From positions 44,392,001-44,456,000 of the forward strand of contig OZ241833.1 of the NCBI GenBank assembly GCA_965202585.1: a stretch of 64,000 bases of DNA, in the 5' to 3' direction. The notes below the pieces were generated by a model. That model had not been told where the DNA came from. It ran no database searches and worked only from the letters and a program-made list of their open reading frames with translations. Position numbers and translations under genes: made by a program. Source of the DNA: Thalia democratica. Taxonomy: Eukaryota. This document shows, piece by piece, positions 1-64,000 of the stretch; the first letter of the stretch is position 1, and each line of letters begins with the position of its first letter.

Positions 1-904
1 GTAGCCCGTTTGAAATTGTAAAAAGGTTTACTTGTTTTTTACAATTAAAAAATATACTTTTAGCCTTAATTTTTTTTTTTAGTTTCAAACACAGAGTTTG
101 ATTTCAGCACAACTAAAAATTGAACTTTTTTTTTTGTAAATCCTAAAGTAAAAACATTATACTAAGAGTTACAAAATTATTCAATATTTTTTTAAACTTT
201 TATTACTATTTAAAGATACTCCGGTCAGCAGTAGCTAATAACTTTACAATAACATGTTAATTACGTCAAAAAAAGTTTCTGTTGATGTTAAAAATAAACA
301 CAAATTCGCGATTACGCAGTTAGCTAGAATCGCGCTGGGCTTGGAACTAAATTTCGCACAAATCAAAGGGTTGCGGTTCATTAAAAAAGTATATCAACAA
401 AATTTTTAAACTAGGCCAAAAAGTGTTACTTAGTGAGAATAACTTTTGATTAAGTGTTGTTTTTGAACTAGTAAGTACCATTTTACTTAAAAAATTCCAA
501 TATAATCACTAAAGTTTTGTTTTACTTAGTTTATTGTATATAATAATGTTGTGTGAGGCTTTTGTGTTATGTTGTCGTATAACAATATTGTGTTTCTACT
601 TGAACATTTATATTATTTAATTATGTGTCAACCAACTGGGTTTAAACCTTAAAAAGTTCAATTCAGAGAGTTTTCAAAATCATTTTTAGACAACTACACC
701 ACCTTGCAATCTATTATTTTATCATAAAATGGTGTTTTAATATTTTTGTTTAAGTTCTTTTATTTTTGTATATATGTTGGCCACAAAATAGATTCATGAT
801 TTTTTGAAACTTTCAACTCAAAGAGATTTCAAAACCATTTGTAGAATCCCTGCACCATCAGGCAAACATTTATATAAAATTTAAAGGTATTTTAATTACA
901 TTTT

Positions 905-1580
905 ATAAGTCTAAACAGTTTTTTAATGAAATTTCAATTTTATAGATTAAATTACTTGAAAAAGTATATTTTTATTATAAGTAGATATATAAACGTAAAG
1001 AGTTTTAAATTTAAAAGAAAAATTTGTAAAAACTCAATTTATACTAACATTTTAATCAAAATTGAAATTCTCTTTAATTTTTATTAAAATGTTATGAACT
1101 TACAAATTGTACATCAAAATTCAAATCTGTTATTTAAAACAAAAATATTATAGACATAACTAACATACTCTATAAAAAATTAACTTTTTTATCAGAAAAC
1201 AATACTATAAAATAATAAAAACTAGAATAAATTTTTATAAAGATATTTTTTAATTTAATTGCATAAGTCTAAACATTTTTTAGTGAAATTTCAATTTTTA
1301 TAGATTAAATTACTTGAAAAAAAGAATTTACAATAAGTAGATACATAATTGTAAAGAGTTTAAAATTTAAAATAAAAATTTGTAAGAACTCCATCTATAC
1401 TAACATTTAATTCAAAATTTAAATTCTCTTTATAAAAATTTATTCTAGTTTTAATTAGTATAATACTGTTTACTGATAAAAAAGACTTTTTTTATAGAGT
1501 AAGTTAGTTATGTCTGTAATATTTTTGTTTTAGATAACAGATTTGAATTTAATATACAACTTGTAAGCTAATAACTTTTT
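905..1580. repeat. Combined direct and inverted repeat (A-B-A'-B reverse complement)
   Basis: About 905-1080 is repeated at about 1263-1430; about 1085-1240 is the reverse complement of about 1431-1580. Confidence 0.7.
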
Positions 1581-2526
1581 CCTGGTTCTTTTAGTTTCAA
1601 TTTATCTAAATTTAATACATTATAACAAATAAAAAATATAACGTTTTTCTACTACTATTTATATGTCTTTTTAAGCAGAAAAAAAAAGCATTTTAAACAC
1701 AGGGTTTTTCGGGTAAATATTGCGTACTTAAATGGCAGTGCATACCTAAGAAATGCGTACTTAAGCGGCAAATTAGAAACAAAAAAATATGTCTCTTTGA
1801 AAAAGTCTAGACAGGCCCCTGATTAAAACAACGCAAATCGAAACAAATCTATTGAGCTTGATTGTAGTTAAAAATTTACAAAACTTAAGTTTTTTCAACA
1901 CAGCGTTAAGGTTAGTATTAGTTGTTAATGACTAAAGTGCAGTATGTTGCTAGGCATTTTTGTCGCCTGCGTCTTTAAGAACCTTAAGTAGGTATACTAA
2001 GTGACTATTTGAGAAAAATTACCTTCTAAATTTCATAGATTTTTATAGTTTTCAAGATGTTAGTCTTGAAATTTTTACCATTAAAACACTGACTAAAATA
2101 TTAAATGTAAGGCTAGATTAGTATAAGAAGAGACTCAACTGTTTTTATGTAGTAACATAGCTATTAAAAAAAAAACAATATCTACAGACACGCACTTTGC
2201 CTAATAAATACATTTTTTGTTTATAAAATAGTCAGTTGCACTGAAAATCAAGTTATACAGACTTAAAGATCTGTTAATTACTTTATTTTTTGTTTCAATA
2301 ATAAATTGCATATTAATTACAATATTTTTTTAAAGGAAAATATAAACCATTGGTTTAAAAAAATGTTATAAAAATGTTTTATTATTTACCACTTTTTGAA
2401 ATATATACGAACAAACATTTCAAGCTGTCTAAAAATTTAAAATGTTTATTATAAAAACTATAAGCGTTTCAGCAGCCTTTATTGAAACTGTAAAACTTCA
2501 AACACAAAATACAATTAATACGAAAG

Positions 2527-2532
2527 TTTATT
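2527..2532 (-). terminator. Putative polyadenylation signal of the mucin-like gene
   Basis: AATAAA on the minus strand about 95 nt after the TAA stop (2628-2630). Confidence 0.55.
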
Positions 2533-2627
2533 CAAATAAATATATTTGTACGTATAGGCTCAAATAGTGCAAATGAAAAATGTAAGGAATGATTAGAAAA
2601 TGTGCAAAATAAGATTAATAAAAGTTT

Positions 2628-5600
2628 TTATTTGTTTTCAAACTCTTCAAGGGTCTCCAGTAGCTTTTCGTTCTGTAAAATAATTTAATTTGTTTAAATC
2701 TATGCATTACTCGAAATACCATTTACAAAATATTTAGTATTAACCGTAACTGTGACAAAAATAGTTGTTACAGTTAACACAAGGCTGTTTTCATATATTA
2801 AACCTTGTGAAATTTTTTTCTTAACTTATTTGAAAATCAATATAAAACTGATTTAAATTTTATTCAAACACACCTCATTTAGTAGCTTACTCTCGTCATT
2901 TTTAAGGTTTGATAAATTTTCAACAGTTTTGTCAACTACCGCCTTCATTTTACCTTCGGATTTGGTTGCTAGTTTTTCCATTGCATTCTGTATTTACGTT
3001 GTTTCATTAGATTATCTTTAGAGTAGTAATATTAGTGAGTAACACCTAACAGACATCAATATAAAATAGTTTTTTTTTAAGTAAGTTTTATATACTTTTT
3101 TTAAGTTCGATAGTTTTCATAACACAAACCTTGTTACATTGCTTGGTTTTTTGAGGAAAAAAAAGGGATATACTTATTTTTATTTAAATACCACTTTTGA
3201 GCATACATATCACAATGTTATGTTTTTAGCAATTAGTAAAGCTTAACCGATTTTTAAAGGCAGCTAGCTTTCTAATTGTCAGGTAATAAAGCTTTTTCTC
3301 GCATTTAAGTTCTTTCAACTTGTCTCACCTTAATTTTAGCAGCTTGTTTCTGCTCACCACTTATATCTCCTTCAACTTCTTCCTCGAGACTTTCCAGCAT
3401 CTCGTTTATGGAGTTCTGCAACTTCTCAGGGATCTCGTCTTCATCTGGGAGTTCCTTCAAACCAGCTTCAACGCTCTCTTTGAAGTTTTCATTTGAATCT
3501 AATTCCTGTGGTTGACAATTTAGGAATTAAATTGTTTCGTGTTTGTTGTGAAAGTTTTACCAAGCGAGAACTTTGTTTAATTTCAGTTACACCGTGTTTA
3601 AGATAAAAAAACAATTAAGTGTTTAAAAATTAAGTGTTTAAACAATTAAGTGTTTAAAAATTTGATGAAAAATACAGTTTAAGAATTTATGTGATTATAG
3701 CTAAAACAATGTATAATAAGATATTAATACAAATTATACACTTACAAATGATTCAACAAACCTGTTTAACTTTCTCATCGATGCTCTCAATCTCCTTTTC
3801 ATCTTCCAAATCACCTTCTTCAATCTCACCAATCAGATCGTTCACCCTCCTCTCGATATTGATCACCTCACTGCTTCCACCACTTGAGGAGCAGCAGAGC
3901 ACCCTCACCTCGTAGTCCTCGCACACGGGGTGGGTGGTCTGCTTGCTTCCCTCGCACAACAGACCCTGATCGGTGTCACAGCTCACCACCTGCCACTCCT
4001 TGTACTTTTCAAAGTCCTCCACGTTGCCTCCCACAGGCCTGCACTCGATGTCCACAGGGTTGGAACAGACCATGTCGCCCATGTGGGCGAAGGTCTCGTT
4101 GTCGTCCCTGTACGGTAATTTAGGAGTATCAGAGTCGATCCATGATGTCCACTCGCAAGTGATTGTGGTTGTTTCTGGCACGGTTGTGGTTGGTACTGTA
4201 GTTGCCGGTGTCGTGGTAGTTAGGTCGTGGGTTATGATTTCAGGGGTGGTAGTTGTCGGAGCTACGGTGGTTGTTGTAGCTTCTGTTGTAGTGGTGGATT
4301 TTGTAGTGGTAGTAGCTTCTGTAGTGGTTGTAGCTTCTGTCGTTGTAGTGGTTGCTTCTGTTGTAGTGGTCATATCTCCACTTCCGCTGCCAGACTCTTC
4401 TTCTTCAGTCGTGGTTGTTGGAGCCACAGTAGTTGTGGTTGCTTCGGAAATGGTTGTCACTTCTACGGTCGTGGTAGGAGCTTGCGTGGTAGTGGTGGCA
4501 ACTGTTGTTGTCGTCGCCTCTGTGGTAGTAGTCATATCTCCACTGCCGCTACCAGATTCCTCTTCAGTAGTTGTTTCAGCTACGGTAGTAGTCGTAGGAG
4601 CTGCAGTAGTAGTGGTCGCTTGAGTTGTTGTGGTCGCCACAGTAGTTGTTACGTCACCGCTACCTGACCCAGACTCTTCTTCTGTTGTTGTAGTTGCAGC
4701 CTCAGTAGTTGTCGTTGGGGCTGGTGTAGTAGTGGCAGCTATAGTAGTAGTTGTTGCCTCTGTAGTGGTAGTTGCTTCGGTTGTAGTTGTTACATCTCCA
4801 CTACCTGAACCAGACTCTTCTTCAGTGGTTGTAGTTGCTGCCTCTGTCGTGGTGGTTGCTTTGGGAGTGGTGGTAGTGTCCTCTACGGTTGTAGTTGTTG
4901 GTGCCACTGTAGTCGTAGTAGCCTCAGTTGTTGTAGTAACTACGTCTCCGCTGCCCGAACCTGACTCCTCTTCAGTTGTAGTTTCAGCCACGGTGGTGGT
5001 TGTAGGAACCACAGTTGTTGTGGTGGCTTCTGTAGTTGTGGTTGCTTGTGTAGTAGTTGTTGCCACGGGGGTCGTTGCTTCTCCGCTTCCGCTACCTGAT
5101 CCAGATTCCTCTTCCTCAGCAGTTGTAGTTTCAGCTACTGTTGTTGTAGTAGGAGCGGCGGTAGTTGTGGTTGCTTCTGTAGTGGTTGTCGTTTGAACAG
5201 TTGTAGTTGTCGGAGCTTCAGTCGTCTCTTCACCGCTACCTGAACCAGAACCGGATTCTTCCGCTTCTGTGGTCGTTGTAGGAGCAACTGTTGTAGTAGT
5301 TGCTTCTGGATTTGTAGTTGCTTCTACGGTTGTGGTCGTTGCTTGAGTAGTCGTAGTTGCTACTGGGGTAGTGACATCACCACTGCCAGAGCCGGATTCT
5401 TCTTCAGTTGTGGTAGTAGGAGCTACAGTAGTCGTAGTTTGAGCTTGAGTTGTTTCAGCTTCAGTACTAGTGGTAGCTTCTGTGGTTGTTGTTGCCACAG
5501 GAGTGGTTGCTTCTCCGCTTCCGCTACCTGAGCCAGACTCTTCTTCTTCAGTCGTAGTTTCAACTACGGTGGTTGTGGTTGGGGCTTCTGTGGTTGTCGT

Positions 5601-8600
5601 TGCTTCTGTAATAGTAGCTGTCGTTGTCGTAGGAGCTACAGTTGTTTCTTCACCGCTTCCACTACCAGACTCTTCTACCTCTGTAGTTGTAGTTTCAACT
5701 ACTGTTGTCGTTGTCGGTGCTACAGTGGTTGTAGTAGCTTCTGTTGTTGTTGCTTCACTTGTAGTTGTAGCAACTTCTCCACTACCACTTCCAGATTCTT
5801 CATCTTCAGTTGTTGTAGTTGGAGCAACAGTGGTCGTTGTTCTAACTGGGGTTGTTGTTTCTGCTTCTGTTGTGGTGGTAGCTTCTGTTGTGGTTGTAGC
5901 AACTTCTCCGCTACCAGAGCCGGATTCCTCTTCGGTGGTGGTCGTAGGGGCCTGGGTTGTTGTAGCGGCCACAGTAGTAGTTGTTGCCGCTTCTGTTGTG
6001 GTTGTTGCCTCTGTGGTAGTGGTCATATCTCCACTACCGCTTCCTGATTCTTCCTCTTCTGTAGTTGTCGTTGGTGCAACAGTCGTAGTTGTTGCTGCTT
6101 CAGTAGTAGTAGTTGATTCTGTAGTGGTAGTCATTTCACCGCTACCGCTTCCGGATTCTTCCTCAGTAGTCGGTGCTGGCGTGGTAGCCACTGTTGTGGT
6201 AACTTCCTCGGTGGTTGTTGTTACTGGAACTGTCGTAGTTGTTGTTGCCATTCCGGTTGTTGTTGTAGCTGCTTCTGTGGTGGTAACATCCCCGCTACCG
6301 CTACCAGATTCCTCCTCTTCTGTCGTGGTAGTTGGAGCTACAGTTGTCGTTGTCGGTGCTACAGTGGTTGTAGTAGCTTCTGTAGTTGTTGTTGCCTCTG
6401 TAGTTGTAGTAACTTCCCCACTTCCTGAACCAGATTCTTCTTCTTCAGTTGTAGTAGTTGGAGCTACAGTGGTCGTTGTTCTAACCGGGGTTGTTGTTTC
6501 TGCTTCTGTAGTCGTGGTAGCTTCTGTTGTGGTTGTAGCCTCTGTCGTAGTAACAACTTCTCCGCTACCCGAACCAGATTCCTCTTCCTCAGTCGTGGTT
6601 GTAGGCGCTACTGTAGTTGTGGTTTTAGCTTGGGTAGTCGTTGCTTTGACTGTGGTGGTAGTTGCCTCGGTTGTGGTAGTTGCCTCTCCGCTACCACTTC
6701 CAGATTCTTCTTCAGTTGTAGTCGTAGGTGCCTGAGCTGTTGTAGTTGCTGCAGTTGTTGTTGTTCTAACAGGAGTCGTGGTTTCAGCTTCTGTTGTGGT
6801 GGTAGCTACAGTTGTTGTCGTTGCTTCTGTAGTCGTAGTAGCTCTCGTTGTAGTTGTAACTACATCTCCGCTTCCTGAGCCAGATTCTTCTTCCTCAGTT
6901 GTCGTAGTTGGCGCCACAGTGGTTGTTGTTCTTTGAGCAGTTGTGGTTCTTACAGGAGTCGTCGTAGTAGCTACAGTTGTCGTAGTTTCGACTTTGGTTG
7001 TGGTAGTAGGAGCTTCAGTTGTCTCTTCACCGCTACCAGATCCCGACTCTTCCTCCTCTGTGGTAGTGGTTGGCGCCACAGTGGTAGTTGTTCTTACAGG
7101 AGTCGTAGTTTCTGCTTGAGTAGTTGTAGTCGTAGATGCCACAGTGGTCTCCTCTTCGCCTGAGCCCGATCCAGACATCTCTTCAGTGGTGGTTGTTGGA
7201 GCTGCAGTGGTAGTTGTCTGAACCACTGTTGTTGTGGTGGGAGCTTCGGTGGTGGTGGTGGTTTGTGGAGGCACTGTTGGAGGCTTGGGCACGTCGTCGT
7301 TGGTGCAAGTTGGTGTGCATCCGCAAGATAAGACGTCTTCGTACTCGTATAATACTTCAGTTCCGTTCCTGCACTTCAGAGATGCGTACTTGATGTCCAT
7401 GGAAGTCGGATTGCAGCAGGAACAACCTCCTTCGCCTTTAAAACAAAAAGTGTTTGAAATATCTTCCTTATATGGTTAAAAAAAGCAATAAAAAGAGTAT
7501 TTGAAAACTTTAATTACTCATATAAAGATATATGAACTTGAGTATCATAATGACATCATAAGAAAACGAATAAGTTTAAATATACAGATATTTTATAAAA
7601 AACCAAACACACTAACCTTCAAGCGGTGAGTATTTTCCCCTGCAAAAACCGTCACAGTACGAGTGAGCTACCGTGTTAGTCGAAACGCACTCATCCACGA
7701 CGAGGTACTCAAGCGTTACGTGACGCTGACACTCGAAGCACTCGTTGTACTGACACTTGAGGCAGCACCCGTCATCGCTGGTTATGACGTCACCGCCGTT
7801 CGTCACGCACGAGTCGGCATCGAACGGAGGGCACGGGTTCTTGAAGCAGGTCTCCTCGTGGAATCCTGAATCTTCCGAGTGGGAGTCTCCTGAGCAGTAA
7901 CAGGTGTGGCATGCGTCGGGGTTCCATGAAGAACCCGGCTGAAAATTGGTTGTTTATGAACCAATAATTGTTTTTATAGTATATAACAGAGTAAATTAAA
8001 GTAACGTTTGCTTAACTAAAGTTTACAATAAACGGTACTGCGGTTGTAAATAAAAGCAGCTAAAAAGGATAATATAAGATAATGTATGCCCATCAAATTG
8101 AAATATGTGTACAGAATTTATGGGCTTTTCACTTTATATTTCGAAAACAACTATATTTATGTCTATATACTTTAAAATAATTAGTACAATAGCATTACAA
8201 TAACTGCATGAATTCAGACTTGACGAAAAAAAATACAGTTGTAATCCAACTTACAGGTTTGGCCATTCCGTCGTCGCAACATACATCATCGGGGACGCAG
8301 CTCAGCACCGGGCAGCAACCCTCAACAGTTTCAACAAGCACGTGACAAGCGGGACACGTGGGAATGACGAGCGGTGGGCAGGTGTAGTTGGTGTGCACTA
8401 TGTGGGTTCCACCGGCACCAGGCTTGTTCTTGCACACGAAACCCAAGCACGTTTTCTCGTTCTCCCGACTTTCTCCTATCTGAGGTGTTACGTTTTAGTT
8501 ATAGTTAATATTTGCTAGTTATTATATTTAACAGTGTGTGAACCGCGGTACTAAAAAGTTTGAGGCAATTTTTTTATTTTCTTGTTGTACTTTTAGCTTT

Positions 8601-11600
8601 ATATGTTTAATAGTTAGATATTTTCATTTAAGTTTCAAAAATCTAAAATTTTTGAACCATTACTACTACATGAACAATAAATTAAAAATTCAATGTTTTA
8701 ATTACTTAGCCTATTTCATACTTTTATAAAACAAAATGATCAAAAACCAAGCTTGATATACTTTAAGTATTGATAGTATTTAGCATTTTTTAGAATAGAA
8801 TAAAATCTTCAAAAACCAACATCCATGCACTTGTTGTCGCCATGGTGATGCGGCACGTGACAACCGGTTGCCACGCAACTTCCGCAGCAATCCCCTTCGT
8901 TTGTGACGTAATCGTGGCAGGGCGGGCACCTGGTGTCGCACTTTGTGACGACACAGTGAACGTTCAAACACATTGTGACGTCATCGTTTGTTTCCGGTTG
9001 GCACTGGCATTCGGTGCAAACGTTTGGTTTCCACTCGTCGCCAGGCTGTTAACAACAATAAACAAAATAAATTTTTTATTATTTTATAAAATTAGTAATA
9101 AACATTTTGTTCTCTAATATCAATATTTTTTCAGTTTTCGTTAGAAGTAACTCAGTTTAAAAAATATATAATGTTTTCCTTTGTATTCTTTTTGTACTTC
9201 CGATTTACAGACAAAGTTTACAAAAGGCCTACTTTAACATATAAATAACTAAGACAAATTTGAGTAGGTAAAACCTTAACAAGTATCACAAACTGGTTCT
9301 AACAAATAATCATCAAGCATGTTTTGTGTGGTTTTCCAATAAATAATTAATTTTTAGGGATGAACAACTTTTTTGAGTAATATTTTTGTATAGTTTATTT
9401 TAACAAAAACCAACATATTTGATGGTGTTGTTGGTGTAGCAGACATTTAATGGGGTGCATGTAGTATGATGGCATCCACAATAATCAACTTCTACAGTCA
9501 TCTGCTCACACGGTGAACAACTAACTACATCCGCCTTACATTTGTTACACTCTGTTTGTAAATATTGTTAATTTATTTACAAGTATTTTTAGTATTGTTC
9601 AACTGTTAATTTTATAAAGTCAAGTTTAGTTCTACTACAGTTTCAAATAAATTATAATATCCATAGTAATTCATCCATAAAAACATTACATCAGTGTTTT
9701 TAGTTTTAAGTCAAACAGAAGCAACAAAAACTTATCAAAAAGTCTATTTGATTAACTGCGCAAAGCTTTTCAAACAAAGAAAAATAAAATAACACGCACC
9801 ACATGAGTATTCAGGGCAACAATCGGTTTCCTGAGCAACAACGTGTTCAAGTGGTCCGCATGTAGGTGGTTTGGGACACGGGTTTCTGCCCTGGTCGCAT
9901 TTACATTTGTACTCTGGTATGCACTGGTCGTCCACTTTGGCTGGTACCTTTCCGGGTCCGCACGCAGGGATTTCCACTAGCGGGCAGTCCTCTGTGCCTT
10001 TCTCCATGTCGTAGTTGCATACTGTTATTAAAAGTTATCTTTTTTTTTTTTGATAATACTATTAGAGCTAGCTATTATTAACATTTATAGTTTTACTTTG
10101 ATTTGTGGTCAGGCTAAATGATGAAAACTTTAATTCTAAAAAGTAAACATAATTTATAGACAAAAACATTAGCAGATAAAACAGTTTTATACTTAATATA
10201 ACTATTTACATAAGAATCAGAAAACTTTAGTCATTTTACGCTAAAAGCTTGAGATGTATTGTAAGAGCGATAACATTTATAGACTTACAACTTATAAGCA
10301 TAAAATCCAAAAACTTGTTCACACTAACCGCACTCGTATTCGGGACAGCAAGGTTCTGACGTCACCACCCTCATCGCGTCATAGCAACTACCGCATTGGG
10401 GAGGGTTGGGGTCGTGTCCCTTGGGGCAGGACACCTTGTTCTCAACTATTTCGTTGCCATGCGTGCAAGACGCTATGGTGCAGTTGTCCACGTACCATGA
10501 CTCCCCTATCTGTTTCGGAATAAAAATATTTGTTAAAATGAGAACTCTGAATTTTCTTTAACATTTGTATTCATAAGACTTACTGGTGCTAGCTGTTAAA
10601 TGCGAAACAGGTAGTTATGTTTAAAGTTACTAATTTGATAAGTTATTTTAAAATCTTTTTTTTTAAGCAATCATAGTTAATTATTATTCCAATTTTTTTT
10701 TTGTAATATTCTAAGGCAACTCTAAAAGTTATAAAACCATTCTTTACCTAATTAAATTTTTTTTATTATTTCATAAGTTTTTAAACACCCCATACAGCAT
10801 TGAAAGCAATCATTGTACCGGTCTTCATATAAAGTTTGTAAATATAGTATATAGAACACCGAACTTCATAAGTGTTGTTGTACGCATCAATGCATTTTAT
10901 ATAACTAATTATCACAACAATGAACCTCGTAAGTGTTGTTGTACGCATCAATGCACTTGGTGTCGCACTTCCAGCAGCATCCGTCGTCGGTGGGGACGAT
11001 CTGGCCTCCCACCTTCTTGCAACCCTCCTCGTCGAAATGGGGGCAGTACTTGTGGTCGCAGGTGAACCTGTTGAAGCCCGTGTCCTCGTCCTTGCTCCAG
11101 AGACACACGCACGTGGTGCAAGAGTCCATCGGCCAAGTTTCGTTCGGCTGTTGATTTGAAAATAATGTCATTTAATAAAAGGAAGGTGTAGTTAAGATAG
11201 CTAAATACATATATAAACTTCTTGCAATAGAAAAAATTAATATTGAAAATTTAAACTTTTATTTAGTTATATGATTACTAGTATTTAAGGTTAGTAAATA
11301 AGAAATAAACCATAAAAGTTTATATCAAGTGTAAAGCTTTTTTGAATAATAAACAAAAAATAGGTTTTTTATCTAAATTACGATTGTTTATAAGAAACGT
11401 TATTTATATATAATAGATAGTTATATTTTATTATATTCTGCTAGCCTGTTTACACAAAAACAATAGAACAACTAACCTGTTTAACAAACATGCCATCAAC
11501 GCAGCACACGTCATCGGGCACGCACTCGTACTTGGGGCAGCAACCGTCCTGCACTGTGGTCAGTTTGTAGCACGAGTCGCACTTGACGTCTTCGAGCGGT

Positions 11601-14600
11601 GGACAGGACATGTCATTCTGCTGAACATTTGTGGATCCGTCAGGAAGGAGTTGGCAGGTCTTTGAAGAGCAAGATGAATGGTCTGGCCATGATTCTCCTA
11701 TCTGTAAAATTAAGCTTTAGCTAGTAAGTATGCTATACAATGACCTAAAGTGTTTTTAAAATGTGTTAGATTTTCTCTAATAATTTAGTTCATGAGTAAG
11801 TTATGTTTGCCTACTGTTTGAATATATTTTTTGATATTTATATCTCAATAAATTCTTATATGTTCGTAGCAACTGCTAAAAGTGTTATACATTAATACAA
11901 GGCACGTCTAAACATCATTCCGTATGTTTTCTATTAAACAAATTTCAAAAGGCACAAAAAGTTCTTATTACACAAACTAACATCCTTGCACTCCTTGTTA
12001 ACGCTGCACCCTGTAGCCTTGCAAACCCCGCAACATCTTCCCTCCTCATACACGAGTTCGTGACACGGAGGGCAGTAGACGTCGCAGGTGGTCTCGAAGC
12101 ACTCGTGGTTCAAGCATCCTGAATCCTGGTGGGTGTACGATCCTGTGCACTGGCAGTTGGTGCATGGACTCGGTTGCCACGTTTCACCAGGCTGTGTTGA
12201 GAATTTTTTTTTTTGTTATCAAACAATTTTTGTTTCTTTAATGAAACTGCTTATAAGTATTTTGCTTTTTAAAACTTGAGTAGTATTGACTAGATCTGCA
12301 AAACAGTATGGGAGAAAATTTGCAATATTTAAGAAAAATGTAATCCTTAGATTTTTCTACGTTTAAACGTAACAATATACAATTTTTCATAACCATAACA
12401 CAAACTGACCAGCTTGTCGGTTCCGTTAAAACTGCAAACGTTTCTGCTTTCACAACTATAATGTTCGCATCCACAACTGTCAACTGTGGTTACTTTCTGC
12501 TCACACAATCCACATTCCGTCTTGTCTGGTCTACACTTGTTGCATTCTGTTGTGATTCAAATTGATCAAAACCGTGCAAGGTGTTTTAATTTATGTGTTT
12601 GTGGTTAATACAGTTAAAAAAGTGTTGTAGAAAAAGCGAAGCAAAACAAATCAATAGCCCTATTTATCATGCATTACTAAAATGATTAACAAGTTTCTTG
12701 AATTATTTTTTTTTTTGTTCAACTGTAAACGAAAATTCAACTTTAAGTATCAAAGCAAACTTTTATAGAACGCTAAACCACTACAAACCACAGTGATACT
12801 CAGGGCAACAATCTGTTTCCTCAGCAACGACGTGTTCCAGTGGTCCGCATGTTGGTGGTTTGGGGCACGGGTTCCTTGTATGGTTGCAGTGGCAGTGGTA
12901 CTCCGGTATGCAGGTGTCCTCGTCAACTTTGACAGGAATGTATCCCGGTCCGCATTGAGGAACTTCAACTGTGGCGCAGTTGTCTTCACCATGACCGAGG
13001 TCGTAGTTGCATACTGGTGGAATTTATTTTATTTAGTTTTTTTATGAATTATTTTTGCATTAGATTATTAAGTTTTATAATAGCGGATTATAAAAGACAG
13101 AGATAGCATTTTTTCTCCATTTTTTCAAATGAAAAAATAAAAACTTAGTATGCTAAATATCGGTTTTGTAGTTTTATTACGTAATAATAACTTATTTTCA
13201 AGTTTTAATGACAAAAGTTTTAGCTTGGTATAAAATGTATTTTATGTTTATTGAAAAATCATCACCATAGCAACTAACCACACTGGTACTCCGGGCAACA
13301 AGGGTCCGATCCCCTCACCATCTCCGCAACGTGACATTTCCCACACTCGGGTATTCCCGGGTTGTAGTCGGCCCCGCAGTATTTAGGGGTGCACACAATT
13401 TGCTGACCCTCCATACAGCTGCATATTTCGCAAGTTTCTCCCTCCGGTATCCAACTTTCTCCTAACTGTATAAAATATTTTGAACATGAATTTAAAGAAT
13501 TTATTCTTGTTAACTTTATTGAAATACTTTATTTAAATTCTTGTTAACTGTATAAAAATAAAGGTTTTAAACTTCTACAAGTTTCAAATCGGGCTTGAAT
13601 TTTATACTAAGTAGATTTCAAACTTTAAAAATAAAGTTCTAGTGAATAAAATTTTAGAGAAATTCTTATAAAAGAGAAGAACATAAAACTATATTAAATT
13701 TTATGTAATACTATTTTGTCTTTCTCAAACAGTACGTATAAATTCTTACCTGAAGGATATCACCATTGTCAGCAACGCAGTTGGTGCAGTTACTAGTAGC
13801 AACGCACTCCCCTCCAACCAAAACGGTTCCCTCCGGACAGAAGCATCCCTCCGCTGATTGTTCCTCGTAACAGGGGATTCCCGATATGAAGTCCCCGCAA
13901 GTCTTTTCGCAATCTGGTTTGCACGCTTGGTACACACGGTCCGATGGACACTCGAGTGCTGTGAAATATTTACTTTTGGTAATTATTAATAACAAAACAG
14001 AAGTTTTAACTGTTATAATTAATCTTGTAAAAAAATTGCTTTAGTTTTAGCAGTTATTTATAATAAAAGTATATTATCTTCGGGGAAAAGTTTTAGTTGA
14101 AATTTTTAATAATTTTTTTTTCAAATTCACACAAGAACAAAGCGTAATTTGCTGTTGTTTGATTTTTAACTCGGATTAACTACGTTGTAAAACACCCTCG
14201 AAAAAATTTGTATTATATGTGTTGAAATACTAAAAACAAAGGTCATCAAGTAAGTAGTTGTTTAAATAAAGTGTTTAGCCTTATTTTGTTAAAGATTTGA
14301 AACTAAAATATCAAAGTAGCAAAGACAAAAAATAACTAACGACAAAGATCATCAGATCTCCAGTCCAAGCAAACTCCCTGTTTCAAACAAGCAAGAGCGT
14401 ATCCATAAAGAGCCTCGCATACAGAGTAATTCCTGCACTCCGCTGTATCGTATGTGCAAATTTTGTAAAACTGCTCCACGTCTACTGCGTCGTGGCATGG
14501 CTGTTGAAAATTTGTAAGTCGAAGTTTTAAATATTAAGACACATGGCAAAGTTAAATTACTGTAAAACTTTAAAAGGACAATTTAAGCTTATATTGTATT

Positions 14601-17600
14601 AATTACTATCATTACATATTACGGTTATAGAAAATAAGTACAAGTTTATTCAACATGTCAAAAATTTAAAAACTTTTTTGTGTATAACAAAAAGTTTGTC
14701 AAGAATTTAAATGCTAGATAAACTTTAAAATTGGCTATGGTTCATGATGTTTATCTACCTATGAAATAAAGGTTTTAACTATTTTAACACTACAAAGATG
14801 CAAAGATATAAAAGTATATATCAAATTAAACACATATAAATCACTAACCGCGAAAACATCGGACTTGAGTATCTCGCACTTCTTATCCGGCTTGGGACGC
14901 TCGCATGTTTGTTCCTCCTTCATGCAGTCCGTCTTGTTCTCGACTACCAACCACGACATGGCGAAATCGATCACTTCCAACTCGATCGTTCCCTCTCTGT
15001 TGGTCAGCTCGTCCGATTGGTCGTTGTTACACACTCCTGTATTTTGATTGGTTTATAAATATTAGTGGTAGGTTATTTAACGTTTAAACTAAGATCAAGT
15101 GAAAACCTCTAGTTATGTTTCGCTCAATTATTTTACAATAAGTTGTGTTTTATTTGAAATTAGAGACATAATTTATGTTAAAAACTGTATAGTACATGAT
15201 GGTCTTATTTTAAACTAAGCAAAAGTAAGTAAAAAATAGCAGCAATTTACAAATGATGTAATACAACTTAACAAGCAATTTTAACAAAAAGTTATTTAAA
15301 AAAAATTCACTAACCGCAAAGTCCCTCTGTTCTGTTGAAGTAGTGTTGCCACGGCACGGCCAAGCTCCAGCTGTAATCTTCTCCTGTGTACGTCAGAGTA
15401 AGGTCTATGCTCTTGATTGTGACGTAGAAGAGAGAAATTCCCCTCAGTTCCACGTGGATGCCTGATACGTGGGTTATTGGAAGAGTGGACCAATCCAACA
15501 GTGGACCGTTGTTGAATGAGTACTATAAAATGGAATTACAAGATTAAGATGTCAATGTAAAATGAGTACTGATAAGGTAATAAACTTTAGTATATCGAAA
15601 ATATATTTTTGCTTATTTTTTTTAGCCTGAATTGTTGAAAAAGTAGATTTTCGTAAGTTTCATTATTTTTTTAAGCCAAAAACTTAAAGGTTATCCAATC
15701 TCTTACAGCAATAACTATGCTTATCAGTCTTAAAATAAAACTGATAATATTTCAATCTTATATGCAAATAAACTAACAGTGTAGTTCTTGTAAATGATCA
15801 GTGTTGTCTCGTTGTATCTGATGTACATTTTTCTTGTACAAGTCGTATCCGGTGCCTCTGGGCAGGCAACATTGTCCATCCAGATCTAATTTTATACATT
15901 TATAGTTAGTTTCTGTTTTCTAATGTTGTGTTTTCAGTTTTTTACACTAAAAATATAACTAATTGACTACTAAATTTTAAAATATCAGTATGATAAATGC
16001 TGAATTTACTTTTAGAATTTTAAATTGGTTCTATATTACTTTAAGACAGTTTCAACGCTTTTTAAACATTTAAAATGAATATACAGTACATCAATAGTTA
16101 AATAACAACATAATGGTATAAATAATAAATAATTAACTAAATATCAAAACAAACTTCGTATTCGTGAGGCCAGTTGGAGTGGTGCTCGTTCATGTCACGT
16201 GACAATACAAATGTGCAGTTTCCTTGGAACGGGTAGTAGTATCCGTCGAATGTGAAAAAGTGAGGGTCTCCTTGACCAAAGCAGTAACCTTAAATATATA
16301 ATTTGTTTAAGACTGGCACTTAAAGTATAACTTTTATTTCAATAAACTTTATGGTTTATCGAAAGTGAAAGTTGAGGGTCTCTTTGACCAAAGCAGTATC
16401 CTATTATTAGTTTTCATTGTGTCTAAAACTAGTCAGTTAGAACTTATATACAATCTTATGAGTAAAAAAACGTAAATTTTAAGACACTTACAAACATCAA
16501 GTACATTTGCAAGTAAAAACCGTCATACAAATACAACAACTACCAACATTGACACTCCCATTCACAAGAGCATCCGTCCTCCTTCATGACAGGTTGGAAC
16601 CCGTTCCTGCAAACAGGCTTGTCCTCAGGTCTGCAAACTTTTCTGACATCCTCACTTTCGATGATGCAGCTTCCATCAGGCACCTCCAAGCAGGTTGATG
16701 TGACGCATAGTGATTCGTCACCGCGCATCGGCCACGTTTCACCCGGTAAGTGGTCTCCTCCCTGTGTGTAAGAAAGATTAAAATGTATTTATACCATACT
16801 AAATTCGCATGTTAAATTTCTTTGTTGGTGTGTTTGAGAAAAGAAACAATTTTTATTTTTTATAGATAACTAAACATTTATGTTTGTTAATAACCTCTGA
16901 GAACACTATTTTAAGCTTCAAAACTGACATGACTGTTTTAATATATTTTTACAAGCCGATCACAATTAGCTTTTATACTACTTCTATAGGTTTGTATTTC
17001 TTTCATCGTCATTTTGTTGCAGTTTTATACTATTGAAAGCAATACTTATAATAAAACATCACATACGTTAGAGTCGACGCATTTGCACGGTTCCGGTTGA
17101 GTTGTTGTTGTGGGGGCAGGTGTTGTGGTGGTCCTGGGCGTAGTGGTGGTCTTGGGTCTGGTTGTCGTGGTAGCCGGGATGGTTGTCGTGGTAACGGGGG
17201 GAGGGGTGGGTTTTGGCGGGCACTCGCTCACGTGTTTGCATTTCATTTGTTCATAATCGAACACCTCGTCTGATAATAAAAATTTTAGATGAGTATTTTA
17301 TTTAAATAAAGTTTAAAAGTTTTATCACAAAGTTAAAAGTTTTAATTACGTACAGTTTACTAATAATAAAATATTTAAATTTTTTATTAGTTACAAAGAA
17401 AATGTTATTACCATACGTACTCAACAAAAAAGTTACTCTTTTAATTAAACTATTAGTAAAAACCAGTTTTACATTTGGTACATAAATTAAAATATCATAT
17501 CTATATTTTTATCATTAATATAGAAAGACATCATTTAATAACAATAGTTATCAAACCGGGTTTGCATTCGGTGTAGCAGCCCTCCAAGTTCTTCCACGGG

Positions 17601-20600
17601 CAATCCTTGGGTTTTGGGTCGTCGCAGGTGGGTGGGCACGGGTTTCCACAGGGTTCGTACTTCCACGAGCACGTGCCGTTCACCCCGAAATCGGGGGTTC
17701 CCCACGTTGGGTCGTAAGTCTCGCACATGATGGGGCAAATTTCGTTGCTACGCCAACTGATACAAACTCCTGCCTCGCTACAAGCCTGTTGGGTGGTAAA
17801 GTTTAATTAGTTTTCTATTAAGTTTCTGTTTTATTTATTGTTTTATATAACTATTAAGAATGTCATATTGTTATTACGTGGGTTACTTTTTTATACATTA
17901 TTTACTACTTTCTGACACCTTTTTTGTGCCTTTTATGTTTATAGAGCGTTTATTGTAAATTTTTGACACATATAACACTTTTACATTAATTTTGTTTTAA
18001 ACAAATATCGTTATATATGTTTGTTTGATTTTTTTTTAATACATTATTGTTTAACACTTATTTATCCTTTAAATTTAAGTTTTTAAAAGTTATTTGTATT
18101 AGTATTAATTTACATTGACCTTTCACTGTGAGCCTTAAATAAGATTGTTAAAGATATCAAATAACTGAAGCATAACATTTAGCCATTCGACGAAAATAAA
18201 AACATACAACTATAATACAAACCTGCGCATATGCAGCCACTGCGTTACAGAAGCACTCGCAGTCCCCACCGTCAGTACACCCGCATGTGTCGAACAGGCA
18301 GTCCTCGTAGAAAGTCGTGGGGTCCACCACTGGGTGGCACTCTTCAAAAACGTCCCTGATGATCACCGCGCATTTCTCGTGCGCCCATTCTTGACGTTCT
18401 GGGTTCACCTCGCACGGGTTGCCCGGGGAACTGCCGTCTGGGCAGGACTCTGATGTCTGTTTAAGAATTTGTGTTTTTTATATACTTTTTTTTGATGTTA
18501 ATTTTTTTGTGTAGTAGTTGTTTTTTTTTAACTTGTTTCTTTATTGTTTATAAAAAAGACTAAAACATAATTTCAAATTTTTTTTTTCTGTTTCAGGTAA
18601 AATTAAATTCTAACAAAAACTTTTGCTTGAAACTTTGGCAACAAAACAGTTTATGCAAAACAATTAAACTTTCTGTGTGAAAAATTTACCTTCCAATCGT
18701 TACCGAAGTCAGTTTCTGAAGTTATTTGATCTCCGTCTCTTCCTTCGAAATCATTGGATGAATCTCCATCAAAATCTCCGCACAAGCCTCTGACCTTGTT
18801 CATATGTTTAGCTCCCAGTTTCACTTTTACCTGGAACAATGTTGATAGTTTAATCAGAAGTTTATCTAATGATAACAAAAAGTCCCAAGCATTTGAAATT
18901 CAAGATAAGTTTCAGTTGTTAATACTGAGTAAGCAACATCACTTTAATTCTACATAAACAATTTAGTTAAGTTTGCTACAAGCATTTTGTTTTTTTTTTC
19001 TCAATCACTTTTATACAATATTATGTAATCGAAGTTAGATAGTTCATGAAAAACTACGTAAATAAAACCTAAAACTAGCATGTCAGCAATCAAATTAGTT
19101 ATTAATTTTTCACAAACCTTGGTGCTGGAATCCCACATGACATCGATACCATCATTAGTTTCTATGATGTGGTAGATGGATCCCTTCCTGACCGTGTAAT
19201 ACTTTCCTGTGGGGATCTTTCCAAAACCACCGTTCTCTGCGTCATATTCCTGGATTATCTGTATGTTTTGTTTTATTACAAAAGTTTTGTTCTTATTGAT
19301 GGTACAAAAAGACATGCTTAAATTAACTGAAAATTTATATGGTATACAATAAATAAGTTTATTAATTTGGGTTTTAAAACATCAGTAGTAACGCTTAACA
19401 AAAAGAGCTTAATTCTTTTATTTTACGTTAACACTACACTTTATTTTTTTACTTATTCTAACAAAAATAAAATTTCAAAAACTAAACGTTATCTGCTGAG
19501 TTTTAAGCCTTATCTAAAAGTTATGACTAACTGGTTCATTTTCGCCCCTTGTGAGACGGAACACTTTGCTGTACCAGTAAAAGGTTACTGATTTGGAGCA
19601 GGTAAGATGCTTGTTGGCATCTCCACACGGTACATTCTCAACCTTAACCCTGAATGTTCCGTTGTTCTCTACCATCACGTATGAACAGTCTCCCTGTGAG
19701 AAAGTGATTTGTTATTATTTATGTTTTAAATGAAACTGTGTATTGATTAGTTTGGGTATAATTATTTTGTTAATAATCGTTATTTTCTATGATCAGTACA
19801 TTTTCGGAAATATATAAATATATTGCTTTGATTAGTTTTCAACAAACTAAAGCTCTTGTTTTCTTTTAAGTTCTAAACTAACTCTAACAAGTAAAGATGT
19901 TATAGCTGTAAGTCATGTTTGAGACAAACTTCTTAGTTTGAAAAATCAAACAAACCTGGAAATCGTATTCCCTGCCATCGAAAGTTTTGTAATGGGGATC
20001 TCCCCAAGCCGAGCACTCCTGGGGGCACTGCTTCTCCGTGCACACCCACGCTCCCCCTTCGCAAGTACAGTCGTTGCAATCCTGCTTGATGCTGCTTCCT
20101 GATTGGTGGATTTCACCGTTGTGCTCGCACGGACAATGAGATTGCTTCACACATTTACCTGATCTCTCGTCTGTTGTTTGGTTTATATATTAAAAAAAGT
20201 TTTTCAATTCTTTCTATCAGTAGAAATTATGTTAATCATTTTCTATATTGATAAAACCTTAATTCATCTTATAATCAGTTAAAATAACGGAAGATTTAGA
20301 TTTAAACATGTATGTATACTTTTACTGACTTTTATTTAAGCAAGATTAATTTTATTACCATTCATTTAATTAAATTTTTTTAACTTTTAAATTTACTTAT
20401 ATACATTTCTTTAATAAAATTTGAAAATTCAATATTTATGTAAATTATAGTACCAAAACATTTTTCAAATATTAGTTGTTAAAACTAATTACAAACTATC
20501 CTACCAAGTATTTTTCCTTTGGGACAGGCGCATCCAGGGGTACAATACTTCTCATCTACGGAGCAGAAAAGGTTGGAAGTCTGACAAGTTGATAGGCAAC

Positions 20601-23600
20601 CAACCCCCTTGTGGTTGTCGTGGCAACCCACGAATTCCATGGGGGCCTCGCACTTGGTCGGTTCCTCTTGGATGAGCTCACACTCAAGTTTTCCACCGGT
20701 GCACACGCTGGTGAAGTTGGTAAGTTGTTAATCTAGTAAGCTTTTTTTTATATTAGATACGATTTTACGAAAACGCATACAGAATTTAGACAGACTAGTA
20801 TATTATTTAAAAGCAAAAAAAATCAAGTTTCATTTATATAAAATTAAGTTATTCTTTCAATTTAGTTTAATTATTTAAACATAGTTTTAGGACTTCAAAC
20901 GTCTTTTTTACATAGTACTTTAAAGCAAGTTAATGTTTAAAAAGAATTTTAACTGAGCGCTGTAAATGTCATTAAAAATCGTTTAGGTAGCAAGTTCATG
21001 CTTTGCAACCGTAATGCAAAAAATTCCACAACCATAAAACCAACCAAGCGTATGAATCCCTTTCAACCTTCTCTCCTGGTTGGTAAACCTCACCGTTGTC
21101 ATAACACTGGCATTCTTCCTTAGCAACGCACTCCCCACCCTGCAGGAGGGTACCTGGTGGGCAGTAGCAACCCGGGTAGCAACCGTGGGTGCACTCACTG
21201 ACCCCCAGCATTTTGCAGGAAGATTGGCAGACCTCACCGCATTCGCTGTACATCAGACCGTCAGGGCAGGTTACAGCTGAAGAATATAAAATATTTTTAT
21301 AAGAAGTACAAAGTAGAAGTGTATTTAGTTTATATTAGGCGAGCTACGTATAAAACTTCACAATTTTCATGATGATGAATAAATTTATTTTTTATACCTC
21401 AAACTATACTTCTGTTAAACTTTCAAAACTCCCACAAAAAATAAATGTTGTAACCATTTGAATTGTTTTATGGGTTTTATAAAAAAAAGTGTTTTAACTC
21501 ACGACAAACAGTAGCGTTTCTCCAGTTATTAATAATTCCCTGTTTGGCACACTGCCTCGCGTAATCTGAAAATATTTCGCAAGCGCACTCCATTTCGTTT
21601 GTACATTCACATACATCTTGTCTGTTGGGAAAAATAAGAAGTTAATAGTTTGTCAAACATAGTAGATTTGGAACTAATCAGTATTTGACTTATGAATGAC
21701 AAGTACAAAACTGATTAAGTTTTTAGGTTTGAAAACTATTAAGATAATTCCCGTGGTTTTCATTCATAAAAAATTTTATCGAAAATTGACGACACTTACT
21801 AACAAAATAACAGTTAATACAAACTACTACATATATTAAAAAAAGAAAGAAAGAAGTTTAATTAAATAATACCAACTTGCACTTGGAGTAGGCGACGTTG
21901 GGATCAACAGCGGAGTGGCAACTAGCGAACACATCAGATTTCAAAACACCGCAAATTTTCTCCGCTTGATGGCGCTTCGTGACGTCATCGAGACACGTGA
22001 CTGGCGGGGAGGCGGGAGGCATGTCGCCGCAACTTCCTGATGCCTGCAAGCAATAAGTTATGTAAGCATTTTATTTGTCTAAAGGTATTATCGTTACTCA
22101 AACGTCGAAGCACTTTTTAGCAAGTGTTGACTTTTTTCTTAAGTTTTGTTCTTTCTAGAGATTTTAAGTTATTGTTTAAAATTATTTTAAACTAAAATTT
22201 GTCGTATTTATACAACCAAGAAAGTAGACTACACAACTATATTTAAAAAAGTAATATTGTTATTGTTAAAAACTTATCAAATGCTTTATTATTGTACTAT
22301 TTATAAACAAAACAAACCTTCCAGGAGTTACCAAAGTTGGTGGTGTCAGAGGTGAGGGAGTTCTTTGAAGTCCTGAGATCATCTGTTTTCAGCTGATTAA
22401 AGTTTCCGCAAAGACCGCACACCTTAGACTGCCACTCTGGTGCAAGCTGTTTGAGTGATAAAATACTAAATAGAGTGAAATATTGTATAGTAATAGCTTG
22501 GATAAAGTTTTTGTTTTACGAATAAAACTAACGAGTTTTGAAATTTGTCTTTTAGTGAAAAAATTATGAAAAAGTCTTAATGACCGTTTTCTAGTTTATG
22601 CTAATTTTATGACATTAAAATAAACGCTTGTCTAAGCCTGTTTTTAATGAAGATTTTAATTCAAACTAACTCTTAGATAGACACGCATTTCTCCGTCCCA
22701 TTCGATTTCTATTCCGTTGTCAGTTTTCAATAATGTCATCATATCACTGATACTTTCGACATTTACACCACCTAAGTTAAACAAGTTGTATCATTTTTAA
22801 GGCTACTAGTATTTAATATTTTTCAATAATTTCATCATATCGCTTAAGATTTAAACATTTACATTACCTAGGTTGATATTAAAACTCGAAAATATTGTTC
22901 GAAAGCTAATATAACTTTACTTTTAACGATTAAAATAGCTACTTTGGTAAATTTTAAACACTTAATGCTTTTCAAAATATTTACAAAACTTGAAGAAATT
23001 TAATAATAAGTATATAAAATAGAAAGAGTTTTTTTTTAAATGTTGATTTTTTTTTTATATCTTAAATTACAAACCATGTTCATAAGGTAACTCGATTGTA
23101 GCGCCATCTACCGAAACTACACCCTTCTGTTCCAATTTGAAAGTGGTCTGGACGCTTGGACTGGTCTTCAGTACCAAAGTCGCCGCTTTCACGCAAGTCT
23201 TGCCCGGCTGGTCACCACATTCCACGTTCTCTACTACAACCTGTAAATTAGTGAATATTTTTTTAATAAGTAGCTAAAAAACTAAGATGTTTTTGAATAA
23301 AAATAACTAGCTAAACTGCTATCACTTTGTTACAACTTTAACTAACAGAGGTGCAATAGCTAATCTTAGACTTACAGCGAGTTTGAACAATTATAAAGTT
23401 TAGGTTTAAGTTTAGAAATGTTTAAATAACGAAAAGTCAATATAAAACAGCAAAAGTGAACTTTTACTTCCCTGTACCCACAGTGCAACAATGTATTGAA
23501 AATATTATATGTATATAGTATTATTAAACAAATAAGACTATTAAATAAAACTAACAGCGAAAGTAAACTGATCCTTTCCACTACCCACAGTGCACCCATC

Positions 23601-26600
23601 AGTAGATAGAACGTACTTGCAAGTACCGCTGAACGTGTAATCGACCCCGTCAAACGTGTTGAAATGGGGATCTCCCAAAGCCGAACATTCACCCCAACAA
23701 GGTGTCGACTCGCACAACCACTCGCCAGAATTGCATGTGCTGATTAGGAAATTATTTTTTATAAGTTTAAGTAGAAAACTTTGATAAAAACAGGCTAATT
23801 TACTGATAACAATATTGAATAAAAATTATTTAAAAGTGTAAGGTAACAAAATAAGTTAAGTGTACTTGTTATCGCAAATGTTCATAAAATATTTTATATG
23901 TACCGTTTGAAATACCAAGAAGGTTTATGTGAAACTGTTAGATAAAAAACAAATATTTTTGCATACAAAAAAAAACGTTTAAGTGCCTTGATGTACAGAA
24001 AATCGTTAACAAAATAGGCTCATAAAAATTGTTAATACGAGTTAAAACCAGTTTTTACAGCACTTTTGAACTACCAAAAAATCTATTTGATAATAAAAGT
24101 GAATGTTTAAATCTTAAAAGTTGAACATCGTTGTTATATAACTATAAAATAATACACAAAAATTTTGTGCCCAATGTTGCCAATAAATCTTAACTCCAAG
24201 TGTCGACAATAGAGAGCAAGATGCTGATAGCGATTTAACACCCGTTAAGCAATCAAACACAAGCATTCTAGCGTGCGCAAACACAAGCTGAAATTTACAC
24301 AGGGGTTTGGAAATATAAAAGTTTGCTCAGTGGGTGTGTTAAAACTTTTACTTGAAATGAAGTTGTTTTGTTTGAGCTTTTAAGACGTGAGAGAGTTTGA
24401 ACGGTGTCACAATGAGCCAACGTCATAATCGTAATCGATATACGTCATAGTAATAATTGAATGCGTCGCAATAATAATTTGTACGCGTAGTTGCATAAGT
24501 AATAATTGACTTTGTGACGTATAAACTTAATTCTTATAATATGTTGTCCTGAAAGTTATTTAGCTTGAACTTCTAATACTCCATAGTAATAATTATTTGC
24601 TTAGCTAGTCAAACCAATTTTAACACTTTGACCTGTAAAAACGTGAGAGTGAACTGGAAATTATGTTAGTCAAATAAAAGAAGAACAAGTAAGCTGTTAC
24701 GAAAAACATCTTTGAACTTTGCCACTTCTTGTTGTAATTTAATCTGATTGGTCTTGTTTTGATCTGATTATATTCAAAGCTTTTAAAAAATTTGTAATAT
24801 ATGTATGTGCACAAGCTTTGTTAAAACTTAAAACCTTGATCAAAAAAGGAAATTAACATTTTAAAGATAATAACAACATTTTAAAATAAAATGTTTTTGA
24901 AAGAATTGTTAGTTGTAGTGTTAGTTAAACTTTTATAAGTTAAAGGATAACTATCGATTAGTTTATAAGTCTTTAATTGTTTATTTAGTGCTTTATACTT
25001 GGCTATTTTCGTTTATTGTTTCGATTTTAACTTAAAACAAACTTATTTAACTTCTAACTGAAAGTTAATAAAACCTATACACAAGTTATAATTCCAGTAA
25101 ATTCTCTTAACAACTGTAGTAAACAAACTGAAATGAAAGAGTAAACATTTTAAAATTAACTTTCCTGCGTCGTAAAATGACCATAAAAGTTTAAACCACG
25201 CGTAGAATACGTGATACTAGAAAGTTTGTTTTAGTTTGATGTTATAAAATGATTTATATGACTTGGTGTTTGAAATTTGCTTTATTAATTAACTTGACAA
25301 CTTAACATTTACAGTATGACAATTTAAACTTTATACATGTATATTTCAATAAGCACCCGCGTAAGGTAACTTATATCTAGGTTTGCAATATATACGATAA
25401 AAATAGATGATATCTTTAAAATTACTTGAAAATATAGGCACTTAAAACTTTATTGTTTAACAATGGAAGATATTTTCTAGATTAATTATAGTCTGCATAA
25501 AACTTTTCTCAGCTTAAAATGACCAGAAAACAAGTAAAAACGTTTTATAAAAATGCACAATTCGATATCTAGACAACACTTTTTTGAAAATTTTTTCAAT
25601 GTAAAAAAAGTTTGACAAATAAACGAAACAGTTTAAATTATTGAAACATAATTTAAGCATGTCAAAAACTTCTTTTATCAATTCTTAGTAATATAAAACA
25701 ACATTTAACTATACCATCATGAACACTTACTAAGAAACAAAACATAAACACTAAAAAAACAACTAACACGTCACAAAACCAACCATTGTTCGCAGCTTCC
25801 TTCCCTCACTTGCCCGGATGCAAACTCAACACCCTCGTGCACGCACTTGCACTCGTCTTGTGGCACGCAACTGTCACCTTCCAGCACGTGGCCGTCAGGG
25901 CAGAAGCAGCCGTCCAAGCAAGTTGATGGACAGTCCATCTCCTCGTCCTTGTTCTTGCAGGTTGGAACGCACGGGTTTCCGCACTCCTTGTACACCATGT
26001 TGGTCGGACACGTTTTTGCTGAAATAGTTAATAATAATAAGAAGAATTACTAAATTTACAAATCATGGTATAAAAGTGATGCTTAAAGAACTTTAAAAAT
26101 TGTGCTCAGTGCTAAGTAAAATAAAAAAATGTTTATTTATTTTATGTATTATTCATTTTCACTTAAACAACTTGAAAAACTCTGCTTAAATAAAAAGTTC
26201 TTTTAAACATCATTAAAAACACTTTTTCAAAAGTATTGTAGTGTATTATGAACACTCATAAGAAAGATATTTATTATAAAAAACAATTACAAGCAACTCA
26301 CGACAAAACTCGTCACTCCTCCACACTCCATCGAACACCCCATCACCCATCTGCACGCACATCCTCGAGTATGACGTCACAGCGTCGCACACACACGCCT
26401 CCAAGCGGCCGGATGCACAGCTGCATATTAATTGGACGCACATCTGTTCGAGCACTTCGGCTCCCACCTTGCAGTTGAATGATGAGCCCTGGTTGGCTAG
26501 ATACGTACAATCACGTGTCACGTTCTGTTGTGACGTAGTAATGATCAATTATGACATAGTAATAGTGTAATTTGACGTAATAATGATAAGTTATGTCGTA

Positions 26601-29600
26601 GTAATAGTGAATTTGTGACGTAACAGAGATAATTATTTTTGTTATTGTTGTGAGCTCTGGTTGGCTAAGTACGTGTCATTATCTGTTGTTACGTAATAAT
26701 GATCGATTAGTAGTAATTTATTATCTATGTTGTAAAGGTGATGCATATTGGTTATAAATGATAAGATGCAGGCAAGGATTAAAAAACTGGAACCTTCTCT
26801 TAGTTTAAATAATAAATAAAAAACGTCGATTTATATTTTATAGTTTAATTCATTAAAATGTACACAAATAATTTATTTTACTAGGCTATTATACTTTACT
26901 GTTTGAAAATTCAAGAATAAAATATTGAAAAATAAATTTAATTAGTTTTTGTCTAGTCACAATTCGGTGCTTTATAAGCACAATAAAAACCTAAAACTAA
27001 TTAAGTGTCGTAAAAACTATTTTATTACAAGATTATAAAAAGATATTTGTAGCATTAAACTTTCAATTCTCCTTGATTTTTAATATTATTTTAAAAGCGC
27101 AATAAAAACTTTACGACTTATTAAGCGTTCAATTTATGCCCAGGCAACGCTTGAAACTAAACTATTTTATCCTTTTAAATTTTAACAAAACTTTTGTTTT
27201 CTTTTTTAGATCAAAACTTTTATACTGTTATTAAATTTTTTAATAAGTAAACAAAATCAAATAACTATTTTGATAGACTTTAAAGTTATAGTTCATATAT
27301 TTTTAAATACATTATATTTAATATAATCTATATAAACGTAAAATATTATGAAATCCTAACCTATTAAGACAAATTTAATTGTAAAAGCTGAAGATTTAAA
27401 AGTTATAGTATCTTTAAAATCTTTTAAAAGTTTTAGTTAATCTAACTTTTAATTTTTACTAGGTACCAAAGTCAAGCAGAATTTTCAAACGTAGCACAAA
27501 AATTTGTAATTACTCAACATAGTATTGCTTTAAAAACTTTGAAAAAAACTTCTAAAAAAGTTATAGTTGTAAAAGCTGTTCATAGAACTAAAGTTTTGTA
27601 TTCATAACTAAAAACCAACATGTGCAAACAATATAATTTGCAAATGAATATTTTTTATTGATTTTTTAGTTTAAAACAAACTTGTAATTGTTCAGGAGTC
27701 AGTCCAGCACAGTAGTCTGGTGCATTCTCAGTTTTACAAGTAGGATTTTCAATATCTTCTACCTTCCAACTCTCAATAACCACTGCTGAGTCGTAGTTTG
27801 GTTCAGCTGTTTAAAAATAGATATGTTGTTGAAGGTTTTTTACAACAAGTATTTGTAAATCAAATTATTTTTAAATTAATTGAAGTTTTATAAGTATTAT
27901 ATTTTGATTTAAGTAAGTACTATTTCAAGTATTGCCATAATATACCTTAATGTTGTTTATCAATAGCTTACTATGCATTACAACTAAGTTTAAGGTAAAC
28001 TTTTTAATCTAATACTATGTTTGGACTTTAAACACTAAAAAATTTCAACTGGGCATTGTTTATTTTTCGTAATTTGTTCAAACACTTCAATTATTTTCTT
28101 AAAAATCATACTTATATACATAAATAACTAGTGTAAGTCAGCATATTATAAACAAATACAGTCTGTAGCTTTATCGTATTTTTAATTCCAAAATCTTCAA
28201 TATCATTGTGACGTCACAAACTTTCTCCTTTCGGCACGTAGTCGTCCTTCATGTTTCCGTTGAAGTTTCCGCAAACTCCGCACAAACCTCCCCTCAAACT
28301 CTCGTCGGTCACCTTGATCAGGAACGAGTCGAGTGTGACGTCGTAGTGGATCTGACCGTGTCGTGACGTGATCAGCGTGACGTCACTGAACTGCGGCTTC
28401 CAAACGCTGACGTCGAACTCGACGAAAGGTAATGCTCGTCTGTGACGTAAAATTTGATTCTTATGATGCAAGTTATGTCAGTAGTTTGTTTTGGTCTACA
28501 GTTAAATTTTGTTATATACAGTTTTTTTTTTTTGAAAATCATACAACATTATACTGCGTCAAAAAATTAGTTCAATTGTTTAAACTTTTATTATTATATC
28601 AATGAAGTCTTTGTGATCTGAAATTTGAAAATTATATATATATATATATATAGTATAGAATTTAAAGTACTTTACTAAAGTTTATTAGCTTGTTTTATTA
28701 AAACTTTCTTCATAAAAACTAAGTTATGTCAAGCTATTCAAATCAAAAAAGCAGCTGTCAATCAAAACATCTAACTTTTCATCGTTTACAAAAACTCCGT
28801 TCCTTCCGACACGGATCTCATTATCTCCCAGCATCAACTTCACCTCCGGACTCTCACCGTCGGGAAATCCCATACTGACCATAAAACTTCCCTCGCTGCA
28901 ATCCCCAGTTAATTGGTACTCGCACTTGCCATCATGCTCGAACCTTGCACCGTCGTAGCTGATCAGGGAATTTCCCTTCCACACGGCGCACACATCAGTG
29001 CCACCTTGCGGCCACGCGTCGATCACGTCTGTGATGCCATAGTTGAGTTAATATAAAAATTATGTTGTGACGTCATGATTAAATTAGTATGAAATTTTAA
29101 AGTGCTATAATACGGATGAATAAAAGCTTCTTGCAAATTATAAAAACCTCTGAAAATTTAACGCTGTTTTAGACGGCTTTGCTAAAGACAAATGCCGAAG
29201 TACTAACAAATGCATTCATTTCAAATTGGCTAAAAACTACACCACCGTATGTCAACTGCACTTTCGGTAAAAGGTATATAACCGAAATTATATAGTTTTA
29301 TAGACCAATGTGTTAGTTAGAATACTAAGAAACTAACGGTTTTGACACTGGTCTCCTTCGTACCCAACTGGACAAGAGCATTCGTCTTGAGCAACGCAAA
29401 CACCTCCGTTTTTGCATGATTTTGAACAAGTAACTGTAAAAATATAAACATAAGTTTAAGTAAAATGTATGTTTTCAAACTTCACGTTAACATTATACTT
29501 TTTTACCTCCGTTTTTACATGGTTTTGAACAAGTAACTGTAAAATTAATTTAAATAAATCAATGATAAAAAAACTTCCGATTTTATATGGTTTTTTGCAA

Positions 29601-32600
29601 GTAGCTATTAAAATCAATTTAAAATTAATTAATTTATACACAAATACCACCGTTTTTACATGGTTTTGTGCACGTCACTGCAAAAATAAGATTGTAATGT
29701 GTAATTTAAATTTTAACAAAAGAGTGCTTAATTAAAGAAAAAGCTCCATAGTTTTTGAGATGCTTTACAAATCTTTTTCTTTTCAAAATACATTTTAGTT
29801 GACATAAAAATAGGTGTAAAAAATATATGCACTTTTTAAATTAAACAGACTTAATATACAAAAACATAAATTTATGTTTAATATTTGTTTTCAAACTTCA
29901 CGTTTAACATTATACTTGTTAAAATTATCAAAAATTTATATTATAAAAGAAGACTTGATTAGTGGTTTTACCGTTTTTTTATAAGAATAATAACAATTTA
30001 CAAAAGTTTTGTATGTTAACTTATGTTATTTCAAATTTTAAAAAAATAGGTAATGAAATTTAAGCTTAGAAATAACATTAAAAAACAAACAGACTAAACA
30101 CACAAACACATAACTCACAAGAACAAGCATCATAATTTGCAGGTTTGTCACATTTTCCCTCGTACGGGTTGAACACCATTCCTGATTCGCACTTCCTGAG
30201 CTTAACTTTCAGGTCTGAGTCGCACTCGTGGTAGTGCTGGCAATCGTACGGGATCTCAATTACCTGACCCGATTCCTGACATTGCGCTGTTTGGAAAAAG
30301 TATTTAAAGTACTTAAAATTTTACTGATGTTATGCAACGTAGGCTTTTATTTTTAGTTTTCAACGCGTAAAATATGATTAAGGCAAAACTTTTCTTACAA
30401 TATTTTATAAGTTTATTAAAATAGCCTACAGTTATTGTGCTGTGAAACATATAAATGTAGTATTAGGTATAGAATGTAGATAAAAATTTTGAAAATGTGA
30501 AAGATTATCACTTCAATAAAAATAATTCGTGACTAAAATTGCGTGTAAGTATTAAAATTCCAAGTAAAGTGTTTTGTGCCGTCAGAAAAATACTTTGATA
30601 TTAATTAAATAAAATATTTTACTGAAGTTGTGAGAATTTTGTTTTGAAAGCTTAAAATGGTAAACCGCGAACAATTACATGAATTTATTTCACCGCTTTC
30701 TCCGAAACTGATAAGTTGCTTCGTCCGAGCAAAAGTTTAGTATTGATGTTGAGCTACAGCAAGGCTAACCACAAAGCTGATGTGAATTTTGATAAGCTTA
30801 ACGTATTGAATTGATTTAAATCCTTAATTCTCAAAAACCAAAATTTAAAAAGAAGTTAAAACTAACGTGTTTTTTGTTTGATGTGTTTTTGAAAACTTTA
30901 AATCCAAGTGAAACCGCTTTAACACATAAAATTGCAATTTGAACCGGTATTTCCATAAATTTAAATGCAAATCATACAATTTACAGTTTAGCAAAAAAAT
31001 TTAATAAAAATACTTTGCACATTTCGAAATACGGAATATATTTTTCAACAAAAGTAAGCAGTTACAAATAACAAGTAAATGTGGAAGCGGCATTAAATAT
31101 TTGCTTATTTTTTATTTGTCAACCGGGCGTACCCAGCTACAACACAATGAACTTGAAATATTTTCTAGATTTTTCTTACTTCTTAACACTGCAATACTTT
31201 GTGAATAAAATATTTTTCAACGTATTCTGACGGAGTTAAATGTTAAACACACGCGGAATTAAGTGTTCTATTGTATGAAGAATTTGTAAAATACATAGAA
31301 CTAAACTGCTTGAATGTAACTTTATTTTTACGCAGGTTTTATGTATGAACTCACCTACTTTACTAAGCATTAGTAAACAAAAACTTATTTTTGTACTTAA
31401 AATATTTTCTTTATATAAAAGCCTTATCAGTTTGTGCGCTTTAAACAAAAAAATCTTGTTATTAACCACAATTTACACAGAGTTATACTTAAATGTTAAG
31501 TAGCAATAAAATGGCAAAAAAGTAAGACTGTATACAAAAGAATATTCACGGGGTCTAGACCTGCTTGGTTTAAATTAATTTTTAACTTCATTCTTGTCGT
31601 TTTATAGTAACTTTAATTTGCGGTATTTTGTAGTTAAACCTTGTTCATTGTTTGCTTTAATTGGTTTTTGAACTTAAAAGTTCTTTCTGAATATAAAGCA
31701 CAATTTTAGATAACACTAAGTAATTAAAATTTATACAAGAATAATTCAACGCATGGAATTAAGTAAAAGTTAAAAAATATCAATCACAAACAACGAATCT
31801 ACCGAATCTACTTTGATAAAAAAGCGAATATTTATGATTGAAACATGTTTTAAAATTTCTAAAAAATGGTTTTGTTTTATAGTACTGAATAAAAAGTTTA
31901 ATTTCATAAAAAAACTCACAATCGCAAACGGCGAATCTTCCCTCGAACGATGATGTTTTTGAGCACCAAGAACCGTCAACAATACCGCCATCAGTGGTAC
32001 AGGTGTAGTACAGTTCACCGTTGAACTCGAATGGAAACACACACTCTGGTTGCCATGCTGGAATAGTTTGTTTTAGTTGGAAGTGTTTATAACTTTTATC
32101 TGCTGTACAAGCTGTTAATAGAATTATTTTTTTTATTACGTAACTATGCTGAATTGATAAGAACGAAAACTAGCGTTCTGATTTTCGTGCTAAAAAATTT
32201 TTAGGCCGGTTTTAATTTTTTCAGTTGTATTAGTGTTCTTTGTAAACTATAGATGCAGATTCAAAATAAAAAGTAACAGTATATAAAAATGTATGAACAG
32301 AGCGAGATTTTTGATGTAAAAGGGTGAATTCATCATAGCTTATACTAAAATATTGTTTAGCTCACAAAATTATTGGTTTAAAACTCTTATGCTTAATTCT
32401 TGAATCATTAATTATTTAAATTACGATAGGTTCAATTTAGTAAAAACAGTAAAATAAAATTTCCAAACTATTCTAAACAAAGAACTATTTCGGAACGTTT
32501 AAATAAAGTGAACTATAAAAATTTTAATCAAACATTGTTTATAAAGCTTTATTAATTTCAGCCGTTTAGTATTTTCAAGTAAAAAAACACTTTTTCACAA

Positions 32601-35600
32601 AACTTTTAAACCTTATTGAAGTTTTATTGTATATAACACCACACAGCAAGATTAAAATATATGTAAAAACTAACGAATTTGGCAGAAAGCTCCCTCGAAA
32701 CCGTGTGGACAGCTGCAAACCCCTGGTGTTGAACAAAAACCACCGTTTTCACAATCGTGCAGACAGAATGCTGTTAGAAAATATATATAATTATATTTTT
32801 TATTTTTGGTTTATGTTTAAAGTTTAAATAGTGAATATATACCACAATGTAGATAGACAACGTAAGTATAACCATTAAATACAATTAATTTCCAAAACGT
32901 TTTGACCTTGAAAGAAAAGCTTGTTGAACGTAAAAAAAACTTAAAGAAAAAGTTTATAAGTAAGCAGTTAGGCTGATAAAACAATACAAGTTTAAGAATA
33001 AAAGTTTTATTTTAATAGGTGTTCAAAATACAAACTGACCCATTTCGCAAATTTTTCCGAGGTATCCTTCTGGACACTCACATGTATCAGGACCAGTACA
33101 AACACCACCGTTCATACATTCAGTTGTGCAAATTGCTGTAATAAACATATAGAATATTTTTTAAAGTTGTAAACATTTGGTATATCTGATTACGATATTT
33201 AATATTTTAGGAAAGTTTTCCGTAAGCTGATTTAAAAGGAAACTTTGAGAGTAGATTGTAACCGTATGTTTAACATAACTACATGAGCATCAATGTTTAC
33301 ATACACTATATGTTTCATATAAATAATAAATAGTTATACATATATAAAAAAATACCAACCAATAGAACAATCTTCCCCACCATATCCATGATTACATGTA
33401 CAAGTATTTGGAGCTGAACAATGTCCATGCACACAGTTTTGCTTGCACTCGTCTGAAAAATGAGTGAGTAAATGTATTAACTAAATAAAATTTAAAAATC
33501 AACTAGCTATTTAATAAACTATTTTACTGTATTATATTTTTCTTAATTTTGTATAATAATTTTAGAAAGCATAACTAATGTTGTGATACTTATTCATGTT
33601 AAAAGACCTACATCAAATGCAAGCAAGCAACTTTTTAGAATATAAAAACCATATTAGATTTAAAATGTATACACTTTTTAATTCAGAAAATATATAAAAC
33701 AAACATTCATCGCAAGCATTGCCACTCCACCCATCCTCGCACTCACAAAAATAATAAATAATAACAAATAAATTTATATTAAAATATAATAAACAAACAA
33801 ACATTCATCGCAAGCGTTTCCACTTCATCCATCCTCGCATTCACAAAAATAATAAATAATAACAAATAAATTTATATTAAAATATAATAAACAAACAAAC
33901 ATTCATCGCAAGCGTTTCCGCTCCACCCATCCTCGCACTCACAAAAATCCCCCTCCACGCATTTCCCGTGCACCCCGCATCCGGGACTGCATGATGCCGA
34001 GTGGCTCTCGCTGTGCGTCTCGTTCTGAAACTGCGTCTGCCAGTGGACCTCCCCGTCGCCGATCTGAATTTGGGATGAGGATTGAGATCCGCCTGTGTGA
34101 AATAGTTTGTTTTTGGAGACTGTTTCTTAAAAAAACAAAAAAATTCAAAACAATTTGTTACCATACATTATAGCTTAATTTCACAACCATAAAAAACATT
34201 GGATTCTTCTTTTATATGTTGTCTCTTAAGTTTAAACAGTAAAGTTTAACAGTCTATTAATATCCACTGTAAAAATAAACATGTACTGTGGTTATAATAG
34301 CTCACCTCCGGACTGAGACTGATGTTGACCCTGTGATTGACTTCCGCCTCCGCCAACTTGAATCTGATGTTGACCTTGCCATGACCCGTCACCAACTTGT
34401 CCTTGCGACTGTTCAATTAAATATTAGAACTTTTTACAAGTTTTGGACAGATTCAATTAACACTGGTAGCATAAAGTATAAAAACCTCGGTATTTTGTAA
34501 AAACTTCTAAATACTTAGTTTTAATAGTCGAGTCTACATTTAAACAATTTTTAAAACACTTTAAAAGAACATAAATTGAACATGAAGTTTTTTATTAAAA
34601 AAATATTGTTACCTGATGCTGTCCTTGCCATGAGCCGTCCCCGATCTGAATCTGTCCCTGGCTCTGCGACTGACCGCCGTTGCCAGCAACTTGACCCTGG
34701 CTTTGGTGTTGTCCTTGCCAACTGCCTCCACCTACTTGAACCTGATGTTGTCCCTGCCAACTTCCTTCTCCTCCTACCTGAACCTGTCCCTGATGCTGTC
34801 CTTCCCATCCTCCCGTGCCGATCTGTGCCTGGCTCTGGTGTTGTCCTTGCCACGAGCCTCCTCCGACTTGGACCTGTCCTTGGTTTTGGCTCTGGGACTG
34901 TCCCTGCCAGTTGAGACCCCCTGAAATCTGGTGGCCGCCCAAGTTCATCTCCCCGTTCACTCCCTGGTCCATGTCGAAGTTCCAGCCGAACTTGTGACCG
35001 GATGAAGAACTTGAAGAGGAACTAGAGCTAGAAGAATGTGAGGATCCTGAAGAGTGAGACGAAGAACTGCTGCTTGAATGAGAGCTTGAGGAGTGGGAGC
35101 TTCCGGAACTGCTGGAGTGTGACGAGGAACTCGAGCTGCTGGAGCTTGAAGAATGGGAACTTCCGGAACTGCTGGAGTGTGACGAGGAACTCGAGCTCGA
35201 GTGGGAACTGGACCCTGACACCGAGCCGGAGTGGGAACTGGATCCGGATGAGGAGCTGGAGTGTGAGCTTCCGGAAGAAGATGCGTGTCCGGAAGAAGAA
35301 GAACCTCCGGTCATTCCCCAGCTGCCTTGCACCTGCGCCTGGTGTTGAGAAGATCCTCCGATGCTTCCTTGAACTTGAGCCTGGTGCTGGCTCGAACCTC
35401 CCCAAGATCCCTGCACTTGTGCTTGGTGCTGTGAGGATCCGCTGTATGAGCTTCCTTGATGTTGAGCTTGTACCTGATGTTGGTTATCGTCTCCTCCGTA
35501 GTAAGAATAGTCGTGCGAGTTTCCGTTGCTGTAATCCCACAAACTTCCTCCGAGGTTCGAGAAGTCACTGTGTAAATTTATAAGAAATATAGATAAATTA

Positions 35601-35998
35601 TAACAAGTTTTATAACAGTAAAATGTTTTGAAAGAAGATTTTATTTAGGTATCTAGCACTTTATTACCTCGACCATTTCTTTTCGATTCTTTCTTTGTTT
35701 TCTTCCGCTTTCTTTTTTAGGTTGCCTGATGTTTTATTAATTTTAGCAATAGTATTTTAAAATAACAAAAAAAAAAAACTTACATAAAACAAACAAGAAC
35801 TTTTCGAATAAAAGTTAAATTAAACCTTTTTAAACTTTAACAAACGTAGCAAAGAAGATGCTTTATTGTAAAAAGTAATATTTAGTATAAAAGGCTCGTA
35901 TGTTTAATAATAATTTAATTCTAAAAAAAATATTTTAAGTAAAACTAACCACTTGTAGCCACTACAAGGGCCAATAAAAATAAAACTTTTTTGTCCAT
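2628..35998 (-). CDS. Giant secreted VWF/gel-forming mucin-family protein (~4,490 aa, 54 coding exons): SP-LCR-EGF4-FN2-CBM14-EGF-VWD1/2/3-short PTS-VWD4-VWC array-CTCK-Thr-rich/SG domain-CysD-acidic tail
   Basis: Exons reconstructed by hand with GT-AG ends and consistent phases (5' to 3'): 35950-35998, 35668-35725, 34613-35567, 34306-34408, 33901-34092, 33360-33452, 33040-33135, 32675-32770, 31920-32057, 30119-30286, 29338-29433, 28776-29028, 28222-28439, 27682-27806, 26302-26524, 25784-26018, 23556-23739, 23075-23240, 22671-22771, 22318-22446, 21877-22043, 21503-21621, 21045-21276, 20505-20707, 19956-20170, 19532-19693, 19118-19258, 18690-18830, 18223-18456, 17557-17785, 17067-17269, 16548-16761, 16155-16288, 15778-15885, 15315-15522, 14849-15036, 14341-14500, 13750-13958, 13279-13465, 12789-13013, 12410-12546, 11982-12191, 11477-11701, 10926-11147, 10329-10509, 9800-10021, 9415-9551, 8821-9045, 8255-8479, 7617-7938, 3762-7435, 3329-3505, 2874-2987, 2628-2672. 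Starts [17 protein letters not shown] (signal peptide), ends ...[11 protein letters not shown]. Motifs [23 protein letters not shown], CxGxC...CSCC and WxxW are typical of MUC2/MUC5/VWF relatives. Confidence 0.92.
3612..3660. repeat. Short intronic tandem repeat (AATTAAGTGTTTAAA x3)
   Basis: Read directly. Confidence 0.8.
3891..4157 (-). other. CysD (WxxW) mucin domain
   Basis: [10 protein letters not shown]...ETF...[11 protein letters not shown]...[12 protein letters not shown]...[11 protein letters not shown] matches the CysD consensus. Confidence 0.9.
4158..7304 (-). repeat. ~1,050-aa Thr-rich (PTS-type) domain with 21 acidic SGSGSG motifs
   Basis: Read directly in ORF 3753-7400: degenerate TTTT(E/V/A)A repeats punctuated every ~40-55 aa by E(2-4)SGSGSG(SG)(E/D). 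Confidence 0.95.
7305..7731 (-). other. C-terminal-type cystine knot (CTCK), located internally
   Basis: [40 protein letters not shown]|[43 protein letters not shown]: 11 Cys in the MUC2/VWF CK pattern, split by intron 7436-7616. Confidence 0.88.
7760..13465 (-). repeat. VWC-like Cys-rich array built from a duplicated ~6-exon cassette
   Basis: Exons 13279-13465/12789-13013/12410-12546/11982-12191/11477-11701/10926-11147 pair with 10329-10509/9800-10021/9415-9551/8821-9045/8255-8479/5' part of 7617-7938 by phase, size and sequence (e.g. VCNYD...[17 protein letters not shown](E/Q)ETDCCPEY; VPDDVCC). Confidence 0.85.
13750..16761 (-). other. VWD4-C8-TIL assembly
   Basis: [16 protein letters not shown]...EGLCGVCNN, C8 ([14 protein letters not shown]...[10 protein letters not shown]), TIL ([10 protein letters not shown]...GCFCPEG). 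Confidence 0.88.
17557..20170 (-). other. VWD3-C8-TIL assembly with MUC2/VWF-type dimerisation cysteines
   Basis: [14 protein letters not shown]...GLCGDFDG; [18 protein letters not shown]...[15 protein letters not shown]...CSWKYEPCG closely parallels the MUC2 D3 C8/TIL region. Confidence 0.9.
20505..23739 (-). other. VWD2-C8-TIL-TIL' assembly
   Basis: [14 protein letters not shown]...[11 protein letters not shown]8 ([13 protein letters not shown]...NWRNATVC), and two TIL-like modules. Confidence 0.88.
25784..29028 (-). other. VWD1-C8-TIL assembly
   Basis: [14 protein letters not shown]...[11 protein letters not shown] (VWD, no GDPH), C8 ([13 protein letters not shown]...WRSDEFC), TIL ([18 protein letters not shown]...GCFCPDG). 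Confidence 0.85.
29338..29433 (-). other. Fifth EGF-like domain exon
   Basis: [30 protein letters not shown], phase 1-1. Confidence 0.85.
30119..30286 (-). other. Chitin-binding peritrophin-A (CBM14/ChtBD2) domain exon
   Basis: [54 protein letters not shown]: six Cys spaced x12-x5-x10-x12-x8, with a G(M/L)VFNP motif. Not in the ORF track (too short). Confidence 0.8.
31920..32057 (-). other. Fibronectin type II domain exon
   Basis: [40 protein letters not shown] matches the FN2 consensus CxFPFxYxGxxYxxCT...WC...C. Confidence 0.85.
32675..34005 (-). other. Four EGF-like domains (one per exon)
   Basis: [28 protein letters not shown]; [27 protein letters not shown]; [28 protein letters not shown]; [28 protein letters not shown]. 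All exons are phase 1-1. Confidence 0.88.
33697..33950. repeat. 98-bp tandem triplication spanning an exon 3' end and donor
   Basis: ACATTCATCGCAAGC recurs at 33703, 33801 and 33899. Confidence 0.9.
34010..35567 (-). other. N-terminal Gln/Gly/Ser/His/Trp low-complexity region of the mucin-like protein
   Basis: ORF 34595-35542 plus exons 34306-34408 and the start of 33901-34092: QHQAQVQGS(W/I)GGSS x3, a long S/H/G tract, and GSWQGQHQ repeats, all in frame with the signal peptide exons. Confidence 0.85.
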
Positions 35999-36873
35999 CC
36001 GGACTAATTTCCTATCTAAAAAAATGTTAATCAAATTACTAATGGTTTATAGATAAATTAAAGTTAAAATTTTTCTAAATTTCAATCTGCTTTTTTTTTT
36101 TTAACAGTGTTTACTGCTTAATCTTAAAATATGCTCACATTAAACGTTTACTTGAACTTTTAGTTTAAATAAGTAAACAACATAAATAACAATTATAAAC
36201 TACTTAAACCTCAAATATATATACAACTTAAATATAATATAAATCTCAAAAGCTGCTTGCGCTACTTAAACCTACTACTTTTTACACTAGTAAAATTTCA
36301 TTTTGTTACAAAAAAAAATCTACTAAAAAATTCTGTTTTAACTATTTGACCTCTTAAAAAAACATTTTGTTTGAACTATTAACTTTAAACTTAAACAAAA
36401 TAAAGTACCATAAAGCATATGTTGTTATTGTTTCAAAAAAAAAACTATTGGAAGTCTCGTGTATATCAAATATGTAACGAAAAATTTCTATTTATAAATT
36501 TAATTTTCATAAATATTAGAATTATATAAACGCATAAAAATATTTGCATAACTTAAACAAAAGATATCTTGCAATAGACGTAATTTTTATTTTAAACTAA
36601 AGAAAAATCTTGCAGTAAATATGTTATATTGTTTTTAACCAAATTCTTTTGTTTTATTAACCTAAGAGTCTAAGAAACTAGAAGTTACGCACTTTTTAAA
36701 GCTAATTCTAAAGTAGTAAACTTGGTAAGCTCGTATAAAATTGAAAAATTTAATGTAAAAACTATACATTTTTGAAAAATTCTTTAATCTAAAAATCAAA
36801 AAACCTTGTAGTAGTATATACTTTTACTGTTTCAACTAAAATATCTTCGCTTGTCGAAAGGCTTCTTACTTAC

Positions 36874-36953
36874 AGCCCTGTTTAGCGTTTTACATTCAAC
36901 AAAGAATGGTAAGCTCACAACCCAACTTTTTATTTTATATTCCCGTTGTTTAC
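36874..36953 (-). promoter_or_regulatory. Candidate core promoter and short non-coding first exon of the mucin-like gene
   Basis: Minus strand: TATAAAA at 36939-36933, Inr-like CCATTCT with A at 36907 (32 nt downstream), donor GTAAGT at 36873, acceptor just upstream of the ATG near 36011-36015. A forkhead-type TGTTTAC motif lies at 36947-36953. Inference, no transcript data. Confidence 0.45.
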
Positions 36954-39900
36954 ACATGTGTACTCCACCCAAAATTATTATTAATTGACGACGATAAACA
37001 ACATATAAAAGTTTCCTTGAAAGAAATTGTTGTTTGCCGAGTTGAAAGTTTTTAATTTATCGAGTAAAGACGTGTTATTTAACGAGCTCACTTTGCGTCA
37101 AAACCTTATGTTTGTTCTTTTATTTTGTAAAAGTTTTACGTTGAAGTTGGAATTCTTTTGTACTTCTCTTTACGTGAACGCGTAAGGAAAATTACAATAA
37201 TTGTTATGAATCGTAAATAGTTTAGTTTTAAAACTCAAAATTTCTATTTGATTTACTGAATTTGTGTAACGATGATTACATTCAGATTCAGTTTTAATTT
37301 TAAAATTGTTCAAATCACACATATAATTTAATTTGTTTTGTTTTAGCTTCGCAGTATGACTTTATAACGAAATGTGGATTACACTTTAAAGTTTCATTAA
37401 ACGTTATAAGACGGAAGAAGCCTTTTTTGCTTTGAAGTTAATATTTTAGTTTAGTTGATTTCTTCATTAAGTAACTTAAAAAAAAAAACTATAAATTTTT
37501 CCATAATTAAGTTGTTTTTGAAAGCGTAATTAAATGCTTAATCAAAATATCTTAATTCTTTTAGTAAATGGCTTTTTTATACTAAGTTTTAATGAATATG
37601 CTAAAAGATACATGATAAAATTACTTTAATATTAAACAAAGTATGATTACTTTTAAAACCATTGACTTATTTTTTAAATGTTAAACACTAAAAAACATTA
37701 CAAAGTTTAAAGAGTTTTTTTATAAAAGAATAGTTTTTATTTGGTTTTCAAATTAGTTGTTTAATTGAATATACTAAAATTATTAAGACTTCTATTCGAG
37801 TCCAACAAGTAGTATTTCTTAGACTTAAAAATTAAAAAAAAAAATTATTTTTATACATGATACATTTATGCATGAACTAAACGTTTTTATTTTTAAATTC
37901 AATATTAAACCTTGTTTAAGAATAATCGTAGAGATGTATAACTAAATGATTTTACGTTAAAAAAAACAAAAACAACTCTTTAGTTATACTTTAACAAAGA
38001 CATTGTTTTTTTATTTTAAGTTTTGGTATAGATAGCAATAAAATATTTAAAAAAAAGACTAGCATATTGTAATTAAAAAATTTAAATCCTATTGAACATA
38101 CATCTGTATGTTTTATTATCAAAAAAGTTAAGGTTGTCGAAAATGTTTAAAAAAATTCATAAGTATTATTTCATTTAAGTGTTATATTATGGTAAAAAAA
38201 TACACTTTGTAGAAAAGTGATTAAACAATAAAACTTGTATCGCTGTTTCCTTCATTTACTTAAGTTATTTATAGTCTAAATAGGTTTATTTTTAAGTTTT
38301 TCAGTCTTAATACTTACAATTAAATGTCAGATCTAAACATTTACTTAAAAAAAGAAAATCTAATTTTTGAAATACATTCTTTATCATTAGCAGTAAACAA
38401 ACTAGAGTTTTGATTATACAGATTAAATAATGTTGGAGTTAGTGTGTTTTAGTTTGTAAGAGTTCTAATGTTTAAGTAGACATTTAACATTTACAAACAG
38501 CTTTCTTCAAAAAAACCGAATTCGAGTTGTATTTCAAAATATTTCAAGGTCATTTTTTCACAAAACGCTTTAAATTACACACATTTCAAACCACACAATT
38601 GCAGTAGAGCACGTTCCGTAGTTACACCCATACATTGAAGTTATTTTTCGAGAAAGGGCGGAGATTTTATTTTACAATTGATTGTTATGAGTGTGGTCGA
38701 GTTTGGTATTTAAGTGTTTGAATATTTATTTTGCTTCTTAACTGTTGCTGTGGTAACTCCAGGTAGGGTATAACATTTATGAATTAAAATTAAATGCAAG
38801 ACTAACCTTGTTTATTTTATTTTAAAGTCTAGTTTTTATGATTCTATGCCAAAAAGTTTTAAGCTTGTTTAAATTTAAAATAATTTACATTAAATCAAAT
38901 TCAATTTGTCATACAAACATTTCTTTGAGTTTTCTTCTGCTTTTTATTTTCTGGAATAATATTTTAAAACATTAATTTTTTATACTAGAAAAATTGTAAC
39001 CTTATTCAAAACCAATCCTGTAACTTACAGAAATGATTTAAGAAAACTTAAAACACACATAAAAATTTATTCATGTAAGTTTTAACAGGTAATCATCGTC
39101 ATAATAGGTATATTCAGTTGTTTCATATTAATATTAACTATAAATATTTGAACTTTTTGGTGTTTTACTTTTAAAACTTGAAAAAACACTCAATTCAAAT
39201 TACTTTGAAATCTTTGTGTAATTGTAAAAAAAATTCAAGTTTTACACTTAAAATGTTGTTTTGGTATTTTTTTTTTTTTTGCAAACAAACTCAACTTTAG
39301 GATGTTTTTTAATTTGTCTTGGTTTTTTTTTTATAAGTTTCCGATAGCTTCCGTAAAATGATAAAGTTTTTTATTTTTAATTATTCCCCTTTTAATGTGT
39401 TAATTTAAAGCTTTGAAACGAGGTCATTATTTCATTATTCGTGTTTACATTATTCATATCCTTAGGACGATTATAGACAAGATTTTACAGAAGCTCGCAG
39501 ACTAGCGAACAATAAAACTAAATGGCAAATTTGTCGTTACAGAGCAAATCAAACATAAAACTCACAGAAAGCAAACATGGATTGGTATTTTCTTTTGTTG
39601 AGAAAGTGATTTTTCTTGCCATAACATTTCTACTTGTTAATCCGTAAACCCAGTAAACAAATAAACCGAAAGGTTAACAAATAACATTTCGAGATTATTG
39701 CTCAAGTTTGAATGTGCTAAATGTAATTTATGTTTTACCAAACATTGCATTGGTAGTAATCTGTCTACAGAAAGTTCTAGTTTATTTGTTGTATAACAGC
39801 TTAAAATTTAAAATAAATTTAATAGCAATTTATTATTCCAAATTGACAATAACATAAAATCTTTATTTTGTTTAACAATATAAATTTTAACAATATCGTT

Positions 39901-40169
39901 AAGTTTAAACACTTTTTTATGATATATATTACACTGAACAGTATAACGTGAACTATTTGTCTATAAACGTTCTATTTGTTTTTATTTTTGTTGTGTTTAA
40001 TTTAATATAAAAACAAGAAAAAATCAATTAGTTTTTAAAAGTCAACAAGTTTTTAAAAATAATAAAATTTATAATGTTAAATACTGTATGTAGTATTGTT
40101 GAAATCTATCATATCTGTCTGCAGAAAACTATAAGTGTTTGTTTTAATGGTTTTTATTAAGTTTTAAAC

Positions 40170-40800
40170 TTTGTACAGACTGCGAATTTAAATTTTAAAG
40201 ATTTTTGCTTATTTAAGTATAATTTTTGTGTTCAATATTAAACTTTTTTCAAAAATACTATAAACTAAATAGCTACTGCGAATTATTTGTATGCAGAATT
40301 TTAAATTAATTGAGTGTTTCATAGTTTTTTAAATACAACTTAGGTATAGTTCAAGTAAATGTCAAAGCTTAAAGTAAACTTAAATTTTGTAAAAAAGTTT
40401 TTAGTTTACTGTAAAAAACTTTGTGTTATTCAGTTTTGAATTTTTTTACAGACTGCGAATTTGAAGAAAACAAATTAAAATGCTCAGCATTTTTATGAAT
40501 TTTGTATTTGTATTGTTGTGAATACTGAACTTTGTACAAAATTTATTCTAAACTAAGCATTATACTGTAAGTAATTTGTTTGTAGAAGTTTATAGCACTT
40601 CGTGTTTTATGTTTGTCGTGTTTACCACAAAATATAAATAAAGTAAATTTTTAAGTTGAACAAAACATTTCAAATTCATTATATTTTTTAATTTGATGTA
40701 ACAAATGCTTTTATATTGAGTTATTAATTTCTGCATTTTCGTACAAACTGCGTATTTGAAGAAAACAAATTAAAATATTTCAGATTTTTGCTGTCTTTCG
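40170..40800. repeat. Degenerate ~270-295-bp-period intergenic repeat
   Basis: TACAGACTGCGAATTT(GAAGAAAACAAATTAAAAT) at about 40175, 40447 and 40742. Confidence 0.5.
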
Positions 40801-42360
40801 TTTTATTATTGTGTATAAAAGTCGATCTAATATTTTTTACAAACTTTTCTGTCTTAGTTTATTTCTAATAAAAAACTACAAATAAAGTTTTAGTAAAATA
40901 CTTATTATGGGTTGTTGTAAAAATTGTATTTTTGAAAAACTTTAAATTAAAGTTTAAAAGTTCTGTAGTTTATTTAGTGCTAAAAACTAAATCTTTCAAA
41001 AAAGTTGCAATAATGTTTCATTACTTTAACTATTTTAATTTTTCTAGTCTTTGAAATGAAAATATATACCTATTTTGTTATTGTTATGTATTTCATTTAT
41101 TCAAAAAAAAAACTTAAACGTTAAGTATTGTAAACTTAACCAAACAGAATTTAAAAAAATGCTAGAACTATTTGTTTTACAACTAAGCTGATTTTTCGGT
41201 ATTCATAAAGTTTTAAATTAAATAAAACTTTCTACTTGCATGTTGTACCAAAATACTTTCATACAACATATAGAAAAAGCTGCATTCACTTTTGAATAAG
41301 TATATAAGCCAAAAAAATAAAACGAAAGTTAGTTTTTTAGTAACAAAGCTTATTATAAGAAATGTGAACATTTTATTTTCAATATAACTTGATGTTATAC
41401 TTAAGTTAACTCTAAAATTATTTAAGATTTTGTAGTTAAAATTTTTCATTTTATCATAGTCAGGTACTATTATTTTTTAAACTTTAAGTTAGTTTAACAC
41501 AATTAAAAACTACATATAATTATGCATCCATCAAAACTAATTTTCAGAGTAACTTTAAAATACTTTTGCAGTTTTGTACTGTAAAAATTGTTTGGTAAGT
41601 TCAATCAACAAGCCAATTATTTTTAACGAAAATGCGTCAGTAGCAACAAAAATTCTGGTTAGTTTTTACATTTTGTATAAAAGTCTGCATGTAGGAATTT
41701 ATTTTCAAACCGGGCTAATCAAGAATTTCCAGCGTTTTAATTCAGCGCGGCAATCACAGTAAAACTGCGACCCGGAAAGATAGTTGTTTTATCTTTTTGA
41801 TAAAGGAAGCTGATTTGTTTGCGGAGATTTTAATCAGTTAAAGAGGATTGAAAATCGGAGCATAAACAAGATTAAAAGTATTTTTTATTAAACTTAATGG
41901 CTTGTCATCAATCATTGTAATATAAATTTCTGAATTTCTGAACATTAGCATTTAAAAATGTTTAATGTTTTAAGTAAGCTTTTGGTTTTAAATGTAAACA
42001 ATCTACGTAAGTTTGTTAACGTTTCAAAATTTTACTTCCAATCTTTTTATCAAAATGCATTCCATAGATAGGTCAAAAAAGTCTATAAGTTGTTTGTATA
42101 CTAATTTGAAAATCGATTACACTAAAGAACAATTTTATTAAAACTTTGTCCAAAAATAGCGTAATTCAATATACCTCTAATAGAAAAAACGAAAATATTT
42201 ACAGGAAAATTTCTAAAAATTATGTAAAAAATTTGTAACTCAATTTTAAACTGTTTAAGTGTGTCAAAAGTGACGATGATTAATGTTCACAGGAGCAAGT
42301 AAAAGTTTAAAAGTGAGTGCATGTTTCCGTAGTATTTGCTATCTCCGATGTATATCATTA

Positions 42361-42450
42361 TGACGTCATATACGCTTTATTTCTAAAGAAGGAGCTACTA
42401 AATGCCCGAAGCATTATTTACTACCAACAACATTTTTAGTATATATAAGC
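42361..42450 (+). promoter_or_regulatory. Palindromic CRE (TGACGTCA) and TATA box upstream of the small peptide gene
   Basis: TGACGTCA at 42361-42368; ATATATAAG at 42441-42449, about 70 nt upstream of the ATG. Confidence 0.45.
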
Positions 42451-42519
42451 GCAATTCAGCGCTTCAAATCTACACTTTTATCGGCTAAAGTCATATACAC
42501 TTACAACAATAAATTAAAA

Positions 42520-43631
42520 ATGAGGATTTCTTTGATTTTTGTTTTGATCATTTTGCTTGGAGTGCTCACAACTGCTAAAAGACAAAGTAAGTTATAGTTT
42601 TACGTACTTATATTTGTAAGTTTTAAATGATAAATTAAAGTTCAATAAATTAATATAGTTTTTCTTATGCCGTTTTACTTTTAATTTTAAATTACAAACT
42701 AGTTTCTTCTTGAAATATTGTATATGCTGTAAAAACATTAAAATATTTTCATATTTTTATAAACAAAAAATTAATTAATCTGATAAACTTAATAATTAAA
42801 TTATATTAAGTTCGGAAACAGTCTAAGTTTTTTCAAAAGTTTGTATTTTTCATAAACAAGCTAAAACTAAATAAGGATAATTTAGCATAAACTTATTTTT
42901 TTTTAATGAAATAAAATGTTTTATAGGCAGAAGAAAATTGAACTTTTGTAAGAAAAACGAGTCTGGTGAATTTGTTCACAATTGCAAGACATTCAAGGAC
43001 TCAATCAAAAGAGAAAGTAAGTTTTTTTTTAATAATACTAAAACAAAATTAGAACAGCTTGTGTAGCCTTTATGTTTTTGGTGGTAAAATTTATGGTTTG
43101 GCTTAATCAATGTTATAGTATAAAACGTATACAAAAACCAATAAAATCGAAAAGTTTTATTTATTACTACTTTTTTACTTAAACTTAAGCTTGTAATTTT
43201 TGCTTTTAATTTTTACTTATCGTCAAAGTATAACTTAATGTTTTAAAGTAGTTTTTTTTAAATATTACCAATAAATTGGCTAAGCAAATGTTTAATTAGC
43301 TCAAAAAGATGAAAGCTCTTAGTTCGATAAAAGTTAAAACGCTTTTTACAAAGTGAACACTTTTATTTTCTAACTTAAAAGACTGTTTTTTGGCTTACGT
43401 TTAAAATTTTTTAGATAATGTAACAATACGTACAATACAACGTATTAAAAACATTTGAATACCTTTGTCGGTATTTTAAACTTTAATTATCGATGTTTTA
43501 TTTAGTGCTTTTATGACTATATGTAAAGCCAGTTTTGTAAACAAATTATTAATAGATATTTTTCAACAGTAAAATGCAAGATCATGCAACAAATATGCAC
43601 CAGATCGAAATCTCTCAAGTCTCTGTTTTGA
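42520..43631 (+). CDS. Small secreted cationic Cys-containing peptide (3 exons, ~72 aa)
   Basis: Exons 42520-42586 (MRISLIFVLIILLGVLTTAKRQ, donor GTAAGT), 42927-43016 (SRRKLNFCKKNESGEFVHNCKTFKDSIKRE, donor GTAAGT), 43570-43631 (IKCKIMQQICTRSKSLKSLF*). Phases are consistent, TATA is upstream and AATAAA at 43670-43675. Exon 3 is less certain than exons 1-2. Confidence 0.6.
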
Positions 43632-46600
43632 TTTGAAAAAAGTGGAATCCTGAATAATCTGAAAACCTGAATAAACTGATTAGCGAACCGGAATAAAATT
43701 CAACTTATTATTTATTTTTTATTTGTTTTACAGTTGTTATAAGAACCATAAAAATCGATTTAAAAAAAAAACTTTTTTGATATAAAGCTTTATATTATGC
43801 GTATTTTCAATTCCTAATCATACTGTTTGTAAACTTGTAATTTATGTTTTATTTATTTTATTTTAATTTATTTCAGAAAATACTTTTCAAAAAAATATTT
43901 ATTTTCTCAAATCTTCTGATCAAAAGATCTGATAAGTTGTATTTTGCATAGCTTACAGCTAATACTTGAAACACTTTTAAAGATTAAAAACCATAAGTGC
44001 TTTTAAAAGATTAAAGCATTTTTTATTACAGGTTTTTCAAGTACTTGTTTTCAAAATTTATTAAAATACAATTTGTAACCTTAGATTTTTATTGGTTTAC
44101 AAAATTTATTGATAAAGAATTCCCGAAACATTTTTTCAGAAGAATTGTCTTTTGCTAAAAACATTTTTATCTTTGGTGTTTGTAAAAAGATAAGATTACT
44201 CGACTATTTTAAAACTAATTTTACTAATAAATTTTAAAGTTCTGTAAATTGTATTACTAAATTTTTAGAACGCCTTGCTGTAGTTCCGACTTTTTTACGT
44301 TTTTTAAGTAGTTTGTGCTTAATAATATTTCAAAAACTTGCTTTTGTTTTTATCGTAAAAATTTCAAGCTACTGAAAAGTTAGTTATTTGTTCAACCTAC
44401 AGATTTATTGTAAGTTTTTCCATAGCCAAGTTTGATTCAATTTTTCAAAAAAATTTTTTGTTCTTTGTTTGTTGTTTAAAACAGTTACAAAGCAAATGAT
44501 CTCATTTTCCTACCTAACGTATCTACTTTATTTCAAAAAACTAGTTAAATATTTTTCAAAACTTATATTATACTAATGTTTGTTTATCATAACTTCGACG
44601 AATAATTTCAAAGTAATACTTCATTATGTTCGTTTTAATAAAAGATAAAGCAATAAATGTAGTGTTCGCAAGTATTAAAAATTATGAACGGTACATTTTT
44701 ATTTTTCTGTTAGAATACAAATATAAACAACTGGTTCTTTAAGATCTAAAGCAAAGATAGGTAGCCTTTTATAAATAGGTGTCCAACTTTCAAAAAAAAA
44801 ACTCTCGGGCCGCATTATATTGTAAACTTTGTTATCCACGGGTCGCAGTTGTAATCGTTTTTTTTTCAATACTTTTTTAAACCACAAGGGAGATAAAATA
44901 AGCAGTAATAAATCAATACTAATTACTAATTATCTAAATAAGAACCTAACTGTTATGTTTTGTTATTATAAACTTATTTTTTACTGTTTAAAAAGTTATG
45001 TTTTAGTTAAAAGTACATCGCAAGCCGTAGGATTGTGCTCTGCAGGTCGCAAATCGCTGGTATAAAATTTCTGAAAAAAAAGATTTTGTTTTTTTATTTT
45101 TAAAACTACTTTAAATTACATTACAAAAGTACTTATTTTTGTAGAAACATAAAATCATAAAAATATTGTTGACGAAGAGTTCTCTAATAAAAATTCATAA
45201 GTGTTTTTATTTAATTAGTCTTTAAAATTTAATTTAAAATCAGTATTTGATCTAATTTTTTATGATAAAATTGAAAAACAGCGAGTAAACACTTTTATAT
45301 TTCAGAACTATCTTTAGCACTACTAAACTTAGCATAAATGCATACTAAAACAATACAAGCAAAGTCTTTTAGCAGATTTAAAGTAGCCTACCAAGCTACG
45401 TTCGTAAATTTTTACAAGCTTATGAACTTAAAAATTAAGTGAGTACTTATTTTTGCTAAGACATTACAAAAAATCTTAAAGTACACCTTATTAAAATGAG
45501 TTTGAGAAACTTTTATGTAAATATATTTTAAAACAAAACACTATAGTTATATATCAATGTAAATTCTTATCTTGATCTAGTTTATGATTTCAACTTTTTT
45601 TTTAATATACAATTTATTCTAATGTGCTTCAGTCGTGGTAAAAACTAAAAAAACATCTGCCTTCAATAAACTGCGTACATACAATAGAACACAATTTCAC
45701 AAACTATTTAACTATTAGAGTATTATTTGCTTGCTTTTGCTTGAAATCGTACCTTATTTTATCGGGAACCATTTTAAATTCAGCAAAAATGCTTAATGAC
45801 AACTCTAAATTAACAAAGATATTATACACATCAAAAACGGGTTACTTGAAAAAATTATAATTTATATTACGTTTATAACAAAAGCTAATAAGTTGCTGTT
45901 TAGTTACTTAAAAAAACACTTTTTCAAAGTCTATTAAACCAATAGATCAGCTACAATCAGAACAACAAAAATAAACAAAATAACTGGCGCATTATCTAAG
46001 AAAAATCAGTAAAAGATCTCTCACCAGTTTTTTCAAAACGCATTTTCAAAATTTCCTGCTCATGTAGGATTTTAACTCTTTCTAGGCTGCTGTTCGAACG
46101 TTTTCTTCTGTCTGCTTGATCTGCTAACACCCTATTTGACCAATGCAAGCAAATGTGCATCAGACAGATTATGATGTAATAGTAACCATCTTCTTGCAAT
46201 ACTGAGCTTTATTGTTTTAGTAAAATGTCGACTAGGTAGTTAAAAGGTAAATTTAAAATCAAGTGCTAAAAGTTTTGTAATTAGCACTATACAAAATATA
46301 AAATGAGTAGTTGAAACTTAATCTTTCGTTTAAATACTTTTTTACAAAAATTAGCGTTGGACATTAAGTAAAAGCTTTAATTAAGTTTTATGCTATAACG
46401 TTTATTCCATGTAATAAAAAATTTAATTAAACTTCAGGTATAGTGTAATCAGCTTTTAAAAAACATAAAAGCAAAACTAGCCTAATATCTTTAAATATTT
46501 AAAATTTTATTTATAAAATAGTTTTAGCAAGCTACTAAAACGCATCAGTGCTGATACTCGAGGAGTTTTCAGGTCAGACCAGAGTTGGTAAAAAGCGCGG

Positions 46601-47265
46601 AAAAGAAAATCCGGGAAGTATAATTCAAAATTACTACAAAGGTCAAGCTTGCAGAACATTATGAAACGACGACGTTCAAAGATTTTACAATGATTAAACT
46701 GCAGACTAGCCCATCCCCAGAACACTGTTAAACAAGCAAAGCCTACGCTGGCTGGGGTGGTAAAGTCTTAATTGGTCCTCGCTGGTGAAGTTTTATTGCC
46801 ATCCATTTTTGTGCAAACGAAGAATACATCATAGGTGGAAAAAGTATCGTTTTTCTTTTCCTGCACCTTAGAAAACGCTGTCTAATAAACACTTAAGTAG
46901 CAATATATAACTACAAAAAAAATAACAATTAGGACCTTACCGTACGTATATTCTAAAACTTTTTTTTATTTGAAAATTTATTTTTATTATATCTATAGTT
47001 TTTGTTATGATACGAAGCAGTCCGTTTTACAAATGTTTTAGGTCAACTATTAGTTGAGAAAACATTTTACTTCCCTACTACAAGCGTTGTTTTGTATTTG
47101 GGGATATTTTTACAATGTCTAGTAAAACAACAAGTTCTAAATAAGTGAATGAAATAATTATGTTGCTACAATAAACAGTCTTGTGATAATTATACTATGG
47201 CAAAATTTATTTCTAATTAATTTGTCTATAACAAGTATAAAACAAGAAACATGTAAACATTTTGT

Positions 47266-47353
47266 TTATTCGCCGGCTATAGTGACCTCAACGTCTACGC
47301 CTGGCTTGATCTGCTTGACAATTTTGGATGATGATCCAAGGTGATGAGCCTTT
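47266..47353 (-). pseudogene. RPS20: Decayed fragment of the 40S ribosomal protein S20 C-terminus
   Basis: Minus strand reads AGG CTC ATC -AC CTT ... = RLI(D)LGSSSKIVKQI-----KPGVDVEVTIAGE*, versus RPS20 [33 protein letters not shown]. It has a 1-nt frameshift and a 5-codon deletion, and I saw no other RPS20 sequence nearby. Confidence 0.72.
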
Positions 47354-47439
47354 ACTATATATAATAAAAATTATTATTATTAATACATGTATCTTCATCT
47401 ATGAATGGATTCCTTTGTTAGATATTATCAACTACACAC

Positions 47440-47583
47440 TTAAAAAAGCTTTACTATATCTTTTCAATGTTGTTATACGATTTAACACAGTTTTTTAACT
47501 TAAAATTAATTAAACTAAAAATAGACCCTAAAATGTCTTATTTTAAAAACCTGAAAAAATTTGCCAAAACATTTGGCAACCAT
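47440..47583. mobile_element. Degenerate 3' half of the 52211-52612 MITE family
   Basis: ATCTTTTCAATGTT...TAAAACTAAAAATAGAC...AAAAACCTGAAAAAA...TGGCAAC matches about 52465-52610. Confidence 0.5.
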
Positions 47584-49069
47584 GAGTGTAGTTGAATTTA
47601 TAAAAAAATATTTATTTTATAACTTAGATAAATTGTTGCATGGTTTGCCAATTTTATTTTTTTCATTGCATAATTACAGTTTGAAAATCTGTCCATGGTG
47701 AGACTTAGTAATTGTCTGAATTTTTAAAAGTATATTTTTCAATACATGAATCTTTATCTTGAATTGATTCTTTTATTAAGTTTGTTTCAACCACATATTT
47801 AATGTTTTTGAAAAACCCCAATAAAAGTTTGTCTTAGATTTAAATTACAAAATCATTATGCTTTACTATTTTACTGTTACTACAATTTTAAAATTAATGT
47901 GCATAAAGAGACCTTTATTTCTATAACCAAATATGTTTGTGTTATCTATGTAATCAAAAAATATTTTAAAAAAAAGTTTTTTTAGATTTCTCACAGAAAA
48001 GAAACATGACTTTATAAAGTAAAAGCAATAATATTCATGTTTTTAGTATAAAATTAAAATTTCATTAATATATTAATCTTTCATTTGCAAAATTCATATT
48101 AGAGAAAATAGTCTCCTTATTTTATATAAAAAGTCTTTAAGTTTAGTTCAATATAAACCAGGGTTTCAAAAAGGAGTACAATATCATAAATTTAAAGATA
48201 TTTTATTAATTTAGGGTAGTTAATAAGTATAGGGGAATTTAGAAACTTTTGGATTTCTAAGCTTGCTGTTTTACTTTTTTTAGCTTGCTTTTCATTATTT
48301 TATCCTAAGGTTTATATTTAAACCAGGGTTTCTAAAGTGAGCAATAAATAGTAAAGGGGTGAAAAATAAGTAGATTATAACTCATAAAGGAGAAAAAATT
48401 AAATAGATACTTTTAGCAAATAAACAAAGCATTTTTATTTTTGATTTATGAAAATAATTTTAAGAAACCGTGTAATGTAAACAAGTTCAAATAACTTACC
48501 GTTATGTCATATCAAGTTCCTACTACCAATGTAGAATGATGTTCAATCATAAAAACGTTTATAATGTACAATACATAATAAAGATATTTGATAAACCCCA
48601 GCAGTGAACATAAAAAAAATCTTTAAATTCCATGCATTATTAACATATAATACAGTATTTAAACTTGTACAAAAGGAATTTAGTTAAAGCCTACCAATCA
48701 ATAAAATAGTTTTAGAAATCTAAGTTCATTCTGTTTAAAGCAATAAATTGTACAATATTTTAACTGCTATCATTGTTAAATATTATGTATTTTTTTTGTA
48801 CAAGTGTTTGATGTTGAAAGTTTTGTCTTTTACTAAGTTTTTTCTTGAACTTTCTAAAAAGTTTCTCAAGCAACAAAAGCATTAAAGTAATATTTTTTGA
48901 AAATCAGTTCTGGTATGAGTAAGTTTTAGATTATTTGTTTCTGTTTGTTTTCCAATGTAATAGTTTATCTAAACTTTTAATTTGTTATCACATAGAGGCT
49001 AGAATAAAAACAAGGTTAAATGTTTATGGATAAGAGTTAGTAAACATTTTTGTAACTGAGTAAAAAATT

Positions 49070-49274
49070 CAGGGTTGCAACACTTTCAGGTTAATTTGAA
49101 TATTTTTTAACTTAAGTATCTTAGGCTACTTGGAACTTTTTTTTCTAAAACTAATTTTGAATATTTTCCTTTGTACTTTTTTTTTTACTTATAAGCTTTG
49201 GCCAACTTAGGATAGGTTGTTGTAACTCAGACTGGCCTTGTTGCAATTGTTTTACTTTTTGAGTGGCAACCCAG
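49070..49274. mobile_element. Second element with (C/T)AGGGTTGC TIRs
   Basis: CAGGGTTGCAAC at the left end and GAGTGGCAACCCAG at the right; same terminal family as 52211-52612. Confidence 0.5.
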
Positions 49275-49995
49275 ACAAGCACTTAGATAGTATTTTTTTG
49301 CTTATCCAGTTCTCACTAATTCAATTCCTTGCTCATCTAGCCAGTTTCAGTCATAAATTAGACTAAATTAGTTAAGCTAGAAATAATTTTTTAACTTCAA
49401 AACTTAAAAAAGGTATAAACAATTTTTTACTATCTGTTTTGTATTTGTTAAATTGATTTCAAGCTTTATCATAAATTGTTTTCTTTGATTTTCTGTCTGT
49501 TTTACTTGTTTGTTTTGTTAAAATAAATTATGGTAACAAAATAGTGTACGTTTTATTATATGCATTGCATAATATAAAGTAAGTACATTAAAAAAAAAAA
49601 GAATGTTTAATCTTTATCATTTCATAATTACAAAAAAAGCTTGCCCAACATGGCTGGATTAGCAAGGATTCACTTTATTACTAAAATTGTTTTATTTAAA
49701 CATAGAATTTTTGAAAGTTTTGATATTGTCTTAGAGTTGTTCTTTTAATAAAAGAATATTAACTAAGTATTTTTATTAAAGAAGAAAACTGACTGTATAA
49801 ACAAAATTTTCATTCAACGTATTTCAGTGTAAATTTTTAAAGACTAAAAACAAGGCTATAAAAAAGTATTCATTTAAAATTTCAATTAAAAAAAATTGAG
49901 TAAATTAACAAATTCTTTATATTTTTCAGATATATGTATAAATATTATAGCTTTAAAAGAATTTGAGACAACATTATCAATTCACCCAACAAAAA

Positions 49996-51216
49996 ATGTG
50001 GTTTATTGTATTCTTCATCTTGGCAGTTGAGTCAACAAAAATCCACTTTGAAACCAATCCTGGCTGCACAGGGAACAAATGCAAAAACTCCAAATACAAC
50101 ATCGTCTACGGAAAGTTCCTTTCTCACCATCACTCCCTGCACTACGTCTGGTCGCTCAACCGTGAAGTTGACTACCCTACACTAGTGCTGATCAAAAGCC
50201 AGGATGTTGACTCTACTTTACTGGTCGATTGGGACAGGTTTTTGAACAGTGGTGCTCAAAGCCATGACCTCTTAGGCTCTGTGAGTCTCAGTGGTAGTGA
50301 CCAGGATTACAGTTATGCTGTGGTACTGTTGAAAGGGGTTTCATTGTACAAACAGCAGCAAGATGAAACAGCAGCCTCCAAGGACAATTTGATAAAGTCT
50401 TTCTCCTTCAACCAACTTCAGTTAAACCTCACTCTGAGCAAGGAGAAAGACAAAGTTTTATTAAAGTTTGCAGACTCAAGTGTGTTAAGCAGACCTACCA
50501 TCCAAATCAACTTTGAGCCACACTTGAAAATTGAAAGAAACGAAAAACCCCCACTGATGCTCTTCAGCAACACCTCCTCAGAACTCCAGTTCACCTTCAC
50601 CAATATGCTCAGTGACAAAGCGAGCATGACGCTCGAGTATGACATCATATACAACCTCAAGTACGTGCCCCACACCAACAACGTGAACAACAGCGTCCTT
50701 TTCCTCCAAACAACTTCAGTCAACGACAACATCCTGCCCTCACTTTTGAGGACAGAAGAAGTGACCTGGTTTGATTTCACCCCCGCATACAAACTTGAGA
50801 GCACGAGCTTCTTCAGGTGGAGGACTCACGCCTACACTTGCAAGAACGCTACAGAGGACACAGACTGTGTTGTGGGGGCAAGTTCAAACAGCATTGGGTT
50901 TGACACATTGGCAGACAAGTCAAGGAACAGATTACTGATGGCAATGTTCAGCAACAAGCTGATATCAAAGTCGATAAAGCTGCAGTTTGGAGGCCAGGAA
51001 CCACTGGACCTGAAGTATTTGAAATTTTCTTCTGTTGTGGGTTTTGGCAGCGCCCCTGTTGATGGGTATTCAGTTGTTGCCTTTTCTGTTTTTGTGGGAC
51101 TTCTGTTTCTGCCCTTCATAGTATTATTATCATGTTTTATTTTCATCAGCGTGTCCAAGTCCAAGCACATGATCATTGCCAGCACAAGCGGGTTTGAGCC
51201 TCTTACGGATGAATAG
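49996..51216 (+). CDS. GLMP: Glycosylated lysosomal membrane protein (GLMP/NCU-G1)-like, intronless CDS
   Basis: ORF 49963-51216, with likely ATG at 49996 (MWFIVFFILAVES, signal peptide). Motifs LHYVWS...PTLV, FFRWRTHAY, YLKFSSVVGFGSAPVDGYS, a single C-terminal TM helix and short tail GFEPLTDE* fit the GLMP family layout. Confidence 0.75.
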   Translation: MWFIVFFILAVESTKIHFETNPGCTGNKCKNSKYNIVYGKFLSHHHSLHYVWSLNREVDYPTLVLIKSQDVDSTLLVDWDRFLNSGAQSHDLLGSVSLSGSDQDYSYAVVLLKGVSLYKQQQDETAASKDNLIKSFSFNQLQLNLTLSKEKDKVLLKFADSSVLSRPTIQINFEPHLKIERNEKPPLMLFSNTSSELQFTFTNMLSDKASMTLEYDIIYNLKYVPHTNNVNNSVLFLQTTSVNDNILPSLLRTEEVTWFDFTPAYKLESTSFFRWRTHAYTCKNATEDTDCVVGASSNSIGFDTLADKSRNRLLMAMFSNKLISKSIKLQFGGQEPLDLKYLKFSSVVGFGSAPVDGYSVVAFSVFVGLLFLPFIVLLSCFIFISVSKSKHMIIASTSGFEPLTDE

Positions 51217-52210
51217 TAATTTTCAGGTGATGCTTTTTCTGACTATTTTCATTTTTTTTAATTACTGACATCTTTTAGCATTCTGTATTGTGGTATATAA
51301 ATTTTTAATTTGTGATTTTACAATTGTTTTTCTTGAGGAAGCAGGGTTGTTTTTGGATTAAGTTAAGAATAGAACTCACTTCTGTTTTCTCTAAACATCA
51401 TGTATGAGTTTCATCAAATTTTAATCATGTACTTTTTAAATGTGTCTGAGTACTTTTCTGTTTTGTTTTTCTAATTGACATTAAGACTGTATTTTTGAAG
51501 TTGTCTGAATTATCATTCTACATAAAAACAATCATTTTCGTATAATTTTTGTGATCGTGTGACACCAATTTTATGACTTATCAAGTGCTATTGTAAGATT
51601 TTTACTACTTTAAAGAATTCCAGTTTCTAAACTACTTCATGAGATTTTTTGACTCAGTACAAAATTGTTTTTTATTTGTTTTATACTACTAAAAGTTTAG
51701 CTAATACTTTATTTTGTTAAAAAATTCCAAAATGCTGTATAACTTATTTTAGTTATTGAAAATAGAATAAAAGTTTAAAATATAAAATACTTTGGTGCTT
51801 TTACTTCAACTTTTCTTGCATTGAATATTTTAAATATAAAGTTTTTGTTTAAGATCTAATGTTGAATATTTAAGTTTATAATCACTTTAATGTGTATACA
51901 TATGTTATCATAGTGCTCAAAATTTTTTTGCTTTAATTGTTGGTGTAAATGTAGAAAGTTTCAGGTATTACTACATTCAATATACTATTGATTTAATATT
52001 TTTGTAATAGTGTAATAAAAAGTGATAAAGAACTACAGTTATAAATTTTATATATAAAAAAACAAACCTAGAGCTTTAGTTTTATAAAGCATTACTTTAC
52101 TTGTTTTTTGTTGTGAAATTTATATTTTTTTAATTTAAACTTTTCTAAAGTTTCTATACTAAGCAGTCTTTAGCAGCAAAATGATTTCAAAAGTACTTTG
52201 AATAAGTATT

Positions 52211-52612
52211 TAGGGTTGCCATTTTACCTGGAAACCTGGAAAAACCTGAAATTTGACAATTTAGGCAAAAATAACCTGGAAAAACCTGGAATTTGAGATT
52301 TTTTGATAAAAACCTGGAAAAACCTGGAATTTTGATTAAAAAACCTGAAAAAACCTGGAATTTTTAATAATTTTAACATTTTCAGTAGTAAAATTCCGAT
52401 TTGACACAAAAAATCTATCATATAAATAAGAATTTTTTGTTAAAGAACACATTAAAGTAAATTTACAGTATCTTTTCAATGTTTTTATACTATTTAATAC
52501 AGTTTCTTATACAAAAATTAACTTAAAACTAAAAATAGACTCAAAAATTGAAAAACCTGGAAGAAGTTTGGAAAACCTGGAAAAAATTTTGAAAAAACGA
52601 GTGGCAACCCTG
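52211..52612. mobile_element. MITE-like element (hAT-type termini) with internal AAAAACCTGGAA array
   Basis: TIRs TAGGGTTGCCA...TGGCAACCCTG, AGTATT directly flanking both sides, and about ten AAAACCTG(G/A)AA units inside. Confidence 0.7.
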
Positions 52613-54658
52613 AGTATTACTACTTTAGTACTTATACTTAAAATTTTTTTATTTTTGTTTTTAAAATTTCTATACTCCAACCAGTTGCTGTATTCATTAG
52701 TATACTATTAAAAAAAACATAAAAACACAATTTACTGAAAAAACAATATTTTTTAATCTTGCCTATGTTGGTGTGTGTATATTATGGTTTTTTATGTACA
52801 GATTTTATAACAATATTTTATGCAATATGAGTACACCCAAAATATTTATGTGAATTTCGTTTAAAGATTATAGAAAGGTTAGTTTTATTTAAAATTTATT
52901 TTTTGACTATCTATGTTAGTGATTTTGTTGTTTGATTAACATACTTTTAATCTAATGTTTAATTTATATTGTGTTACATCTAATCTAACTGTTTTATAAT
53001 ACATGGTACAAATGTATTTATTTACGTTTAACAATTTCTCTTTAATTACTATTTAAACTTTATGTAAAATTTATATATAACATTTAATGTATGACTCATT
53101 TGAGTCAAGTTAGTATTAATTTATCTGAGTAGCTTATTTTGTATTGTAAGTAATTAGGTAGTAACATTTTTCTTAAAAGAAACATATAGGAGTAATATTT
53201 TTAATATTGGTTAAGCTTTATGTTTCAATAAGGTTATGGCTTAAACTAATGTATTGATGTCAATAAAATTTAAAATAATTAGTTTTAAAAAGTGCTTGTA
53301 AGTACTACTAAAGTGTAATTTCTCTATTGAAATACAAACAATCAAATATTTGCTCATAAGATTTCATAACTATCACAAGACAACCATCACCGTTTGTTTA
53401 TTCGAACTCCTGCAGCATTTTATAACTGTTTTCATAAATTTGTTTGTTTTTGTTTTCAGATAAAATATTCATTATACTTTTTGAGTTTAACTTCACAAAC
53501 ATAAATTGAAAATATTTCAACAGTATTGGTTATCAACTATCGTTGTACGTTTATTTAAACCTCTGTAGCGTTTTAGTAATTACTTAGTTTTATTACATAT
53601 TAACTAGTAAACTTGATTTAGACCTAGTTAAGTAACATTAACGTTGAAATAAATAAAGTTCTATTTGCTTAACTTATTTACACAACCCAATCTAACAGCC
53701 ATTGCAGTTCGCAATATTTTGTTTTGTTTGCAAATAAGAGGTTTTGTTTCACATTCTGGGTAAATTACTCAAACATAAACAAAGTTTTGTGATATTGCAT
53801 TGGTTATCAAAGTAGGGTAAACACAGCAAGTAAATAAAACATTGTTTTTGCTTGAATAAACATGATTTTTAACCAGCTGATTAATTTTAAAAAATAAGTT
53901 GCATGTTGTAAAACAAGTCATCAGCTGGTGTTTGAGCTTTTTTATTTTAAACTAGTTTTACTAGGAAACCCACACAAAATTGAAATAAATGCAAAGCTAC
54001 TGTAATTAGATTAAACTTTTTAACATACCATAGTAACAAATGGCATCATTATACTTTTTTATGAGACAAAATTACATTGTAAAAAGGACAGATATTTTTT
54101 TTTTTTTTTTTTCAAAAATGTACAGTTTTATAACTACTTAATTTTGTTCATTTTATATATAACTAAAATCAATAAGTATATGTTTAAGCAAAATCTTGCA
54201 TTATATTGTGTTGTTTCATAAAACAAAAATTTCATAGTTTTACTAAAATATATCTAATAAATTTACTATGAAAAAGTAGTTTTGGAATTTTTGCAATATA
54301 TTTTGACAAAAAAATCATAAGTACCTTTGATTAGCCAATAAGTTCTTAAAAGACTTCTTTTCTTTTTTAAGCTAATTTCACAAGTATTTAAACTCAAAGG
54401 GTTAGTAAAAAAAAGTTACAACTAACTTAGGTTATCTCAACTTAATTCTAACATAATTAAGAAGATTTAAATATTTAATAAAATTAAGTTATGTATTGTT
54501 CTTTGGCAAAAAAATGATAAATTCCTTACGATTTTAATAAACTACTAAACGCGATTTTCTTGTTAACCAAGTATAAGACATAAAAACGTTTTGTAACAAC
54601 TTATGACTTGCCATACTTGAATACATTTTGCTAAACTTATCAACTAACAAACTATCAA

Positions 54659-54742
54659 TTAAGGCCATAGGGGTAAGCTTTCAGTTTTATGGTAAAAGTT
54701 AAGGCTATTTTTGAAAAAAAACTGGACACCCTATGGCCTTAA
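54659..54742. mobile_element. 76-bp mini-MITE flanked by TTAA
   Basis: TTAA|GGCCATAGGG...CCCTATGGCC|TTAA: perfect 10-bp TIR with TTAA on both sides. Confidence 0.6.
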
Positions 54743-54810
54743 CCATTTTGTAAAACATCAATCTATATTTTTTTATAAATCCAAACAATCACAGGTTGTT
54801 CTAATCAAGG

Positions 54811-57800
54811 ATGGCAGACACGGCTCAAGAAAACAACAACAACGCATGCTCAAGCACCATACCTCAATGTGACACACCTTGCAGTAAAAGTGACACGCTC
54901 AAAGACATCACCAACTCTACAAGCACCAACAACAGTGACACTTCAAACCAGGCATCCAAGTTTCACTCCTTGTATGACACTAAGGAGGAAATTGGGAGGG
55001 GAATGTCGTCAGTTGTGAGGAGGTGTGTACACAAGAGTTTGTTTTTCTTTTATTAAAGTAATTTAACAAATTTAGAACAATTTTAAAAATATCACTATCA
55101 TTGTGATTTTTTTTATCTATAGATAAAGCAGTTTCTTAATGTAACTTAAATATTTTAAAGTGAGCATATCAATGTATCAAGTATTTATGAGATAAAATGA
55201 GCTTTTTTTAATACTTTTAGTCACTTAAATAGATTTATGCAAATTATATCTTTTATTTGCGACCGGTTTCGGTGGCAAAAAATTGCGACCTTTTCAAGCA
55301 AAAATAAAATATTAAACTGCATATAACAATGTTAGTTATTTATAAATCTATTTAAATTAGCTCTTTACATCCCAGTAAATTGAGCATTCTTTTTTAGTAA
55401 TGCAAATAACTATATACTTTAATCACCAATTAGTTGTATTTATGAATATCATTAATAAACTTGACTTTTTCTCATTAATTAAAACAGCATTTATGAACAT
55501 ATTATTCACAGGTGCGTCCACAGGAGTACAGGGAAAGAGTACGCCGTGAAGATCATCGATCTGTGCAAAGAGGATGAGGACTCTCATCTAGAACATCCCC
55601 ATCACAAGGACACTGATCTGAGGAGTGTCACCAGGAACGAAATCAGGATACTTCAGGAACTTAAAGGTAAATATTTCTTACTTGACTTGAGATTGATTTT
55701 TAATGTTTTTTTGTAGATAATTAGGAAGGTTTTTTTTTAGCATTTCAATTTTTTTTTTTTACTTTATTTAAATCAGATTTATTCAGAAATCTTAAGGTTG
55801 GTTTTTTTTTTTTTTTTAACTTTTAAAATGTGTTTTAAATGTTTTAACACACTTTTTGATATTTTTTTTAAAGAATGTTTTTTTATTTCCTTGACTTTTT
55901 AAAGTTGTTAAATAAAAACTATATTTTTTGAATCAAACTTTAACATTGCTAGCTGTAGCATAATACTTTGTTTAATATTAATTAGTGATTATAATTGTTT
56001 AAAAGTTTTACATTTGTTAACTATCTTGTTAGTAAAAATAATAAGCTATTTCTATTTTTTGTATGAATGGTATAACTACAAATTTTAGATTAATACTATC
56101 AGCAAACATGCTCCTTTATCAAAATATCTTAGCTTCAATCATTACTTCTAATAGGAATTACTTAAAGCTTGATCTTCAGCACAAGTGTATTAAGAATTTA
56201 CAAAAAACAATGACTCTATTACAACAGTACATGCCAACATAATAGAGTTTTTTACTTTTACTACAGTTTTGTTACACTTTTTGTTACACTTTTTTATTTA
56301 CAATAATTTTGTACTACTAAGTTCAAAATAGAATGTAAATATTTATCACTACAGGCCATGCCAACATAATAGAGCTGATTGAAACGTTCGAAATAAGCTC
56401 CTCAATATTCCTGGTATTCGAACTACTGCAGAAGGGTGAGTTGTTCGACTACCTGACAGAAGTGGTAAAGTGTGGGGAAAGACAGACCAGAAAGTTCATG
56501 AGGTCCATATTGCAGGGGCTGAAGTTCATACATGAGAAGAACATTGTTCATAGGTTTGTATTTATACGATTTTAGTTTGTATGTTATGTTTATAGTATAT
56601 ATGATGCTAAAACAAACTAATTTAAACAAGTTTTGATATATGCATCTCACATTAAAAAAGTTTCATGGACTTTAATAGTTTTATATTATGAGTTCCATAT
56701 TGCAGAGCAGAAGTATATACATATATTGTTCATCAGTTGGTTGTTATGAAAATCTTTTTTTTTTTGTTTAATATATATTGAATTTTTATAAAAATTTGGA
56801 GAACAAAGTATCAACAAAAAAACCTTAAGAAGTAGATAAATATTTTTTTTAATGTTGTGCGTAGGTTACAATTTGTAATAACAAACACAATAATATGTTT
56901 ACACTTAATGAGCTAGTTTGAATAGCTTTTAGTATATACATTTAATATTAAGTTTATTTTTACCAATTCTTTGTTATTTTAATTTGTAACTCAGTATTAC
57001 CAAGTATATAGGTTCTAATAATATCGTTCATAGTTAAAGTATTTTATCTTTAACTTTACCAAAGTCAATTTAATTAGCCACTGGCAATTGGGGTAAAAGT
57101 ATAAATTTAATCTATGTTTTTTTTGAAGTCAATATTGCAAGGGTTAAAAAATATACATTAATTAAAAAATATACATAAAAATATACAAATATATACATAA
57201 ATAATATATGTTAGGCTAAAATCACTGTTTTTATTTTTGCACATATTTTTTCAAAAATATACGAGGAGCTTTTTAAGTTTGAAATGGTGAGATATTTTTA
57301 TGGACCAATTTTTTTTGAGGGCATAGGGGTATATCCCTTTTTTTTACAAGTTGATCTCATCTAAGATTTTTAACTTAGCTAACAATTGAATTTTACAGTT
57401 TCTTAAAATTAAATTTAGGTTTTGGAATATGAGGATAGAAAGTTGTAGATTTGAATATATTTTTTATAGAAGGGCAAAGTTGAAAGCCAAAAAAATATGT
57501 TAAATATAATGGCTTGTGTAACAGCTTCATTTTTAAAGTTCGTATTAAAATTATATTTTTCCTTTTTGCTTTAATAAAGTACTACTGTGCTTGTAAAACT
57601 TAAAATATCAATGTGTAAATTTTGATTATATTTTTCAACTTGTACTACAAATGACTCAAGTTGTAAAACATTTTTATAATGTTTGTATTACACAATTTAG
57701 AATAATGTGCTACAGTATAATTCATTTATAGTACAAGTTTTAGTATATACATGGTGTTTTTATTAATATATATTTAAACACAGTAGTATTTTATTAAAGC

Positions 57801-60800
57801 AAATAAAACTAAGTTTTTAAAATTAACCTTGGCTACACAACGCTTAATTTTTTTCTAAAACAAAAACAAACTTTTAGATTTTTGAATTAACTTCTGTTTG
57901 AAAACCTGTTTAAAAAAATTTCTGATGTGCTAAAATTTTTGAATTTTCTTGTAAAAGTAGCAAAGTTACATTTGTTTTATGTTTAAAAACATTTTTATTA
58001 AATTAACAGTTCCTCAGGGATTATAAATTGAAAAATATGAATTTAATTAAACAGTAAAAGCTTTTTTCAATCGAATTTTAAGGCAGTTAAAAATGCATTA
58101 AAGATTTCAACTTGAAGCTGAACAAAGATTTTTTAGTAGAAAAAATTGATTTTGATAAATGTTTGAAAGTGAAATGTCTATCAAGCTTATTTAAACTACA
58201 CATGAGATTAAAATTGTTTTGTGTAACTAATTCTATGCTTAGATTTCAAATTTTTCTGAATAATGTTAAATTTAATATAGAATTATGTAAAAAATAATAT
58301 TTTCTAGTTAAATGCAAGACATAATTTTTACCTTTTAAAGCTAAGTTTTTAAGTAGGATAATCTATAAAATGAAGTTTTTATATCAAAAGAAAAATTAAA
58401 TTAGATTTTAAAAGTTTAACTAACTTTTAAGCTATATGTCAAAAATTACTATTTTAAGCTAGAGTTACTTATATTGATTTTAGAAGTTATTTGTTATAGA
58501 CTATAAACTTTTGTTTAAACTTTTTCCGATTAAAATTTTACTTGATATAAATCTAATATACATAAAGTTTTTTGGAGAAAAAGGTTTTAATTAGTCATAA
58601 AAATAAGTAATTGAATAAAAACAAGTAGTATCTAGCAATACTAAACAGTTTTAACTTATTTACTTTAGAAAAGTATGTTATGAAGTAAACAGAAGATTAC
58701 TAAGAAAAAGTTTATAAGTTTGCTTTATAATTACAATAACACACTTTTAACTTATAGTATTTTTGAGTTACAATCAAAACCTTTATTTAGTATTTTTATT
58801 GTGCTAGTGAATTGTAATATTTTTTACTTAGAGATCTGAAAGAAGTGAAAATCTTGTTGGACCTAAACTAAAAATAATAAAAGTTAAAATTAACATAACT
58901 TTTAAATACTAGACCATTTTTACTTTTCAAAAAGTATATTACATTGTCATTTCAGACTCAGATGTGAACACCAATGTATAATAAGTTATGCTAAAATATT
59001 TTTTCATATAATAATTGTCTGAGATCCCAAACCTTTGAACATTTTGCTGGTTTCACGCCTGGTATAGATTTAAAAATTCTTTTTCAACCTTTATTTTTTA
59101 TTTTTCTTATAAAATATGTTATCTTATCATTTGCATAGAGATATGTAAATAATAAGACATTAATACAAACAATTATATATAAATAAAATTATAATAAAAC
59201 AATTCCTAAGATCTAAAACCTGAGAACATCATGCTACATTCTAAATTAAATTAAAAAATATATAATTTTAAAAAACCTATTTAAATCAAAGACTTATTTG
59301 AGTTATCAAAAACTGTATTCAATCTTTATTTGTTTTTTATATCTCAACTTTAATTTAACGAAATAAATAAAAATAGATAAATTTAAACAATATAAAAAAT
59401 ATTTCAGAGATTTGAAACCTGAGAACATCTTGCTGGATTCCAACCTGAACGTACACCTGTCAGATTTCGGTTTCAGCCACAAAATTGTCCCTGGCAACGA
59501 GTTGTTGACCGAGTTGCTAGGCACCCCGGTCTACATGGCCCCGGAGATGCTCAAGTGTTCCATGACCCAGGACCACCGTGGTTACGGGACGCAGATTGAC
59601 TTGTGGGCCGCAGGGGTCATCATGTATTCCTTGTTAGCAGGTTGGTATTTACTGATACTTTTTACAATGTTCATAAAACTGCCCGACTTCAACGTTTCTT
59701 GTTTGTCTTATGTCAAAACATATTTATATTAAATATCTTCAAACTGTTAAAACAAACTAATAACTCTTCATTTAATATAAGTCCCTCTACACATCTTCAT
59801 GTTACTAATATGCTTCTAAAGATGTTTTAATAAATTTTTTCACTTTAGCTCCTGCTATTATTAGTTCATACTACTTGTAGTTTCTCACAACATATGATTC
59901 TCATTTCAAGAACTTATAACAAAGATACGCACTCCAATACTATACGACGTCAAAAAAAATTCGTTTTCAATGTTTAAACATTTTAAAATGCACTTATTGA
60001 CTGTAGGTTTTAATTAAACACGTGACTTTCATGTCAGGTAAACCCCCGTTCTGGCACCGCAGGCAGATAGTGATGCTGCGGAGGATTGTGGAGGGAAGGT
60101 ACTCTTTGTTGGAGGAGGAATGGAGCGACAATTGCAAGGATCTGGTTAGCAAGTTACTGGTGGTTGATCCATGTGAGAGGTGAGTTATGTTTTGTAAAGA
60201 CTATTTTCGAAATGTTATTTGATCTAAAAATAAACTAACATAAAGTTTTTATCAAAAAAAACTTAAGTATCAGTATACCGAACGCTTGTCTAAGAGTCCA
60301 AGTTCTATGAATAAAAATTGCAATTTATTTTATTTAAGAGTAGGATAAAGAGTGTACTTAATAATTGTTTGTTTCCGTATTTCATTCATGTAAACTATTT
60401 ACCAACAGTTTATTCCAGACTAACAACCGAGCTAACTTTAAAAAAAAATTACCAATATTAAATCTTTTAAATATACATAAACTACATATCCCCAAATTTA
60501 TTTCAGACTGACGGCCGAGCAAGCCCTATCTCACCCTTTCTTCGATGTGGAAGGTCACAATATAGAAGGTAGCAAGGTTACAAATGTCAGGAAGGGACTA
60601 AAAAGGTTCAGAATTGCTGGGTTGGTAAAAAATATGTTTATAAAATAATGTCAATATGTAAAAATGAATATCTTCAATAAATTAAAGATAAACTTGTAAA
60701 AAAAGAGTTTCAACTTTTTTTTTAAACAATAAGTTAATGAAAACTTTTACTGGTGTCGTAGTTTTAGTTGCTTAATCATTTCTAATAATTATGCTTGTAA

Positions 60801-61995
60801 ATTAAGTGTGATTATTATTTTTAGTTTAGTCGTACTAGCAGTGAGAGTGATAGACAGAAAATATCAGAAAATGATGAAGTTACCTACATGTGTTGCTGCA
60901 GGTTATTAATTTTATACTTTTTATTTAAACATATTTTATTTATTATAAAAAAATGATGAAATCACCTACATACGTTGCTGCAGGTTAATAATTTTTACAT
61001 TCTATTTAATTATAATAAACAATTTCAATATTTTATATTCAAATTAACTTTTTCTTGTTATAATAAAGTATTGAATCTGCAAACACATGTGACTTCAGGT
61101 AATTTTTATTTTTTATAAATAAGTTATACATGATTTTATAAAATGGTAAAAACATCATAAAAATCTTAATAATTTTTAGGTAAACTGAATAAATTATAAA
61201 AATTTAAAACAAGTTTTTTGTTGTGAGCATTTTTATACTGTTAAGCAAATGGGCTCTATAAATGCATCTAGGTTTATTCTACTATTTTTTTTTTGCATGG
61301 CAGTAATGTCTTAATATTAATAGAAAAATTTATTTAACCATTATTTCATACCACATAAACCATTATTAAGAATCACAAATGTTTTAACGAGCTGAATCAA
61401 ATAAAATATTAGAATGTTTTACTGAAAGTTTAACTGAAACTTAAATTTCATTAAGGATTTAACTTTACTAAAAGTTTGAGTACTTTACAAACATTTAAAA
61501 TTCTACCAAGTATTTTAACTAGACCAAAAATTATCAAAAAAAGTTAACTATAGTTTAAAATGTTTTTCACAGAAACTTTTTGTGTTACAACATTAAATTT
61601 TATTAATTACAAACTTTACTTTACAATACTTTACAAACATTTAAAATTCTACCAAGTATTTTAAATAGACTAAAAGTTATCAAAAAAAAAGTTAACTATA
61701 GTTTAAAATGTTTTTCACATAAACTTTTTGTGTTACAACATTAAATTTTTTTAAATTTTAAAATTTTATAAAAATAAAAATTAAAAATGTCCCTTAAAAA
61801 TGAATTAGTTTACACAAACCAGGTGATCCTTACTCCATCAAGCGGATAAGAAAACAAATAGACAATTGCGCATTCAATATATACGGTCACTGGGTCAAGA
61901 AAGCAGGTGACCAGAACAGAGCTGTTCTGTTTGAAAATAATATTGAACACAATGAATCGCATGATAATGAAAATAGTGATGAAGAGGTGTTTTGA
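54811..61995 (+). CDS. PHKG: Phosphorylase b kinase gamma catalytic subunit (8 coding exons)
   Basis: Exons 54811-55022, 55512-55666, 56355-56553, 59408-59640, 60038-60179, 60507-60620, 60825-60901, 61823-61995. Motifs [65 protein letters not shown], and the PHKG-specific tail DPY...[15 protein letters not shown]...QNRAVLFEN. Confidence 0.95.
61481..61750. repeat. Intronic ~147-bp tandem duplication
   Basis: TACTTTACAAACATTTAAAATTCTACCAAG...GTGTTACAACATTAAATTTT at about 61481-61600 and about 61628-61750. Confidence 0.85.
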
Positions 61996-64000
61996 TAGTT
62001 TTTAATTTATATACATATAGATACTTTTAATTTAAATCTAAAACAACATAAACTATGTTGATTTGCATAGTAATGAAGTAGTGGTAAAGCATTTTAAATA
62101 ATTTGTGGCTTCCGTAATTTGTTTGTATATTTATAGTCACAAATCCTAAGTCCTGTGCTCCTAAATTCAATCTTAATTTCAACAATGCCTACTTTGTATG
62201 TGTTGACTGGTAGTAACGTAGTTCATGAAAAGTTAAAACTGTTTTTACGAAATCTATACGTAAATACTAATTGTAATAAAGACTTTACAAGATTTTATTG
62301 TCAAGTATGTAAAACCTTAAAAGCCTTTAAATCCAAATTTGTTTTAAAATATCAAAACTTAATCAAATTTATAAACCAATGATTGCAGTTTTTTAAGGTT
62401 TATAATTTTCTTTAAAACTTTAGTAGCCGTTTTTTTAAATTTTTGTATTGGTCTAAACATTTATTTCAAGCTAAAATCTCTCAATAAAAAATGTTATACT
62501 TTTTTATATTGCGAAACTTTTTATAGATATTTAGTCATTAGTTTGTATTATTATTTCCAAGAAGGTATTTCATAATAGTTTTGTATCTATTTATCATTTA
62601 AATCAAGATTTAAAGTGTTTTTAAGCTTTCATGTTATAAAATTTTGTAGCGTTTTTATTGGTTAGTTTTAGTGCCTCTTACTTTTGCTCTTGTTTTATTA
62701 TTTCGTTACTTTTTAATGCTAGCTAAATGCAAATTTTCTTTTGTGTAAAACTTTTAAACTATATTAGTTTTTATAAGTAAATAAGTAATATTTTATTGCT
62801 TTGCCAAACATGTGTTAAACTATCTTAATCAAATTTAGTTTTATTGCTAGTAGATCTCAAAAGCATGTGTTACATTTCATTATTTAATTCAAACTTTGCA
62901 AATTTTTTTTATCACTGTCAGTATTAACAGTATATTTTGAATCTGTGAGTTTTGAATTCAAATTTACATTTTATAGTTTTAGCTTGTTTTTTTTTAAATA
63001 CAACATTAAATTTTATTAAGTTTAAATTTTTTTAACCTTTGAATTTGTTAAAGTGTTCAAAAAGTAAAAGATTTTTAAAAACATAATATAAATATAAACT
63101 CTTACATTGTACGTAATCACATTTGTGCTTAAACTGTTTTATTTTGTACATTATTTATAAGAGTGGATTGCTGTTATTTCAACAAGTTACAAAAAAAAAG
63201 TTGATAACAAATTAACACAAGCGTTAATAAGCTGAATACTATTATTTTATATCAAAATTGATAATATCTTAAAATATTTTTACTACTTAAGCTTTTGATA
63301 TACTTTCAAAAATATTCAAATATTATTTTATTGTAAATTTAACAGTTAAACATTTTTATGCAGAAAATCAAATAATATGTAATTGAGATAAAGTAAAACA
63401 TAAATATATTTATTTTAAACTCTACTTTTGAACAAAAATTGTCATTAAAACTTACTTCAAACTCAAACATTACAATAAAATCGCAATTTATACTTTACTA
63501 AAACAAGTTGTAAATTAATTTCAAACAATTTTTCTATATATTTGCAAAATCAACCTATAAATTTTATTGAAATTCTTAATTATAAAGTAATTTTTTTTCG
63601 TAATATCATTAACATAAACACTCTACATGTAAAATTATACCATAAAAATATTTAGTATACTCGTTTTTTAAAAGTTTTTGTCAACTGGTTGTAAATTTTT
63701 ACTGAACGAAAGTTATTGTAATGGACAGCTTTGTTTAAAAACTACACATCAAGTTATACAAACTTATAATTACATTGAAATTAAAAAGCTTTGTATAATG
63801 TTAAGATGTTTTTTTCTGAATGCTTAATTATTTTAAAACAAATATTTTATAAAAGAAGCATTTGAACAGCTAATAGGTTAACCTTATGATATCTACTAAC
63901 TTTCAATCAAGCTTTTTTAAAGACCAAGTTGTTTCAAAACGATCTATCAAAATTATTAAGCTACTAATATAAAATAAAGTTTCACCATATATGAAACCAT

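What the first reader, a model, noticed from the sequence alone, without database searches (positions are those of the whole stretch)
2628..7938. Mucin with rearranged topology: the large glycosylated domain lies C-terminal to an internal cystine knot
In MUC2/MUC5AC/MUC5B/MUC6, otogelin and VWF the cystine knot is the last domain, and in the mucins the big PTS domain sits centrally after D3 (established). Here the second half of an intact 11-Cys knot (GGCSCCNP...LKCRNG...LSCGCTPTC) runs without a stop into ~1,050 aa of Thr-rich sequence, then CysD and a tail, all in exon 3762-7435 (seen directly). Inference: D3-D3 and CK-CK disulfides would build a compact backbone, with pairs of glycan brushes hanging off each CK node as side arms instead of lying within the backbone. 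That would be a different gel architecture, and it is the strongest candidate for an undescribed system here.
Basis: partly seen in the sequence, partly recalled or inferred. Interest (0 to 1): 0.9.

Follow-up and report, generated by a model that had tools for sequence, protein, structure and literature searches.

The report
Mucin with sugar-coated arm after its knot
A highly expressed gel-forming mucin of a planktonic tunicate carries its large sugar-bearing domain after the dimer-forming cystine knot, not in the middle of the chain, and related tunicate genes show the same order, so mucus polymers can be built in a second way.

Summary
On the minus strand, exon 7435-3762 encodes the second half of an 11-Cys cystine knot (CK). 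It runs without a stop into 1,049 aa of Thr-rich sequence holding 21 acidic SGSGSG motifs, then one CysD (Pfam Mucin2_WxxW, E 9e-18) and an acidic tail that continues through three small exons to a TAA at 2628.

Marine metatranscriptomes show the three predicted GT..AG splice joints (7617|7435, 3762|3505, 3329|2987). Depth is even across the knot-to-PTS boundary and zero in an intron.

The gene is a Ciona Ci-GFM1-type mucin: EGF x4, FN2, CBM14, EGF, D1-D2-D'D3, a 45-aa central PTS, D4, a VWC array and CK. So the post-knot module is an addition, not a relocated central domain.

The same order, CK then linker or PTS then CysD, sits on single ORFs in four loci from three other assemblies. A fifth relative is truncated inside its post-knot PTS. 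The linker ranges from about 33 to about 480 aa, several with the same acidic Ser-Gly motif.

The cysteines that form interchain bonds in the VWF knot and MUC2 D3 are all conserved. A disulfide-linked backbone with paired glycan (possibly glycosaminoglycan) arms is therefore plausible but untested.

I found no paper describing this order. Another window of this scan flagged the SG motifs in this same stretch. Verdict: new variant of a known kind.

The parts
7617..7938 (-). Exon encoding a VWC domain and the first half of the cystine knot (first knot Cys codon starts at 7740). It ends in phase 1.
   Evidence: Translation. Relatives found with this exon. Alignment to the VWF CK.
7436..7616 (-). 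Intron (GT..AG) that splits the cystine knot.
   Evidence: Splice-site check. The joint 7434/7616 is seen in RNA contigs of runs X4, X5 and X8.
7305..7435 (-). Second half of the cystine knot (GGCSCC...KC...SCGC...TC), including the equivalents of VWF Cys2771, 2773 and 2811.
4158..7304 (-). Post-knot mucin domain of 1,049 aa, about 46% Thr, with 21 copies of E(2-4)-SGSGSG-E/D spaced 36-60 aa apart.
   Evidence: Each of the 21 motifs is encoded by a different DNA string. RNA depth is continuous across it.
3891..4157 (-). CysD domain with a WxxW motif (CEWTSW...).
   Evidence: Pfam PF13330, E 9e-18, full profile length. It aligns to the CysD of relatives.
3762..3890 (-). Start of the acidic tail, running to the splice donor CAG|GT at 3762.
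   Evidence: Joint 3504/3761 in RNA.
3329..3505 (-). Tail exon.
   Evidence: Joints 3504/3761 and 2987/3329 in RNA contigs. In frame.
2874..2987 (-). Tail exon.
   Evidence: Joint 2987/3329 in RNA. In frame.
2628..2672 (-). Last coding exon, ending in the TAA stop at 2630-2628. Intron 2673-2873 is predicted (GT..AG) and only weakly supported by RNA.
   Evidence: An X8 contig covers 2613-2674.
17049..17297 (-). Small central PTS (about 45 aa of Thr/Pro) after D3, at the canonical position.
   Evidence: ORF translations. It matches the roughly 50-aa central PTS reported for Ci-GFM1 (PMC6109156).
17534..18477 (-). C8-3 and TIL-3 exons of D3, holding the equivalents of the MUC2 interchain cysteines C1088 (GGDCEC) and C1130 ([12 protein letters not shown]).
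   Evidence: PDB alignments to MUC2 and MUC5AC D3. Residue roles from PMC6739602.
29336..34126 (-). N-terminal cassette upstream of VWD1: four EGF domains, FN2 (31900-32100), CBM_14 (30081-30320) and one more EGF.
   Evidence: Pfam.
8198..29047 (-). D1, D2, D'D3 and D4 assemblies (VWD-C8-TIL) and an array of VWC-like exons leading to the knot.
   Evidence: Pfam. Exon order matches relatives.

Best explanation
This is the 3' end of a secreted, Ci-GFM1-type gel-forming mucin of a planktonic tunicate.

Shown here:
- One mRNA encodes the VWC array, an intact 11-Cys cystine knot, a 1,049-aa Thr-rich domain with 21 acidic Ser-Gly motifs, one CysD and a 154-aa acidic tail.
- The order CK, then linker or PTS, then CysD is conserved in related genes. 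The linker has expanded by tandem repeats to different lengths in different lineages.
- The peptide motif E(n)-SGSGSG-E/D is under selection.

Inferred:
- Chains dimerise tail-to-tail through the knot in the ER and head-to-head through D3, as in VWF and MUC2.
- Because the central PTS is only about 45 aa, the disulfide-linked backbone is made almost entirely of folded Cys-rich domains.
- Two long O-glycosylated arms leave each knot dimer next to the last interchain cysteine.
- The acidic Ser-Gly motifs are glycosaminoglycan attachment sites, which would make the arms mucin-proteoglycan hybrids.
- The terminal CysD and acidic tail give the arm ends a folded, interaction-capable cap.
For: Sequence and splice structure.

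RNA: three GT..AG joints in metatranscriptome contigs. Depth is similar in the upstream exon (1,766) and the PTS (1,200-4,500), and zero in an intron.

Domains: CysD at E 9e-18. The knot matches the family profile at E 7e-58, and that profile hits VWF CK 4NT5 at 1e-20 and the MUC2 C-terminus 7QCU at 2e-14. All 11 Cys align.

Relatives with Cys_knot before Mucin2_WxxW on one ORF:
- P0001
- P0005 and P0013
- P0014
- L001:13526-16012, with about 470 aa of PTS and 11 EEPEESGSG repeats
P0015 has CK followed by PTS with an EETGSGE motif before it is truncated. Their upstream exons are C8, TIL and VWC, so these are also the 3' ends of mucin genes.

Selection on the motif: 21 of 21 SGSGSG copies use different codon strings, including TCN/AGY serine switches.

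The D3 interchain cysteine equivalents are present. The overall architecture equals that of Ci-GFM1.
Against: - Nothing here shows protein, dimers, glycans or glycosaminoglycans.
- RNA support comes from short contigs (about 100 nt) of mixed plankton samples at 90-99% identity. No single molecule is shown to span the knot, PTS and CysD.
- The short-linker relatives (P0001, P0005) lack the Ser-Gly motif, so it is not essential to the module.
- The tail is poorly conserved and shows no significant heptad pattern.
- Proteolytic release of the post-knot part cannot be excluded. MUC2's own short post-knot tail is cut by furin (PMC10082768), although no R-x-K/R-R site exists here.
- The roles of VWF Cys2771, 2773 and 2811 as interchain bonds are recalled from the 4NT5 paper, not re-derived.
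Confidence: 0.72

Rival explanations
1. The order is real but already known. Annotated tunicate mucins, possibly including Ciona Ci-GFM1 itself, already carry PTS and CysD after the knot in public databases, and papers simply draw the knot as the last domain.
For: P0003 and P0015 are UniParc entries (UPI0000524F57, UPI00089DC1EE). They come from an already sequenced animal, probably an ascidian, and show CK followed by PTS. The protein libraries searched hold almost no annotated tunicate proteins, so a survey of annotated models was not possible.
Against: Nakashima 2018 describes Ci-GFM1 (2,880 aa, cloned by RT-PCR and RACE) with a 'C-terminal' CK. Lang 2016, the MucXS paper and the MUC2-C paper all place the knot last. 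Phrase searches for a post-knot domain found nothing relevant.
Confidence: 0.2
2. The post-knot part is cut off during secretion. The gene then yields two products: a VWF-like polymer ending at the knot, and a free mucin/proteoglycan with a CysD.
For: The short post-knot tail of MUC2 is removed by furin (PMC10082768). A single RR exists in the tail after CysD.
Against: There is no dibasic or R-x-K/R-R site between the knot and the PTS, and no GDPH motif. The residues just after the knot (NDD/NDI-P..P) are conserved between the window and P0005 but are not a known cleavage motif.
Confidence: 0.1
3. It is an artefact: an assembly misjoin, or a gene model that fuses a mucin ending at the knot with a downstream PTS-CysD gene.
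For: Long repeats are prone to misassembly. Metatranscriptome contigs show many non-canonical joints inside the PTS.
Against: The second half of the knot and the PTS share one open exon with no stop. RNA joints link both knot halves. An exact 326-nt contig of run X1 (library type not on record, probably DNA because it includes the intron) spans 7350-7675. Four loci from three other assemblies have the same junction on single ORFs. The internal joints lack GT..AG and look like repeat-length variants.
Confidence: 0.03

Closest known systems
Ci-GFM1, the gel-forming mucin of the Ciona intestinalis gut chitin membrane (Nakashima et al. 2018, PMC6109156)
   Same: FN2 and a chitin-binding domain ahead of D1; D1, D2, D'D3; a central PTS of only about 50 aa; D4; VWC domains; a knot with conserved interchain cysteines.
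   Different: It is described as 2,880 aa with the knot as the C-terminal domain. Here about 1,290 aa (PTS with Ser-Gly motifs, CysD, acidic tail) follow the knot. Whether Ci-GFM1 has any post-knot sequence could not be checked.
Vertebrate MUC2, MUC5AC and MUC5B
   Same: VWD-C8-TIL assemblies, D3 interchain cysteines, CysD with WxxW, VWC domains and a dimerising knot. MUC2 also has a short unstructured tail after the knot.
   Different: In vertebrates the large PTS domains and all CysDs lie between D3 and D4. The knot is effectively terminal, with a tail of about 50 aa that furin removes.
von Willebrand factor
   Same: The scaffold and the knot: profile hit to 4NT5 at E 1e-20 with all 11 Cys aligned.
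   Different: VWF has A domains instead of PTS and no CysD. It ends two residues after the last knot cysteine.
Proteoglycan core proteins with acidic Ser-Gly clusters (serglycin- or syndecan-type attachment sites; recalled from memory)
   Same: Runs of Ser-Gly flanked by Glu/Asp, repeated regularly.
   Different: Here the motifs are embedded in a Thr-rich mucin domain of a VWD/CK polymer. No glycosaminoglycan has been shown.
C-terminal peptide of the chorionic gonadotropin beta subunit (recalled from memory)
   Same: An O-glycosylated Ser/Pro-rich extension placed after a cystine-knot domain.
   Different: It is about 30 aa on a hormone subunit, not a polymer-forming mucin. This is an analogy only.

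Membership tests
Gel-forming mucin / VWF superfamily | Three N-terminal VWD-C8-TIL assemblies plus a D4 | tested here: met
   Pfam VWD, C8 and TIL hits in the expected order from 29047 down to 13714.
Gel-forming mucin / VWF superfamily | Cystine knot with 11 conserved Cys, including the interchain ones | tested here: met
   Spliced knot versus family profile, E 7e-58. The profile hits 4NT5 at 1e-20, and all Cys align.
Gel-forming mucin / VWF superfamily | The cystine knot is the last domain of the chain | tested here: not met
   About 1,290 aa follow the last knot Cys in the same reading frame and mRNA.
Gel-forming mucin / VWF superfamily | Large PTS domain, with any CysD, located between D3 and D4 | tested here: not met
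   Only about 45 aa of PTS sit there (17049-17297). The 1,049-aa PTS and the single CysD lie after the knot.
Gel-forming mucin / VWF superfamily | D3 cysteines for head-to-head multimerisation (MUC2 C1088 and C1130) | tested here: met
   GGDCEC and [12 protein letters not shown] align to MUC2 and MUC5AC D3. Residue roles from PMC6739602.
Gel-forming mucin / VWF superfamily | Dense O-glycosylation and disulfide-linked polymers | not testable with these tools
   Needs protein biochemistry.
Ci-GFM1-type tunicate mucin | FN2 and a chitin-binding domain upstream of D1, with a small central PTS | tested here: met
   fn2 E 3e-12, CBM_14 E 4e-10, 45-aa PTS exon. Compared with PMC6109156.
Ci-GFM1-type tunicate mucin | Orthology to Ci-GFM1 (LC072665) by sequence | not tested
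The supplement text holds no alignment letters.
Proteoglycan core protein | Ser-Gly attachment motifs flanked by acidic residues | tested here: met
   21 copies of E(2-4)SGSGSG[ED], kept at the peptide level by 21 different codon strings. The motif is shared with the L001 ORF, P0014 and P0015.
Proteoglycan core protein | Covalently attached glycosaminoglycan chains | not testable with these tools
   Needs a chondroitinase or heparinase shift, or mass spectrometry.

The most novel reading that the evidence does not exclude
Tunicates have a second design of gel-forming mucin. A short, fully folded, disulfide-linked backbone (D3-D3 and CK-CK) carries paired side arms at every knot node. The arms are mucin-proteoglycan hybrids capped by a CysD. 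In salps, this highly expressed polymer is a structural component of the mucous feeding filter or of the chitin-lined faecal-pellet envelope.
Probability: 0.3. Interest if true: 0.75.

Novelty: new variant of a known kind. Interest (0 to 1): 0.57.

Why it matters
Every mucin and VWF described in the papers read here places the dimerising knot at the chain end and the glycan domain inside the backbone. Models of mucus gels, and of how they expand and break, rest on that layout.

This is a conserved, strongly expressed counter-example. It shows the knot tolerates a long C-terminal extension, and it separates two roles that are fused in vertebrate mucins: load-bearing backbone and hydrated glycan brush. 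That gives a natural test case for how topology sets gel properties, and a template for engineered mucins.

If the Ser-Gly motifs carry glycosaminoglycans, it would also bridge mucins and proteoglycans.

In a salp the product may bear on mucous-net feeding or on faecal-pellet envelopes, both of which are relevant to ocean carbon export. That link is speculative.

Tried and rejected
- The exhaustive HMMER search with the VWC-CK exon gave only 12 hits, none a full-length annotated protein.
- Two word-index protein searches (P0005; the L001 ORF, region 1-170) added only P0014, P0015 and P0003, with no names or organisms. Cluster look-ups gave only UniParc ids and ENA/JGI sources.
- The ESM Atlas look-alikes were clusters with either Cys_knot or WxxW, never both. 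Scores were below 0.9, so this is only a weak hint.
- The metagenome contig scan returned three loci, all from the same species as P0005/P0013.
- Looking for the Ci-GFM1 knot sequence in the paper's supplement found nothing. No supplement text is held for Lang 2016.
- Phrase searches for a domain 'after the cystine knot' and for salp or endostyle mucins found nothing relevant.
- A coiled-coil reading of the tail was dropped: the best heptad window is not above shuffles (9% of shuffles reach it).
- A furin or GDPH cleavage reading lacks any site after the knot.
- The internal 'joints' within the PTS in RNA contigs were rejected as introns. They lack GT..AG and fit repeat-length variants or related species.
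- Structure prediction was not run. A monomer model would not test dimerisation, and the domain calls were already significant.
- The spliced knot was not sent to Pfam, to avoid typing sequence. It was tested instead with a profile built in a script.
Full report
**What is in the sequence**

The region lies on the minus strand of an AT-rich animal genome, with introns near 23% GC and exons near 50%.

Exon 7938-7617 encodes a VWC domain and the first half of a cystine knot. A 181-nt GT..AG intron (7436-7616) follows.

Exon 7435-3762 opens with the second half of the knot and continues without a stop for 1,224 codons. In order, it holds:
- 1,049 aa of Thr-rich sequence (window 7304-4158). A near-identical 1,045-aa slice is 46% Thr, 14% Glu and 10% Ala.
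- One CysD (4157-3891).
- The start of an acidic tail.

The in-frame stop at 3753 lies behind a CAG|GT donor at 3762. Splicing to 3505-3329, 2987-2874 and 2672-2628 keeps the frame open to a TAA at 2628. The result is a 1,443-aa C-terminal model.

**Is it a real knot and a real CysD?**

Pfam calls the CysD at E 9e-18 over the full profile.

The knot is split by the intron, so I tested it indirectly:
- I built a profile from eight related VWC-CK sequences (A1).
- That profile hits the VWF knot crystal structure 4NT5 at E 1e-20, the MUC2 C-terminus 7QCU at 2e-14 and norrin at about 3e-6.
- The spliced window sequence matches the same profile at E 7e-58.

All 11 cysteines align with VWF 2724-2811. 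They include the CSCC pair and the last Cys. From my memory of the 4NT5 paper, these make the three interchain disulfides. PMC10082768 confirms that the knot dimer is held by three disulfides.

**Is it transcribed as one piece?**

Three marine metatranscriptome runs (X4, X5, X8) hold this gene at 90-99% identity. Their contigs carry the joints 7434/7616, 3504/3761 and 2987/3329, each with CT..AC ends on the plus strand, which is GT..AG on the minus strand.

In X4, depth is 1,200-4,500 across 3809-7361 and 1,766 over the upstream exon. It is zero in the bin 3061-3247, which lies inside intron 2988-3328. So the signal is RNA, and the knot exon and the PTS have similar abundance.

Nothing suggests that transcripts end after the knot. 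The many other joints inside the PTS lack GT..AG and look like repeat-length variants or related species.

An exact 326-nt contig of run X1 spans 7350-7675. X1's library type is not on record. Because the contig includes the intron it is probably DNA, and it may come from the same sample as the assembly.

The main limit is that contigs are short. No single molecule is shown to span the knot, PTS and CysD.

**The whole gene**

Pfam on the upstream open pieces gives this order:

| Element | Window position |
|---|---|
| Four EGF domains | about 34126-32673 |
| FN2 | 31900-32100 |
| CBM_14 | 30081-30320 |
| EGF | 29336-29455 |
| VWD-C8-TIL x3 | 29047-17534 |
| PTS exon, about 45 aa | 17049-17297 |
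| VWD4-C8-TIL | about 16289-13714 |
| Two rounds of VWC-like exons | 13528-8198 |
| Cystine knot | 7740-7305 |

This is the layout reported for Ci-GFM1 of Ciona: FN2, a chitin-binding domain, D1-D3, a 50-aa central PTS, D4, VWC and a 'C-terminal' CK, 2,880 aa in total (PMC6109156).

The central PTS has therefore not moved. The large domain is an extra module behind the knot.

The D3 exons keep the equivalents of the MUC2 interchain cysteines C1088 (GGDCEC) and C1130 (C-x-W-x-YEPCGN).

**Relatives**

An exhaustive HMMER search with the VWC-CK exon found 12 proteins. Follow-up searches and contig look-ups gave these forms:

| Relative | Source | After the knot |
|---|---|---|
| P0001 | locus L001, plus strand | about 45-aa linker, then CysD |
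| P0005 / P0013 | loci L002, L004-L006 | about 33-aa Thr-rich linker, CysD, Gln/Ser tail |
| P0014 | locus L003 | about 110-aa PTS with an SGSGSG...EESGE cluster, then CysD |
| 828-aa ORF | L001:13526-16012, minus strand | about 470 aa made of 11 repeats ending EEPEESGSG, CysD, polar tail |
| P0015 / P0003 | UniParc entries, truncated | PTS with EETGSGE |

Pfam places Cys_knot before Mucin2_WxxW in all the complete ones. Upstream of them lie C8, TIL and the same VWC exon series, so these are the 3' ends of homologous mucin genes.

Two paralogues (P0002, P0004) end soon after the knot and have Trp in place of the first Cys of CSCC.

The module 'knot, linker, CysD, polar tail' is thus ancestral in this clade. 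The linker has grown by tandem repeats to 1,049 aa in the window's species.

The residues right after the knot also correspond: [12 protein letters not shown] here versus AC-QPNDIPELPT in P0005.

**The Ser-Gly motif**

The 21 motifs E(2-4)-SGSGSG-E/D are spaced 36-60 aa apart. Every one is encoded by a different 18-nt string, including switches between TCN and AGY serine codons. The repeats are only 67-77% alike at the DNA level.

So the motif is kept by selection on the peptide, not by recent repeat homogenisation. The same motif occurs in the post-knot PTS of three relatives.

Acidic Ser-Gly clusters are the classic glycosaminoglycan attachment signal (my knowledge, not tested here). Another reader of this scan made the same suggestion for this stretch.

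**Mechanism**

Shown here: domain order, expression, conservation, and conserved interchain cysteines.

Inferred:
- Knot-knot and D3-D3 disulfides build a backbone made almost entirely of folded domains.
- From each knot dimer two chains exit beside the last interchain Cys and form long O-glycosylated arms, possibly carrying glycosaminoglycans.
- The arms end in a CysD and a 154-aa tail with net charge -25.

The tail shows no significant heptad pattern. There is no furin-type site between the knot and the PTS. MUC2's short post-knot tail is removed by furin, so cleavage here cannot be excluded.

**Organism**

The gene is abundant in marine plankton metatranscriptomes, and its architecture is that of a tunicate mucin. 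Earlier notes of this scan suggest a salp, perhaps Thalia democratica. I did not test this.

**Novelty**

Every paper I could read places the knot last:
- Lang 2016
- Ci-GFM1
- Xenopus MucXS
- MUC2 C-terminus

Phrase searches found no description of a post-knot PTS or CysD.

The protein libraries available hold almost no annotated tunicate proteins. I could not check whether public gene models already show this order without comment; P0015 suggests at least one does.

I rate it a new variant of a known kind. It is of moderate to good interest for mucin biology.

Noticed in passing
L001:10001-16012 and L003:10001-17437: In two other assemblies, two mucin paralogues lie tail to tail (convergent), with their knot-encoding last exons 3-6 kb apart. 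One partner has the post-knot CysD. In L003 the other partner (P0002) ends soon after the knot.
   Followed up: partly
P0002 and P0004 (relatives; L003:16976-17437): The paralogues that end soon after the knot have Trp instead of the first Cys of the CSCC motif. They therefore lack one of the presumed interchain cysteines.
   Followed up: no
window 4349-6861: Metatranscriptome contigs show many non-GT..AG joints that skip 130-2,088 nt inside the PTS. These look like repeat-number variants between individuals or sister species.
   Followed up: no
window 8198-13528: The VWC-like exon series before the knot is duplicated as a block. There are two rounds of five or six exon types, and the same two rounds occur in L002 and L003.
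   Followed up: partly
window 34598-35644 (minus strand): An open 349-aa Gln/Gly/Ser/His/Trp low-complexity exon lies upstream of the EGF cassette. It may be the N-terminus of the same gene. Another reader has noted it.
   Followed up: no
window 49957-51213 (plus strand): A single 419-aa open frame with moderate GC in an otherwise AT-rich stretch. It was not examined.
   Followed up: no
window 54805-60200 (plus strand): Exons of a Ser/Thr protein kinase ([10 protein letters not shown], a catalytic-loop motif typical of the CaMK group) on the opposite strand. This is a separate gene.
   Followed up: no
window 3840-3855 (tail, ...NIERRVND...): The only dibasic site in the whole post-knot region lies just after CysD. 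MUC2's post-knot tail is cut at double-Arg motifs by furin.
   Followed up: no

Follow-up and report, generated by a model that had tools for sequence, protein, structure and literature searches.

The window analyzed here, a stretch of 64,000 nucleotides of the Thalia democratica genome, carries on its minus strand a gene that, judged by domain order and collinear similarity, is the tunicate counterpart, by orthology, of Ci-GFM1, a gel-forming mucin that forms polymers and binds chitin. The following features were delineated, listed in the direction of transcription:

8255..35644, minus strand: remainder of the gene, from open-frame segments, Pfam searches on exon pieces and collinear tblastn matches
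7617..7938, minus strand: upstream exon with a VWC-like module and the first half of the C-terminal cystine knot, from RNA joints
3762..7435, minus strand: large single coding exon of 3,674 bases, from its open reading frame and RNA contig joints
4374..7175, minus strand: array of 21 acid-flanked Ser-Gly clusters, predicted glycosaminoglycan acceptor sites, with every copy located and included in codon and shuffle analyses
3894..4151, minus strand: CysD (Mucin2_WxxW) domain directly 3' of the Thr tract, Pfam PF13330 at E 9e-18
3329..3505, minus strand: next 3' coding exon, encoding an acidic and probably helical tail, from the RNA joints 3504 to 3761 and 2987 to 3329
2853..2987 (3' limit provisional), minus strand: further 3' tail exon, from RNA depth in bin 2897-3093 and the joint 2987 to 3329

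The gene is transcribed and spliced, as RNA contigs from marine metatranscriptomes contained four GT..AG joints and their coverage was confined to the exons. The large exon is bounded in these contigs by the joints 7434 to 7616 and 3504 to 3761, and the GT..AG borders of the introns at 7436-7616 and 3506-3761 (minus strand) were checked. It opens with the 40 codons that complete the cystine knot begun in exon 7617..7938, to which it is joined in frame and in which the VWC module was detected at E 0.002, and continues with the Thr-rich tract, the CysD (WxxW) domain and the start of the acidic tail. Within its open reading frame (window 3753..7400, minus strand; 1215 aa), residues 1084-1169 matched PF13330 with 65 bits against a cut-off of 22.4, and this CysD region was responsible for 381 HMMER hits to MUC5AC-like proteins. 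The splice to exon 3329..3505 is also in frame, and similar tails were found in two species represented by metatranscriptome sequences (L003 and L004), in both of which the DKTVENL-type segment of exon 2853..2987 is conserved as well.

Domain architecture and family membership

The module order encoded by the gene is a low-complexity N-terminus, EGF-like modules, FN2, the chitin-binding domain CBM14, D1, D2, D'D3, a small central PTS of about 50 aa (17049-17297), D4, VWC-like repeats and the cystine knot. Pfam searches on the exon pieces upstream of 8255 returned VWD, VWC, fn2 (E 3e-10, exon 31780-32040) and CBM_14 (E 4e-10, exon 30081-30320), and C8- and TIL-like open frames are present. The knot pattern CxxC...CSCC...CGC could be read in the spliced window sequence, and the L004 segment collinear with it matches the VWF CTCK structure 4NT5 (E 3.5e-8). 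Unusually, this knot is internal: in the GFM1 family the predicted main glycosylated domain, followed by CysD and the acidic tail, lies behind it. Since VWD-C8-TIL assemblies, cystine knot, long Thr-rich tract and CysD were all found, the gene is assigned to the gel-forming mucin/VWF superfamily, and the location of FN2 and CBM14 N-terminal to D1, the small PTS between D3 and D4 and the collinear similarity place it in the tunicate GFM1 orthogroup. Moreover, two collinear orthologues, L004 and P0156, each contain 4 VWD, 4 C8 and 3-4 TIL domains, and tblastn of the L004 mRNA against the window gave collinear matches from 30185 down to 3762. Only three full-coverage matches of L004 were obtained, the GFM1 proteins of Ciona, Clavelina and Styela, the first being a 2880-aa Ciona intestinalis protein of which the length and domain order agree with Ci-GFM1 as published (PMC6109156). 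Identity to the GFM1 proteins of Ciona, Clavelina and Styela amounts to 48-51% over 1,900-2,245 aligned residues.

Ci-GFM1 (XP_026693636.1, 2880 aa), described from the chitinous envelope membrane of the Ciona intestinalis gut (Nakashima et al. 2018, PMC6109156), has the same domain order as the window gene and shares about 51% identity with its exons over 2,245 aligned residues. Its published and RefSeq model is flagged LOW QUALITY and breaks off after 2880 aa, before the first repeat behind the knot is complete, so that it shows a single EETGSGE, whereas the window gene encodes a post-knot tract of approximately 1,000 aa with 21 clusters of 3-4 SG. In the Ciona paper the small central PTS is the only one described, and neither a tract behind the knot nor CysD or a glycosaminoglycan is mentioned (PMC6109156). 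The D1-D2-D'D3...D4-VWC-CK scaffold, the Thr-rich O-glycan tract and CysD are shared with MUC2, MUC5AC and MUC5B, and the best HMMER matches of the CysD region are MUC5AC-like proteins. In vertebrate mucins, however, PTS and CysD are located between D3 and D4 instead of after the cystine knot, and FN2 and CBM14 are lacking. The preliminary description of this DNA had recognized a feature that is real, while its minus-strand orientation, its membership of the Ci-GFM1 family and the post-knot position of the tract were missed.

Composition and evolution of the Ser-Gly cluster array

The array comprises 18 clusters with (SG)3 and 3 with (SG)4, which together account for 66 of the 67 SG dipeptides in the whole ORF. 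Each is preceded by 2-4 Glu/Asp residues (EEM in one copy) and followed by 1-3 acidic residues, and the clusters are spaced at 46.4 aa on average (sd 5.8, range 36-60). Both Ser (66 inside clusters, 6 outside) and Gly (66 versus 1) are concentrated in the clusters, whereas the spacers of the roughly 1,000-aa tract consist of 59.6% Thr, 13.7% Ala and 5.2% Pro. These figures reproduce all motif and dipeptide counts of the preliminary description, as well as the regular spacing (given there as about 40-55 aa) and the near-confinement of Ser to the motifs. The array is far beyond chance expectation: none of 2000 residue shuffles of the tract contained (SG)3 clusters, and back-translated EEESGSGSG had 17 matches in exon 3762..7435 and only one elsewhere in the 802-Mb genome, a spurious match with an in-frame TGA, while the reversed control pattern had zero matches in the same genome.

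The Ser-Gly clusters are under protein-level selection. Codon diversity within them was 0.58 at third positions, which are thus close to saturation, against 0.07-0.09 at positions 1 and 2, and no amino-acid replacement was detected among the 126 Ser/Gly cluster codons. Tandem Repeats Finder reported periods of 126-144 nt with an identity of only 67-77%, and the repeat is therefore old and diverged, in agreement with the earlier proposal that varied codons reflect protein-level selection and not a recent VNTR.

Loss of the motif in orthologues, which had been put forward as refuting evidence, was not seen. The Clavelina orthologue contains 23 repeats of 31 aa with EEEGSGE in each, that of Styela 10 repeats of 21 aa with EESGSGEE in each, and that of Ciona savignyi at least 8 repeats with EESGSGE or EETGSGE; the cluster of L004 reads EEESSGSGD, and L003 has a ten-residue form next to EEESSGWE. 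The repeat unit differs in each of these five orthologues, and all five keep one acid-flanked Ser-Gly cluster per unit, with the acidic residues upstream. The units, which measure 21, 31, about 40 or about 46 aa and have unlike spacer sequences, arose by separate amplification in the individual lineages. Depending on the species a cluster contains 1 to 4 SG, and triple SG itself is therefore not the conserved unit. No comparable array was found in any other of the 272 fetched VWD/CysD proteins, vertebrate proteins included, and neither (SG)3 nor at least two acidic residues followed by at least two SG occurred in any of the 150 best HMMER matches. The earlier statement that vertebrate gel-forming mucins lack such arrays thus holds for the vertebrate mucins retrieved.

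These patterns bear on two alternative explanations. The clusters could be acidic flexible hinges, un- or lightly glycosylated, that interrupt the stiff brush of Thr-linked glycans every 45 residues or so. Their Glu patches would capture Ca2+, either to pack granules or to cross-link the gel ionically, and no long chain would be attached. The near-restriction of Gly to the clusters, the strongly acidic character of the whole exon (196 Glu+Asp versus 28 Lys+Arg) and a regular spacing that suits mechanical segmentation are consistent with such hinges, and the conservation among orthologues is equally compatible with them. Nevertheless, a hinge would tolerate exchange to Ala, Asn, Thr or Gly, whereas Ser is unreplaced in at least 63 codons, and Ser directly before Gly with upstream acids, as found in every orthologue, is the specific signature of the transferase and not a generic linker. 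Moreover, XT1 is tolerant of many different acidic Ser-Gly peptides (PMC5992326), so that with the enzyme present in the Golgi, exposed sites of this sort could hardly escape modification. Hinges without chains are for these reasons considered unlikely. Alternatively, the cluster serines could receive ordinary GalNAc-type O-glycans like the Thr residues, the motif having no role of its own and persisting as part of the amplified unit. The clusters do sit within a classical mucin tract, and amplifying repeats can drag passenger residues along; this explanation nonetheless appears very improbable in view of the retention of the acid-flanked Ser-Gly cluster by independently amplified units that differ in size and spacer, the complete lack of Ser/Gly replacement in DNA copies of 67-77% identity, and the avoidance of Ser elsewhere in the tract.

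Predicted glycosaminoglycan attachment

The reading that best explains the array is attachment of glycosaminoglycans to the Ser-Gly clusters, through the mechanism set out below, with an estimated probability of about 0.55. The published rule for xylosyltransferase acceptors calls for Ser directly before Gly within a disordered segment and for acidic residues on the upstream side (PMC5992326, PMC8418075), and the acceptor assignment of the preliminary description agrees with it. For XT1 in particular, the acceptor Ser has to precede Gly or Ala within a peptide that is extended and unstructured, acidic residues are preferred at -2 to -4, and the model acceptor is QEEEGSGGGQGG (PMC5992326). The EEEGSG part of this acceptor is included in the Clavelina repeat EEEGSGE. 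The 66 SG dipeptides in the 21 clusters of the window gene likewise lie in an unstructured, low-complexity Thr tract with acidic residues at approximately -2 to -4. Tandem Ser-Gly sequons of glypican-1 and syndecan-4 are modified near-quantitatively in vitro, and a glypican-1 peptide with three of them was fully modified (PMC10570366). The chondroitin motif of Caenorhabditis elegans is E/D-G/A-S-G (PMC8418075). The -1 residue of the first Ser in each cluster is Glu, not Gly, which counts against the reading. Prediction of proteoglycans from the motif alone is ambiguous and known to mispredict (PMC8418075). The same genome encodes glycosaminoglycan pathway genes with Xylo_C, CHGN (1e-102), GT43 (4e-75), GT64/EXT (3e-94) and Fam20 matches.

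The Fam20-family gene is also relevant to a third explanation, in which a secretory Fam20C-type kinase phosphorylates the cluster serines at S-x-E/pS, generating calcium-binding polyanion patches of the type EEEE-pS-G-pS-G-pS-G-E, as in caseins and SIBLING proteins. In 12 of the 21 clusters the last Ser is in S-G-E, from which hierarchical priming could reach the upstream serines. The other 9 end in S-G-D, however, as does the cluster of L004, and S-G-W is found in L003, so that the conserved feature is upstream acids plus Ser-Gly and not S-x-E. Moreover, the single Fam20 locus found in the genome may encode the xylose kinase Fam20B rather than Fam20C. Phosphorylation of the clusters in general is hence judged improbable, although part of the sites may be modified in this way.

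According to the glycosaminoglycan reading, a Golgi peptide O-xylosyltransferase would xylosylate at least one serine per cluster, after which the linker tetrasaccharide would be built and extended to chondroitin/dermatan or heparan sulfate, while the Thr blocks would carry GalNAc-type O-glycans. Each mucin subunit would then possess one arm of the bottle-brush type, on which long polyanionic chains could occupy up to 21 sites, with 66 candidate serines in all. Since each arm is attached at the knot through which two subunits are linked, it would stick out at the nodes of the disulfide-linked polymer and not run in line with it. The polymer would probably form a highly hydrated gel with charge selectivity, either on the chitin scaffold of the gut envelope membrane or in some other secreted mucus, and this gel would govern how the material swells and lubricates and how it binds cationic proteins.

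Dense GalNAc on the neighbouring Thr residues could block access of XylT, and GalNAc transferases could claim the cluster serines. The study of the Ciona envelope membrane did not report glycosaminoglycan or proteoglycan for Ci-GFM1 (PMC6109156), and a literature search found no published mention of glycosaminoglycan sites in this protein.

Taken at the sequence level, every prediction of the mucin-proteoglycan hybrid proposed in the preliminary description was borne out, and that proposal is thereby partly supported; the tunicate GFM1 mucin is probably also a proteoglycan. The broader proposal, to which we assign about even odds, is that tunicate GFM1 represents a true glycosaminoglycan-bearing gel-forming mucin and the first mucin polymer of the VWD/cystine-knot type to double as a proteoglycan, with chains on up to 21 clusters of the knot arm, a design conserved across tunicates and a role as charged matrix of the chitin gut barrier or of feeding mucus. 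Among extracellular polyanions, gel-forming mucins are kept apart from proteoglycans as a class of their own; a conserved, periodic array of canonical acceptor sites on a polymerising mucin would join the two. The picture of Ci-GFM1 as having only a small glycosylated domain of 50 residues would be revised, and the predicted post-knot glycosylated arm would constitute a different way to construct a mucin network. If correct, fixed charge and swelling would provide a mechanism for the exclusion of microbes by the tunicate chitin-mucin gut barrier, and peritrophic-type matrices, proteoglycans and vertebrate mucus would be linked in the sister group of the vertebrates. The hypothesis is directly testable in the laboratory ascidians Ciona, Styela and Clavelina.

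Disordered Ser-Gly sites with an upstream acidic patch, as seen here, are found in glypican-1 (three tandem Ser-Gly), syndecans, bikunin (EEEGSG) and serglycin (a long SG run). These classical proteoglycan cores have one to few sites, or one continuous run in serglycin, in contrast to the 21 periodically spaced clusters of predicted sites in the window gene, and none is built on a VWD-type polymer or a Thr-rich mucin tract. In lubricin/PRG4, a single core bears both O-glycans of the mucin type and chondroitin or keratan sulfate. Aggrecan-type hyalectans, which are rich in both O-glycans and glycosaminoglycan sites (PMC8418075), similarly combine the two on one extended core, as is predicted here. 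Hyalectans and lubricin/PRG4 are not homologous to the window gene, lack VWD, C8, TIL, CK and CysD, form no disulfide-linked mucin polymers, and do not have Ser-Gly sites interleaved one per Thr repeat. Finally, peritrophins and invertebrate intestinal mucins share with the window gene the combination of CBM14 and a mucin tract in a gut chitin barrier; peritrophic-matrix proteins differ from it in having neither a VWD scaffold nor a cystine knot, and insect peritrophic matrices are built without gel-forming mucins (PMC6109156).

The array of Ser-Gly clusters and its exon

The interval 4370-7190, in which the preliminary description had located 21 regularly spaced motifs, gave only stop-ridden frames when read on the plus strand, and the feature was therefore assigned to the minus strand, where a single open reading frame holds the array. 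The proposed span thus stood almost unchanged, with the clusters at 4374-7175 in plus-strand numbering, but they are encoded on the minus strand. A script count returned exactly the number and classes described, i.e., 21 clusters, 18 with three Ser-Gly (SG) pairs and 3 with four, and the estimate of about 66 SG dipeptides agreed with 66 counted in clusters plus 1 elsewhere in the frame. Acidic residues flank every cluster, with 2-4 Glu/Asp before (EEM in one copy) and 1-3 Glu/Asp after. The spacing, anticipated at about 40-55 residues, was measured at 36-60 residues (mean 46.4, sd 5.8), and Ser is indeed nearly confined to the motifs (66 residues of the tract in clusters versus 6 outside). Gly is distributed likewise (66 in clusters, 1 outside), while the spacers consist of Thr (59.6%), Ala (13.7%), Val (8.3%), Glu (7.5%), and Pro (5.2%).

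No (SG)3 cluster appeared in 2000 residue shuffles of the tract. Across the whole 802-Mb genome, back-translated EEESGSGSG matched 17 times, always in this exon, plus once elsewhere in a spurious match with an in-frame TGA; the reversed pattern had no match in the same 802 Mb. Tandem Repeats Finder reported periods of 126-144 nt in the exon with matches of just 67-77%, which argues for an old, diverged repeat.

Contigs from two marine metatranscriptome runs were placed on window 2700-8600. RNA depth summed to hundreds to thousands in coding bins, and was zero at 2700-2896, 3094-3290, and 8019-8215 and near zero at 7428-7624. The joints in these contigs define GT..AG introns on the minus strand and thereby the limits of the large exon. 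The stop codon at 3753 was ruled out as the end of the protein, as the donor at 3762/3761 in the RNA joints makes it intronic; 3' of the large exon the protein runs on into at least two small exons coding an acidic tail. Other joints, within the tract (e.g., 4612|5623 and 5609|6399), have non-canonical ends and were rejected as splicing; they are read as repeat collapse in the short-read assembly.

Features of the window
3753..7400, minus strand: open reading frame of 1215 codons holding the array
3762..7435, minus strand: large exon
7436-7616, 3506-3761, 2988-3328, and 7939-8254, minus strand: introns
3329-3505 and about 2853-2987, minus strand: small exons of the acidic tail, probably helical
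34598-35644, minus strand: open frame of 349 codons rich in Gln, Gly, Ser, His, and Trp
49963-51216, plus strand: single open frame of 417 codons, hydrophobic at its start and again in a segment close to its end

The tail motifs PEEL/PEKL...N.M and DKTVENL are common to the window gene and two metatranscriptome contigs from other species (L003 and L004); the tails of Clavelina and Styela are long and Gln/Ser-rich in place of the acidic tail. The 349-codon frame is a low-complexity N-terminal region, presumably at the 5' end of the mucin gene, and is missing from L004, which is truncated at its 5' end. The 417-codon frame looks like a separate single-exon gene for a membrane or secreted protein.

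A tunicate GFM1 orthologue with its glycosylated tract after the cystine knot

Directly after the tract, Pfam identified a Mucin2_WxxW (CysD) domain (E 9e-18), and upstream minus-strand exon pieces contained VWD, VWC, fibronectin type II, and CBM14 chitin-binding domains; a cystine-knot pattern becomes complete across the splice junction with the large exon. The 9.3-kb spliced contig L004 is collinear with the window exons between 30185 and 3762, with per-exon identities of roughly 40-89%; immediately ahead of its Thr tract lies a segment that matches the solved structure 4NT5, the VWF cystine-knot domain (E 3.5e-8). Whole-protein Pfam scans of L004 and of the orthologue protein P0156 called neither cystine knot nor CysD; the knot was instead identified by match to solved VWF structures. 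When the part of L004 before the tract was used as query, only three full-coverage matches were obtained, to which the window exons are 48-51% identical.

Full-coverage matches to the pre-tract part of L004
Ciona intestinalis; 'von Willebrand factor-like'; 2880 aa
Clavelina lepadiformis; 'von Willebrand factor-like'; 4042 aa
Styela clava; 'mucin-5B-like'; 3543 aa

The 2880-aa protein has the same length and the same domain list as Ci-GFM1, for which FN2, a chitin-binding domain, D1, D2, D'D3, a 50-residue PTS, D4, VWC, and CK have been described, and which ranks third in abundance among the proteins of the chitinous envelope membrane of the Ciona gut (PMC6109156). Collinearity, the full-coverage orthologues, and this agreement with Ci-GFM1 identify the window gene as a tunicate GFM1 orthologue; its closest named relatives are ascidians. 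The RefSeq model of the Ciona intestinalis protein (XP_026693636.1, 2880 aa as published for Ci-GFM1) is flagged LOW QUALITY and stops inside the first post-knot repeat (residues about 2820-2880), after one EETGSGE. This protein is probably truncated C-terminally, because Ciona savignyi models have at least 8 repeats and a CysD.

Throughout the tunicate GFM1 orthogroup, CysD and the large glycosylated tract come after the cystine knot (window 3762-7435 and 7300-7938, minus strand; L004:7300-8067; the C-termini of the orthologue proteins P0156 and P0157), whereas vertebrate mucins have tract and CysD between D3 and D4. The knot is consequently internal, a post-knot topology that is shown at the level of the encoded proteins. 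As the tract follows a dimerising knot, glycosylated arms would project from the polymer nodes, unlike the glycosylated regions of MUC2 and MUC5AC, which are in line with the polymer. Three Tara Oceans metagenome contigs (L005:640-831, L006:1366-1557, and L007:639-830) carry the last part of CysD and the start of the tail of a close relative (76% identical), which lie in a small exon of their own behind AT-rich non-coding sequence; CysD, uninterrupted in the window, is therefore split by an intron in that relative or in a paralogue. Having only this last CysD exon, these contigs are uninformative on the tract.

The GFM1 family is already known, its database orthologues carrying generic names. 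Glycosaminoglycans, proteoglycans, and a post-knot tract are unmentioned for GFM1 in the Ci-GFM1 paper (PMC6109156), a more recent review of the Ciona gut, and the main mucin-evolution survey; the literature searched contained no glycosaminoglycan-bearing gel-forming mucin, and nothing relevant on salp mucous-net proteins or on endostyle expression of this gene. What is new is that a gel-forming mucin bears, on an arm behind the knot, a periodic and conserved array of acceptor motifs of the proteoglycan type.

Conservation of the clusters and selection on their codons

The motif has not been lost in orthologues: each repeat unit keeps one acid-flanked SG cluster, and all units are located after the cystine knot.

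Repeat units in tunicate orthologues
Clavelina lepadiformis; 23 repeats of 31 aa; EEEGSGE
Styela clava; 10 repeats of 21 aa; EESGSGEE, last copy EESGSGSGD
Ciona savignyi H2Z9C0; at least 8 repeats of about 39-45 aa; EESGSGE or EETGSGE
Ciona intestinalis model; ends within first repeat; one EETGSGE
L004; repeats collapsed by an assembly gap; EEESSGSGD
L003; repeat of about 31 aa; EEESSGWE, plus one further motif

In Styela a Thr tract free of SG separates the SG array from the CysD that comes after it. Since the spacers are unlike in length and sequence, the arrays were amplified separately per lineage. As read from these proteins, what is conserved is Ser-Gly with acidic residues upstream of it, and not the triple SG: clusters contain 1 to 4 SG across orthologues, with most in the window genome.

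Vertebrate gel-forming mucins had been said to lack such arrays, and this was borne out in a control scan of 272 VWD/CysD proteins (685,143 residues; including MUC5AC, MUC5B, VWF, FCGBP, zonadhesin, and amphioxus), where none occurred outside the tunicate orthologues. A mucin-5AC-like protein of the fish Xyrichtys novacula (5607 aa) contains TEPSGEP, with one SG per repeat, in 19 copies (residues 1296-4762), a weaker acid-flanked Ser-Gly periodicity of possibly independent origin. A HMMER search of 1.84 billion representatives was dominated by CysD matches and yielded the fragments leading to L003 and L004, with no comparable array among the best 150 matches. A word-index search with the tract alone gave a single weak match, Ciona savignyi H2Z9C0; the same search with protein P0032 recovered nothing beyond P0032 itself and P0040, the index being swamped by Thr-rich words.

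Ten core codons were aligned over the 21 cluster copies. Nucleotide diversity reached 0.58 at the third codon position, compared with 0.07-0.09 at the first two, where all variation stems from a TCN/AGY switch of Ser-codon family at the middle Ser and from a few substitutions among the acidic residues farthest out in the flanks. None of the 126 Ser/Gly codons carries an amino-acid replacement, and the suggestion that varied codon usage reflects protein-level selection was thus correct. The first cluster Ser codon is always TCN and the last almost always AGY, with TCN TCN AGY AGY in four-SG copies, so that three-SG forms could arise by dropping one SG unit with no non-Ser intermediate. That the clusters are passenger residues of a neutral repeat is contradicted by these codon data and by their retention in independently amplified units.

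Run X3 provided DNA contigs of a related organism with an identity of about 90-95% over exons as well as introns, and with in-frame indels of +3 at 3870, +3 at 4194, -3 at 5886, and -6 at 8410. A further in-frame skip of -117 nt (39 codons) at 4569-4687 suggests repeat-length variation among close relatives. The approximately 26 best-supported variant positions listed within the tract all lie outside the clusters, which account for about 24% of it; with 327 more variants beyond this list, the pattern is only suggestive.

Predicted glycosaminoglycan attachment

The xylosyltransferase XT1 needs Gly or Ala after the acceptor Ser, binds peptides in an extended, unstructured form, and prefers acidic residues at -2 to -4, as in the model acceptor QEEEGSGGGQGG (PMC5992326). 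The two tandem Ser-Gly sequons of syndecan-4 and the three of glypican-1 were converted near-quantitatively in vitro (PMC10570366), and mapped chondroitin sites of C. elegans read E/D-G/A-S-G (PMC8418075). The window clusters match these acceptor rules, and Clavelina EEEGSGE does so exactly. The window genome encodes a xylosyltransferase C-terminal domain, a GT43 glucuronyltransferase, CHGN-family chondroitin enzymes, EXT-type GT64 domains, and a Fam20 kinase. From acceptor fit and pathway genes we infer that the cluster serines would be xylosylated and their chains extended into glycosaminoglycans, while the Thr blocks would bear GalNAc-type glycans. Actual attachment on the clusters is given a probability of roughly 0.55, held there because the proteoglycan field cautions against motif-only prediction (PMC8418075). 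The acidic residues decisive between heparan and chondroitin lie C-terminal of the sequon (PMC10570366); with just 1-3 after each cluster, a call from sequence was dropped.

The confinement of Gly to the clusters and their regular spacing would also suit acidic, flexible, unglycosylated hinges, an explanation that fits in part but leaves unexplained why Ser is never replaced and always precedes Gly. Phosphorylation of the cluster serines by a Fam20C-type kinase would fit the 12 of 21 clusters that contain S-G-E, but the orthologues do not preserve S-x-E, reading S-G-D or S-G-W instead.

Follow-up and report, generated by a model that had tools for sequence, protein, structure and literature searches.

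The 64,000-nt stretch of DNA analyzed here (the window) carries on its minus strand a set of open frames, running from 29047 to ~7300, that encode four VWD/C8/TIL units, D4N, a PTS segment of ~45 aa, VWC repeats and a cystine knot (CK). Together these form a mucin backbone of the order D1-D2-D′D3-short PTS-D4-VWC-CK. A cassette of seven exons adjoins VWD1 on its upstream side. In the direction of transcription, the features are as follows.

33901..34092, minus strand: exon with the end of a Q/S-rich low-complexity region and EGF1; 192 nt, phase 1-1; six Cys; Pfam EGF_2 24.2 bits (cut-off 22.1)
33360..33452, minus strand: EGF2 exon; 93 nt, phase 1-1; Pfam EGF_PEAR1L 38.2 bits (cut-off 37.5)
33040..33135, minus strand: EGF3 exon; 96 nt, phase 1-1; Pfam EGF 21.6 bits (cut-off 21.5)
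32675..32770, minus strand: EGF4 exon; 96 nt, phase 1-1; Pfam EGF_2 24.8 bits
32058..32111, minus strand: 54 nt, part of the exon only when splicing uses an upstream in-frame acceptor; would add 18 residues and one unpaired Cys
31920..32057, minus strand: FN2 exon in its favored shorter form; 138 nt, phase 1-1; four Cys; Pfam fn2 46.3 bits; GC 48%
30119..30286, minus strand: CBM14 (peritrophin-A) exon; 168 nt, phase 1-1; six Cys; Pfam CBM_14 41.4 bits
29338..29433, minus strand: EGF5 exon; 96 nt, phase 1-1; Pfam EGF_2 25.4 bits
28776..29028, minus strand: first VWD1 exon; phase-1 entry from EGF5; canonical splice sites; Pfam VWD 35.6 bits

The first-pass annotation had described seven symmetric phase-1 exons, one module per exon, ahead of D1, and splice sites, phases and Pfam matches bear this out. 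All seven have AG acceptors, GT donors and lengths that are multiples of three, and all are phase 1-1. The drawing of EGF1 needed revision: the EGF domains stand, but EGF1 is not a separate exon, as one exon holds both the Q/S-rich tail and EGF1. GC content is 41-59% in the cassette exons versus 22-30% in the introns, and no plus-strand open reading frame of at least 70 aa was found overlapping the cassette region. A search for sequencing runs yielded two DNA short-read runs, and no RNA run, whose contigs span the region; they match several of the exons and flanking pieces with zero differences. In the same runs introns are evenly covered and exon-exon joints are absent. The exon joins, among them the EGF5-VWD1 join, and the retention of the CBM14 exon in the transcript are thus predicted from phase, conservation and the Ciona protein described below. 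Extra cysteines in the straight-through translation of the FN2 and CBM14 exons were dismissed as read-through past the GT donor.

The start of the FN2 exon is probably 32057 rather than 32111. We prefer the shorter form because its 138 nt match the length of this exon in two relatives and because the additional 54 nt have intron-like GC (31.5%) and would bring in an unpaired Cys. This segment has no counterpart in the FN2 exon of either relative. In favor of the longer exon, the upstream acceptor at 32111 (AACAG) resembles the other acceptors of the gene.

The domain calls of the earlier annotation (EGFs, FN2, a six-Cys CBM14 and a further EGF) were right, as all pass their Pfam cut-offs. In the Pfam scans that it had proposed as a check, FN2 scored 46.3 bits against PF00040 (gathering threshold 22.2), with four Cys in the 138-nt exon, and CBM14 scored 41.4 bits against PF01607 (threshold 22.1), with 53 of 53 model positions covered. 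Among sequences in the PDB, the FN2 module matched the FN2 domains of MMP9, MMP2, fibronectin and PDC-109. The aromatics of the hydrophobic ligand pocket (FPF, Y, W, F/Y) are present and align with those of the MMP9, MMP2 and fibronectin modules, and F7, P8, F9, Y16 and W30 are invariant across three species. An AF2 model of FN2 built from the three-sequence alignment had a pLDDT of 54.

For CBM14, the spliced exon gives the Cys spacing C-12-C-5-C-10-C-12-C-8-C. In the three species no Cys varies and the Y/F positions are kept; the spacing and the aromatics, which lie between C2 and C3 and after C4, fit the consensus of the CBM14 family. The AF2 model (mean pLDDT 88.2) has a tachycitin-like fold. 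When it was compared with the PDB using Foldseek, the top 13 matches were all of the CBM14 fold, with query-normalized TM-scores of 0.59-0.80; E-values reached only ~1e-2 because the domain is small. The matches include EHEP, Der p 23, tachycitin, Avr4, the CHIT1 CBM14 and Blo t 12. By sequence, the closest relative of solved structure is Aplysia EHEP, which binds polyphenols.

Each EGF exon clears the cut-off of at least one EGF-family Pfam model, the best being EGF_2, Teneurin, PEAR1L and hEGF. The calcium-binding consensus D/N-x-D/N-E/Q-C is absent from the N terminus of all five. Judged by sequence, the five EGFs are of the short, tenascin/teneurin-like, non-calcium type. The correspondence of individual EGFs across species is ambiguous.

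The two relatives are loci in ENA assemblies: L003/L004 lie on ERZ22157276 ctg11571l and L002 on ERZ25067576 ctg10752. The mucin exons of the window gene are collinear with L002 and L003. L004 reads EGFx3-FN2-CBM14-EGF-VWD1-C8-TIL-VWD2, while L002 reads EGFx3-FN2-CBM14-EGF-TIL-D′D3. Both share with the window gene the EGF-FN2-CBM14-EGF order, the use of a phase 1-1 exon for each module, the 138-nt FN2 exon and an EGF exon (96 or 99 nt) in the place of EGF5. Ahead of FN2 they have three EGFs, one fewer than the window gene, and L002 also lacks the VWD/C8 parts of D1 and D2, an SG-rich linker joining its cassette to TIL-D′D3. Pfam scores in the relatives are 49.9 and 48.1 bits for FN2, and 40.5 and 35.3 bits for CBM14. 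Across FN2 and CBM14 the relatives are 35-49% identical to the window gene, with every Cys invariant and N-terminal gaps of at most two residues. Between L002 and L004, dN is 0.16-0.37 and dS is saturated; we therefore give no dN/dS ratio.

These comparisons bear on the age of the cassette, which the first-pass annotation had attributed to exon shuffling. Recent, lineage-specific shuffling that gave this animal a novel architecture could account for the 1-1 symmetry of every module, for the differing EGF number (four versus three in the relatives) and for echoes of exon fragments in two introns. However, the FN2-CBM14-EGF core and its intron phases are common to two distant relatives with 35-49% identity and saturated synonymous sites, and the same parts occur in Ciona. 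Shuffling of this kind is largely refuted by these observations, and we regard it as extremely improbable. Since the relatives have the same order and the Ciona mucin Ci-GFM1 the same parts, the sequence comparisons identify the cassette as an old, conserved part of the mucin family. The EGF-FN2-CBM14-EGF head can thus be viewed as a conserved and selected component of the family, its intron phases fixed.

The genomic data also bear on whether the cassette belongs to the mucin at all. The FN2 and CBM14 pair was found at a single locus in the 802-Mb genome, and the first VWD1 exon has one copy. The cassette would lie outside the mucin polypeptide if it formed a gene of its own upstream, or if it made up a short isoform that stops after EGF5. 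Consistent with this, the EGF5-VWD1 join is read from genomic sequence, and translation carried past the EGF5 donor runs into a stop two codons on. However, the 309-bp gap before VWD1 contains no start codon with a signal peptide, EGF5 exits and VWD1 is entered in phase 1, and the juxtaposition is kept in L004; in L002 the cassette joins TIL-D′D3. Moreover, the Ciona protein, which is supported by proteomics, has FN, CBD and D1-D4 in one chain. A separate gene or short isoform is therefore very unlikely. That FN2 and CBM14 share one polypeptide fits their genomic order and phases, and the arrangement is kept in the genomic loci of the relatives.

The Ciona protein is Ci-GFM1 of Ciona intestinalis type A (KH.L108.38, 2880 aa), which comprises FN, one CBD, D1, D2, D′D3, a 50-aa PTS, D4, VWC and CK (Nakashima et al., 2018; PMC6109156). 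Proteomics identified it as the third most abundant protein of the purified chitinous gut membrane and was proposed to line the chitin nanofibres of the gut envelope membrane (PMC6109156). The window gene shares with Ci-GFM1 the gel-forming backbone, the short central PTS and, in its predicted exon chain, FN2 and exactly one CBM14. The likeness is judged on the set of parts, and orthology is by architecture only. The window gene differs in having four EGFs before FN2, an additional low-complexity N terminus (~375 aa rich in Q, G, S, H and W) and a large PTS/SG tail beyond the cystine knot. The earlier annotation had not recognized the combination of CBM14, FN2 and EGF; Ci-GFM1, however, was published with FN2 and one CBM14, and L002 and L004 have the same order. 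The window gene is thus another mucin of the already described Ci-GFM1 type and not a new kind of protein. Lang et al. (2016) mention neither chitin nor EGF and do not address the architecture of the Ciona proteins. A family search for GH6, intended as a marker of tunicates, came back blank and carries no information; the mucin is called tunicate here on the strength of its match to Ci-GFM1.

Other full-length orthologues were also sought. When the single-copy D4N exon was run exhaustively against representative sequences, the mucin-like returns were only three exon-sized fragments, and two long proteins from this search were unrelated: Pfam mucin domains were absent from their first 700 residues, and one had only a beta-propeller repeat. 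Word-based searches with the FN2 open frame and with the FN2 and CBM14 alignments, run under a length filter and a three-word rule, gave no candidate, a blank that carries no weight as evidence of absence. A metagenome scan with the FN2 alignment recovered two loci that had FN2 but no further part of the cassette; these were discarded.

Two other known systems share parts of this architecture. In vertebrate MUC2, MUC5 and VWF, the D1-D2-D′D3...D4-VWC-CK polymerizing scaffold is the same as in the window gene, but no module lies N-terminal to D1, and CBM14 and FN2 are lacking. The mucins of the insect and arthropod peritrophic matrix (peritrophins, IIM) are secreted, and their CBM14 domains tie a mucin-like glycoprotein to the chitin of the gut. 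To our knowledge, these mucins combine multiple CBM14 domains with PTS and have neither the VWD/C8/TIL/CK scaffold nor FN2 or EGF.

We consider it highly probable that the gene is a tunicate gel-forming mucin of the Ci-GFM1 type and that the seven exons code for its conserved N-terminal head, in which EGFs, FN2, CBM14 and a further EGF run in frame into D1 and form a putative chitin anchor. The likely role of the head is to anchor mucin polymers to chitin fibrils, a reasonable inference that repeats the prediction already made for Ci-GFM1. In the D1-to-D′ region (29100-19800), furin-type sites (R-x-K/R-R) were limited to two matches, which are off-frame or precede an acceptor. Because no such site is seen in the D1-to-D′ exons, the head would remain on the mature protein. 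Each monomer would carry one CBM14, and polymers assembled via D3 and the cystine knot would be multivalent. The animal's chitin synthase would supply nanofibrils that such polymers could coat or cross-link, so that mucin gel would surround a mesh of chitin, the arrangement put forward for the gut envelope membrane of Ciona. The genome has a chitin synthase gene at G000:C5:49.10-49.12 Mb, with the motifs EDR, QRRR(W) and SWGTRE. FN2, whose pocket aromatics are kept, probably binds a second ligand.

Alternatively, CBM14 and FN2 could bind targets other than endogenous chitin, such as dietary algal polyphenols, other glycans, cellulose fibrils or particle surfaces, making the head a food- or particle-capturing or protective module. 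The top PDB match by both sequence and fold is the polyphenol-binding EHEP, hyaluronan and N-glycans are among the reported ligands of CBM14, and cellulose fibres are also present in the Ciona membranes. In addition, one paper describes salp faecal pellets as having no chitinous membrane, which is relevant if this animal is a salp. Yet the domain keeps the six-Cys spacing and aromatics of chitin-binding peritrophin-A; the top fold matches also include tachycitin, chitin-bound Avr4 and the chitotriosidase CBM14; the genome encodes a chitin synthase; and Ci-GFM1 came from purified chitinous membranes. We therefore judge a non-chitin target to be unlikely. On our preferred reading, anchoring to chitin, the model drawn from Ciona, in which gel-forming mucin embeds a chitin mesh, would hold for a further tunicate lineage that is reportedly pelagic. 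The head is also a well-defined fragment with which the predicted function of Ci-GFM1 could be assayed as chitin binding.

FN2 and CBM14, invariably side by side and retained even in L002, which has lost D1-D2, could act jointly as a two-site fibre lectin. The mucin polymer would then recognize a mixed chitin-cellulose nanofibre mesh, or chitin together with a protein ligand, in tunicate gut or filter membranes. We hold this to be an unlikely proposal; if true, FN2 would have a role in binding carbohydrate or fibres for which no vertebrate precedent is known.

The head of the window's gel-forming mucin gene lies on the minus strand, within AT-rich, eukaryotic DNA. Its exons, in order of transcription, are as follows.

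35998-35946, minus strand: signal-peptide exon, with a phase-2 donor joined to 35567
34092-33901, minus strand: low-complexity (Q/S-rich) end and EGF1 (splice sites, EGF-family Pfam match)
33452-33360, minus strand: EGF2 (splice sites, EGF-family Pfam match)
33135-33040, minus strand: EGF3 (splice sites, EGF-family Pfam match)
32770-32675, minus strand: EGF4 (splice sites, EGF-family Pfam match)
32111 or 32057-31920, minus strand: FN2 (splice sites, Pfam fn2)
30286-30119, minus strand: CBM14 (splice sites, Pfam CBM_14)
29433-29338, minus strand: EGF5 (splice sites, EGF-family Pfam match)
29028-28776, minus strand: VWD1 start, entered in phase 1 (Pfam VWD)

The first-pass annotation had proposed that seven phase-1 symmetric exons carry EGF, FN2 and CBM14 domains ahead of D1, and splice sites, phases and Pfam scans agreed. 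All seven cassette exons have lengths divisible by 3 and phase 1 at both ends. Every acceptor is pyrimidine-rich and ends in CAG (7/7), and the GT donors are either GTRAGT-like or GTTGGT/GTTTGT. GC content is 41-59% in cassette exons versus 22-30% in introns. The Pfam scans suggested in that annotation placed both fn2 (46.3 bits, cut-off 22.2) and CBM_14 (41.4 bits, cut-off 22.1) above threshold; for each EGF exon, one or more EGF families scored above threshold, and the VWD1 exon scored 35.6 bits against VWD. Contigs from two DNA runs cover the cassette stretch, several of the listed pieces with zero differences, and no plus-strand ORF of at least 70 aa overlapping it was found. Together, splice sites and phases, GC content, Pfam matches, DNA-contig coverage and the absence of a plus-strand ORF confirm the cassette; it is unlikely to be a separate gene or a short isoform. 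In a correction to the annotation, EGF1 shares its exon with the low-complexity tail. Where the FN2 and CBM14 open frames seemed to end in additional cysteines, translation had run through the GT donors; once spliced, the two domains contain four and six cysteines, respectively.

Parts of two cassette exons are repeated in neighboring introns. A repeat at 33697-33948 (2.6 copies, period 98, 94% match) is built from the 3′ end of the EGF1 exon together with the donor and the start of the intron; copy 2 has an in-frame TGA, copy 3 is intact, and both extra copies are intronic and lack an acceptor. In the CBM14-EGF5 intron, the EGF5 acceptor and the first ~35 nt of the exon recur upstream of EGF5 as three degenerate copies (29493-29689; 61-100% identity), which could be decoy acceptors.

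Two acceptors, both in frame and separated by 54 nt, are available for the FN2 exon, and the upstream one is also normal in appearance. Starting at 32111 would add 18 residues, including one unpaired cysteine. Since the segment at 32058-32111 is intron-like (31.5% GC) and a start at 32057 gives a 138-nt exon, identical in length to that of both relatives described below (L002 and L004), we prefer 32057 as the probable start.

Upstream of the cassette, only the phase-2 donor TA|GTTTTA at 35946 links the signal-peptide exon in frame to the low-complexity exon; a stronger-looking donor at 35950 would put acceptor 35567 out of frame. A Q/G/S/H/W-rich sequence of ~375 aa follows. Downstream, open frames encode the VWD/C8/TIL assemblies D1, D2 and D′D3, a central PTS of ~45 aa, D4N-VWD4-C8-TIL, VWC repeats, a cystine knot and a long PTS tail. 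Since a scan of 29100-19800 found no real furin-type site in the D1-to-D′ exons, the head would be expected to be retained in the mature protein, following the pattern of mucins rather than that of the VWF propeptide.

The EGF/FN2/CBM14 combination had initially gone unrecognized. At the level of parts list and backbone, the window gene matches the published description of the Ciona gel-forming mucin Ci-GFM1 (KH.L108.38; Nakashima et al., 2018, PMC6109156). Ci-GFM1 was the third most abundant protein in the purified gut envelope membrane, which contains chitin nanofibres. As described there, it is 2880 aa long, with 30 domains belonging to 13 types, including D1, D2, D′D3, a 50-aa central PTS, D4, VWC and CK; a figure legend mentions a fibronectin type II domain, and exactly one chitin-binding domain is given in a supplementary table. 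Its function is given as unknown, also in a 2021 review. Our literature search found no other paper describing such a combination.

The order of the cassette could be seen directly in genomic loci of relatives. With the single-copy D4N exon as query, an exhaustive search yielded three exon-sized fragments, leading to three contigs. Collinearity of the ERZ22157276 locus (L003/L004) with the window gene extends from D1 through the final VWC; upstream, this locus encodes EGF, EGF, EGF, FN2, CBM14 and EGF, then VWD1. The ERZ25067576 locus (L002; 900-6300) encodes EGFx3-FN2-CBM14-EGF, an SG-repeat linker (~4434-4568) and then TIL-D′D3, with no space for the VWD/C8 parts of D1/D2. The third, a 1.7-kb Tara Oceans plankton contig (L001; TARA_SAMEA2656981 scaffold_82959), contains only the D4 region; its identity to the window (48-89%, mostly 62-89%) and introns of only ~50 bp suggest a closer relative, one whose genome is compact.

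In L002 and L004, the FN2 and CBM14 exons exceed Pfam cut-offs, and candidate splice sites at the homologous places delimit exons 138, 174 and 96 or 99 nt long, all phase 1-1. FN2 and CBM14 alignments of window, L002 and L004 have N-terminal gaps of at most 2 residues and invariant cysteines; the relatives are 49/42% (FN2) and 35/36% (CBM14) identical to the window. The number and type of leading EGFs vary, and the FN2-CBM14-EGF core is constant. As L002 and L004 share 60-72% amino-acid identity with saturated synonymous sites, sequence comparison argues that the FN2/CBM14-bearing head is under long-standing purifying selection. Conservation in relatives also refutes an origin of the cassette by recent lineage-specific exon shuffling. 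The cassette is genuine, well defined and conserved, and of a type already known.

As L002 retains the cassette although D1-D2 are gone, the cassette probably acts in the mature polymer rather than in D1-D2-dependent packaging. In the most likely interpretation, the head would allow multivalent coating or cross-linking of chitin fibrils: each monomer would gain one predicted chitin-binding site and one FN2 site, which D3- and CK-mediated polymerization would multiply. The CBM14 exon has the cysteine spacing C-12-C-5-C-10-C-12-C-8-C and, among solved CBM14 proteins, matches EHEP, squid beak chitin-binding protein 3, chitinase CBMs and tachycitin. The best 13 structural matches of its model (mean pLDDT 88) are all CBM14-fold proteins (query-normalized TM-score 0.59-0.80), with chitin-bound Avr4 and the CBM14 of human chitotriosidase among them. 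The main alternative is that the head binds a different ligand: the nearest solved relative of the CBM14 is a polyphenol binder, CBM14 domains reportedly bind other glycans as well, and salp pellets, as stated in one paper, lack a chitinous membrane. The FN2 exon aligns over its full length to gelatin-binding modules of MMP9, MMP2 and fibronectin and to PDC-109, keeping the FPF, Y, W and F/Y positions; its AF2 model is poor (pLDDT 54). The EGFs are short, non-calcium-binding, tenascin/teneurin-like repeats.

In the 802-Mb genome assembly, family scans gave 31 CBM14 and 32 FN2 matches, with both within kilobases of each other only at the window locus, and no second copy of the VWD1 exon was found in the genome. 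The assembly contains a multi-exon metazoan-type chitin synthase gene (G000:C5:49100500-49118000), with one exon scoring 34.4 bits against Chitin_synth_2 (cut-off 27) and visible EDR, QRRR(W) and SWGTRE motifs. Multi-CBM14 peritrophin-like genes are described as typical of insect peritrophic matrices. A dense array of CBM14 matches at G000:C2:59325700-59336400, numbering at least 20 with 11 in a single 803-aa open frame, looks like such a gene from its predicted domains.
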